From Cycas panzhihuaensis (Eukaryota; Plantae; Cycadophyta), in contig CM041465.1 of the NCBI GenBank assembly GCA_023213395.1, positions 166,725,741 through 166,789,740 on the forward strand: 64,000 nucleotides of DNA, read 5' to 3'. A program made the position numbers and the translations under genes. The stretch's first letter is position 1; the number at the start of each line of letters is the position of its first letter. This document shows positions 1 through 64,000 of the stretch, piece by piece. The notes beneath the pieces are model-generated. The model had not been told where the DNA came from, did not search any database, and was given only the letters and a program-made list of their open reading frames with translations.

Positions 1-2805
1 TGAACTCTTAGATGAGTTGTATGGAACCCATTTCTTTACGAAAATTGATTTGAGATTGGGACATTATCAAATCCATATTAGAGTGCATGACACAACAAAA
101 ATGACGTTCCACACTCATGAGGGGTACAATGAGTTTAGAGTTATGTTGTTAAGATTGATGAATGCATTGGCTACTTCTCAATCCACCATGAAAAATAGAG
201 TTTTGTTTTCTTTGATGATATCTTGATCTATAGCAAGTGTTGGGAAGAGCATTTACAACATGTTCAACAAGTACTATGAACTCTCCAAGACAATGCATTA
301 TTTGCCAACAAGGCTAATTGTACCTTTGAGAGGTAAGAAATGAAATACCTTGGCCAAATTATCTTTAATGACAGAGCCAAGATGGATCTAAAGAAAAATA
401 AAAGCAATATTAGATTGGGCCACTCCTCCACATGTAATGAAGGTGAAGGGATTTTTAAGAGCTGTAGAGTTCTACAAAAGGTTTACCAAAGGTTACGATT
501 ATACAGCGATCCTCCTTTTAGACCTAATAAAAAAGGATGTGTTTAAATGAGATGATCGAGCTGATAAATCATTCAATGACCTTAAGAATATTATAACAGC
601 TCTGCTTGCTCTTGTTATGCTTGATTTCAAACAACCATTTGTCTTACAATATGATGCATTAGGGAAATGATTGGGTGCCATCTTAATATAAAATGGTTTA
701 TACCTATGAAGGTCGCAAATTCAAGGGGAAAGAGAAAGCATGGCATATCTACAAAAGGGAGATGTTGGCCATTATCCATGCAATTATGAAATGTTTGCAA
801 TATTTACTGGGCAACAAATTCCAAGTTATGATAGATCATGATAGTTTTAAATATTTTTTAAAACAACCTACTTTGTTAGAATAACAACAGAGATGGGTAA
901 GCAAATTACAAGCCTTTGATTTTGAAATAATTTATGAAGGGCAAAAGGAATGTTGTTCTAGATGCACTAGCATGAAAAGATGAAGGATTGTCATTAACTA
1001 CCCTGTTTGTAATAGCTCCCACATGGATCACCATAATACAATAGGAATATATTGACGATGTGTCAATCCAAGAACTTATTCAATAATTTGAAGACAATGC
1101 GTAGTTGTGGGGTAAGATATTCGAATGGGAAAACAACATGTTTTGGTGTAAGGATTGAATCTACTTAGCACCCAAGTCTACATTTAAGAATACAACATTT
1201 AGGAATGTCATTCCACCCCTACTGCGAGACATATTGGGATAGACGAGACCTACAAAAGCATTAAGTGATCCTTCTTTTGGAGGGGGTTGAACAAAGACAT
1301 TCATTAGTTCATAATAGAATGTGATGCCTATTAGAGAAACAAGTTGGAGAAGGTTAAGACCTTGGGTCTTTTGTAGACATTATATGTTCTTGAGAAGAAA
1401 TGGGAAGAAATATCTATGGACTTTGTCAGAAGTTTGCCAAACTCATAAGGCAAGAATGTGATAATGGGGGTCATTGATCAACTTAACAAGTATGTTTTCT
1501 TCAGGGAGAACAACCTATTTTAACACTAGCAAAATTGTAGACATTTTTATAAAAGAGATCCATTGACTACATAGATTCCCAAAAATCATTGTGATTGATT
1601 AAGACATGAAATTCACAAGTGATTTTTAGAGAGAAACTTCCAATTTAATAGGAATTGAATTAAATATGAGCATTGCATACCATCCTCAAAGAGATGGTCA
1701 AACTAAAGTAGCGTGAATAAAAGTTTGGAAGAACACCTTGAGTGTTTCACATTAGATAAATGGTGACACTGGCGCAAGTGTTTACATTTGGACAAATGGT
1801 GGTATAATACTATATATCACATGACAATGCAAATGGCATCTTTTAAAATACTCTATGGTTATGACCCACCATTCCTAGTCCATGTTGTTACCAAGCCAAA
1901 AGTTCCAGTAGTGAAGGAGTAGATGGAAAAGATGGAGAGTATTCTTTGTAGTCTCAAGGATAATTTAATATCACAAGAAAGGGGATGAAGCAACTAAAGG
2001 ATTTACAACATTCAGAAGGACAATTTGTGGTGGGTGATTGGGTATTTTTATGATTGCAGCCTTATAAACAACCCATCTTAAAGAAGTCAGGAAAACAAAA
2101 GCTTTAGCCCAAGTTCTATGGTCCATTTTAGGTTCATAGGAAGCTTTCAAAGTCATTTACCTACTGAGTCTACCTGATGGTCATATTCCATGTATCTTGT
2201 CTAAAGAAAAAAATTGGAGAAAAATCATGTCAAAATCGTTTACCAATTGAATTTATTTGATGGTCGTATTCCGTGTATCCTATCTAAACTTCTCTACCAA
2301 CATTATACGAAGAAGGATCCCTCGTTATGTAGCCCAAGATAATCATTGGCACTAGGTTGAAACCCTTATGGAACAAACAGATCAAGCAATACTTAGTAAA
2401 ATGGAAAGATATGGATATTGAAGATGCAACCAAGGAAGATGAAGATTGGTACCAATATAACTTGCAAGTTTTGATGCCTTGAGGGAAAAGTATCTGTTGA
2501 GGTTTGGGGTTGGGTTAGAGGGAGTGGGGGTTGTGACGGCTCGAAACCTTCTTTTGTAGGTTTGGGGCCTCTTCATGGGTATTTATGGCACTCTTGGCAA
2601 AGGGTTGAACATCATTGGAGTTACCAGGTTAATTGGAGGTCAACTATAGGTATTGGTGTATACCTTGAGGCACCCTTGCCTTGAAGAGGGTTAAGCACTC
2701 AACATTGACTCATTTCTTTTGCACTCTTTGATTGTTAATATTAATATATTAGACATTTCATGATTATTTTGGTGTGGGAGAGCTATAGAACCCCATGTTT
2801 TTACA
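1..2805 (+). mobile_element. Ty3/gypsy chromovirus, 3' part (RT-RNaseH-integrase-chromodomain, PPT, 3' LTR), decayed; inserted into the gag of copia-1
   Basis: RT motif FFTKIDLRLGHYQI (ORF 17-226), RNaseH KREMLAIIHAI (693-884), integrase ISMDFV/AYHPQRDGQT, chromodomain-like KQYLVKWKDMDIEDATKE (~2380-2440). PPT GAGGGAGTGGGGG (~2518-2530) then a TG..CA segment 2532-2805. Many stops and frameshifts. Confidence 0.9.
2532..2805 (+). repeat. 3' LTR of gypsy chromovirus
   Basis: Begins TGTGAC just after the PPT and ends TTACA; copia gag resumes immediately after. Partner LTR is outside the window. Confidence 0.7.
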
Positions 2806-5565
2806 AGCACTAATGCTCATGAATCAATTGTATAGCATTAAGCTATTAGATGCCATGACAGATCACATGCAACAAATTGAGGCAATTAAAAACCAACTTG
2901 GCATTATTGGTGAGATAGTTATCAATAAAGAATTAATTACCTCTCTCAAAAGTCAAATCCCTCCTCCCCCATATGTCCTATGAGATCTTTGTTACAAGAT
3001 TAACCATAGTTGGAAAGCTTGGAAGAATGATGTTTAATGAGCTTGAGGGCTTGTGATTGCAACACGATCAATTGCTAAGAGAGGGTGGAGGATGTGAGTT
3101 ATTTGAAGCATATACTGCAAAATATAAAGGGAAGAAGAAAGTCTGTACTCCAAAGGAGATAGAGAGTAAAATATTCAAAAAAAGGGTCCAAAATTTTTTG
3201 AAGGACAAAATAAATTGAAGACATGTTACTGTTGTGGCAAGCCTACACATTTCAAAAGAGATTGTAGAAAGATGTAGTATGATCAATAAAAGAATAGGCA
3301 ATTTGATCATTTTGCAAAAGAGGAGGATTTAAAGGGCAAACATCTTTTTATTGCAACTTATAAGTCAAAGCACAATGCTAAATAATTTTGGTACATTGAC
3401 TCATGAATGACTTGATGCATGAAAAACGAAGAAGAGTGGTCTCAAGATATGAACAAGTCAATAGGAGAATCTATCATACTTGGATACAACTTTGCATCAC
3501 CAATTGATGGAGTTGGTGAAGTCTCAATAAATGGTGATAACTGCATTAGTGATGCGTTTCATGTACCTAATTAGGGAAGAATTCAATCTTTATAAGCCAT
3601 ATTGGTAACAAGGGCATGAATGCTCACTTTGAAAACGACCAATATACAATTAGAGATAAAAATAAAAAGATTGTGGTAATAGGTATTGAAGATGAAGGCC
3701 TTTATAAGTTAAAGGGGAAATTTGGAGATTAGAAATCTTTTATTGTTGATGTAACTAAACGAGATCAATTGTGGTATAATTACATTAGGCATATGAAGTA
3801 CTCCTTTCTCATTACTTAAAATAATTGTTGACAAATGTTTGTGTGATGCTTCCATAGTGGGTAAACAACATAGGAAAATTTTTTTAAAGTTAAAGCCTAG
3901 AGAGTAGAGGAGAAATTAGCCTTGGTGCATTTTGATTTGTGTGGTCCAATGTCAATAGCATCACATGGTGGTGCTAAGTATGTTTTGAACTTTCCTTGAT
4001 GATTTCTTAAGGAAGATGGGTGTACTACATCAACGATATGCCTCGAACTTTTTTGATATTCAAAGAATTTAAAGAGGAAGCTAAAATTGAAGGTGGGATG
4101 AAATTAAAGGCACTAAGATCAGATAATGGGGGTCATATACCTGAAGGGAATTAGAATAATATTGTAAGAGCCATGGAATCAAGAGGCAATTCACAACTCC
4201 TCATATGCCCCAACATAATGGCGTAGCAAAAAGGATGAATAGGACTCTTGTGGAGAATGCTAGGGCAATGATGAAAGCTAGAGGTCTATTTGAGCCTTTC
4301 GGGTAAAACTTGTTAGAAATGTAACTCCTAGGGAGGCATTGTCTAGAAGAAAGCCTACAATCACTTGGTATTTCAGACTCTTTAGTTGTATTGCACATAG
4401 GTACCTTCCAAAGGAGAAGTGTTATAAATTTAATAATAAAAGTACCAAGTGTTTCTTCATTGGTTATAGTGAGGTAAGCAAAGCTCACCATGTATACAAG
4501 TTAAAATCTAAGAAGTTGCATAACTTTGGACATCATCTTTGAAGAAGGTGATAAAGAAATTAACTTGGGGGCATTGGAGTTCAAACAAGACAAAGGGAAA
4601 GCAATTTAGAATCCACCATAATCTTCAAGGTAATTGACAAAGTCTGAACTAGATAATGACAAAGAGGTGGGGGATACTTAGCTTGAAGTCATTCTTATAT
4701 AGAAGAAATTATCCAAGTGGTACTTGCAAATAGTTGTTGATGCATAGTTGTTTGAGACAAAAGGGAAGCAACAATCCAAGATGGGATCGATACAACCGGT
4801 TAATTATGCTCTTATGACACAAGTGTGTAATGTAGAAGCACCATAGACTTTTGAGAAGGCAAGTCAAGAATGAAAGTGGAAGGTTGCTGTGGATGAAGAA
4901 AATCAGGTATTAAAGGAAAACAAGATGACTTGGAACTTAGTGAAATTGCTAAAGGGTAAACAAGCAATTGGATATAGATGGGTCTTGAAGTTCAGATCGG
5001 ATGGCTTGATCGACAAGCATAAGGCTAGATTAGTAGCCAAGGGTTTCAAACAAAAGGAAGGAATTGACTGCTAGGAAATCTTTGCACTAATGTTTAAAAT
5101 GATGACTATTAGGATTATATTTGCATTTTTTTGCACAATTCAAACGGTAGCTACATCAACTTCATGTTAAGAGTGCCTTCCTCAATGGGGACTTGATAGA
5201 AGTCATCTATATGGAGCAACCACTAGGATATGCAGAGAAGGGTAAGGAACCCTTGGTATGTAATTGTAGAAAGGCATTGTATGGATTGAAGTAGACTCAT
5301 AAAGCTTGGTACCCCAAAATTGATGATTACTTTTAAAATAATGGGTTTGAAAAGTCTTAAGTAGATCCTAACCTATACATAAAGGTTCAAGTTGGTTGGT
5401 TTGTGATTTTGGTTATTCTGTATGTCGATGATTTAATCATAACTGGTAATGATACCTCAACGGTGGAGGAGTTGAAGGATTTGAATGACAATTTTGAGAT
5501 GTTAGGTCTTGGACTACTACATTATTGCCTTGGAATAGAAGTTTGGTATAAATATGGCACAATAG

Positions 5566-5957
5566 TGTTAGATATGTTGAACACTTTGCAAGTGTTACAT
5601 GGGTATAGGCGTTACACCCGAGCCCCTTTGTGTTTTATGGGGGTCTTTGTTGGCCCAATGGTTTATGCCCATTGTATTGTAAAACCGCAAGGCGGTATCT
5701 TGTAATGTTGTGTCTATATATTCTTATGTAACGGCACATGTAACATGATGATAGTGGTGTGGATGAGTCGAGGAGAAGAGTTGGGGATTTTTCATCTCTG
5801 TAATTCTTTAGCTGTTGCTCAGATTAATAAAAGGTCTATGCTTAGACTTGAATCTGCGGTGTTTTTTGTTGAGTGCTTGATTTGTTTATGTTATTTGTTC
5901 TTTGCATGGTTTAGAGTTCTGTTATCATATTGCTTCTATGATTATATTTTCTTTTCA
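5566..5957. mobile_element. Solo LTR (392 bp) inside copia-1 RT
   Basis: TGTTAG...TTTTCA termini; flanks AATAG/GATAG (4/5 TSD); interrupts RT reading frame; no adjacent PBS or PPT. Confidence 0.75.
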
Positions 5958-6799
5958 GATAGAATGACAATTTTGAGATGTTAGGTTTTGGATTACTACA
6001 TTACTACCTTGGAGTGGAAGTTTGGTATAAATATGGCAGGATATTTATCTCTCAAGCTAAGTCTAGAAGGGAAGTTTTGAAAAGATTCTAGGTGTATGCT
6101 TGCATCAACTGAAATGGAAATGGGAACATAGTTATCAACTCATGATGAAAGAAAATAGGTGGATTGCACTTTGCATAGGTAGTTAGTTGGTAGTTTGATC
6201 TATCTTACTATAACTAATTGTCATGGTATCTAGGTTTATGATAGAACCTAGGCAAAGTGAGTAGAAGGCTGCAAAGTGAATTTTGAGATATTTGCATGGA
6301 ACTTTGCAGTTTGGACTCGAATTTTGTTGATCACAACAACTTCAAGTTGGAGGGGTTCTCTAATTCAAACTAGGCTAGATGCATTGAAAGTAGAAGGTCC
6401 ACTTTTGGATATTGTTCTAGTCTTGGTTAACCAATAATGCCTTGGGAGTCTCAAGAAACAACCCAATGTTGCCCTATCATTGATTGAAGCAAAGCATAAT
6501 ATTGTAATTAGAGACAAATTGTTGTTGACTTGGGACTTCATCAAGAAGATTTTATGAAGTTGTATTGTGACAATCAAAGTGCATTTAAGATAGTTAAGAA
6601 TCTTGTGTTTCACACGCACAACAAATACATAAACGTCCATTATCACTTCATTAGGGAGCAAGTCTAGTCAAATTGATTTACAACTACACCCATGGGTAGT
6701 CGGGTATTATTTTCAGCAAATCGTTGGCACAATAGAAGTTTGGAAAGATTAGAGATGGTCTTGGTATGAAAGCCAATGGAGTAAACATTAAGAGGGGAT

Positions 6800-7086
6800 T
6801 GGTAGACTTAATGTAATGTACTTTGTACTTCATAGGGTCAAGACTTAATATTGTGGGTTCTAATCCTTTATGTGGGTTAATTAATAATCCCTACATGGAT
6901 GGCATGTGTCCAACATGCACAAGCATAAGCTTTAATATATACATGTGTATGTTGTACCTCTCATTCATGGAATATCAATCATTCTTTGGTTGGTGGACTA
7001 ATTCTACCACTCATATCTTTGCTTTTCCTTTGCATGCGTTCTATTCTTAGGTGTTTTTTTCTTTCATAAACTTGGGGTCTTCATCA
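6800..7086 (+). repeat. 3' LTR of copia-1
   Basis: Follows the PPT; begins TG, ends TCATCA; right edge approximate. Confidence 0.6.
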
Positions 7087-7089
7087 CTC

Positions 7090-7400
7090 AATGATTTTCA
7101 TTATGAAGTTTAATTTTTTGACTCCCTTATCAAAATTTACTGCAAATTGGTTGGCTCCAAGTCGGGTTGTAATGGAAAAAAGTATGCATATGAAACTTGG
7201 TCAACCTATTGGCATTGATGCATATGTGGTCCTCTCTTTTGATTTGTGGAAATTGGCGATGAAAATCGTTGTCATACTTTCCTCTTCCTAGCCTTGTAGG
7301 GGTTTAAGCAATATGGGGACATACAATATCAAACTTGTTTTTTAGGCAATAGCCTATAGGATTTCCTCTCATTCCTTGATAGACAAGGAATGACTCGTCT
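7090..7400 (+). pseudogene. Possible LINE ORF1 remnant (DUF4283-like)
   Basis: Weak resemblance only: KLGQPIGIDA...PLPSLVGV..MGTYNIKLVF across frameshifts. Confidence 0.25.
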
Positions 7401-7552
7401 TGTTGTATGTCTTTAACGATCTTGAATGCCCAAAGGTGTTTGCAATGTGGCAAAATAGATTTGATATTCAATCTAATAACTTGTAACACTCTGCAACTCA
7501 AGTATCATCACATCACCTACTACACATGACCCTTGCTTTTCGAGAGTGTATA

Positions 7553-7794
7553 TGCTAGAAATATTGTCAATGCACACACGCTAGAAAGTATTGAAGGCAA
7601 AAGTTTTACTTCTTGATTTTTATTCATGAGAATATATACATATAAACACAAAATTTTAAGAGAAGCACCTACAAGGATATAGGTGTATGAGTGACACCTC
7701 AACAAGGAGATACAACCAACTTGAGAGGGAAGCTACAAGTCTACTTTTTAGAACTTAACCCGCCTATCACATGGATTAAACATTATTTCTAACC
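7553..7794 (-). repeat. 3' LTR of element A
   Basis: Aligns by eye to 16396-16679 with a ~40-bp deletion. Confidence 0.85.
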
Positions 7795-7968
7795 CCTTCC
7801 CCAATAATGTTTAATTCATTGTCTTTTATGCCAAGAAGTTCTTTGAACTTCTTGAATTTCTTCTTTTATCTTGAATTTCTTCTTTTATAAATATGTAAGC
7901 CAATTGGTCTTGAGTTGCCCCTAATGCATTAGCTGCATTGCCATGTAAGGTGTTCTACTTCATCATTT

Positions 7969-10900
7969 TGGCATCAAATTGAGCTCAAAAGCGCACACCA
8001 CTAATAAAAATCAAATTTTTAGTGTGTTAGGACAATTTGAAGGTCTTAAGGTGTCTTCATATAGTTATTTTTGAACAAATTTGCTTAGCACTTGGAAAAA
8101 TTCTTTACTTCAAGCACTAAGAAAGGAAGCTTTCAAAAGCACTACAAGCAAGCAAACAATTTTTTATCTTTCAAGCATCATACTTGGTAGCATTTAAAGT
8201 TAAAACAAATATTCAAGTTATTTGAGTGATTCAATTAACTCCATTTGGCATTGCACTTCATTTCACCTAAAAAAAATGATTAAAATTTTTACATTGGGAG
8301 GCCCAAAAAAGCTCTTTACCTTGTCTTAAGTCTTAAGATTGGTGCATTCCCTAGGGGACTAATCGGCTATACGATTAGTGCACAATAATTAAGACTAAAA
8401 TTTGTTGAAAAGAGATTTGAAAATGATGTTACTGGAGTTGTTGATTCCAAGGAAAGCACGGTATGACCGTGCAGATCAACCCTACCTGCTTGTTCTAAAA
8501 ATTGTTTTGGCTAATTGTTGGATCTCTTTATAGATTAGGGTTGGACCACTTAAAAAGCCTAGCCCTGCACTTTTTCAGTTGTTGGATCTTTTTATAGATC
8601 AGGGCTATTGGTGTGCTTGCAAGTGGAACTTAAGCAATGAAAGCTTGGGAGTTCCAAATCAATTATTTAGTTACAAAAATTTAATTTAACTTGAACACTT
8701 AATCATAGCTGCTATTTCAATGCTTAATGCAAGTCACATTAAATTAATTTATTAGAAAAGTTTCAAGATTGGGAAAAACAAGTAAAGAACTTGTTAATTT
8801 TGAATGAACTATGGAACTATGTTTGTTGGAGACTTTCAAACCCAATTCCAACTCAAGGTCTTGTTGATGCAAATGCGATGATACCTGCTGATCCTGCTTT
8901 AGTTGTTGCATAGAAATCTAAGGATGAAATAGCCTTAACTTTCATACATATGATGCTTCATAACATTGTCGATTAGAACGTTGTTAATGTTTCTATTTCT
9001 AAAGAAGCATAGGACGTTTGATTGTCATTGTATGAAAGTTGAGATGATGTTCGCATAGTCATGTCTAAAGCAAAGTTGTTTTGTATTAAGTTGAGCCTAT
9101 GACTATTTTTTTGTCTAATGTAAAGGGGATCAACAATTAACTAAAAATTTTGGGAAAGCTTGCATCAAATGAAGACCTTGTTATTGCCACCATCCATGCA
9201 TTTCCAAGGGAGTACAATGGTTTCATTTTCTCAATCACATAAGGAGGCACTTAGTGCATCGTGATTTTCAATCAACTAGAGTGTCTCTTGTTGCAAGAAG
9301 AGCAAATCTACTCTCGTCAAGATGAAGGGATAACATCAAAGAGCATTTAGTGCAAAACACAAAGGCAAACAATCTACAACCCTCAAATAAAAGCTTTAGA
9401 AACTATTTGCAAATCTTAACATCAATTGCTTTTAAATCAAAACATATTATATGCCATTATTGTGGCAAGGTTGGCCACATTCAACTTGAATGCATAAAGA
9501 AGCAACATGACATGCAACACCAACAACAACTGCAACAATAACAACAATAGAAGCAACAGTGGCAACAACCCCCACAAAGACCAAATTGAGGTGCATGTTG
9601 AGGAGGTTGTTGTGGAAGCCAAAGGGGGGCATACAAAGGTGACTATTAAAGCCACATCAATTAATTTGATGATGAAAAGTTGGTTTATGCATATGACAAC
9701 AACAATAGTGACAAAACATGGATTGTCATCTCAGGTGCATCTTGTCACATGACTGAAGATGCTAATTTATTGGATGAGATTGAAGAGAGCAAGGGTCAAA
9801 CTATTACTTTTGGTAATAATTAAATTGTTCAAATATCTAGTATTAGAAAAATTGTCTCATTCAACACTTCACAAGACCCTACTCAATCATTTCCTAGTGG
9901 TGATGTCTTTCTAGTTCCATTAATGTCTAAAAATTCTTCTATCTGCTAGCTAACTTGACAAGCAACAGATGAACATATTATTTAAAAATGGAAAACGTAC
10001 TATTAGTACATAAACAACCAAGTGATTGCTATTGGTTATGACGACTATGGATTTTACAAAATGGATGCGACACTTGGCAAATCACATGCCTATATCACTT
10101 AGTCATTGATTAAGGAGAAGCTTTGGCATAATAGGTTAGGTCACTTGAAGTTAGAGCATATCAAATTGATGTTCAGAAAGAATAAGGTGTTCGACTTACC
10201 TAAGGTCTCAACAGTAAGTGCTTATGTGAGACATGTATTTTGAGGAAACAACCCAAAGAACCTTTTTCTAAAAGGTCAAGCATGGTGGGTTCAATAGTTA
10301 TTGTAATTGGTACATATGGATATTTGTGGACCCTTGTCTACACAACCTCTTGGTAGAGCATCATTTTTTATCACCTTCATAGGTTACCTCTCTCATAAAG
10401 TTTGGGTAGATTGTATGAAGCACAAATTTGAAACATTTTCTAAGTTCAAAGAATTCAAACTTGCTGTAGAGGAGGAATCAAATATACAAATCAAAATTTT
10501 GCAGTCTGACAATGGAGGTGAATTCACTTGAAAGGAATTCAACTAGTATTGCATTGATAATAGCATCAAGCATCAACTTACTACTCCATACACACCGCAA
10601 TAAAATGTGGTAGGAGAGAGAATGGATGGAATTCTTGTAAGCAAAGCTAAGGTGATATACGTGTTAAAAGTCTTATGTAGTCTTATTGGGCAGAGGCACT
10701 TCACACAACTGTCTATGTCATAAATAGGAGCTCCTCAACTGCAGTCTGGGATATGACAACTGAGGAGGCTTGGATTGGTAGAAAGTTAACTGTCAACCAT
10801 TTACACACCTTGGGCTGCACAATTTATGTGCACATTCTCCAACAACAAAGGCAAAAATTTGATGACAAGAATTTAGAATGTATCTTCATTGGTTATATAA

Positions 10901-13279
10901 TAGGAAGCAAAGCATAATGGGTTTATGAGCCCATTGGCAAAAAAACTCATGTAACTAGAGATGTTATCTTTGTTGAAGATAATGAGGAAATGGATACTTC
11001 TATCCATATTTCCCTTAACAAAGGCAAAGTGATTGATGAGGATTGACTTTCCTCACAATCGTCCATACCATGTGCATCATCAACACTTGTATCTTCTTCT
11101 TTGTCTATCCATTTACCTTTTCAGTTCCTCTTGATTTTGGCAGTCTATCAAATATTGAGCAACCTTTAAGGGCTTAGGACATTGAGGTAACCACAACATT
11201 GATGAAGAGACTACACAAATGGTACTTGTAGATAATACAAGACGCACAAATAGTTTTGGTAAACGTCCATCCAAACTACAATAGTAGAATGTTAATCATG
11301 CACTTGTGGCTGAAGTGCTAATTGTTGATGAGCTTTCTACTTTTGAAGAGGCATGTAAAGACAAAGCGGAATGCTGCCATGGATGATGAAATCCATTTTA
11401 TTGAAAAGAATGAAACTTGGGATTTGGTTGAACTGTCTGAAGACAAACAGGCAATAAGTTGCAAATGGATTTATAAAACCAAGTTCCGATCTGATTGTTC
11501 AATTAAGTGATTGGTGGCTAAAGGTTTTAAACAAAAAGAAGGCATAGGCTATGATGAAACTTTTGTGCCAATGGCAAATATGAAACTATTAGACTTGTAA
11601 TGGCTTTAGCTGCACAATGCAAATGGCCTATTTTTCAGATGGACATGAAGAGCACCCTTCTTAATGGTGATCTTTCATAGGAGGTATATTTGGAGCAACT
11701 TCCTGGCTATAAGGAACATGGCAAAGAGCATTTGGTTTGTCACTTAAAAAAGGCTTTGTATGGCTTAAAGCAAACTCCACTTGCTTGGTATTCAAAAATT
11801 GATGACTACTTTGTGAGACATGGGTTTCACTGATCCTCGTCAGATCCAAACTTGTACGTAAAGGTTCGAAACAAGCAAGTGATCTTTGTCATTTTGTATG
11901 CTGATGACTTAGTTATCACAATAAGAGATACTAAGATGATTGAGAGTTTTCAAGAGGACTTGAAGAGAAGTTTCAAGATGATAGTTCTTGGGCTCCTATT
12001 TTTTAGGCTTGGAGGTATTGCAATAATTAGGCGACATCATCATTTTCCAAGTCAAATACACTTGGGGTATTTTGCAGTGATTCAAAATGGAAGACTGCAA
12101 ACCTTTGCCTACACTTATGGAGGCTAGTGTTAAACAAACACTTGATGAGGAAGCACAACCCATGGATTCCACTCTTTACAAGTAGCTAGTATGTAGTCAC
12201 ATCTACTTGACTAACAGTAGAACATATTTATTAAATGTAGTTAGAATTTGTTCACTATACATGTATCAATCTAATTAGAGGCATTGGAATGCAGTTAAAT
12301 GTATACTGAGATGCTTAAAAGGCACATTGTAGCATGCCTTTCAATATACACATATTGAGGACTTCATTCTAGAAGGGTTCTTAGACTCTAATTGGGTTGG
12401 ATGCCAGGATAGCTAGAGATCTACCTCGAGTTATTGTTTTAATATTGGGTTAGCTATTGTCTTGTGGAATTGCAAGAAGCAACCAAATGTTACTCTCTGG
12501 TATCCATAGAAGTAGAATAGAGAGTTGTGGTCAGTGTAACATGCGGGGCTATATGTCTAAGGAGGAATTTTAGCGAGGTTGGATTTGAGCAATCACACTG
12601 CCTTAGATTATACTGCGACAACCAATTTGTGCTCAAGATGATTAAGAATTTGGTTTTTCATGCAAGAACTAAGCATAATGAGTTCTATCACTACTTTATC
12701 AGAGAGGGTGTGCAGAATGGTGAGATTGACCTTGTCTACAGGCCAACAGATTATCAACTGGCAGATATCTTTACCAAATCACTTGGTAGAGAAAAGTTTG
12801 AGTTTTTAGACATGGCTTTGGGGTAAGACATAACATTGTAAACATTAAAGAGGGTGTGTTAGAACTTTTATGTTCTATTGTTAAGTTATGTATTATGTAA
12901 TGTACTTTTCACTTAATGTGTAAACTACACACTCACATTGCCTTAGTGTTGTATTATGTTGTAACTTATAGGTCAAGGGACCCTTTACCCTCTTTTTGCA
13001 TATTTGCACATATGCATGCATATAGGACACCTGTCCAACATGTAAGGTGCTTGCATGCATGTTTGACACTTGTCAAACATGTAGCACTCCAAAGGGGGGA
13101 CTTTCTCACCTATATATTGAGACCATTTTTTTCATGTATGGGTAGTGAGAGTGAGATGTATTGTTATGCTGTTGAGTTGAGTGCAAGTTAATTTTATTGG
13201 AGTTTATGATCAGTTCCTTCTCCATTTCATAACTTTCTTATGTGTTTGCTCATTTCTAGTTTATTGTTGATGCTAATCA
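7969..13279 (+). mobile_element. Ty1/copia element B (5' LTR largely missing), decayed gag-pol and 3' LTR, nested in A
   Basis: PBS-like TGGCATCA at 7969; gag ~8800-9500 with CHYCGKVGHIQLEC; integrase VHMDICGP...LQSDNGGEF; RT LYADDL; RNaseH FHARTKH...QLADIFTKSL. PPT AAAGAGGG ~12847-12854; LTR 12857-~13279. Confidence 0.87.
12857..13279 (+). repeat. 3' LTR of element B
   Basis: TGTTAG after the PPT, ends CTAATCA; integrase of A resumes on the - strand beyond it. Confidence 0.7.
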
Positions 13280-13289
13280 TCTTTATTTA

Positions 13290-15277
13290 GTCCTTCATTG
13301 TCCCCAAATGATCCACACTCATCATTTTTAGAATTTTTATTTTTCTGTTTGAGTAACTTTTGGCTTCAACATTGAACAATTTGAAAATTTCAAGTGCTTT
13401 TGATTTGTGTTCGAGAAGGTAGACTCAATTCTTCTTGGTACAATCATCAATAAGATTTATGAAGTAATTTGCATCTTTAAATGATGTAGTTGAGAATGGT
13501 CCACATAGGTCACCATGATCCAATTCCAACTTCTTCTTTGCTCTCCACTAGATTTCAACAAATTGATTTCTACATTGTTTTTCAAGTGCACACACACATT
13601 ACAGACTTTGTTATTGTTCTGCACTGAAGGCAAGCCATGCACCATGTACAACTTGTTAGGCAACTACAAATTTGTGTAGTCCAAATGGTCTTATGTATCA
13701 TGCCATGAGGTATAAATAGGCATTAGTTGTAACAAGATCAAGTTCAAACACTTGAGACAACATATACAAACCATTATCAAGGGCTCCTCGGGCAACTACA
13801 TTGTTACTCTTCTTGATGAGATACTTGTATTTGCCAAACCCAACCTTCATGTTTTGTTTGGTGATTTGATCGATAGACAGGAAGTTTTTAAAGGTGGGAA
13901 CATGCAGCACATTCAAACACACTTCCATGCCCATCAGCACTGTGGTGCCTGCTGTCTCCCAATAGAATAGTTACATCTTAACCATTAAAATCAGCGAACT
14001 GGTCTTTTCTATGTGAGATGTGTTTAGTGGCTCTAGAGTCAATGAACCACATAGCATCACTCCTCTCAATTGGTGTTGCAGTCATGGAAATAGTGTTAAT
14101 ATCTTTGTCTTTATCTAGAGATAGAGTATTAGATTCTTTGTTCTTAGGATTAAGATGTGGATGCAATTTCCAGCAATCCTTCCTCAAATGATTGGGCCTA
14201 CCACAATGAGTGCATGCCACAATAGGCTTTTGTCACTTTGTGGCTTGTTTTGATTGTTGTGATGGGCCTTGGTTAAACTTTGGCCCTTTGTTCTGCTTAG
14301 TTTTCACCTTTAGATCTTCCTCATCATTGGAACTACCATTATACATCTGTAATTTTTGCTCTTCGTGTAAGAGCAAGCCACATAACTACTCAAATGTTAG
14401 TGGAGTTATCCTTTCTGTCAAACTCAAACTGGTTACAAAAATGCGAAAGCATTGAAGAAGTCTATTTATGTAAACCCTGATTGCCAAACTTCGGGAGCCT
14501 TAGGGAAATGAGGAATTAATAGGGTTTGGTGGACAAAGAGGACACTTCCAAGAATAACATTTTGAAACATGCTCAGTTGGGCATGTCAGATGACAGAATC
14601 TCAACTGGAGCGAAGATTGAATCTATGGAGGAGATAGTTGCATTTTGTAGTTAATGCGGGTTACAAATTCAAGAGGAAGAAACTTACAATATCGTAGCTA
14701 CTCACCACTCTTTTGGCTGATTGATCTTCCAATATGTCAGTTTCAACAACTCTTGTTCTTACATTTCTTCTTAGCTGCTTGGCTTAGGTATCTGGTTCAA
14801 ATATTTGTGGGCATCAGCACTATGGATGCTAACAAGGTCTTTATCACTGATATTCTCACCTTCAACTACAAGTTGATCTCTAATCTCTATTAATCTCTGG
14901 AGGTGTAGAGTTACAGATTTGTTCTGATTTAACTTTAAACCATACGATTGATTTCTTAAACATAGGGTGTGAATCTCATTCGTTGACTTGTACAAATCTT
15001 TTAAAATTCTCCAGGCTTTTATTGAAAATTGTGCTGCCTGCAAGTAAACAATGATATCATTTTTGACTGACATGTTAATAATTGGCAAATCTTCTGCCCT
15101 GTCTTCAAACTCAGCAGGTTTGCCTCTCTTGTGGTTTTTTCTTTGTTCTGTTAACAGTTGTCATCAATATTCTCAAGATCAAAATGTTGAAAATTTGAAT
15201 TTCCAAATAGCATAATTTTGCTCATTTAATTTATGTGCATTCGGTAGCATGAAACCAGAAAGATTAGTATCATCCAT
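13290..15277 (-). pseudogene. gag-PR-integrase (partial) of element A
   Basis: MDDTNLSGFMLPNAHKLNEQNYAIWKFK start; CTHCGRPNHLRKDC knuckle; WFIDSRATKH protease; GAG-pre-integrase and integrase N-part; frameshifted. Confidence 0.85.
14469..14816. mobile_element. Solo-LTR-like insertion (348 bp) in gag of A
   Basis: TGTAAA...CATCA termini; removing it rejoins gag (..IVL|NRLLQ..); no TSD evident. Confidence 0.55.
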
Positions 15278-16395
15278 TTTTTGTGCAAAATTATAAAGAA
15301 ATCTTATGCCAAATAGACTGCAAGTGTGAATTTACAGAAAAAATTCAGAGGCTGCAAGGTCTTTACAAAAAAGTTGATTAAAAAAGACTTAAAAGTAGCT
15401 TCAAAAGAAAAAAAAAAAATATAGAGTTCAACCCCTTTTGGGCTGAACCAGCCTCACATAAAGATCATTAAATGATCACAGGCTAAAGAAACAAAGGGGG
15501 TAGACCTAAGGAATTATTAGAAACAGTTAAATTAACATGAAACATTTGGGGAAAAATGTATATTTTAAGAAAATCCTGGTCTAGGATTTGATTTTTCTCT
15601 CCGCCGCTACCCTGTTCATAACTTCTTTGGCGCCTTTGTTGTGAGGACCGGATGGGCCAAGAAATCTCTGAGGAAGGGTCTAGAGACTGTCAATGGGCTT
15701 GTAGGGTGCCCAGAGATCACACCGTTCATTAAAAACTTGCCCAATGCAGTTAAAAGTTTCTTAACCACTGTTGCTTCTCAATTTGTCATGATGGTTGCAT
15801 GGGCCTCCGATTGACTAAACCAAGATTTCTACAGCACCAGAGGGCTTGGATAATAATCTTTGAGATCAATACCCCAACACAAATTCAATTTTTGGTCTCC
15901 AACACTCACATGAAAAATCACAGCCATGACCACCCTTTTCTTTTTATCACCTAGCTTCTCATTAAGCACACAAGTATTAAATTTGCTTGTTTAGCAAGCG
16001 ATTGAGTCAGTATGCTAAAAAAAACAGTTTCTTGTCAGGTAGAGATGCTAAAATCTGCAAAAAAATGATGCCCACGGTTATTTTGTGCTAAACAGCCATC
16101 TGCAGCTCAGAATTTCAAATTTGAGTCGATCTCTTTGCCAACAGCTGCCAAGAATTCAAAATACAAACATGCAAGTTGCTTATCCAACGATTTCATTTCT
16201 GTAGGGTCAAGAACCTGCCTAGAGTGTTCTCAGCATGCTGACAAGACAGTGAAAACTCCTCTCTTCAGCTCCAATCAAAGATGCTTGCAAATACCTCTAA
16301 TTTGTGTGTAAATCTACTGAAAATAACCAATGCCAAGGAAGAAACTCACCCTTGCTACACTCACATGCGCAGAATTGAAGGCAGTTATGATACCA

Positions 16396-16679
16396 TGTTA
16401 GAAAAATCGGCAATGCATACACATTAGAAATTATTGAAAGCAAAAGCTTTACTTCTTGATTTTCATTCATGAGAATATGTCCATATAAATACAAAGTTTT
16501 GAAAGGAGAAACACCTAGAAGGATCTAGGTACGAGTGACACCTCAAGATACATGAGGTGCATCTAGGTGCATGAACAATACTTTAGCAAGGAGATACAAT
16601 GAACTTGAGAGGGAAGTTATAAGTGTACTTTTTTAGAAACAAGCCCCCCTATCACATGGATTAAACATTTGTTCTAACA
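16396..16679 (-). repeat. 5' LTR of element A
   Basis: TGTTAG...CTAACA, adjacent to the PBS complement GATACCA. Confidence 0.88.
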
Positions 16680-16705
16680 GTACAAGAAGTGATCCTCTAA
16701 CCAGC

Positions 16706-16887
16706 GTGCTCGATTGTGGATATCTGCTTGAATTAACTTGCCAAGATACCAAGGTATTATTGTTTCATTGCTGTGGTCATATAGGATATACAAGAAGTGC
16801 TTGATTGTGGATATCCACTTGAATTAACTTGCCAGAATACCAAGGTATTATTGCTTCATTGCTGTGGTCATATAGGATATACAAGAA
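16706..16887. repeat. Tandem duplication, 2 x 91 bp
   Basis: GTGCT(C/T)GATTGTGG...GGATATACAAGAA at 16706-16796 and 16797-16887. Confidence 0.9.
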
Positions 16888-18206
16888 GGGTTATTAAATT
16901 CCCCGCTGCCTTTTTGGGATAGTCTTGTCCTTGAATCTCTCTCCTCAAAAGTGCTAACCATAGGTTCCAACTTAAAAGAAACTAAGTTCTTTTGTATCTT
17001 GATATCTTGATCCCTTGCGTAGGTGATTATAATTTTGAAATGTTTTTCATTTTCTGTGCATTTGAGGCACATTTCTCAAGAAGCTCCTGGGAAATGGGCC
17101 CAAAATGTGAGCTTTTTGAAGGAAAGGTAAAATGACACATACCGTACCATGTCTGCTGGTGGAAAAAAAGATGTCCATCAACCAATCTGTCAAGATTCAA
17201 TGCATAGAATGGGTTTACCGATTCTAGATGGTGAGTTGTTCCATGCATGTTAGTATATGCACATGCTGCAAGCCTTGTCTTACTTCTGAATTGGAATCAC
17301 TAGGGTTTCAAGGCGGGTTTTACTGGGTTTATTGTTTCATGTACTAATGATCTCTTGATCTAAATCTTTATTTTGTTTTTTTTGAAGCGGTGGATGATGA
17401 CAAGGCTTTATCATGGGAAGGGTTGTGGCTTTGGTGAAAGTTATCTAATAGGCTTGCATTCTTTCTCTAGGTATCGACTTTAGAAGTAAATTTTGAAGAA
17501 AAATCTAATACTTGCTGTATGCCCTGACAGGATTAAGACATTTCAAGTTTAATGCCTTGTTGGGGCAAATAATTGCAATACACTCTATAATGCCCTTCCT
17601 TGAATAGTTCCAGCTTTCTTGATTTGGGGAGATGTCTGCATATGCATGCTGAGGTTCAAAATCTTTTTGGAGTGACATCATTGTTGTGGTGTTGGAATGT
17701 AATGTACATTTCCCATAAATTTTTCTAAAGCTTTCTGAAGGTTTTCAACCATTGAGATCCAAGTATTGCGTCTACAATTCCATGTTATAATATGGAGTTG
17801 ATTGATATGTCTACATTGAGGTGCATTCTTTACGCAGCTTCACACCATTGCACCAAAACTCTTAGGTACAGCCGTTGCAGTACTTTCTACTGTGCCACTT
17901 TTTGGCTTGCTAAAATAATCTGGGCCTTTGTGCCAATAAACACAGTTCTTCTCAAGTTTTTTTTCTGCACCTTACTCCCCAAAATGAAAAATACAGTTGT
18001 GAAATGTTGACTGTATGTAAAATAGGATTTTTATTGCTGATTTTAGTAATGGGCTTTTTTGTGCGAACAGTTCGGATATTCATTTTTAGGTTTAAAAATA
18101 ATCTAGGTGTTGGTGGCATTTTGTCTATGTTATGTACTGAGGTAAAGCATGCAGACAAGTGTAGAGTTCATGACCAATTTTTATTTAATGAATGTGAAAT
18201 ATATGA

Positions 18207-18395
<189 letters not shown>

Positions 18396-18489
18396 TAAAC
18401 TATAGAGTACCGTGAATGCCACATTTTCCTTGATGCTTTTGTTGAATATCACACCTTCAGGTTCTCTGAGCATGTTTGTTATGTTTCAG

Positions 18490-18646
18490 AACAATGATAC
18501 AGAATATGATAAAAGAGGGCAAGATCGTACCCTCGGAAGTGACAGTGAAGCTCCTGCAGAAGGCGATGCAGGAAAATGAGAATGATAAATTTTTGATTGA
18601 TGGGTTCCCTAGAAATGAAGAAAACCGTGCAGCATTTGAGAATGTT
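18490..18646 (+). CDS. UMK: UMP-CMP kinase, next internal exon (NMP-binding, LIDGFPR)
   Basis: [52 protein letters not shown]|gtaagt; phase-compatible with the previous exon across a 140-bp GT-AG intron (18350-18489). Confidence 0.96.
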
Positions 18647-19511
18647 GTAAGTGCATTAGACCCCAAAAGTTGGATTTGGAGGGTTGAAATTTTGGTTGAC
18701 TAATCAAATTAATTTTTGAAATATTCTTTTAGTTGCAAAGCATGTTTAAAACAATTTCAAAGGTGCAGAACATGTTTAGAACAACTTCAAACTTTCCTGG
18801 GTGGTTGGATTGTTTCTTAGCATGCAAATACATGTTTTATGGTTAGAGTATTGAATTATTTTACCTGAAGCATACTTACATTGAAACTCCAAAGCATTGA
18901 AAGTTTCAATTCAATTGAAATGCTGTGAAACATAGTTTGGTGAGGACCAGAGCTTGTAAGAAGTGGCACCTCAAAATGTGAAATGTTTCAATTCAATTGT
19001 GTGTGATATGGTCAACATGGGAAATGCTTGAATTCAATTGAGATACTCTGAAATATGTTTTGATGAGGATCAGACTATGTGAAATGGTCAATGCAGGCTT
19101 GACTCTGAACATATTAAAATGTGGATTCAGCCATATATCATCTTTTTCTTTAAATCTATTTAAAATTTGAAGTTCTAAGTTGCACAATACATGAATACTG
19201 ATGCAGGGTCAGGTTTGTCTGTGCACTGGCAGTTTAAAAGTTTCCTTTGTATAAGGATATGAAATTTTTGGATGTGCAGCATTTGGTAGCCTAAAAATCT
19301 GTCATATAGGGACATGGAAAATTGGTTTAAGAAAACATAAAAATAAAAATGGCCAATATGGAATCTGAAGTTTTCAATGTGACACGAACCAACATTTGGG
19401 ATAAGACAATTACTTTCTAGTATATGTATGGTGTATTTATCTTTTAATACCATTTGTAGGGTAGGGCAGGTGTTGATGGCAGTTGGACAAGATCAGCAAG
19501 GGGATCTAATA

Positions 19512-19672
19512 CATCCCCAAGGGAGGGTAAGGAGCTTGAATACCAATTTATATGATCCCAAGGGAGGGCAAGGAATTCTAATACAGTTTGTTATGATCCC
19601 AAAGGAGGTCAGGGAGCTCTGGTAACTATTGATACTAAGGGAGGACGTCAGGGGACTCTGGTAACTATTGAT
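19512..19672. repeat. Degenerate minisatellite, ~4 x 36-42 bp
   Basis: Recurring GATCCCAAGGGAGG..AGG.A.CT.. units. Confidence 0.7.
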
Positions 19673-20240
19673 CATTTCAGGTCTCCTAGCGATGCATTCC
19701 TCAGTTGTTCCATAGATCATATTGTTGTATGTGTTGTTCCTCTAAGGTGTTCTGCTGCTGGTGCCTTTTCTTGGCGGTGCTACTCCTCTAGTAGATGCTT
19801 TTCTGATGAGTCTTCTCTTGCAGAGTGCCTTTCCAATGGCCTATCTTTTGCAAGTGTCGTTCCAAGGAATCAAGGGGACCGTTGCTCATTTACATGTGAC
19901 ATTCCAAAGCACAAACAATTGGTGTATGCTAAACTGGAATGGATGAATTTTTGTCGGATTGCTAAGCTCTCTCTTTGACTGATTTGTAGTATGCTGAAAA
20001 GGGTTATGCTGGAGCTGTCGGAATCCACTTCTAGCCTTGGAGTTGCTACAAAACATAGGTGAACACATTACAAATCCAGAGAATAATTCAAAGGAGGAAC
20101 CTAGAGTTCTTTCTTCTATTTTGTAACTTAACATGAATGTGTATGTGTACAATGGAATGTGGTCCCTCACTATTTAAAAATGCAAGAATTTAGCATCATT
20201 AGTAGCTAGGATACAGGTAGGTGCAGTTATAAGAAAACGA

Positions 20241-20348
20241 ACAAGTATCTACTGATGACAAGTACTTCAAAATTGAAAAATAATTGCAACAAATACAAGT
20301 ATCTACTGATGACAAGTACTTCAAAATTGAAAAATAATTGCAACAAAT
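20241..20348. repeat. Perfect tandem duplication, 2 x 54 bp
   Basis: ACAAGTATCTACTGATGAC...TTGCAACAAAT at 20241-20294 and 20295-20348. Confidence 0.95.
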
Positions 20349-20611
20349 ATATAAGCATCTATTGATTACATCTAACCATTTCTGACTAAAACTAGCTTAT
20401 CTACTCCTAAACTAAAGTCACTTTTTGGGCTCTAAGTGAACTTAATATTCAAAAAGATCAAACATACATATGTCATATTTAGTGTTATGTTTATGGATGC
20501 TTGAGTAATTTGTTAATTGAGCCTCTTGGTTTAGGAAAACATTGTCCCCAATTTTGAGGCTTTGTGGGATGTAGGAAACTCCTTCCAGCTCATTAGGGAA
20601 TTGTCGCAAGT

Positions 20612-23600
20612 TGTTGAGAATGTTAGACTTTAGAGACTCAAATATTAGAATATTATTGTAATGCACATTTATACAAGTAGGTGGTCTATAGTTTATTAGT
20701 CAATTAATAGGTGATATATCATTAGTCGTGTTAGAGATTGGTGGGTTTCACGTATCCCACTCCTCATCCTACATATTCTCACTTGTGGTGTATAAATAAG
20801 TGAGCAAGGTAGATTAAAGCACATTGAGTAAAGATGGAAATTATTGTGGTGTCATTATTGTGGAGTCATTATGATGTAGACATTTCTAATTATGAGTTAA
20901 TGCTATATCCATTATGTTCGTGATGTTTGTTTCAATGTTCTTGATATTAAATGATCTCTATTAAATAATTTAACATGGTATCAGAGTAGGTTGGTTGTCA
21001 AGCTCAACGTTTTGCAAGTTCACCAATTCATTATTGACGTGTGTGGAGGTGGCTCTGTAGAGCCGATTGTTAGATTGAAGTTCTGCTTGTACATGGTGAA
21101 ACCCTAAGGTCGTCATTGTTGCAAGTTGTGCCAAGCCAATGATTGTAATTGATGCAAGACAGAATTGTTATCGGGTAATACTGTTCATTTACTGTGTTTT
21201 GTGAAGATAGCTATGCGCTAGGGTTTATCTTGTAAAGAAATTGGTTGATGTGAATTTGTGAAATTGAAACTGGGATGCATGGAAAAGTGATGACATGAAA
21301 TTATTTCCATGAATCTGAATATGCTGGCTATTGATTTTTATTTGTATGGTGAAAGTGGTGGTTCTGTACCTACAAATGCCTATTAGGGTTTGTGTTGGAA
21401 ATTATTGAGGATTTGATTGGTGAATTTTTAAGTCAACTATCAAGTTTATGTAAAATTGTCTCTCTGGAGAAATTCTGTCATGAATAGACCCTGCATGCAG
21501 AGAGAAGCTAGCCACTTCTGTAAAATCCTAACTGCTGCATGATAAGAGATCCCTATGGAGTCAATTTCTTGCCCATAAAGGAAGAAATCTATTTGTAACG
21601 GAGACTGTCTGAAATCGTTCAATTCTGGAAGGAGACAACCATGGAAAAGAATGGAGTATTGAAGCAAACTATCGAGAAGGACGCTCATCGTTTGTGAAAG
21701 ATCAAGAGAGGAAAATATTATGGATTGAAGCCTGCACAATTTGTAGTAAGGAGAAGATTCAGGTGGCTGCTTGACTGTAGAAAGAAATGACCCCTTGCAT
21801 GGGATCTCTACAGAAGGAGGATGCTGCCTATTTCTGTGTTGGAAATTTTTTTTTTAAAGAACTTGCATAAGCATCTGTGTGAAGGGTTGCCCGTCAATAA
21901 CTGTCTGCTCGTCAATGGATAGCTGACCTTTAGTTGTGATGGAATGAGGAAGTCACCAAAGGAAAGAAATAGCCACAACCGTGGAAGAAAAGACCGTTGT
22001 CCAGAGTGATCGCCGGTAGATCAAAGAAATTGATGAAAGGAACAAAAATTGGAGTGCAAAGATTATGAGAGAACTGCTCGCAGTCGTAGAAAGACTTCAA
22101 CCGTTGAAGAAAACCTTGCAGCGTAAGCTTCATGGAAGGTTGCAGTTGGAAGGAAAGAGATTTGAGCCATGAAGCCATGGATAATGAATTTTGTTTGAAA
22201 AAGAGGAGGCTGCAGACACAACTAGCTGTAGTTGTGAAGACAGGTGTTTGTCAATGAAGAGAATTGTCTGCTTGTTCATAGTGTGCAGTCTCTTGCAAAG
22301 AGGATGAGGGTGCACACACTTGCTCAGTCGCGAAGCACAATAAAAGAATAGATGGATGATGTGAAGTGCTCATTAAAGGAGAGTTGCCATAGATGGAGAT
22401 TATGTGCCCGTAAGAGATCTCTACCTGCCCAACCATTGAAGAGAAAGCTGGATGCAGTAAAGGTTGCTGTGAATAGAATGCAGAGGAAGGATGATTCACC
22501 TGTGAAGATATCTTTGCATGGAGCTGTAACTGAAAAAATGAAGAAGGGAAAACGTCCATCGTCATCTGTGTGCTTAATCACTTGAGAGCAAGATACAGGG
22601 TTGCCTGTGTTGTCAATTGTAGTTGCTTAAAGGTAGAGGATGTGATGATATTTTTCGATTGACTCCAGATTGAGTCAATGAAGTCACTCAGCCATACAAC
22701 AGGCTTCACTTGCACTATGTAGTGATGAAAATAGTGAATAAAACCCTAGTGCAGTTGTGGGTTTATTCATGAGATGCATGTAGACAGACTGCAATGATTG
22801 CTAGAAAATCATGATCAGATTTGTTTAAACGATTTTTGAAGTTATTTGATCCTATCATTGCTGGTCGGAAAAATTTGCCTAGGTTTGATTTTCAAGTTAG
22901 AATTATATTTTTTTCAAAAATTTGAATCAAATTTAATTAGATTGAAATCCATCTAAAATTGCGAGTCTTAAATTTGATAAGGCAGATTTAATAATTTTTG
23001 CAAGGTCAAAAGTGGACTTGACAAGATTGGAATTTCATTTGAGATCCATTAGTTCCACTTTAGTTTAGTAGGTGTTCACGTGGCGAGCTTCAATGACCAG
23101 GGGCTAACCAACCTAGGGGCTTAAGGTCACCCTTCTTCGTTTTTGGTGTTTAAGAATGTCTTTTTACAATTTTTGCAATATCTCTTCAACCAAGCATGCG
23201 ATTTCCAAATCGTTTAAATTGCTAAAATCCTCATTCAGAATACTATTGTTGTTTGAAATGTGATTTAAGGTATTTTGCTGTTGATTTGATTAGGTTATTT
23301 CGGTTTGAAGTGGATTTATGAATCTTGTGTGATGCACCCTTGATCAATTCATTCTTATATAGTCATGGAGTTGAGTGACCATTGTTTTTGTACTTGAAAA
23401 GAACGAGTATTACTTAAAAGACCTTCCTTTTCTCTTACCTACGCACATGGGAACAAATTGTTGATGTTGGGAAATCAAAATAGAAAGTATATTTGTGTAC
23501 GAAAGGTTATGGAAAATTATCACTAATGGATATGATGCCTCAACTGATGTAGAAGGGGAAGAAAATTTTGGGAAGGAGAATAGAACAACAATTAATATTG

Positions 23601-23859
23601 TTTGTGCTGCATTAGATGAAGATAAACTTCCTTCTTCCTACTATTTTCTCATCCTTGCAATTCGTAATGCTGGTATTGTTAAAGAAGCTTGGAACATTTT
23701 GAAGGATATGAATGAAAAGATTCTTGAAGAGGTACAAGAGATTGTTGAAAAAGCAAACTAAATTATTGATGATTGTGACACAAGTAAAAAGGTATGCCAA
23801 GATATTGATGAAGAAATTGTGGGTATTGGTGATGAGAATAGTCCTAGTCTTATTTTCTA
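20612..23859 (+). mobile_element. Copia-derived element C (5' LTR, PBS, long leader, gag remnant); 3' part lost; relative of the non-autonomous element D
   Basis: LTR ~20612-20975 ending TAACA; PBS TGGTATCAGAG 20976-20986; leader and gag remnant (~23365-23860, WEIKIESIF..RLWKII..KEAWNILK) homologous to D; interrupted by E. Confidence 0.8.
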
Positions 23860-24810
23860 AGTAACAAGGAATTTAGGATACCTAATTATACATAACATTG
23901 TAAAAGTTACTTAGGGTACCTAATTATTAATTAGGTACACAAGTGACACGTGTCCTACATACAAACTAACTTGAGTTTGTATAAATATGTAAAACTTTCA
24001 AAGGAATGAATGAAGAAAAGAAAGTGAAGACATTCTTTCTTACCCTCTCCTCTGGCTTTATTTAGGTCCTGCCTTCTTGAGAAAACTCTGAGGCCTGAAG
24101 AATCTTCTTTTCCTGTGTACATTTTGTGCCTAAAGCAAGGAGGGCTAAGCAAAAAAACCATATCAATTGGTATCAGGGCCTAGTCGGTCTTTAGGAAGAA
24201 GACCTAAAAAATTTATTTTAGACGTCGTAGAGGTGTACGGATAGTCGTACAGACATTGTATAGAATTGTACGAACCAAGATGAAAGTACTCAAAATTCAA
24301 AAAAAATTTCACCAGGAGGAGCGCAATGGCACAAACAACAGATTTCTCCAAAGGGTCAAAGTCAGAATCTCATCCAAAACTGAGGAAATGATGAAAAAAC
24401 AAAGGGCACGGGTGAAAGGCTTCAACTACAAATTTCGTCCAAAAAACTCAGGCAAATCTCTTCAAATTTCTCTTGAAATCTTCATTATGAATAGATCTAT
24501 CTTTTAAGTATAGATTCACCGCATAAAATTATGTATTTTTTTAAGAAATAGCAAAAATAGCTATAAAACCCTAGTCACAAAAATAACTTTAGATGTAAAT
24601 ATCTCTCTTGAGAAGAAGCCAAATCAAAAACAGACTACAGATCCTGAAAGACGGCTCAAATATCTTTCATTTGAGACAATTTATTTTCTGACCATACATT
24701 TCTGCACGATGGTACAATCGTATTGATTTGTACATTTAGGCAAATTTTTGCATTTCTCTAGTTCTTTTTGATCTTCACACACATATATGTATTAGAAAAA
24801 AAAAATGCTA

Positions 24811-25030
24811 GAAGCCCTCTTCACAAGAAGGCATATCTCATTCAATTTCTTCTCGAGCATATTGCCATAAGCCCTCTTCATAGGCAGGCGCACCCCATCC
24901 ACGCTTCTTCTTCGCATCGGGCATACTGCCATAAGGCCTTTTTCACAGGCAGGTGTAACCCGTCCAAATTTATTTTTACAATTGTTTGGGTATATTGTTA
25001 TAAGCCCTTCCCATAGACAGGCGTACTCCA
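24811..25030 (+). repeat. Four ~45-bp repeats with short variable spacers in the leader of E
   Basis: GGCATATTGCCATAAGCCCTCTTCATAGGCAGGCG-like units near 24811 (partial), 24856, 24919, 24988. Confidence 0.75.
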
Positions 25031-25357
25031 CATACAATCAAGTCTCTTGATCAAGAGGATCAATCACATCCTAATGTCATTGAACTCTTAACACAACAGC
25101 TTCGAGAACAACGTCAGGATGCTCAAACTTTTCAGCAAAATTTGGTCTCCAGCATGATGACTATGCTTCAACAAATATCGCATCAACAAATTTTTCAACA
25201 GTCGTTTCGATTCAATCGACTCCATTCAAATTGGATGCTAAAATCACTATCCCACTTTTTGAAGGTACAATGAATGTAGACAAATTAGATGCATGGTTTC
25301 GAGGGTCTAGAAGCCTATTTCAAAACACAACAATTTACAGAGGCACAAAAAATAATG

Positions 25358-25603
25358 GTTGTTGAAGTACACATGGTGGAACAAGCACTAACATGGTGGC
25401 AATCATACTCCTGTTGATCCCAAAAGAGCTTAGTTGGTGAAGAAGTCAATTATCAACCTTTTCTCCTTGAAGTACACATGGTGGAACATAGTTGTTGAAG
25501 TACACATGATGGAACAAGCACTAACATGGTGGCAATCATACTCCTGTTGATCCCAAAAGAGCTTAGTTGGTGAAGAAGTCAATTATCAACCTTTTCTCCT
25601 TGA
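25358..25603. repeat. 113-bp duplication spanning the E/F insertion junction, with 20-bp filler
   Basis: 25358-25470 matches 25491-25603 with one substitution; filler 25471-25490 copies adjacent sequence. Confidence 0.92.
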
Positions 25604-28600
25604 GATCCTGGGAGTTAGTGTAGAAATCTCAATAACCTCAAAACAACAATGAGCCCACGAAAGGAAATTCTACACCAAATCATTTATTCTTGACATTGAT
25701 CCAAAAGTATGAGGAGTAGTACTTTTATTAAACTATGAAAATCTCCATTTAATGGTGGAGAAATCAACTAGCAAAAGAATGGTAAAATTACAAGGAATAA
25801 ATGATACAATTATACCATAAGAGGGACTCCAACCCTCCAAAATGCTTCTCCAAGGATGCTTCCCAAGTCAAGTCTCCAAGAACCACCTCTCCAACCTGTA
25901 GTAGGGCTCAATTTATAGAAAGAAACCAAAATTGCATGTTTAACAAGTGGAAATCATGTGAGTATAACCACTAACCACCAGAATGCATGTTGTCCAAGTG
26001 GCCTTCATGCAATTCTTAAAAAGTTGCAGCTTGTAACTGATCTTAACGGACTCCAATTTGGTACACGTATAGGAACGCATGTCCCCTCCGCTTCCTCAAA
26101 ATTTTAGCTCATTTGGATGTCATTTGGCTTCATTTTTATTCATTTAATGATAATATGTATTTGCTATTTTTCTGCTGTCCAAGTGGCCTTCATGCAATTC
26201 TTAAAAGTTGCGGCTTGTAACTGACCTTAACGGACTCCAATTCAGCTCAAATTTGGTACACGTATAGGAATGCATGTCTCCTCCGCTTCCTCAAAATTTT
26301 AGCTCATTTGGATGTCATTTGGCCGCATTTTTATTCATTTAATAATAATATGTATTTGTTGTTTTTTTCTACTAGCTGTGGGATTAATTTTATGCAAAAC
26401 AAGGCTTGAACTCTAATCAAATGATACTTTTTGAACCCCACCTTTTGTACACATCTAGTGGGATGTGTCTTCTACCTTTACACAAAATTTCATATAATTT
26501 TGATACCATTTGGCCATATCTCTTTCAGTTATGCCAATGCCTAGCATTTTCTCGTGATCCTCAGAACATATGGTAGATCCTCCTGGATCATGGCTCCCCT
26601 TCCTTGGAAAATAGCCAACTCTGCTTGGCTTAGAATTGGAGATGGGGAAGTGTTGTTCTCCATGTTGCCTACTAAACCACTTGGCCTTACTAGGCAATTG
26701 CCTGCTACTCCAATCTCGAAAGATTCATGTGTCTTATGTCTTGTTTTGGTAGATTTTCTCTCCAAGATACAATCTTCCTTGAGAGGCTCCTCACTTTCCA
26801 AATACAAATCATCAATCAAGGTAAAGTGAATCGTCCTGCTCCTCATCTAGCATGGAGGGCTCAAAGAGTTTTAAGTATTCAAAGATTTACTCGAATATAT
26901 TTGCATATAAGGTGGAAGATCAAGTTGGAAAGCATTGCCACCTACTTTTCTCAAAATCTTGAATGGTCCATACCTTATAGGTTTGAGTTTCTTGCCTTCT
27001 CCTTTTAACCTCTCCTTGCTCAAGTATAACCATACTAAATCTCCTTCTTGAAAAGTACACTCTTGCCTATGCTTGTCATGTCTTTCCTTGTACTTTTGTT
27101 GAGTCCTTAGAAGTTGATCATGTACTTCTTTGTGGACTCTCCGATTTTCTCCAAATATCTTAAAGCCTTGTCATGCTCCTCCTTCTTTGATGATCCTTCC
27201 TTAGCTTGCATGGAAAACTCTAAGTCAAATGGACTTTGAGGTAAGTATCCCAAACAAACTTCAAAAGGTGCTTTAGAGTGTGATGCATGCATTGCTCTAT
27301 TAAATGCAAATTGTAGAAAAGCCAATGATTCATCCCAAGTCTTTGGATGCTTGGAATTGTATCCCCTCAATAAATGTACCAAAGTTCTATTCACTACTTC
27401 GGTTTGTCCATCTGTTTGAGGATGGAAACTTGTATTCCTCTTCAATTTGGTATCCATCATCTCCCATAGTGACTTCCAAAATGATGAAAGGAATCGAGTG
27501 TCCCGATCTGAAATGATGGAAGAAGGCAAGCCAAAATTCTTCCATACATGCTCGAAGAATAACTTAGTTGCTCCTGTACCTGTGATTGTCTTCTTACAAG
27601 GTATTAGACATATCATTTTACTGAACCTATCTACAACAACCAAAAGATAATTATGTCCCTTCCTAGTCATGGGAAGTCCCCCTAAGAAATCAATGGAGAT
27701 ACTTTCCCAAGGTCTAGTGGGAATAGGAAGTGGTGTATACAATCCTAATTTTCTAGAAAAAGGCTTAGAAGTATTACACATTACACATCCTTTTACATAT
27801 TTTTTTACATCATTTTGCATTTTTGGCCATACAACATATCTTCTCAAGTTTGCTAAAGTCTTCTCTATACCAAAGTGACCAGCTACTTTAGAAGTATGGG
27901 CTTCACTAAGCCACTTGATCTTGTCTCCTTTTGATGGAACATAGAGTTGCTCCCCTTTGAAAAGTAGACCATCCTTCCAAGCAAGTCGGAAGGTCTTTCT
28001 TTCGCTAGGTTCTCTAATTCTTCCTTCAAAGCTTCATCTTCATGGTACAAGTCTTTGTACTCTTCATGATGCATTGGCTCCACCTGCAAACTCATAAGAG
28101 AACTACAAACAAAAGTAGAAGAAGAAGTGGAACAAGGTGGTCTAGATAACATATTAGCAATTTTGTTATTAGATCCGTTTTTGTACTTAATTACAATATT
28201 GAATTGTTGTAAATAACTCATCCACTTCATGTGTCTTGCTTGCTGTAATTTACTTTGGATTTGTAAAAATTGAAGAGGCTTATGATCAGTATGAACTACA
28301 ACCTCTTTTCGAGTAAGTATGACCTCCAATGCTTGCATGCTTGATGAAGTGCGAACATTTCTCGATCATATGTTGGGTAGTTCTTCACTTGAGGGTGAAG
28401 ACTTCCGAATGGTAAGCAATAGGCTTCCCATCTTGAATAAGGACAGCCCCATCGCATTTCCACTTGCATCGCCTTCTACTTCAAAAGGCCTTTGCAAATT
28501 TGGCATTGCCAAAACCTAAGCTTCACAAATTTTCTTCTTTAAAAGAAGAAAAGCTTCTTCCTCCTTGGAACCCCAAGTAAATTTTTTACTAGATTTTGTC

Positions 28601-29538
28601 AATCCATGTAGAGGTGCTGCAACCTGTGAGAAATGAAGAATAAACTTTCTCAAATATTGACAAGCTCCTAAAAAACTTCTCACCTCTGTGATGTTTGTTG
28701 GCCTAGGCCATTTGAGGATGGCTTGAGTCTTGAGTGGATCGATGCTCAACTTTCCTCTTCCAACCACAAAGCCTAAGAAAATCAAGTTCTCCTTGCCAAA
28801 TTCACACTTCTTCACATTAAGCTTCAAATGATGCTTAGCCATAGTCTTTAAAACTTCTTCTATGTGCTGCAAATGTTCCTCCCATTTGTTGCTGAAAATC
28901 AAAATGTCATCAAGATAGACAACAACAAAATTATCCAAGTAAGGCCTTAACATTTCATTCATTAGCTTTATGAATGTTGCAGGAGCATTACACAATCCGA
29001 AAGTCCTAACCATCCATTCAAAGAGTTCTTGCTTTGTTTTGAAGGCCGTCTTCCATGTGTCCTCCTCCTTGACCCTAACTTGGTGATAACCGCTTTTCAA
29101 ATCCAAATTAGTAAAATAACAAGCATGTTGAATTTGATCAAGCAAATCATCTATGCGAGGCAAAGGGTAGCGATTTTTAATTGTAATTTTATTCAAAGCA
29201 CAAAAGTCTATATACATTCTCCATCCTCCATCCTTCTTAGGTACCAAGACAATTGGTGACCCACAAGGTGAACATGAAGGTCTTATGACCCCTTGATTAA
29301 GCAACTCCTCAACTTGCCTCTTTATCTCATTATTCTCTACAATGGAGTGCCTATACAAAGCAACATTAGGCAATGGTGCATCTCCTACAAGAGTGATTTC
29401 ATGCTCTATCTTTCTCTTTGGTGGTAGCCCATCAACATGTTGAAATAGAATATCATACCTTGTCTTTAACTCCTCAATTTGTTGCATTTGTTTAGGTGAT
29501 ATAAGAAGAGTGTGAGTAGAAGGACCTTCTTCATCTCT
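25545..29538 (-). mobile_element. Ty3/gypsy element F (RT-RNaseH-integrase, divergent chromodomain-like tail, PPT, ~1-kb 3' LTR), 5' half deleted
   Basis: ORFs 28516-29568 (YPLPRIDDL, YLDDIL), 27883-28338, 27107-27847 (FHPQTDGQTEVVN). PPT GGAAGGGGAGCCA (complement of 26591-26603); LTR 25545-26590. Confidence 0.92.
25991..26372. repeat. ~190-bp tandem duplication within the LTR of F
   Basis: TGTCCAAGTGGCCTTCATGC... units start at 25991 and 26176. Confidence 0.9.
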
Positions 29539-30069
29539 GCAGGCAAACTTGCTAAAACTTCCAGGCAAATGGCACTTTGTGTAATCCGTTAAGCTGAAAA
29601 GGAAAATTGTACCAAGATGCCTCCTAAAGCAATAAAATCTCTTTTAGATGCACACTTTGATGTTTTTGCAGAACCTAAGGGACTACTGCCCATACTTGCT
29701 GTGCAACATTCTATTAATCTTGTTACAGGTTCTCCACTTCCCAATTAGACTCCTTATCACACGACTCTGCGCACTCGTGCTGAATTGGAGAGACAGCTGA
29801 CACAGTTGATTGATGAAGGTAAAATTGAACCTAGTTGTTCTTCTTGCGGTTCACTTGCAATTCTCATTCTAAAAAAAAATAAAGAATGGCGTTTGTGTTT
29901 TGATTATCGAGCCTTAAACAAAATCACTTTTAAAAATTGGTATCCATTGCCACGCATTGATGATTTGTTAGATCATTTTAAAAGAGCCAAATATTTTACA
30001 AAAATTGATTTGGCTTTTGGGTACCATCAAGTTCGGGTTGCAGCTCAAGATACATGGAAAACAATATTC

Positions 30070-33000
30070 TGTTGAAAAACAGAGCAAAGACAGAATCTAA
30101 TTTAAACAGAGAAGAGAAGAGTATATGTTTATTGAGATTCAATCTCCTTAAATATACATCAACAATATGACGGTTACAACCTCTAACGTAACCGATCAGC
30201 CTGAGACTGCCAAGTGGCACAATCTTGCATTATGATTACATTTGAGTGTGGTCCTAACATGGGCCTCTTTCTTACTTAGATAAAACATTACATCTCAACA
30301 CCCCCTCTTAATGTTTTATCTCTAATAATGTTATTTTGTCTCTTAAATATTTGAGCCTAATGTTTTATCTCTAATAATCTTATTTTGTCTCTTAAATATT
30401 TGAGCCTTTCTCTTCTAAGAGGCTTTGTCAGAAGATCTGCAACTTGTTCGACTGTGGGACAATATTCCAAGTCAATTTCTTTATTATGTACCTTTTCTCT
30501 TATGAAATGATGATGAACTTCAATATGCTTTGTTCTTGCATGTAGAATTTGATTTTTGGTAAGCTTGATGGCACTTTGATTGTCGCATTTCAAGGAGGTT
30601 GCCCTTTTTTGCTGTTGATCCAAGTCAAGTAAAAGTTGTCTTAGCCAGATAGTTTCACAGGTTGCTAACGTAGTTGCTTTGTATTCTACTTTTGTAGAAG
30701 AGAGAGCAACTGTAGCTTGTTTCTTACTACACCATGAGATTGCTGAAGACCCTAAGAAAAAGCAATATCCACTGGTGGATTTCCTTTGTTCTTTGTCACA
30801 GGCCCAATCAGAGTCGCAGTACCCTGATATTTTGATTGGGTATCCTTTTAAGTATACTAACTCGAGATCTGTTGTTCCTTTAAGATATCTCAAAACTCTT
30901 TTTGCGGCCTGCCAATGTCTCAACTTTGGATTTTGCATGTATCTGGATATTAGTCCTACTGAGTAGGATATGTCAGGCCTGGTGGTTGTCAGATAAATCA
31001 GACTTCCAATCATTTGTCTATACAAGGTGGCATCTACATCCTTTTCCATACTATCTGCTGTTAAGTCATAATTTGTTTCCATGGGCATTGTACATGGATT
31101 GCAGTTCTCCATCTGAAATCGAACAAGCAAATTTTTGATGTAGTTACTTTGGGACAAGGTTATATAGTTTTGATGTTGACCTACCTCCAATCCCAAGTAG
31201 TAATTTAGTGGACCCAAGTTTGTCATTTCAAATTTCAATAAGTTGACTCTTGATGTCTCTAATTCCTTCTTCATCATTTCGAAGAAGCATATCATCAACA
31301 TAGACAACAATTATTGTTATCTTGTTGTTTGTTTTCCTTATGTAGAGACTGGAGTCGGAGTTGCATCGATTGAACTTATTTTCTTCAAGAAATTGATCTA
31401 ATTTGGCATACCAGGCTTGTGGGGCTTGTTTTAGACCATACAGAGCCTTTTTTAATCTGCAAACCAGATTCTCCTATCCTTGTTCAGCATATCCTTCCGG
31501 TTGTTGCATGTAGACTTCTTCTTCTAGTTCACCATTTAAGAAGGCGCTTTTTACATTTAGCTGGGAGATTTTCCAATTTTGTGTTGCAGCCAAGCCTATT
31601 ATCGTTTTACAGTTGTTCATCTTTACTCGAGAAAAAGTCTCATCAAAATCTACACTGTGCTTGTGTGTACCCTTTTGCGACTAACCTTGCTTTGTACTTT
31701 TCTATCTTACCATCCATTCCCCTTTTTGTTTTGTAAACCTATTTGCAGCTTACAGTAGATCCTATCGACAGGCAGTTCTACTAATTCCCATGTCTGATTC
31801 TTCTTGACTGAGTTCATTTCATTGTCCATTGCCACTTTCCATTCTTGACGATCTTTTGCTTCTTGAAAGTTCTGAGGTTCGACTTTGCTTAGAAGAGCTC
31901 TTGACCTTTGCCCTCGTGTTTTCTGTTCTATTACATTACTTTTCCCTTCTTCAATTGTTTTAATATACCATTTTGGCAACTTTTTCTGTTTTCGTGAGTC
32001 TTCCTTCTCGATGGTGTCTTCTGATACTTGACTGGTTTCACTTGATGATGGATCAGCTTGTCCTTCTTCTGAAGTGATTTCGGAATCATTTTCTTCCTCA
32101 GCTTCTTGTGCTTCTGAGGTAATTTCTGACTTATTCTCTTGCTCATCTTCATGTGTCTCTTCGTGTCTGACAGCTTCCTGTTCAATTTCCTTCTCACCTT
32201 TTATTATTCTAATTTGTGAAAATTCAATAGAATTTTCTTCATTAAAGACGACATCTCTGCTTACATAGATTTTGTTAGTTTTGGGATCTATGCATTTGTA
32301 GGCTTTTGAATTTTTACTGTAGCCAATCAAAATGCATTCTATGCTTTTTGCATCCAATTTGGACATTTTTTTATCAGGAATATGCACAAATGCTTGACTA
32401 CCAAAAACTTTTAGAAGACTTACATCGGGTTTTTGTCCTGTCCAAGCTTCTTCTGGGGTGACATCCTTCAATGCTTTTGTGAGGCTTCTATTTATTAGGC
32501 AACATGCCGTGCTTACTGCCTCTGCCCAATATGACTTTGATATCTTTGTTCCATACATCATGCTTCGAGCCATTTCCATTAGAGTTCTATTCTTTCTTTC
32601 GGCCACTCCATTCGACTGAGGAGTATAAGGAGTTGTAATCTGTCTACGAATTCTTCGATCCCTGCAATAATTTAGAAACTCCTTTGATATATATTCTCCT
32701 CTTCCATCTGACCTGATGCATTTAATTTTCATTCCTGACTCTAGTTCTGCTTCTGCTTTAAATTCTTTGAATGTTTCAAAAACTTCTGACTTATTATGCA
32801 GGAAATATACCCATACTTTCCGAGTGAAATCATCAATGAAAGTTAAAAAGTATCTACATCCATTAATTGTGAGAGGTGTAATTGGACCACAAATATCTAT
32901 ATGTATCAATTCTAATTTTGACTGAGCTCTCCAAGTGCTTTCTTTAAAAGGAAGTCTATGCTGTTTGCCTAGTTGACAACCTTTACAAACAAATTTATCT

Positions 33001-35371
33001 AATGAAATGCTAGGTAGGCCATTTACGATTCCTGATTTTTCCATTAGTTTAAGTGTGTCAATTGAGAGATGCCCATACCTCAAATGCCAAGCTTTATTAT
33101 TAGATTTAGAAGCAAGATGCTTTTTCTTCCAAGTAAGGAAGTACAAGATCCGACAAGAGTTTGTAAAGATCATTACATCCGACTCCTTTTGCAGCTTTTC
33201 CCACCTCTCTTCATATCTAGAATATGACAATTTCCTTCTTCATCGAAAATGGTTCTCAATCCTTTTTTACTTAATTGAGAGACAGAGAGGAGATTCATTT
33301 TTAGATCTGGGACAAACAAAACATTTCTGACCTTTTTTTCATTCCCATCCAGATTTACAGAGATAGTTCCAATCCCTTTTATATTAAGGGAATACTTGTC
33401 ACCCGCTTCACCGATTTGTCTATATTGCAGGGTTTCATGGTTTCAAACCATTCTTCTCGACTTGTCATATGTTTGGAAGCTCCTGAATCTATATACCATA
33501 TGTATTTGTCTTTCATACCGGTAACCAATGCTGTGATGAAGGCCGTCTCTTCTTCCTCCTCTTCATCCTTTTCTTTGCTGTAGCCTCCAATAGGTCGTTT
33601 TCCTTTCTGAATTTCATTTCGTCTCTGTGGACACTGATATGGATAGTGTCCACTTTGTCTGTAATAGCAGTATATATCAAAGATTTTACAACTGCTGGCG
33701 AAATGTCCGGTTTTTCCACAGTTGTAATGCACTGCTTTCTCCGCCCCCTGCCCCTCCTGAGTTTTGCCGTCCTCGTCCCTTGAAATCTGATGTTCCGCTT
33801 TGTCCTCGAAATTGATGTCTTCCTCTTGGCCCGAGATTTAGTCTGGATGCAAATGCAGCCTCTAATTCTGTAGTGTTTTCATATCTTTTGTTTCTCTGTT
33901 CTTGTCTTAGTAACAAACCTGTCAATTCATCAAGGGTTAATTTGTCTAACCTATGACTGTCTGTGATAGTGTTGACGATTGTGTCAAACGATTTTGGCAA
34001 TCTTGCAGTCACAATTTCCACTAGGTCTTGTTCAGAAATTAGACCTCCGGCACTTAAGAGATTATTTCTGATAGTAATAATCTTATGCATAAATTCTTCT
34101 ACGTCTTCATTTTTTTTCATGTGAAGTTTGTACAATTCTTCTTGAAGTGCAATTATTCTTGCCTTATTCTTTTGTCCATACAGATTTTCCAAACATTTCC
34201 AAATTTTAGATGCCAGATTCAATTTTTCAACATAAATCAAGACTGAATCGGAAATTGACATTTTCAAAGTGAGACTGGCTATATTATTTCTTTCCACCCA
34301 GTTTCCTAGCTTAGCATCACCATCTGGAGGACGTTTCTCTGTTCCTTCAAAGAATGTCCTGCATTTTTCACCCTTAAAATGGTTTCTATCTTAATTTTTC
34401 ACACATGATAGTTGGAACCAGTTAATGTTTCTAGTTCAGGCAGAGAAATGAGAGTGGAGGACATTATTCTTAAGGTCAAAGGATGAAATTTGAAGTCTGT
34501 CTGTATAGATGTACGGAATTCCGTACGGAACCCTAAGTGTACGGCCGGAGGAAAAATGTACCTCAAATTCAAGGTTTCTCAGTTGCCTACTTAGATCTGA
34601 AGGCGGATTTGCAAAAAACTTTCTGAAAAGAGAGAAAACTGCTTCGAAAGAAAAAACGGCGGCTAGGGTAGAAAGTTGATTTTTGAAGAAATTACTGAAA
34701 TAATCTTTTAGAAAAAATTTTCGAATCTGGATGGAAACTCAAGATATTATCACTGAGAAGGATTTATGACTGGAAGTACCCGATATTATGAGCAAATCGA
34801 AAAGATTTTTGAGAAAGAACCTCCAAAACCGCCCGGACTGGTTCGGGCTCTGTTTGGCCTGCAAAACGACCTCAAATGACTCGGCTCCAGAAGAGAAATG
34901 TGTTTAGCGTGTTCCGATCTAGCTCCCCACCAAATTTCGCTTCGATCCAACACTTTGAAAAAATCGCGTCCGTACACGGCCGTACAGTTTCGTACGGTTA
35001 TGTACACCAGAGTAATAATGACCTTTAATCGATACAGAAACCCTAACTGCCTTGTCTGCTTCTTACACCCTTGATTGAATTGTCTTGACAGAAGAAATCA
35101 TTTCAAAAAGATCGCTTTAGATCGACCGCTCGATACCATGTTGAAAAACAGAGCAAAGACAGAATATAATTTAAACAGAGAAGAGAAGAGTATATATTTA
35201 TTGAGATTCAATCTCTCCTTAAATATACATCAACAATATGATGGTTACAACCTCTAACGTAACCGATCAGCCTGAGACTGCCAAGTGGCACAATCTTGCA
35301 TTATGATTACATTTGAGGGTGGTCCTAACATGACCCCCTTTCTTACTTAGATAAAACATTACATCTCAACA
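30070..35371 (-). mobile_element. Full-length Ty1/copia element G (youngest in window), inserted in RT of E
   Basis: LTRs 30070-30300 and 35139-35371 (7 substitutions + one 2-bp indel by eye); perfect TSD TATTC; PBS TGGTATCGAGC (35128-35138, -); PPT complement CCCCCTCTT 30301-30309. Confidence 0.97.
30357..34464 (-). pseudogene. gag-pol polyprotein of G (gag, two CCHC knuckles, PR, integrase, RT, RNaseH), split by several frameshifts
   Basis: ORFs 33686-34297, 33379-33732 (WYIDSGASKHM), 31707-33230 (HIDICGP, TPQSNGVAERKNR), 30357-31310 (YCDSDWA, HARTKHIEV). Confidence 0.95.
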
Positions 35372-37468
35372 TATTCAAGAGTCAAAATGGTCTTTATGAG
35401 TGGTTAGTCATGCCCTTCGGTTTGACTAATGCTCCTGCTACTTTTATGCGATTCATCAATGATATTTTTCGCCCTCGTTTAGGTAAATTTATCATTGACT
35501 ATCTTGATGATATCTTGGTCTCCAACAATAATTTGGACGAACATCTGCAACAAGTAAATACTGTCATGGCTTTGTTATGACAACATCACTTCAAAGCCAA
35601 ATTTAAAAAATGTTTCTTCGCATAGGACTCTATCTCTTATCTGGGATTGATTGTTGACAAGGACGACATCCATGTTGATCCAGATAAGGTCCAAATAATT
35701 CAGCAATGGCCAATTCCTACTTTAACTAAACTCAAAAGTTTTCTTGGTTCCGTCAACTTTTATAGAAAATTCATCTCTCACTTTTCTAGCATTGCCCATC
35801 CTCTTAACATTCTTACCAAAAATTCCACAAGTTTTATCTGGAACTCCTTTGTTAAATCAACTTTTTAAAAAGTCAAGATTGCCCTTTGTACTGCACTTGT
35901 TCTTCATCTTCCCGATCTCTTCTCAACCCTTTGAACTAGAGACTGATGCTTCCTAATTTGCCCTTGGCGTCGTTCTTAAGCAGGGAGGACATTCTATTGC
36001 TTATCATTCTGAAACCTTCTCCCAAGCCCAATTAATTACAACACTTATGATAAAGAATTTTATGCCCTTGTCCAAGCCCCGTGTCATTAGAGACACTTTC
36101 TTCTTGGCAACGAAACCATTGTTCATACTGATCAGCAGCCACTATAATTTCTTAACTCAGAATCCAAAATCCAAAAATATAGATATCTTAAATGGGCTTT
36201 TTATATTCAACAATTCCAACTAGTCATTAAATACAAAAAAGGAGCTTTTAACAAGGTCGTTGATTTCCTTAGTCGACCTCCCACCTTATCTTTAGCCACC
36301 TTCCTCACCACCACACTCAATCAATATTCTGAATGGTAACACTTGCTTCCTTCTGATCTCCACTGTGGTCCTATCCTTACTGCATTGTCTCAACCTACAC
36401 AATCCAATCTTGAACTTTTCTTGGATTATCATCTCAAAGATGGACTCCTGTACAAAATGAATCGTCTGTGTGTTCCAGTGGGCACTCTGTGATAACAAAT
36501 ACTTAAAGAGGTTCATTTTTCAACTTGTGGCGGACACTTTGGAATGCATAAAACTCTTCAACATCTTCAATGATATTTTTATTGGCCTTTTATGCCAAAG
36601 ACAATTACAGATTATGTACGACGTTGCTCTCTCTGCAGTCAGTCCAAACCATCTAATCGTAAACTTGGACTTTATCAACCACTTCCCGTTCCCAACTGAC
36701 CTTGGGAATCTATTTTGATGGACTTCGTTAGCGGGCTTCCCACAACTCAGCATGGTCACGACTGCATATTTGTCATTATTTGTCGGTTCTCCAAAATGGC
36801 AATTTTTATTCCTTGCACCAAGAACATCTCTGCTTCTCACGCTGCAAACTTATTTTTTAAGCATGTTTGGATTCATTATGGACTTCCTCTTTTTATAATT
36901 TTTGACAAGGACAGTCGATTTCTCAGTTACTTTTGGGAATCTCTATGGAAGATGCTTGGTTGTCAACTTAAGTATTCAACATTATTTCATCCTCAGACGG
37001 ATGGACAAACAGAAGTGGTTAATCGCACCCTAGTACATGCACTTCGCATTTACCAACATAGCAAGAAACAACGGGACACACATCTTCATCATATCTAGCA
37101 GAACTATAATCGAGCATCTCACATTTCTCTTAGATGATCTCCTTTTGAAGTTTGTTATGGATATCAACAACTTGCTCCTTATGAACTGTCGCTGGTTGTA
37201 CCTTCTTCTGTAACAGGGCATGAACAAAAGGAACAACAAAAAGTTGTTTCTTTTATTGATCACATGACCAGGTTACACTCCAAGATCAGTCAGATCAAAC
37301 ACAAATCAAATATAAATCAGCTCAAGATCAGCATCGTTCTGCAGGTTCTTTTCAAATTGGCAATAAAGTTTGGCTCCACCTTGATTGTAAAAGGTTTAAG
37401 CATCACCACAAGTTTAAACCTATTTGGTTTGGTCCATATACTATCCTTCAGCAATAGGACCGAATGTA

Positions 37469-39127
37469 TTTTGCCAACGACCTTGTGATGAGATACGAGC
37501 TTTTGAAGTTCTTCCTCTACTTTTGCTTCAGCCTTTGGATCCCAAGTTTAGTCTAGAGGCAAATGCATCCTCTAGTTCTCCTGCATCCTCATATTTTTTG
37601 TTCCTTTGCTCCTATCTTAGAAACAATCTTGTCAGTGTATCCAAGGTCATTGTAGCTATTTGATCAGTGTTGGTGGTATTTATGGTCACATCAAATGATT
37701 TGGGCAATTTGTTGGCCACCATTTCCACTAGTTCTTGATTTGTAATTGGAGCACCCACACTAGAAAGATCATTCCTTAGTGTAATTACTTTATGCATAAA
37801 ATTAGTGATAGATTCAGACTCTTTCATGTGGGGTTTGAATAATTGTTCTTTTAAGGCTATTATTTTGGCCTTATTTTTTTGCCCATACAAGTTCTCAAGG
37901 CATTTCCAAATGCTTGTAGTGGAAGACAGATTCTCAACATATATGAGAAGGGGATTTGATATTGGAAGTTTCAGTATTATAACCCCTGCACTATCCTTTT
38001 CTTCCCAGCTGGTTAAAGCAGTCTCAACATCCTTAGGTTTGGCTTCAGTTCCTATTGCCATTTTCCAAGCATTTTTTGCTCTCAGTAGAGTCTCTATTTT
38101 TATTTTCCAAATATGATAGTTGGTGTTAGTGAGCTTGTAACCATTAGGCAGAGCTAAGATAGATGAGGCCATCTTGAAATGAAGAATAGAGTTTTGGAAG
38201 CCCTAGACCGTACAACTATACAGAATTCCGTACGGTACTTGACTTGTACGAATGGAAGGAAAAAATACCTCAAATCGAAGGTCTCGATTAGGCGAGTACG
38301 GATCTACAATTTTTTTTCTGAGAACAGGTCTTGAAATGCGAGAAAATAGGCCTGAAAAAGAGGACAGGCGGCTAGGGTTTTTGCACAAAAATGCTCCAAA
38401 TGGGAAATATCTCAAAAATTCTTCGAAACTTGCTAAAAAATGATCGATTATACTCTACAGGGGATTTAAGATGTATTTTGAGCAAGAAACAGAGAAATTT
38501 TTTGAAGAAATTTGGAACCTTCTCCTCAAACCCGCGCACTGGCTAAAGTTGAAAAAAGAGCCTTGAATTGCCTTTAGATGACTTTGATGCAAAAGGAAAA
38601 ATCAAAGAGGAAGTCGAGATCTATAATCTAGCCAAGTTTCATTGCATTCTGAGAACTTGAAATTTTTTCGTTCGTACGACTGCATTGTTCCATACACAAA
38701 GTCCGTACGGCTTCAACAGATGCTTGCTTTTAATCTTCTTCTGTCTTCCCATCTTGATTATCTTTCTTCAAGTCACTTTCAACCTTCTTACTTCTTCGAA
38801 CTGCGTTGAGTCACTTTCCTTTTTTCTTTACAGCTTGTCCTGATTGAAGCTATACTCGTCTTCTTCTCACAGTTTCAAATAAACCCTCTCTCAATCAGGC
38901 AGAGTAACCTCATCTGATACCATGTTAGATTGACTGTAGAATGATGAGTGAATGATGCTTGAATGAATGTTATTGAGAGTTCAAGAGATTAAATACATTT
39001 AGGGTTTGTAACTCCCCTTGAACTACCATGTAACTGAAACATCACATTGTGACACATGTCCTTCGGTTACGAGATATATACATGGAATTTTACCTAAGGA
39101 CTATAGATAAAATATTACATCCCAACA
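37469..39127 (-). mobile_element. Ty1/copia element H (5' LTR, PBS, leader, gag), 3'-truncated; same lineage as G and K
   Basis: LTR 38923-39127 (TGTTAG..CCAACA); PBS complement TCTGATACCA 38913-38922; gag ORF 37612-38172 MASSILALPNGYKLTNTNYHIWKIKIETLLR. Confidence 0.88.
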
Positions 39128-39850
39128 GAGATAATGGGTGCTTATGAAATATTGAGATGTATCTAACAAGCAAAAAAATTCAAGAGAAATGGTGCTAAAT
39201 TAAAAAAAGAAATCTCAATTTTTTCATGGTGACGTGCACTCCTTTGGTGACATTTGTGGAGTCTTCTACCCATAACAAACTAGATTGAACTTCAATATCT
39301 CAAACAATAGCAGTATGGATCCCTCTAAAATTTAGAGATGAACCCAACAAACATATACACGTCATAAATTTATTCATGAATAGAAGAAACTCTGTGAAAT
39401 GGTGTAGTAATCATCAAACCAGTTTTTTAGTTGCAATCTCTTTAGCAATTCATCTCCTTCAATTAATCAACAACGTTTTTAGCAAAACATCTTCCTCATC
39501 AAATCAACGTCATCTTCACTTTCTTCAAATCTCTCTAGCAATAACAATCACCAACACTATTCTCTTCGACAATGCAACAACACAATAGGACAACAACCCC
39601 ACACTCCTCACTCTCACTCAAACCAATGCTCTGATACCATGAAGAAAGAGAGAGAGAGCAGATGTACATATGAACTAAAAATTGAGAAATATCAATTGAA
39701 TTAAAAACTTAGTATGTACACACATTTATATGAATTGTTGGCTATTGTTTGATGCAACGAACATACACCGAACTTTTAACTAAACTACTTGAATGTGCAT
39801 TATTCTAACCTAGAATTAAATAACCATTCATATAAATCTCTGAGAATTCA
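39128..39850 (-). mobile_element. LTR element I remnant (5' LTR 39640-39850, PBS, leader), host of H
   Basis: GCTCTGATACCA 39628-39639 (tRNA-Met PBS complement) next to a TGAA...TTCA segment. Confidence 0.7.
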
Positions 39851-39924
39851 CATATGTGAACACTAACAAAAACAATACTAACTATTGCATAATACAATTA
39901 GTCATTGAGGTTCAGCTGTTTTGT

Positions 39925-40018
39925 TATGTGTGTGTGTGCGTATGTATACATATACATGCATGTACATATATGTGTATGCATGTATATGTATATCTTTGTG
40001 TGTGTGTGTTACATATAT
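39925..40018. repeat. Compound (TG)/(TA) microsatellite
   Basis: tatgtgtgtgtgtgcgtatgtatacatatac... runs. Confidence 0.85.
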
Positions 40019-40119
40019 TGATGTTTCCTCATTTTTAGGGTTTTTGAAAACAATATTTCCTTATTTTGTTTCCATGGGTTCAATAACATGGCCGATTTTG
40101 GTGCAAGGTAGATCGTGCT

Positions 40120-41335
40120 AATGGTTAGGAAATTAAGGTATGGGATATGTAAGTTCTTGTGGTGCCATTATTTATTCAGTCATATAGTGATAGTATTGAT
40201 TTTTATGTGATGGAAGCCATTATGATGCCATTTTCAAGGCAAAAGTGGTTGCATGTTTTTGATCTTGAAACCAATTTTTGGGAACGTACCATGAAGCTTG
40301 AACGTGGTGGTTGTCAATGTAAGGTTTGCAAACCATTTGCACGGTGTCATCCATTCAACTAAAGGAAGCATCTCGATAGCATGAGAACACACATTTATGC
40401 AATCATTATTGAGGAATAGTCAAACAAACAATTGTTCAAATGATATTGGCTATGGTTCGTGTAGCCTCTAAAGTGAGTTTGTAGTTGTATTCCTTAAAGA
40501 TTTGCCTTGTGGTTTGCCTATTGCAAGAGATGTGGACCATTATATTGAGTAAAAACGTAAAGCCAAACCCATTTCTAGATTCCTACATTATCTTAGTTTC
40601 TTTGTATAGGAGGAGGTTAAGATGCTAATCATAGAGTTGATGGAATAAAGGTTCATTCATCCAGCTAAGTTGTCATTTGAGTTCCAATTTTATCAATATA
40701 GTAAAACTAGGGTTCTATGAAAACTTGTGTAGATTATAAAGACCTAAATAAAGGCTTCATAAAGGATAAATATCCAATGCCTTAGATTCATGGTGTTTTG
40801 GATTAGTTAAAAGGTGTAGAATAGTATTCTCAAAGGTTGATTTGAGAGGTGGCTACCATCAATATAAATTTAGTCTTTAGATGTGCAGAAGAGAACTTTT
40901 AGCATATGAGATAGGCATTATGAATATTTATTCATACTATTTAGGTTGACAAATGCTTCTATTACTTTTATGATGTTGATGAATGGAACACTTTGTTCTC
41001 ACTTGAATAAATTTGATGTTGTTTTCATTGATGACATATTTATGTTTAGTTAAAAAACCAAGGATCATTGTGAACATTTAAGGAGGGTGTTATAGATTTT
41101 AAGGGAGCATAAACTATATATTAAGCTATCAAAATGTGATTTCTTTAATAAATAAATTTCTTTTGGGTTGTAGTGTCCTTAAAGATGTAGGGGTACTAGC
41201 TCCTAAGAACATCCAACCAATAAAATATTTCTATTTTCATCATGAATTGTTGGTAGTGATTCTTGCCATTAAGACCTAGAAGCACTATTTTTAAGGTAAG
41301 AAGCTTAGAATCTATGTAAATCATAAGGCATTGGT
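40120..41335 (+). pseudogene. Very decayed Ty3/gypsy PR-RT-RNaseH remnant
   Basis: LPCGLPIARDVDHYIE, DYKDLNK..KDKYPMP, FIDDI, ELLVVILAIKT*KHYF; many stops. Confidence 0.75.
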
Positions 41336-42578
41336 TCACTTCCCTTGAAAATGAGTGATCTATTAGGGGCATTTGTTGCTTAAATGTAGCAAAAGAAGGA
41401 CACAAACATGCTAAGAGAGAAATGCCTTTTATCATATGATGTAGAATTTTAGGGTCTCACAAACATTAAAAATACAATACCTTTAGTGAAATAAAATCAC
41501 TTGTATCAAACGAATATTGTTAGAGTATAATGTTTAATGTTATATGTGTCTAAGTGTGTCTTAGGGTCAATAGTCATAGTCCTAAGTATTAGGGTCTAAG
41601 AGTCATTTATTATTATAATATCATGTGGGAAGATAGAAGCTCATTGGTTAGTTAGCTGGTGTAATGTCATTGGCTATGTTAGAGGTATTTGTCCCACATG
41701 GATCACATCTCTTATACGATCTCCCACCTGTTTTGTATATAAAGGTGGTTGAGGTAGTGTATATAATCAAGTCATCATTAAGACTCATGTTGAGTCTATG
41801 ATGCATGAACGTCGTGATGTTATCTTATTTGTGTTCTGTTAATACAAGCTTTGTATTGTTCATTGATATTGTTGGTGATGAATACTTTCCCTATTAAAAT
41901 CTAACATGGTATTAGAGCAGGTTGTTTGTTAAAGCTATTGTTGTGTAGGTTCGCCATCTCTATGATAAGGGAGGAAGGTGACTCCGTTAGATTGGCTGCC
42001 AGATTGAAGAGTTGAATTGAGGAAGTGAAGTTCTAGGTCAACCTGCTGTAAGAAGAAGATTGAGAGAAGGGAAGCTCAACAATGAAAGATAGAGCATTCA
42101 AGCAAGGAGGTGGCTCCATAGAGTTCAATACCAGTTTGTGACTTAGCTCGAAGAAGATGAAGCCCTAAAGTGCCAAGTATTGATGCAAGGCATAATTTAC
42201 CGGATAATATTGCTCTTTTGCTTTGTGCAAGAAACCTTGTGCCATAGATTTGTGACTGGTTGGCTACTATATTATGGTTGTATGGTGATAGTGAAGGGTT
42301 TATACTTGTGTTTGTGTTGAAATCTATTGTGGAAATAGTTAAGAAAATTCTGTTGGTGAAATCTGAGCATGGTGTTTGTGGTCGGTGTTTATCAAGTATT
42401 AATTTTGGCTTAAAACCAACATGTAGAAATCAACCACAACTACTGCATGATAAAATTTTTTTAAGAGAAAATCTTTCACTAAGAGCCATTTGTCAAAGAT
42501 TGTTGTTGAAAGGAAAATCTGAATTGAGCTCATAAGGCTACATTGTGAAGAATCATTAGTTTTTGGAATCTATCTAAT

Positions 42579-42787
42579 ATCGCCCATTACGTAAGCGTTG
42601 CCTCCAGAGCCAAGCTTTCCAAAATATTTCTCCATATAACCCACTTCCTCTGCAAAACTCCGTTGTATCTGACATGCCTGACATTGAGAGCTAGACTGCT
42701 CGCATTGCTCAAAATCAGAGGTATTGAATAGAGCAGCTTTGTGGTCCCACAAGTCTTAAGAATGATCTTCAGAAGATAAACGAAGAG
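42579..42787 (-). pseudogene. SAMDC: Captured S-adenosylmethionine decarboxylase fragment, antisense within D
   Basis: [41 protein letters not shown] then, after an internal deletion and frameshift, [28 protein letters not shown]; matches the plant SAMDC SLFVY..IKTCGTT..PHR.F.EEV..YFGKL motifs. Confidence 0.9.
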
Positions 42788-43413
42788 AGCAAAACTTCGT
42801 GTTGTAAGTCATTAATACGACGATATTTTTATGAAGTTGCAGTCACAGTTGTGGATATATCTTAGTTGTGATAAATATTTCGTCTAATATTTGCATTGCG
42901 TCGGTCGTGTGCGATGATTGTGATATATTATCATAATCACCCGTCTGTTTATTGATGCTACCATTGATATTGTTGACGTTGTGCCACCATCTCCGCGTAT
43001 ATTTGCAGGCATCTTTTGCATGATGTAAATATGTAAAGTCATTTGGCCTGTGTTTAATCATACCTGCTGCATATTTATGTAGTATATGCGTTGATTTTTC
43101 AGCCATATACATTACAGTTGCAGAGACGTATATGCAGCCGTCATTTGAGCCGCTGCCGTGGAATATATATTGTTCACCCGTGATGCAAGTACTGCCTTAT
43201 TTACAGTCGATTGGTTAATTAAGGCCACCCTTAATAGACGCATTGATATTTATCATTTTATTAGCGATTTATATATGTTGCTTCATCATTCTATTGATAT
43301 CTTTGTCGTGGATTGTAGGCTCAAGGGCAACGCCATGTCGATTCAACAAAGTCGCAAAAGATCAGCACCGTGATAAACTGAGTGAAGCTGCTGCATCACG
43401 GTCGGACCTGATG

Positions 43414-43691
43414 AATTGATGGCACAAAACCGCTATGTTCTCCAAGCACCCCTCGAAGACACAAAACATGCCATCTATCGTAGCGAATGTTTCAGGTTTA
43501 AAGAGAAGTTGGTTGTTATGGGTATAAACCATTGCAACGACGTCCCCAAGCTTAATGTAAACTACTTTGAGCCTAGTAGAAACAAAGGATCCCGTTAAAT
43601 CCGTGCCATTCTTCCTTGCATCTGTGAGTGAGTGGGCGCTGGTCAATTCCTCTGGGCTCTCTGCAACAGATCTCTTGAAGACTGCCAATAT
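43414..43691 (-). pseudogene. Captured TSJT1/Wali7/AILP1-like (DUF3700, Ntn-hydrolase-like) N-terminal fragment, antisense within D
   Basis: (I)LAVFKRSVAESPEELTS...VVAMVYTHNNQLLFKPETFATIDGMFCVFEGCLENIAVLCHQ; start codon reads ATA instead of ATG. Confidence 0.88.
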
Positions 43692-44172
43692 TTTGGCCAA
43701 GCCAATAGTCCAACCCAGGCAAACCAAAATTGCTGTGAGGATCAAGGCACCGTCGCCTCAATCTGTAAGAACCAGATTAAAAACAGGTTAGGGTTTTGGT
43801 CTTAATGGTTCCTTTTTCTCTAAATGATGTTTAATCAAGATGAATGAGTTGGTCGAGTCCGCCAAATATTAAAGCACGGTTTTTATTTTGTCTAAATATC
43901 ATTGCGCTTGGAGTTGGTCTATTAAGTAAGTGAATATGATTCCTTAATGTTTTAATGGTGATAAAAGGTGATTATATTAATGGACAAGTAAGGAAAAATT
44001 TTAGAGTATTGTTATTGGTGTCAATATTAAAAATCATTGATTGATAATAGGTCAAGAAGGACAAGTTATTTGGTAGAAATACTTGAGTGCAGGTAAGAAA
44101 GCAAACCTTGGCTTGTACTTGGCTATGGTGAATGGTCACATAAATCTTGAGTAACACTTTCAATCCCACAAT

Positions 44173-44560
44173 ATAGAGTTAAGTGAAGTTATTACCTTTG
44201 TAGCAGAGAAAAAGGAGTTTTGGGTAACAGACACCAACATATTTTTGCTTAAATATGTTAGAGTTAACTTTTGAATTTGAAAAATTAAAATGGAATGTGT
44301 TTTCAGGATTAAAGGATTTTGGAACATTGTGCTTGGAACAATTTCAATTAATGAAGAAGGGGAGGTTACCTTCAAAAAGAAAAATAGAATAGCCGTTGAT
44401 GCAATAGTTGCAACTTTCGACAAGGAGAACCTTCATCCTTCATGTCACTTTCTTATCCAAAGACTTCAAAATATTGACTAGCTGAAGAGGCTTGGAATCT
44501 GTTAGCAGAAGTGCATGAAAAAGGTCCTGAAGAAGTGTAGAAGAGTATTAGAAGGACAAG
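44173..44560 (+). pseudogene. Copia gag N-terminal remnant of D
   Basis: KIKMECVFRIKGFWNIV...EEAWNLL; homologous to the gag remnant of C. Confidence 0.65.
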
Positions 44561-47500
44561 GAACCAAAGGAAGAAGCTGAAGAGGAAAGTTAAAAATCAA
44601 CTTGACTCTAGTAAGATCAATCCTTACAGATATTCCTACAGCGAATGAAAGGTTGAAATCTAATGAAGATAATGAAGACTTGGGTTCACCAAATGTTTTG
44701 AGCCTCACCAAGATGACAGGGAAGTCCAAAAGAGCAGAAGTTGAAGAGTCTGAGCATCAATCTTTGCAGGTAATATTTCATGGAGACACATGCACCCTGA
44801 CAGAAAGTATGGGCAATATTATCCTAGTTTGTGCTGACAGATTTGTAGCCAGAATTAAAATAATATTATGACATATAATGGTATGCACATATTGGAGACT
44901 ATCTATGATTCCTCTCAACTCAGTCACATCTTTTATTTTCATCTTTGAAAGAATTCAAATTGTAACAGCATATCTTACAATAACTCTAAAAGGTTCTTTT
45001 AAAGAAAGAAGGAACATAGATAGAATACTATATGATCAAAATCTTATCCATCAAGATAGTTGTATGTTTTGGATAGGCTACTTAATCACGAGGTCCAATC
45101 ATGCCAAAGTAATGTTCCATTTTTGTGTAGCCATAATTGGGAAATATGTGCACATAGTCATTATGAGAATCCTAATCATACTTGGTACAAAGAATTTTTT
45201 GGGTAACATGGAGAGTGCAAGGCATCTTGTTAGTTCTGGACATACATCAAAATAGGAAAAATTAGGAAAGGAATCATTATTGCTCCCTTCCTTTCAAGGA
45301 GGTGACTAATGGCTTGAAAAGTCAATCATCCTAGCAAGCTTGAAGACAAACAAGGAGGAGACTACTTGCTTCATGGAGTTGAAATCACATATAATCATGT
45401 TTGATCCAGGAAGACCACACTTTCACGAGGAACACACAAGAAGATTCATCAGACAGGAAACAAGAGGCAGCATAACAGACAAGACATACATGTTTTACAA
45501 CATTTTGGTTGAAGACAAAGCTTATGACATCGTCTTTAGAAAAATTTCAAGACTTAGGAAATGGAAGTTCAAACTCAAGTTAAGTCCTATGTCAATTTGT
45601 GTCAGTCTCGTCAAGTTGTCCTTAGTTATTGTAGTCTCAACATTAAACATTAAGGGGAGGTGCTTGAGTATAATGTTTAATATTATCTGTGTCTAAGTAA
45701 AGTGTGTCTTAGGGTCAATAGTCATAGTCCTAAGTATTAGGGTCTAACAATCATTTATTATTATAATATCATGTGGGAGGATAGAAGCTCGTTGGTTAGT
45801 TAGTTGGTGTAATGTCATTGGCTAGGTTAGAGATATTTGTCCCACATGGATCACATCTCTTGTATGGTCTCCCACCTTTTTTGTATATAAAGGTGGTTGA
45901 GGTAGTGTATATAATCAAGTCATCATTAAGGCTCATGTTGAGTCTATGATGCATGAACGTCCTGATGTTATCTTATTTGTGTTATGTTAATACAAGTTTT
46001 GTATTGTTCGTTGATATTGTTGGATATTGTTAGTGATGAATGCTTTCTATGTTAAAATCTAACAAATATACCAAGGAAGAAATGTGCATAAATACAAAGG
46101 AGACTAGTTAGTATGTGAAGTAAGTGTCCACCATATAGAGCTTGCCATTTTTATGGCTATAGTACAAATAGAATGTCTTAAAGTACAATAGAAAGTACAT
46201 ATAGTACAAGTACAAAATAGAATGATACATTAATATCTTTAACCCCGATAAACAACCCATCGCTCCCATTTCTTCCCCCCTCAAACAAAACAAAAAAAAA
46301 AGAAAGAAAGAAAGAAAGAAAAAAAAAAAGATCATACCTTTTACTCCTATTTGATTTCCAAATAATATGAACTTATCTTTGCTTAAAGGCTTAATGAAGA
46401 TGTTTGCATGTTGTACTTCACTAGGGTAGTAGATTAGCTCGATCTCTTTGTTTTGAGTTTTCTCTCCGATGAAGTGATTATGAACCTCAATGTGCTTGGT
46501 TCGAACATGAAAGATGGGATTTTTGGCAAGCTTGATTACACTCTAGTTGTTATAGTTGATTATTGTGCGATGAAGTTGAGTCTACCCGTCGTCTTTCATA
46601 ATTCTTCTCAACTAGATCACTTCACAAGTAGCCCTTATGGCTACTTTGTATTTTGTTTGGACCTCTTTCTCAATAATTGATGGTGAAGTCTCTTCAATAC
46701 CACCACCTCCGTTTAATACTAGAATTTCAATCAAGTTGGAATTTTCATCCTAGGTTTGATATGTTTGTAAACTTTGGACTTTTCATTGTAGCCTACAGAG
46801 ATGCATTTTGAGCTTTTCTCATCTAGTTTAGTCATTTTTTCTTTTGGAATATGTATAAAGGCAGTGCTTGCAAATATTCTCAAATGACTTATATCTTGAT
46901 TTTTATTGATTCAAGCTTTTTCTATGGTTCTTCCTTTAATAGCTTTTGTTAGACTTTTGTTGATGAGGTAGATTGCAGTCTTGACTGCTTTGGTCTAAAG
47001 ATTGTTTGGTATCCCCTTTCTTTTCAACATATTTCTTGCCTTTTCTGTAATTGTTTTGTTTTTCCTTTCAACCACTCCATTTGACTGAGGAGTGTAGGCC
47101 ATTGTTAATAGTCTCTTGATCCCATAGGCTTTGTAGTGTTTGTAGGAGCCATTGGAAGTGAATTCTCCTCAATTATTTCTGAAAATTTAAATTTTTTTCT
47201 AATTCTTTAAGAGATGTAGTCTTCATGCATCCACAGAGATCATTGTGCACAATTTCTAGTTTGTTTATTGCTCTCTATGATGTCTCTAGGAATTGATTCT
47301 TGTATTGTTTCTCTGTCATTCATCCTTCACATATCCTTTCATTTCCTTCTATGTTTGATAAATTATTTACCATGTTGGGTTTTTTCAGCTAAATCAGGCT
47401 TTCTGATATTTCAAATGCCTATACCTCAAGTGTCATATTTTGTTCATAGGATTTGGATTGCTTGCGTAGGAGTTGCCATGAATTTATAAAGACCATGTTT

Positions 47501-48615
47501 TGTTTCTTAAGCAATGATTTTATGGTTTTGCTTTTTGTCTTTGACTAGACATTTGTTATCTTCAAACTCAAATTTTAGTTATTTCTTGGTCATTTGAGAG
47601 ATAAAGAGCAAGCTCTTCCTTAGGCTAGGAAAAAAAGTATGTTTCCTACTTTTTTAATTTCTCCGTTTGTCATCTTCATGGGAATGACTCCGCTTCCCTT
47701 AAGAGGGTGTGGTGTTGTCTCCTAGCTCAATTGCACTACTTTCATGATGATCTTCCATGCTTTTAAACTATAGTCTTTTTGCGATGTCATATGCTGGACA
47801 CCCTTGAATCAATGTACCAGCTATCAAATGAAGTAATTTTGGTGGATAGGGTAGTTATGAGGGAAGATTGTTCTCTATTTTCTTACTCTTGATAGATCTC
47901 TAAGTATCTCTTTCTCAGGATCATCTAGGTTGCATTTGAAGAAGTTATCTTTGAGGTATATGGAAGAATGTGATCTGTGTCCTTTTCCTTGTATGCTGTT
48001 AGCTCAATAGGGTTAGTTGGGGGTTTTGTTCCTTCCACAATTTTCCATGCATTCTTTACAATTAAAATGCTCCTCGTTTTTTATTTCCCGAGTATTGAAA
48101 TTATCTCTATTGAGCTTGTCTTGCTCGAGAAGAGAATAAATGATTGCCTTTTGAGAAAATAAAAGAGATGAATAGAGTGTGAAGTTATAGACTCGAAATA
48201 GACAACAAACTCCTAGAAGGTCACACATTGGTGATCCTTCCTGTTACACCAAACAAAAAAGATGGCTTTATTTCTTGGTTTTTATTACAAACTTCCCCCA
48301 CAGATCTTAATGGTGTTTTACGAACAAATTTAATCAGAGGTAACAAGAGAGTTTGATTTGAAAGCATTCAATTATGATATAGATCAACAAAAGAATTGTG
48401 AAGCAAGTGCTTTTGCAGTGAGTTAAGACTTGGTTGGAATGATTGCGAGGATTGAGGATCAAATTCATGATTACATCGCAACAGGACTTGTGATCAAAGT
48501 TGGAATCCCACTCAGGATTTTCCTCAACTTGATACCTTGGAATTAAACACACATGAGAGGAGTTAATGGGGATCTAATGTCTGTTTGCTTTGATAGGCTT
48601 GTTGGAAGCAAGTGA

Positions 48616-51600
48616 TGCTAAGGTGTAATGTTTTATCGAGGATAGTTGAGGGTAATCTATTAATCCCTCTTTATGTAACTTAGACAAGTGTCTGACACAT
48701 GTCATTAGGACACATAATGGTTACAATTTTTCAATGTATATTTAAAGAGTACATCTCTCTCATAATAATCAATCAATCAATCTTCCTCCATTTTGTGAGT
48801 GAATTCTATCATGGTATCAGAGCAGGTAAATTCACATGTTTGAGAGGAAACTTGTCATAATCGGAGATTTTTTGTAGATTGAAAAAAGGTCAAGTATTGT
48901 GAAGGAATTAGAAGTAAGACATTTGTTTATCAGAGTATTATGAAGGAATCGAAGGAAAACAAATTTATTGCTTTGTGTACGGATATGTATAGACCTATAC
49001 GGATTTGTGCAGTCGATAAAATTCAAGGTGCTCAAATTTTGATCAAAATTCGTTAGAAGGCAGATCTTTGCATTCTTGTCACTTTTCTCAATTGGGTCAA
49101 GTTGATTTGAAGCCATTTTTAGGTATTTTTTGCCAGTTTTTCAGCCGCGCGGGTTTGGAGAGCAAATCAGAGTTTATGATCAAAGTTTTTTCAATTTAAT
49201 GGGTAAAACTTATTGCGATCTTTGTGTTTTAATGGTGCGCTCTTGTTGAGACCAGATTTGAAGAATTTTCTATGTTTTGAACATTGTTCTTAGAAACACT
49301 AGTTGCCCATTTTTGGATTTCAGGCCAGGTTTCAGCGAAACTAGAAATCATCTGTAAAAAACATTTATATATTTGGACTCCTTTTGAAGAGATCTTCGAT
49401 TTGAGGTAGCTTTCTGTTAGATCCATACACTTATAATTCCATATGGAAATTCGTATAGTTGTACGACTAGCCGCTTTATTGCCTGATTTCAGACTGGTTA
49501 TTATTTTTGCAACAAAACAAATATGCCTCTTCGATTTTGGTTCTAAATGAACAGGATAAGTTGATAGGTTCAAACTATTTTGTGTGGAAGATCAAAATTG
49601 AGATATTGCTAAGGGTTAAAAATGTCTGGAACATTGCCATTGAAGTGAAGAAGAGACCCAATGATGCTACAGCATAGCCTAGTTGGGACGAAAGGGATAA
49701 TGTTGGAGTCATAACTTTGAAATTGTCTATTTTTGACCCTCTTCTTATGTATGTTGAAAGGCTGAATTCTTTTGCCAAAATTTGGAAAGTCCTTGCAAAT
49801 TTGTATAGTCAAAAAAGTAGAGCTAGAGTTGTAGCTCTTAAAGAAGAATTGTTTAAATTACACGTGAGGGAAAATGAAGGTGTCTCTGATTTCATTCACA
49901 AAGTCACTTCGATTAGGAATGATCTTATAAGTGTTGGGGCTACCATGGTAGACCAAGAAATTATTGAAATGATTGGAAGTAAACTTCCCAAATCTTTTGA
50001 CAGTATGGTGAATTCCATAACAAACAATGATCAAATTGCCACCATGTCCCTTGATACCTTGATAGGGATGCTTCTGAGACAGGAACAAAGAAACAAAAGG
50101 TACAGAATTGGAAGATGTCTTTTTGACCAAACTTAGCTTGGGCTCGAGAGGAAGAGGATAAGCACGAGGATGAGGTCGTACACTTGACACTGGAGGTCAG
50201 TCCTGTGGAAGATGGCAGGAGAATAAAAGACGAGGTCGCTTAATTCTCCCTAGAGATGCAAAAGTTTGCTTCAATTGCGAGAAATCTAGTCATTTCTCAA
50301 GCAATTGCAGAGCATCTGCTGTCTGCTACCATTGTGGGCAGTTCGGGCATTATCCCTACCAATGCTTGTGGAGGAAAGCTGAGATCCAGATAAGGAAACG
50401 ACCAATTGGAAATTACAACAAAGAACAAGTAGATGAAAATGAGAAAGAGATAGTGTTTATCATCTCACTCATTGTTAGTCTTGAAGATGAAGTGTGGTAC
50501 ATCGACTCTAGACCTTCGAGATACATGACAGGGCGTGAAGACTTGTTTGAATCACTCAAACTCTATTCCTATAATAAGTCTGTTGAATTAGGAGATAAGC
50601 ATCCCCTCAACATCAAATGGGTCGAGATTAAAGCTATTGAATTAAAAGGTGTTGTTCAAAAGATTGGCAATATTCTAGTTGTGCTAGATTTAATAAAGAG
50701 CCTTCTCTCAGTTTCTCAGCTAAAAAAGAAAAAATTGAGAACCATATTTGATGAATAAGGGTATTGTTACATTTTAGATATGAAGAACAATGGTGCTGTA
50801 ATTGTAAAGGGAATAGAAAGTAATGATCTGTATAGATTGCTTTTGAACCCTATTGTTGCCAATAAGGATGTAAAAGCATACACTGTTGCAAATATTGATA
50901 ATAACAAATTGTGGCATTTGAACTATGGGCATATCTCCTCAGATAGATTAGAACAGTTGCATAATTCAAGAATGGTTGATGGACTTTCGAATATTGCATT
51001 TCATCATCTTGTTTGTAAAAGTTGTCTGCTTGGTAAACAACATCGTCTTCCCTTAAAAAAAATGAATGGTGAGCTAAAAATAAACTAGAATTGATACACA
51101 CTAATTTATGTGGACCTATTACTCCTTGCTCAATCAATGGTGCTCGATATTTTTTAACATATATTGATGACTTTTGTAAAAAAGTATGGATTTATTTCCT
51201 CTGTAGTAAATTTGAAGTTTTTGAAAAGTTCAAAGATTTCAAGGCAAAAGTTGGGCTAGAATGCAGATCAAAAATAAAATGCATTAGGTCAGACGAAGGA
51301 GTAGAATATATCTGAAAGTTTTGAATTTCTACAAAACACATGGAATACGTAGACAATTTACAACTCCTTATACACCATAGTCTAATGGAGTTGCTAAACA
51401 AAAAAACAAAACAATCATGGAGATGGTTTGTAGCATGATTCAAGATAGACAAATCTCAAAGACTTACTGGGCAGATGCAGTAAGTATAGTTAGTTATCTC
51501 ATAAATCGAAGTCAAATGTAGGCCTTAGATCAAATTACTTCAAAAAAAGCCTGGACTAGATGTAAACCATATGTAAGTAATTTGAGAAACTTTGGATGCC

Positions 51601-53855
51601 AAGTATTTGTTAATATACCAGACAAAAAGAGGTCTAAACTTGACCCTAAAAGCATAGAATGCATAATGATAGGCTATAGTAAGAACTCAGAAGCCTATAA
51701 ATGTATAGACTCAAAAACAAATAAGGTCTATATAAGTAGAGATGTTATATTCAACGAAAAAAATATCATGGAAAGTTCATCAACTCATTAGGAAATTGAA
51801 GAACCACCAAAGAGGATTTTCCAAGAAGAACCTCCTTCAGAAGAAATCTTTGGAGTTATCTCAGAAGATACAGAGACTGATGATGCAGAAGAATCAAAGA
51901 GGGCACCATCGCCCCATGAAAGCTCAAACACTGAAGAAGAAGAACTATCTCTTGAAAACTCAATCACTAATGAAGTTGAGGGAAAAGAAAAAAGGATACC
52001 AAAATGGTATCTTAAAATAATTGAAGAAGGGAAATGAGATGTGTTAACACACAGAACGAGGAGTCAAAGGCATCAGGCATTGTTCAACAATATAAAACCA
52101 CCGTCCTTTGAGGAAGCAAAGCAACATGAAGAATGGTAAGCTGTAATGGATGCAAAGATAGAATCAATCTCCAAAAATCAGACCTAGGAACTAGTCAATC
52201 TACCTGTTGGTAAGCCTGTTGTCAATTGCAAATGGGTGTATAAAATAAAGGAAAATTCTAATGGTAAAATATAAAAGTACAAGGCCAGACTAGTAGCCAA
52301 GGGCTACACTCAAACAATAGGAATAGATTATGAGAAAATATTTTCACCAGTAGCAAAATTAGATACTGTGAGAACAGTAATAGCTTTAATAGCTCAACAC
52401 AATTGGAAAATTTACCAATTGGCCGTAAAAGTTCTTTTTTGAATGGGGAGTTCGAAGAAGAAGTCTACATGAGACAACCGAAAGGATATATATTCAAAGC
52501 GGCCAAGAAAATTGTGTGTGCAAATTGAAAAAGGCATTATATGGGCTGAAGTAAGCTTCAAGAGCCTGGTATGCCAAACTGGACAAATACCTTACGTAGA
52601 ATGGTTTCCTCAAGTGCGACTCAGACTCCAGCCTATATACAAAGAAAAGTCAAGGACTGATCACAATAATTGTGGTTTATGTGGATGATATGTTCTCACA
52701 AGAAGCAACACAAAATCAATAGCAAATATGAAGGCTCAATTTGAAAAAGTCTTTGAGATGACAGATTTAGGACTTCTGAATTTTTATCTGGGTATAGAAG
52801 TCAATCAGAAAGAAGACTCAATCACCTTATTTCAAAGCAAATACATCAAAATTTTGTCAACAAAATTCAAAATGGAAGAATGCAATAGCTGTGTAACTCC
52901 CATGGAAACCAATTGTGATCTGACTCCATTTGAAAAGGAAACTTCAATTGACGCAACACTATATAGATAGTTAATTGGAAGCTTGATATATCTCATTGCA
53001 ACTAGACCTGATATCTTATATTCTGCTGGTCTAGTCTCTAGATATATGCAAGATTCGAAGGTGAGACATTGGAAAGCAACAAAAAGAATACTTAGGTATT
53101 TAAAGGGAACAACTGATATGAAACTTAGTTATCCAAAAATCAAATCAAACAAGTTAATTGGATTTTATGATTCAGATTGGGTAGGAGATAAGGAAAAGGG
53201 GAGATCAACAAGTGGATATTGTTTCTTTCTTGGATCAACAACTATCTCTTGGAGTAACAAATGGCAACCAACAGTCTTCGTGGAGTAGCAAATGGCAACC
53301 AATAGTTGCTCTATCATCCATATAAACATAATACAAGTCAACAGTTACTGCTTCATGTGAAGCAATATGGTTGAGACAACTTCTATTAGATTTGGATCAA
53401 CAACAAGAAGAGTCAACAACTCTATTTTGCGATAACCAAAGTGCTATAGAGTTGACCAAAAATCCAATACTTCATGCACTAACAAAACACATTGAAGGGC
53501 ATCACCATTTCATATGGGAAAAGGTTCAGAACAAGGAGATTGATTTGGCATATCGTACAACAAATGAACAGATTGTAGATATCCTAATAAAACCACACAA
53601 CAAGGGGAAATTTGAAATCCTTAGAGATAAGATAAGATTGAATAAACAAAACATTAAGAGAGGGTATTGAGGTGTAATGTTTTATCTAGAAATAGTTGAG
53701 GGTAATATATTAACCCCTGTTTATGTAGTTGATAAGTGTCCAACACATGCCATTAGGACACATAGCGGTTACGATTCTTCAATGTATATTTAAAGAGTAT
53801 ATCTCTTTCATAATAATCAATCAATCTTTCTACATTTTGTGAGTGAATTTTATCA
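48616..53855 (+). mobile_element. Full-length decayed Ty1/copia element K nested in J
   Basis: LTRs 48616-48811 and 53665-53855; perfect TSD AGTGA; PBS TGGTATCAGAGC 48812-48823; PPT AAGAGAGGG 53656-53664; gag-pol ~49523-53660 with stops and frameshifts. Confidence 0.95.
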
Positions 53856-56151
53856 AGTGAGAGTTGAATTGATGAAAAAATTTAAGCTAGGAGCAGACCC
53901 AAAAATGAGATGGTTCAAAATATTGGGGCTCTAGACTGTGAGACTGGAGCACATATCCGTGGTGTTCGATAGGCCTCCAAAAGGCATTCCCTTAGGAGTA
54001 AACGAATGCAAAGATTTTGAGGTTAACAAATAGAGGAGCCATAGCGTGTTTAAAAGAATCAAGATTCAAACTTCAAAAGAAAACTTGATTTCAACCCCTT
54101 GTAGACTAGTTATCATTCTCACATTCAGCATGCGATGAGGAAACAAACAAATCAAGAGTGTTGACTGGGTGATGATCAAGGGAAAAAATTTGAGACATAA
54201 TTAGATGTCCATTGGGAGTGAAGTTTCTTGTCCAAACTAGATGAAATGTAGGTCAAACATCAATAATGGAGACGAGTCATGATGCGCCACGCCCTAGGCA
54301 ATTGCCTCACACAATATTCATGTGTCGTTCTCACAGTAAAATAATAGTACGTGATAAACATGTAATTGGAAGTTGCTCCTCCAAATTAAAAGATTTATAC
54401 CTTTTAACTTTTATTGATGACACACTATTCTATTTGCTAACAAGAGCTAACATTAAAGCCTTCATGAAGCCTCCACACAATGGCCTCTTCATAAATTAGA
54501 AAAAAACCACAATACTTTGCTTTGATACCATGTAGAATTTCAGAGCCTTGTAGACTCAAAACACAATTATCGAGGAAGAAATGTACATAAATACAAAGGA
54601 GACTGGGTAGGATGTGAAGCAAGTGTTTAACATGTAGTGCTTGCCATTTTCATGGCTATGGTACAAATAGAATGTCTTGAAGTACATGAATAGAAAGTAC
54701 ATGAAGCACAAGTAGAAAATAGAATGATACACTAACATCTTTAGCACATGAGAGTATCAATTTACAAGTGTGGAATGCTACGTGTACTTGTTTGCTTTAT
54801 AGCAAGCTAGAAAAACCCAAAAGGACTACCTTTTGGGGTTAGGTTTCCCCTCCTATAGGCAAAACAATAATTGACTCGAATAATGACTTCTTGGCCCATT
54901 GTTTTATGTTGTTGCTATTCTACTAACCTTTCATCTATTGGATTTTGCTTATTGAGTTATAGTTCAATGACTTATGTTGCTAGGTGTCTAGCCTTGATTA
55001 CTAGTTGCTTGACTCTTGTCATCAATCATACTCAATTACTTGTCTTCCCTTAGAGTTTTTAATTGTATCTATTCAAGACTAGTCTTCCCTCTGTAGGAGT
55101 GATGACACATTGAACAATTCTATAAATAAAAATAAAAAATAAAGGCAAATATTTCTAGCCTTAAACAAGTCCATATATAATGCCTTTTAACCTTTATCTT
55201 CTCTTTGATAAATCTATGAAACACTTGCTTCTCTTTGGTAACTCTATGAAGCTTTTGCTTCTCTACTAGGGCACTTCCACTTTGTAGAAATAAAGCAAGT
55301 AATATGGAAGAGATATCTCCAATCAATTTGTTTCCTTGTTTAAATCAAGAATTTAATGTTCCCTTACTTCACCTGTATTACTGATTATTTATTTGACACC
55401 CTCTTGGCATGTGACGTATTTGCTTATAGGTTCATCTTTACTTTGCAATTAAATTACCATGTGGTACATTAATTTCCATCTCCAATTTCTAATGTCTACT
55501 TTATTTTTTTAGTACTATGGCCTTCACCCTTTTTCCAAAATATATTGGTGATGTTAGAGCTAGCCTAACTTTTGTTTGGTTGTTTGAACCTAGTTTTGTC
55601 ATAGGGTCTTGAATCCACAAATTGGATTCAAGTCTAAATTGGGTTTGTGAACCCATAATCTTGCTTGACACAAGTGGCATTGAAAGACATTTTATTGTGG
55701 GGAAATCTATAAAATTGTGACTCATTTACTTATACTGTTTTTATAAGCATAAATATTGTTAGTAATTTGTGTCTTATATTAAAAGGGCTTGTGTGACATT
55801 TTCAAGACTCTCTGTAGGGGTATTCAGGTTGGTATTAAATACCATCCGTATGGATGGTATAGGTATCATTGTATGTGAGAAGAGATAGTATAGGTACCGA
55901 GTGTCAAAAAAAGGGAGGTCGTGATTCTTATTGGTGATGCTTTTAGCATTTCTTTTTGATGTATTGTACTTGGTTTGCTTTGATAGTTCCATTGATTGCT
56001 TTTGGATACTTGTGGACGTTAACATAATTTCTTTTTTTGTTTCTTTTATACACATTGGTACCAATGTTTTTCTACCTTATTGAGATGGATATTGCATTTG
56101 AAATGGCTTGCTATAAGTATTTTCCATATGATTGGTAGAGGTATGGCCGTG

Positions 56152-59100
56152 TGTAGGAAGAGTTGGTCAACGCAGCCAACCAAACCCAATTTAATGAAGT
56201 TCTTTTGAAGGCAAGTGAAGCTATACCAAATTCAGGGCAGGAAGAGCACCCTTGATATAGAGTGGGGGGAGAAGCAAAATCTAAAATTTTGAAAATTTGA
56301 AATTGTGCAAGGATGCTCAACCCTTTTGTTTGACCTGGGATAGATGTTGAGGTAAACTCTGGTACTTGCGTGATTTTGGACAATGGAAACGTAGGAATGC
56401 ATGTTTATCCTAACGCGAGGAATGGAGGAAGACATCAGTTGAGGGGTTGTATGGAGGAACACATGCTAGGAAACAATGAACATGGCCATAAAAGAGTTTT
56501 GGGGGAATGGATGACAAGTTGGATTCTAGAACGAAATGCAACATAGTCTAGAACACACCTCGAGGAATGCATGGAACCCACATCCAGATTGAAGTGACAT
56601 GTTTTAGATATGCTGATGTCATCCCCGGTGGTACGTTCGTACAGATGAAAACTTATGTTAAAGAGGCATAATGAATGTCATTAATGAGAAGGTGTGATTT
56701 GTTATTAAAAGTCACAATTGTCAATTGTTCCTCAAAAGGACTTTCGTAGTGTATTTAATGTTGAATCAACCACCATTTTGGTATGAGAGCTGAGTCAATG
56801 AGTCTTGTGATACATTCTCTAGTGTGAGAGCTGAGTATATGTAAGGGATGTTATGGTGTAATGCATGTGGAACGTTCCCCAAAGTGATGTAAAGCCATTG
56901 GACATTGATATTGCTTAATGAAATTATGAGTCACATGGGAAGTTTTGTATTTTGTGCATGGTTGTGATTAATTTTTTAGTTCATGTTGATGCTGTGATAG
57001 TGACATGATGATATTTTGTTAATATGGCATATGTGTGATCTATGATGACATCGCTATGTTGACCAAGCCCTTGACAAGTGGACTTTCATAGGGATGAAAG
57101 TAGAGTCAACGTTGGTTCCATTGCCTACATCCATTGAGAAGGGGACTAGGCCGGAGTTTGCCATACATATTATGCAGAAAGATCAAGGAACCCTGGTGGT
57201 CATTGTGATGGCAAGTCCTAACAAAACATTTGACAGCCAAGGGGCCTTCCAATGCCACCAAAACGACCTTCAAAGGTGGGTGAGCCACTGAAAATACCTT
57301 CACCATATTGGGATCTAGTAGACAAATGACTTTAAGATGGTCAAAAGAGGCAAATTTGAGAAGGTTTAGGAGGTTTAAGCCTCAACAAGAATGACAAGAC
57401 TAAGGGCCAGTCTATTGAAGGGTCTGAGGCAAGTGGTGCCCAAACACTTCAAGAACTAGAAAATTAAGGACATGGAGACCCAATGGTGGTGATACCACCT
57501 ACTTGGATTCAATCAGATATACTTAGCCCAAAAGAAAAATAGGAATTCTAGAACATGAAGAAAATCCAAAAGAAAATGATACTTTAGAAGAAGAAGGTCA
57601 AACCCTAGGGAAGGAGGAAGGGATAAGTGTGGATTCTAATGCAAAGGATGTAAGTGATCATGAGGAAAAGGTGAAGGAAGGTCCGTTGGCATATTGAGAG
57701 AACTGTTTGATAAGATAATTCTTTTAGGATTCACCAGATAAGGGGTCCGAGAAATCATTCCTGATAGCAACTCCATTAATATTGCAAATACTAAGAATTC
57801 TAGAACTTATTCATCTAAAGAAACCCTTTAAGAATCTTTTGTTTGAGAGACAGTATTGGGAGGAGCACACCTAGGACACCATTGAAATCCAATGTAGGGG
57901 AGGAAGAAGTTATACCCCCAAAGTCACATTGTTTAAGTGTTCGAGCAAAGAAAGTACACCACCTAGTTCTCCATAGGTAGGAAGTGCACTATTGGATTTG
58001 CCAAAAGATGGATGATTCAAGGGAATTTGGGAAGTTAATCTTCAACAACTCATCAGATGCCATAGAACATGTGTATTTATTTCAAAATTTGGAAAATGTG
58101 AGGAAAATCATGGATGAAAACAAAATTAAAACTAGATTTGCATGCACATTATGGGAAGTACTGTTGGCATAGTAGAAAGAACTGGATAAAGTAGAAACTT
58201 AGGAAAAATGTGAAAAAGAAATTTGAGGAGAGACTGTAGAAGTTTTGTAGCAATGAAGAAATCGCATTAAAAGAAATCAAGAAGAGACCTAGATGGTCAG
58301 TGTTAGCTTATATAAGTTAGATGAAACTTATTTTAACCAACATGATAATCAAAATTAATGGATCACAATATGAAGAACTGCTTTGTCAGGGGATTAAATG
58401 AGAAATTAAGATCAATGATGTAGACACATCCATGGAAATCCCTCAAGAATGTGCAAGAATTGGCCCTAGATTTTGAAAAAAAATTGGATGCTCAGACAGG
58501 AGGCCACAATCCATTATTATTAAGTTTACAAGAAGAGCTGCGAGAAATAAAACAACAACAACACAATTGGCCATTCTTCCAAATGGAGAAGGAAGAAGAG
58601 GAATTTGAGGTGGAATTCATAAAAAAAGAGGTGGCAAGATTAAAGTTGAAAACCCAAAAAGAGGAGGAAGACAAGGGAAAAAGGAGGAGGGAAGAGAATT
58701 CCAAGTTGAGAAACAGTGCCATATCTGTGAAGAAGACTCCCATTCCACAAAGGAGTGCTAGCTTAATTGTGGTGAGCCTTAACCACATGTTAGAGAGGGT
58801 TAATATATTGGGAGGTTAAGCACGATAAAGGTTAAGGAGCTTAAGGTTAGGAGTATTTAATAAAAGTGGAAATGTGGGATTGGGTAGCTGATAGGTAGAA
58901 TGATATAATAATGAGCCGATCCTCTTATAAATATGACACCTCCATCTCACGTAATGTTATGTTGATGTTTATGAATATAATCTTATTTTGGGTTCACTTT
59001 GGTGTCCTCTTGGTTCTCATTTGGTGCTCTCCATCTCCACCCTCCATTCCATCTATCTCTATCCCTTGGCATTCTTACTGTTTGCTCTCATATTGTTATG

Positions 59101-60506
59101 GTAACAAGGGTTGGCCTGTAACATATGGTATCGGAGCTAGGGCAAGGACAATTTTTCTTTCCTCCTTATTTAATGCAGGTGTTGAAGACATTATTATTAG
59201 AGGAATGGCAAGCTTGTTGAAGGGCTTATAGAGTCAAAGATCCAATTAGTAGGGTTTATGTGTAAACCTTGTAAACCCTAGTAGTGGGCTCTTTCATCAT
59301 CTATTGCTATAGTATGCCATACCATCATGGAGATGCCCTATTTTCTTTGCAAGCCATAAGTATTTTTTGCGCCATTTGATTTTGTCCATTATGAAGTAAT
59401 ATATGTCCACGATTGTATTGCTTATTGAGCCATTCCTTGTTACACCATATGACTGCCCTCTTCAATCGAGGAGTTATCAAGTTTGTTGTAAGCTTCAACC
59501 TTTGTTTGTCTATCTATCGTTTAAAGCTTTCAATCAAGCTGTACCATTCGATTGTGATCTTTTTGTGCTAAGAGATTGTTGTCTGCATGAGATGGGTACA
59601 TCTTCCATCACCATGATCCATTTCATCTTTGTCATCATCAATTTGGGTTGTGTTTGAGGGATTTATGCCTGTAACGTGGATCCGAATCGTATTTTCACCC
59701 ACCATGGTTTGCCTACATCCATGAAGCTCTTGCATCATATTCATGTCTGGGTCCACTCCTCATAAGACTTTTCGTGAGCTTCTGTTGATGTTTTGCCTCT
59801 ATTTGTAATTTGCCCATCCCTGTGCATAATCGTGGAAATCGAGACGTCTGTGTGCAACTGCGCCACTGTTTGGTTGTGATATACTTCGAGCAACGATTGA
59901 GCAAAGAATGACCATGAAATAGATGTGAAGAAGAGAACCCAATGCTACAAATGCAGATGCAATGTTTGAACGCAGTTTATAGAGAGTTGGGATATGGCAA
60001 TGACAAGCGAAAACGTTTGTAGAATGGTTCGTATTGAATTTTGCAATTATCAATGGCAGCAAAGTTTTCAAATTGTGATGTTTAGTTTGCTTACTAAAGT
60101 TGAATAAAATAAAATTAAATTGCATTTGTATGTGAGGTCCCCCCAATACTATTAGCCAGTGGTCATGTGCACAATATAAGGTGACAAACTACTTTTGCAA
60201 AGGGGCTTAAGATCAATTAAAAGGGTACTTACAAATTATTAGCACCTCCGTCCACACTTTCAGCCATATCTTCTTTATACAGACTCAAAATTTAGTTTTG
60301 TCAGATTCTTTGTTTTGAGGGCTTCAATTTGGACTATCACAAAACATATTTTGGGCTTTCTTTGTGGTAGATATTGATGTTTGAAGTCATGGTTACATGT
60401 CATGTCAGTTTTATAGTTTATGGCCGTTCAAACTTTGGCTTGTATGCCATTGCTCTTGAGGTCATAATATTGGATTAAGGGGGCTAACCAGCCATAGACA
60501 CCTGTT

Positions 60507-60539
<33 letters not shown>

Positions 60540-62677
60540 AACATCATGACCACATTCCTTCACTTTGATATTGAGGCAGCCTCGAAGGCATGCTTTGAAT
60601 GAGTCCATTGTCGAGAGGATGACAAAATTCGTCACAATATTGACTATTTCCAAGGTTGACTTCGTGGTTGGGCATGTAGTTGGTTACTTGATATGTATGG
60701 TACCCATATAACTTGGGATCTCTTCATTTCGACTCTTCATATAAAAATTTAGGAACTATGTTCGCATCATCTTGCAAAAGAACATGCTAAGCGAGATGAG
60801 GAGGAAAGGAGGTTACATGTTGAAGAAGAAAGGAGGTTAGCCCTTTAAAACTTCATTGATGGACTCATGAGGTTATATGCTAAGCTATTTTCCAACCCTT
60901 CAACACCTTCAATAGTGCCAGATGAAGCTTGTATATAAGAGGTTTTGGAGGAGCAGGATCACTTATCAAACATAGTTGTGGATGAGCATGCAATGGATCA
61001 TGCCAAGCAACTTGAAGACAGTACCTCACCTACATCTCTTCCATAGGATAGTGTGATCATACCTCAACTAGTTCACCTGGAAGAAGTCATAAGCCTCCCC
61101 CATTATACAAGGTAAACTTTCAGACAATAAGGATGACCTTCCTCCTCCTCATGGTGGTGCACCATCAACATTTAACATGCAGGAGAATTTGGGTTCTCAT
61201 TTTTGTGGATCCCAATATTATTACTACACCATGGGCTCACATTTGTTTGGCTTTGATAGCCAAACAAAGGAGTCACTTTTATTTGATCTACATCACCAAT
61301 TACATGGACTTGTGCATCACTCCTCAACAAGAAGTTCTGCAACAACAATGTCTTCTCATCGTAACATTTTATCAAACCACTTCGTATGACATATTAGTAG
61401 TAGTAGGTGGTGGATCCATGTATTCTTATTAGGATGCTTTGAAGGCAAGGCATCTTAAGGGGGGAGGGCATGTGGTGAGCCTTCACTACATGTTAAAAAG
61501 GGTTAATATATTGGGAGGTTGAGTAGGGTAAGGGTTAAGGGGGTTAAGGTAAGGAATATTTAATAATAGTGGAAATGTGGGATTGGGTAGCTTAGAGGTA
61601 GAAAAATAATAAAAATGGGGTGATCCTCTTATAAATATGACATCCCCATCTCATGTATTGTTATATTAATGCTTATGAATATAATCTTATTTTGGGTTCA
61701 CTTCGGTCCCCTCATGGTTTTCATTTGATGCTCTCCATCTCCACCCTCCATTGCATCCACCTCCATCCCTTGGCATTCTTACTCTTTGCTCTCATATTGT
61801 TATGATAACATTGGTTGGCCTATTACATTAACCCTAAATATAGTATAATAAGGAAACAAGATAAGTGTTGTCATATATGCGGCATTGACGATCACAATAC
61901 CAAAGAATGTTATTTTAATCTTTGAGGGAAAAGCTACAGAGGAAGAGGCAGAAGCAGAGGAGCAGACTCAATCGGGCATCTCCAGGCCATCAGAAATGCA
62001 CTAGAAGCATCAAAGAAAAAGGCATCCATTGGAAGATGCTTGGCGTGTTTGGAATTCAACCATTGGAAGTTTGATTGTCTAATAGCCAAAGCAATTGAGC
62101 AATGCCTTTTTGTGTGTAAAGTTTGCGTGCTAGGAAACCACTATACAAAAGATTGTAAAGGGAGGCTAAGGTCACAAATCTAATGACCATAGTTCCCAAA
62201 CCTAATAAAAATGTAAAGTTACAAGCAAAAAGTTAGACCAAGAGGAAATGGTAGTAGACAACTACCTTAATCCAAAGATGGAAATAAATCATTTTGAAGC
62301 CGCAAAGAGAACATTGGAGGAAGTAACGAGAAAAGAGTAGGAGAAGAAATTACCTATGAGCAAACCCTATCACAAAATATGCATATATGAGAAGAAATAA
62401 GTTTAAGGAAAAGGAATCAACACTTTTGGGAGCATCAATACAACCACAACCACATAGAGTCCAGGCCGAGGAGTTGTTCAAGGGATTACCAACAGAGTAC
62501 ATACTGAGAATATTGTTGATAATGGAAACCTTGGTGAAGCAATTGTATCTAACCATTTTGCTTGAACAAGTAATTGAGTGGATTAAAATGGGAGTGTTGT
62601 AGCATAAAGAATCCATCAAGAGTTTGATGAAGGCAATGCCCTCTTTCAATCTTGATCCTATAGTTACTATTATAAGC
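56152..62677 (+). mobile_element. Ty3/gypsy-type element O (putative ~1.07-kb LTR 56152-57223, gag with three CCHC knuckles), hosting L and M
   Basis: TGTAGGA...TCCTAACA termini (tentative); Retrotrans_gag-like KTRFACTL..W ~58000-58450; knuckles at 61869, 62037, 62115. Confidence 0.6.
58768..61827 (+). mobile_element. Complete non-autonomous gypsy-derived LTR element L (3.06 kb)
   Basis: LTRs 58768-59123 and 61471-61827; flanks TTAAT/TTAAC; PBS TGGTATCGGAGC 59126-59137; PPT AAGGGGGGAGGGCA 61457-61470; gag remnant LRGWACSW..ITWDLF ~60640-60760; no pol. Confidence 0.9.
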
Positions 62678-63241
62678 TATTGAAGATTAATTCTAACAGG
62701 AGTGGAGATCTTACTTTACATGATTAACTATCAACTTAATATGAAAATTACATTCATATTAATGACAAAGTCTCAAAGTGAAGTCATCTCTTATTAATTT
62801 CAACAATGCACTGAACATGCATAAATACAAATTTTAGAAGGAATCTAATTTCTAAATAAATGATATGTGATGTGAAAGTTGTAACCCCCAATGATTAATC
62901 ACTCATATATTAATTAAATAATCTTAAAATTTAATACATTACATTAAGGGGAGGCTCATAACCCAAGTTGTGAGCTATAAATAAACATTAGCATCAAGAC
63001 TCCCCCTATGTTTATTTCCTTTTTATTGACACCTAATTTGTCTCAAAAAGTTTGAAAGTTTTCACATGTTAATGGTTTGGTGAAGATGTGAGTCAACTAT
63101 TCTTCTGTTGGACTATACACCATCTCTATCACACTTTTTTGAATCAATTTTTAAATAAAGTAATGGTGCACCTCAATGTGTTTAGTGCAAACATGGAACA
63201 TAGGACTTTTCGCAATCACATTTCATTATTTCTTGATCATT
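62678..63241 (-). mobile_element. 3' end of Ty1/copia element M (RNaseH tail, PPT, 3' LTR)
   Basis: FHVCTKHIEVHHYFI..IFTKPL on - strand (63030-63230); PPT complement TCCCCCT 63001-63007; LTR ~62678-62999. Confidence 0.75.
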
Positions 63242-64000
63242 TGTAATATTCCAAAATCTAGTCAAAACTATGCTACGTAACCATTCAAATCGAAGGCCTC
63301 TGAATAAGGATTCCAACGGTTCAGACGAAAGTCAATTCCGACATCTCTATTAAAAGTTACGATCGTTTAAAGTTAGCTTGCCAGTTTTGGAGAAGTTTTG
63401 GCCGACTTCTATTTAAGTAGTATTAAGGATAATATCACCCAGTTTGGTCGACTTTTAATTGAAGTATTTTGATCTCTATATATAGGAAGTTTGGGCCGCA
63501 TCCCAAACCATCGTCGGAGGTTCTTTGGTCATGCATTTTCGGTTTTAGAGTTGCAATTAGCTCGCCCATTTGGGGGCTGCAGTTTGGAGGGTTCCTTGTT
63601 TCGAAGAGGCAAGCTCACTTCTTTAGGAAAGACTAGTATTTTGTTATAATTTCGCTCTATTTTGGTATTATTTGACAATAAAGATTATTATTTATACATG
63701 GATTACGTAATTCTTGTTCCTTGTTCATTTTCTTGTTGAATAGCATCTAGTTATTGTGTTTTTTGGATTATTACTTGTATTTTTGAGGAAAATTGATATA
63801 AAAGTAGAACTAGATCGCTACAAGTGGCATCAGAGTTTCATTTCGAAGGGAAAAGGCAAAGGTAAAAGTACAAAAAATGTCAAAAAAATTTTTGCCCCCA
63901 AGGGAAATAGAAACAGAATTAAGATCAGGGATAAACCTCTTTCCCAGGAAGATGGCAGCCCAATCTAGAACCTCAGACGAAAAAATTGGAGGCGCATCAG
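63242..64000 (+). mobile_element. 5' end of LTR element N (LTR 63242-63822, PBS), probably gypsy, inserted in M; runs off the window
   Basis: TGTAAT...GCTACA followed by AG-TGGCATCAGAG (63825-63835). Confidence 0.75.

Follow-up and report, generated by a model that had tools for sequence, protein, structure and literature searches.

In the 64,000-nucleotide stretch of Cycas panzhihuaensis DNA analysed here (the window), positions 41518-46064 of the plus strand hold a decayed, non-autonomous LTR retrotransposon of the Ty1/copia type. It belongs to a very-high-copy family and carries, as part of its cargo, short stretches of the host SAMDC and DUF3700/TSJT1 mRNAs; the DUF3700/TSJT1 piece, at least, derives from a spliced mRNA. 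The striking feature is that cargo of spliced-mRNA origin lies in antisense orientation at the boundary between leader and gag, a combination that the textbook minus-strand template switch cannot yield. The best reading, and in our judgement a fairly probable one, is that the cargo was acquired by LTR-mediated retroposition, that is by template switching onto co-packaged host RNA.

Architecture of the element

An earlier note on this DNA had described an LTR element without pol but with both LTRs, a PBS, a PPT and a perfect AATAT target-site duplication (TSD), carrying antisense fragments of two unrelated host genes. The sequence and the Pfam results bear out the element, and the fragments were recovered as SAMDC (Pfam 2.3e-10) and DUF3700/TSJT1 (Pfam 6.8e-19, tblastn 3e-32), at coordinates that had been correct to within a few bases. 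The features are as follows.

41513-41517: left TSD, AATAT, read directly; the same as 46065-46069
41518-41906, plus strand: 5' LTR, 389 bp, TG..CA, with the TATA-like motif TGTATATAAAGG; ~94% identity with the 3' LTR
41907-41918, plus strand: PBS TGGTATTAGAGC, tRNA-iMet type, abutting the CA end of the 5' LTR
41919-42578, plus strand: leader common to the family (41919-42134 high-copy, 42135-42578 mid-copy)
42579-42787, minus strand: SAMDC mRNA fragment in two frames (Pfam and PDB sequence matches)
42788-43412: single-copy spacer within the cargo, 625 bp (depth ~4-14)
43413-43691, minus strand: DUF3700/TSJT1 fragment, residues 1-94, with ATA as start codon and without intron 1
43692-43971, minus strand: probable 5' UTR of the DUF3700 mRNA, then low-copy sequence; right end of the cargo (depth ~10-56; CpG o/e 0.34-1.0)
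43972-45651, plus strand: 3' interior conserved in the family, without pol and with a weak, decayed gag remnant (contig depth, Pfam, stops)
45652-45660, plus strand: PPT AAGGGGAGG, immediately 5' of the TG that opens the 3' LTR
45661-46064, plus strand: 3' LTR, 404 bp, TG..CA; K2P 0.065 against the 5' LTR
46065-46069: right TSD, AATAT, read directly

The integrase inserted the element once at this site, between TSDs whose 5/5 match has a chance probability of ~0.0014. The PBS TGGTATTAGAGC agrees at 11 of 12 positions, with a single C>T mismatch, with the canonical Ty1/copia tRNA-iMet PBS. Within the 3.75-kb interior, the sole retroelement match among the element ORFs in Pfam was to Retrotran_gag_2 at 44290-44481 (E 0.037), a sub-threshold remnant with 13.9 bits against the Pfam cut-off of 27. 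No RT or integrase family was found by Pfam among the scanned element ORFs, and stops occur in all three frames over 44139-45660. Rfam gave no match on the whole element, and no homologous protein was found for an 89-aa ORF within the 3' interior, in a search whose length window excluded full-length parents.

Copy number was read from the depth of whole-genome contigs of three related taxa at a likeness of at least 85%; these contigs are fragmentary and of low coverage (~5x). The backbone reached depths of 7,000-80,000, and the depth of the 5' LTR (10,000-75,000) indicates a high-copy family. Depth in the leader was ~3,000-10,000 up to 42134 and ~100-500 up to 42468, and was ~30-230 in the bin 42469-42635 that overlaps the SAMDC piece. 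The core of the cargo (42803-43637) lay at ~4-14 in all three taxa, as does the single-copy left flank (~10). In the 3' interior the values were 130-480 at 43972-44138 and 4,000-20,000 thereafter. Copy number changes sharply near 42.5 and 44.0 kb. In the stretch from the leader to the gag remnant, foreign sequence that is unique to this locus stands in for ~1.4 kb of backbone. The cargo thus takes the place of internal element sequence, in an interior without pol and with borders that show no duplication.

Two host mRNA fragments in antisense orientation

The element reads on the plus strand and its two fragments on the minus strand, antisense to the PBS-to-PPT direction; their agreement in orientation may be due to chance (p 0.5 given the first). 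The SAMDC piece consists of two parts in different frames. Positions 42662-42787 (minus strand) correspond to residues 3-44 of the potato SAMDC alpha chain (1MHM_A; Pfam 2.3e-10, PDB 1.3e-9) and positions 42579-42665 (minus strand) to residues 58-86 of the same chain (Pfam 0.0099, PDB 0.0048). At the join, 42662-42665, ~13 codons (~40 nt) have been lost in an internal deletion of a kind typical of copy-choice errors. Contigs from a sequencing run that is possibly RNA aligned at the SAMDC piece only over 42582-42769, with loose ends on both sides, one of which runs on, by translation, into SAMDC coding sequence. We take these contigs to be the parent mRNA; their joint at 42661/42664 fits the internal deletion. 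The SAMDC coding region is not known to contain introns in plants, so this piece is uninformative on a spliced origin.

The DUF3700 piece is informative in this respect. It gave a single colinear tblastn alignment that is uninterrupted at the site of the conserved intron 1. In DUF3700 loci of plants an intron follows the motif "..LLPR" (~9 genomic loci by tblastn, and all five of those read base by base), and its absence from the cargo shows that the piece was copied from a spliced mRNA. The intron positions were supplied by DUF3700 genes of other plants in metagenome contigs, the best of which has 67% DNA identity to the cargo; the nearest parent-like contig is ~86% identical (~14% diverged). 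A homologous-protein search with the 127-aa DUF3700 ORF found none within a length window that excluded full-length parents. The sequence next to the DUF3700 start is probably the 5' UTR of the same mRNA, with its extent inferred.

For the 625-bp spacer at 42788-43412 there was no match in Pfam, Rfam or protein searches. Its 89-aa ORF had none in a scan of viral contigs either, and a protein-homologue search with this ORF found nothing within a length window that excluded full-length parents. Pfam likewise found nothing among the remaining cargo ORFs. With a CpG o/e of 1.21-1.25 the spacer is the most CpG-rich stretch of the window (median 0.28). Values for the cargo are 0.6-1.25 versus 0-0.3 for the backbone, the leader included, a contrast that fits a different origin. 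Since equal CpG richness is seen at 34.4-35.3 kb, in the 5' leader of a near-complete copia element, a high CpG content cannot serve as proof of host origin.

Plant mosaics of fragments from several genes are most commonly carried by DNA transposons (PMC13317346), and a Pack-MULE, Pack-CACTA or Helitron with gene fragments might have been nested in the LTR element. Such a transposon would capture genomic DNA with introns, whereas the DUF3700 piece is spliced. The cargo borders have no TIR, no TSD, no direct repeat of at least 9 bp and no poly(A) or poly(T) tract, and 40500-47000 contains no inverted repeat of at least 40 bp. We therefore rejected this origin, which the absence of TIRs, TSD and intron largely refutes and which we regard as highly improbable.

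Age of the insertion and route of capture

Aligned end to end, the LTR pair differs by 24 substitutions in 389 aligned columns (6.2%; K2P 0.065), and substitution rates in common use for plants date the insertion to ~2-5 million years ago. The junction of flank and LTR was present in two of the three sampled taxa. The insertion predates the split of at least two of them, and probably that of all three.

The cargo differs from its nearest parent-like contig by 14% versus 6.2% between the LTRs (Fisher p 0.0026). This argues against arrival of the cargo after integration, and it fits capture before, rather than at, the insertion, unless the ~5x contigs lack the true parent. The comparison bears directly on an origin as filler, by which a double-strand break or a LINE-type target-primed event in the resident copy left a gap that was filled with host-mRNA cDNA in arbitrary orientation. 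That origin would account for the antisense orientation without special reverse-transcription steps and for the uniqueness of the cargo to this locus, and a mosaic of short pieces with unmatched filler resembles plant filler DNA. It predicts a cargo divergence below that of the LTRs, contrary to what was seen; borders free of poly(A) or poly(T) and of direct repeats of at least 9 bp also speak against it, as does the fact that the fragments retain the 5' end of the mRNA and not the 3' end, the opposite of LINE retrocopies. We consider it unlikely.

The same divergence hints that capture preceded this insertion, as would be the case if an earlier capture had been followed by repeated transposition with the cargo to give a cargo-bearing subfamily. 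The earlier note had held that the element moved and spread with its cargo. A nested subfamily history is suggested by the mid-copy zones at 42135-42468 and 43972-44138 (depth 100-500), and a contig of depth ~70 overlaps the SAMDC piece in two taxa. Siblings that arose after capture should be at least ~90% identical and hence detectable at the likeness of at least 85% that was used, but the core at 42803-43637 is single-copy in all three whole-genome runs. No sibling copy thus shares the cargo. Amplification with the cargo is not supported, and we judge a subfamily of this kind to be quite improbable. The element may instead have integrated once with its cargo, without amplifying.

LTR-mediated retroposition remains the reading that we favour. 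Host RNAs would have been packaged together with element RNA in the virus-like particle, and reverse transcriptase would have switched templates several times between element and host RNAs, giving a mosaic with a copy-choice deletion. Copying of sense mRNA into the plus strand of the element would produce antisense cargo, so the most likely time for the switches is immediately after the second strand transfer, while plus-strand DNA synthesis proceeds from PBS and leader to gag. Minus-strand synthesis that copied a host first-strand cDNA would be an equivalent route. The DUF3700 piece reaches the start codon and probable 5' UTR, which fits run-off of the polymerase at the mRNA 5' end. The chimeric copy has since decayed without having amplified. 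Some observations count against retroposition. In the classical model and in published cases the cargo is sense-oriented (PMC7264820, PMC5131818), so the antisense orientation requires an extra assumption; the 625-bp spacer has no matched source; and the divergence of the cargo, higher than that of the LTRs, points to a capture earlier than this insertion unless the true parent escaped detection.

From the anatomy of this element we suggest, tentatively and at odds well short of even, that gag-only copia-type families may load antisense copies of spliced host mRNAs, genome-wide and via plus-strand template switching, into a slot whose place is fixed just behind the PBS and leader. We found no description of this mode of capture (antisense, with plus-strand switching) in the literature. 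Elsewhere in the window, where signs of a general antisense bias were sought, Pfam gave no match in the interiors of the neighbouring LTR elements at ~20.6-23.9 kb and 58.8-61.8 kb; the 20.6-kb element matches the one described here in just two short segments (~78% identity) and is a different family at the DNA level.

Regulatory potential and relation to known systems

The earlier note also proposed that antisense transcripts of the element or of a host intron pair with SAMDC and TSJT1 mRNAs and give rise to regulatory siRNAs. As it had stated, the element is co-oriented with a UMP-CMP kinase gene, two exons of which lie on the plus strand at 18231-18350 and 18527-18640. The note had placed the element within an intron of this gene, but in the 45 kb that follow 18640 the plus strand contained none of the motifs of later exons in plant UMP-CMP kinases (FDC, DDN and others). 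The fragments have the right orientation, a TATA-like motif is kept in the 5' LTR, and in maize captured fragments have been documented to come into conflict with their donor genes through siRNAs (work cited in PMC13317346). Against this, the possibly-RNA run had zero depth over 42803-43971, the element is old and decayed, and few perfect 21-nt matches are expected from fragments shorter than 280 bp, of which the DUF3700 piece is ~14% diverged from the parent-like contig. That this single copy acts as a source of siRNAs regulating the parent genes is therefore very unlikely.

That LTR retrotransposons capture fragments of host genes is already established, and taken alone the element is one more case. 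If the antisense bias were family-wide, it would reveal a distinct reverse-transcription step in the uptake of host RNA, and a large plant genome would be seen to have a systematic supply of host-gene sequence in antisense. Were slot loading true genome-wide, it would scatter antisense fragments of host genes, placed under LTR promoters, in very large numbers through the genome.

Terminal-repeat retrotransposons with a GAG domain (TR-GAG) are defined by an intact gag ORF, and host-gene cargo is no part of the definition. The present element resembles them in its two LTRs, PBS and PPT, in having gag-related sequence as its only retroelement coding remnant and in needing an autonomous partner; it differs in that its gag is a sub-threshold remnant with stops. 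In maize, the LTR element Bs1 reportedly transduced parts of three host genes. It too is a plant LTR element without pol, with gag-related sequence and with fragments of several unrelated host genes acquired via RNA. In Bs1 the fragments are joined into a hybrid ORF in sense orientation, which is both transcribed and translated (PMC13317346), whereas those described here are antisense, frameshifted, set apart by unmatched sequence and without sign of expression.

Genome-wide capture of gene fragments by transposable elements has been described in maize, together with the siRNA conflict with donor genes (cited in PMC13317346), and has been surveyed in gymnosperms and 23 vascular plants (PMC13477047). 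Gene fragments in copia-type LTR elements are among such captures, and a minority of the host elements carry at least two fragments; antisense orientation and spliced origin were not among the criteria of these surveys. The closest parallel is LTR-mediated retroposition, in which host mRNAs are caught by a template switch, as in yeast Ty1 and in animals from Drosophila to mouse (Tan et al., 2016; PMC5131818), and for which partial mRNAs and multi-gene chimeras are documented (PMC5131818). Shared features are the retained LTRs and target duplication, a replaced internal part, a partial intron-less mRNA, more than one parental gene and a non-autonomous pseudo-element. The published cases are co-oriented and often have in-frame sense transcripts, whereas the mRNA pieces here are antisense and their host is a plant copia-type family with a gag remnant only.

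Structure of the element and its antisense fragments

The Ty1/copia-type element at 41518-46064 was described in the earlier note as an LTR retrotransposon with intact ends, no reverse transcriptase or integrase, and antisense fragments of SAMDC and TSJT1 (DUF3700) genes. LTR alignment, end motifs and an ORF scan upheld the structural part of this description, and protein matches on the minus strand confirmed both fragments.

Features of the element (window positions, strand)
41518-46064, +, element with LTRs, PBS, PPT and TSD
41518-41906, +, 5' LTR, 389 bp
42579-42665, -, SAMDC piece, residues 58-86 of 1MHM_A; Pfam 0.0099, PDB 0.0048
42662-42787, -, SAMDC piece, residues 3-44 of potato SAMDC alpha chain (1MHM_A); Pfam 2.3e-10, PDB 1.3e-9
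43413-43691, -, DUF3700/TSJT1 piece, residues 1-94; Pfam 6.8e-19, single colinear tblastn alignment 3e-32
45661-46064, +, 3' LTR, 404 bp

The LTRs start with TG, end with CA and align end to end with 24 substitutions and three indels over 389 aligned columns (K2P 0.065); plant substitution rates in common use put this divergence at roughly 2-5 million years. The PBS, TGGTATTAGAGC, abuts the 5' LTR and is one transition from the canonical copia tRNA-iMet primer-binding site. AAGGGGAGG (PPT) immediately precedes the 3' LTR, and AATAT is present at both element ends (a 5/5 match is expected by chance at ~0.0014). The interior spans 3.75 kb, its 3' half with stops in every frame. No reverse-transcriptase or integrase family was matched among the element ORFs scanned; the sole retroelement signal was a Retrotran_gag_2 match below threshold (44290-44481, E 0.037).

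Other LTR elements lie in the window. The one at 20620-23860 (+) lacks pol; its LTR ends at 20976, followed by PBS TGGTATCAGAG, and its interior comprises a gag-like remnant (23495-23761) and ~2 kb without a Pfam match. It shares only two short matches (~78% identity) with the 41518-46064 element, and a single family for the two is only weakly borne out. A 3.06-kb element at 58769-61828 (+) has 356-bp LTRs that are ~88% identical, PBS TGGTATCGGAGC, a G-rich PPT, flanks TTAAT/TTAAC and an internal A-rich tract (60508-60545); its interior gave no Pfam match.

The SAMDC sequence occupies two frames: the pieces abut, with a frame shift at the joint and ~13 codons missing. The contigs of one run, possibly of RNA, aligned on the SAMDC region only within 42582-42769, with the joint at 42661/42664. 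Since one of their loose ends continues, in translation, as SAMDC coding sequence, these contigs were taken to be the parent mRNA. A contig of depth ~70 in two whole-genome runs omits 42 bases inside the SAMDC piece (42660-42701), which points to SAMDC-like sequence of roughly 14 copies.

The start codon of the DUF3700 piece is ATA. No further DUF3700 exons were found inside the element by tblastn, and the remaining ORFs of the cargo slot had no match in Pfam, Rfam or protein collections. For comparison, plant DUF3700 genes, in the form of transcripts and genomic contigs, were taken from a metagenome scan. At nine genomic loci with exon 1 the protein alignment stops after residues 66-68 and restarts ~0.5-1.4 kb on. 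Exon 1 ends in '..LLPR' in all five loci read base by base, AG precedes the start of exon 2 in 4/4 loci where it was captured, and several truncated database proteins diverge at the same point. The cargo runs uninterrupted across this intron position ('..LLFKPETFATIDGMFC..'); judged by this comparison, the piece is derived from spliced mRNA. Because the DUF3700 match breaks off midway through exon 2, at residue 94, the neighbouring spacer (42788-43412) is not the parent's intron. One short part of DUF3700 recurs, in similar form, as 6-11 tandem stretches in the database proteins P0004, P0011 and P0023 (366-1223 aa), which have the look of translated arrays of a repeated gene fragment.

Copy number, base composition and age of the cargo

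The earlier note held that the element had moved with its cargo. Logan contigs from three whole-genome runs (three organism labels) were placed on 41300-46300 at 85% likeness or more, and their depth was summed.

Summed contig depth along the element
Left flank: ~10
LTRs: 10,000-80,000
Leader to 42134: 1,500-10,000
42135-42468: 100-500
42803-43637: 4-14
43972-44138: 130-480
44139-45641: 4,000-20,000

The backbone thus comes from a very abundant family and the cargo core (42803-43637) is single-copy. The earlier note had named this outcome as refuting mobilisation; in stricter terms, it refutes amplification of the element together with its cargo, but not one integration of a cDNA that was already chimeric. 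Low-difference cargo contigs were present in two taxa (4 differences in 384 and 6 in 234 positions; 12 in 406 and 3 in 153). Contigs in two taxa also span the junction of left flank and LTR (41300-41542, 2-3 differences), which marks the insertion as an old one that these taxa have in common. On the right, a repeat of ~170 bp (46074-46243) begins 5 bp past the target duplication and has an 87% identical second copy at 54573-54745; its depth of ~1,000 in whole-genome contigs makes this flank itself repetitive, in contrast to the single-copy left flank.

CpG o/e is 0-0.3 across the LTRs, leader and 3' interior, 0.62-0.65 in the SAMDC and DUF3700 pieces and 1.21 in the 625-bp spacer, which is the most CpG-rich stretch of that length in the window (1.25 vs a median of 0.28). 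The contrast fits a cargo of other origin than the long-methylated backbone but is not proof of it, because the 5' leader (34400-35300) of a near-complete copia element is similarly rich (~1.2, equal to the spacer). That element (30143-35371, -) has gag at 33686-34297, a protease region, integrase at 31707-33230 and RT at 30357-31310.

A second DUF3700 contig, from one taxon and taken to be a parent or paralogue, differs from the cargo at 27/189 positions, compared with 24/389 between the LTRs (Fisher p 0.0026). Provided that no closer relative exists, the cargo is at least as old as the insertion, which argues against filler acquired after integration and allows capture at or before insertion. 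Coverage is low, so a closer parent may have been missed.

Host-gene context

An intron of a UMP-CMP kinase gene had been proposed as the insertion site, and the cargo as a possible siRNA source. Two exons, separated by a short intron, were located.

18231-18350, +, UMP-CMP kinase exon with P-loop
18527-18640, +, UMP-CMP kinase exon with FLIDGFPRN region

Motifs of later exons (FDC, DDN and others) were absent from the remaining 45 kb of the window, and the rest of the gene lies outside it; the proposed intron around the element would have to be longer than 45 kb. Across 42803-43971, the run that may be RNA had zero depth. Since the fragments are short, one of them differs by ~14% from the closest parent-like contig and the copy is old and decayed, a trans-acting siRNA role of the cargo seems unlikely.

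Proposed route of capture

Helitrons and Pack-type DNA transposons take up genomic DNA, introns included. Such a carrier was rejected, as the DUF3700 piece is spliced and neither terminal inverted repeats nor a target duplication was found at the cargo borders.

The standard template switch during minus-strand synthesis yields sense cargo. For a fragment that is both spliced and antisense, the complement of an mRNA must have entered the element's plus strand. We infer that the switch onto mRNA took place once the second strand transfer was complete, while the plus strand was being made; this stage runs from the PBS and leader to gag, the location of the cargo. A polymerase running off the mRNA end would leave a piece that extends to the start codon and probable 5' UTR, as the DUF3700 piece does. 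Alternatively, minus-strand synthesis copying a host first-strand cDNA would have the same outcome. The same orientation of both fragments (n=2) could be chance.

The element resembles products of LTR-mediated retroposition in its intact ends, replaced interior and partial copies of spliced mRNA, as well as in its multi-gene mosaic and internal copy-choice deletion (PMC5131818). It differs in orientation: transduced sequences are usually in the gag-pol sense (PMC7264820), and the cargo here is antisense.
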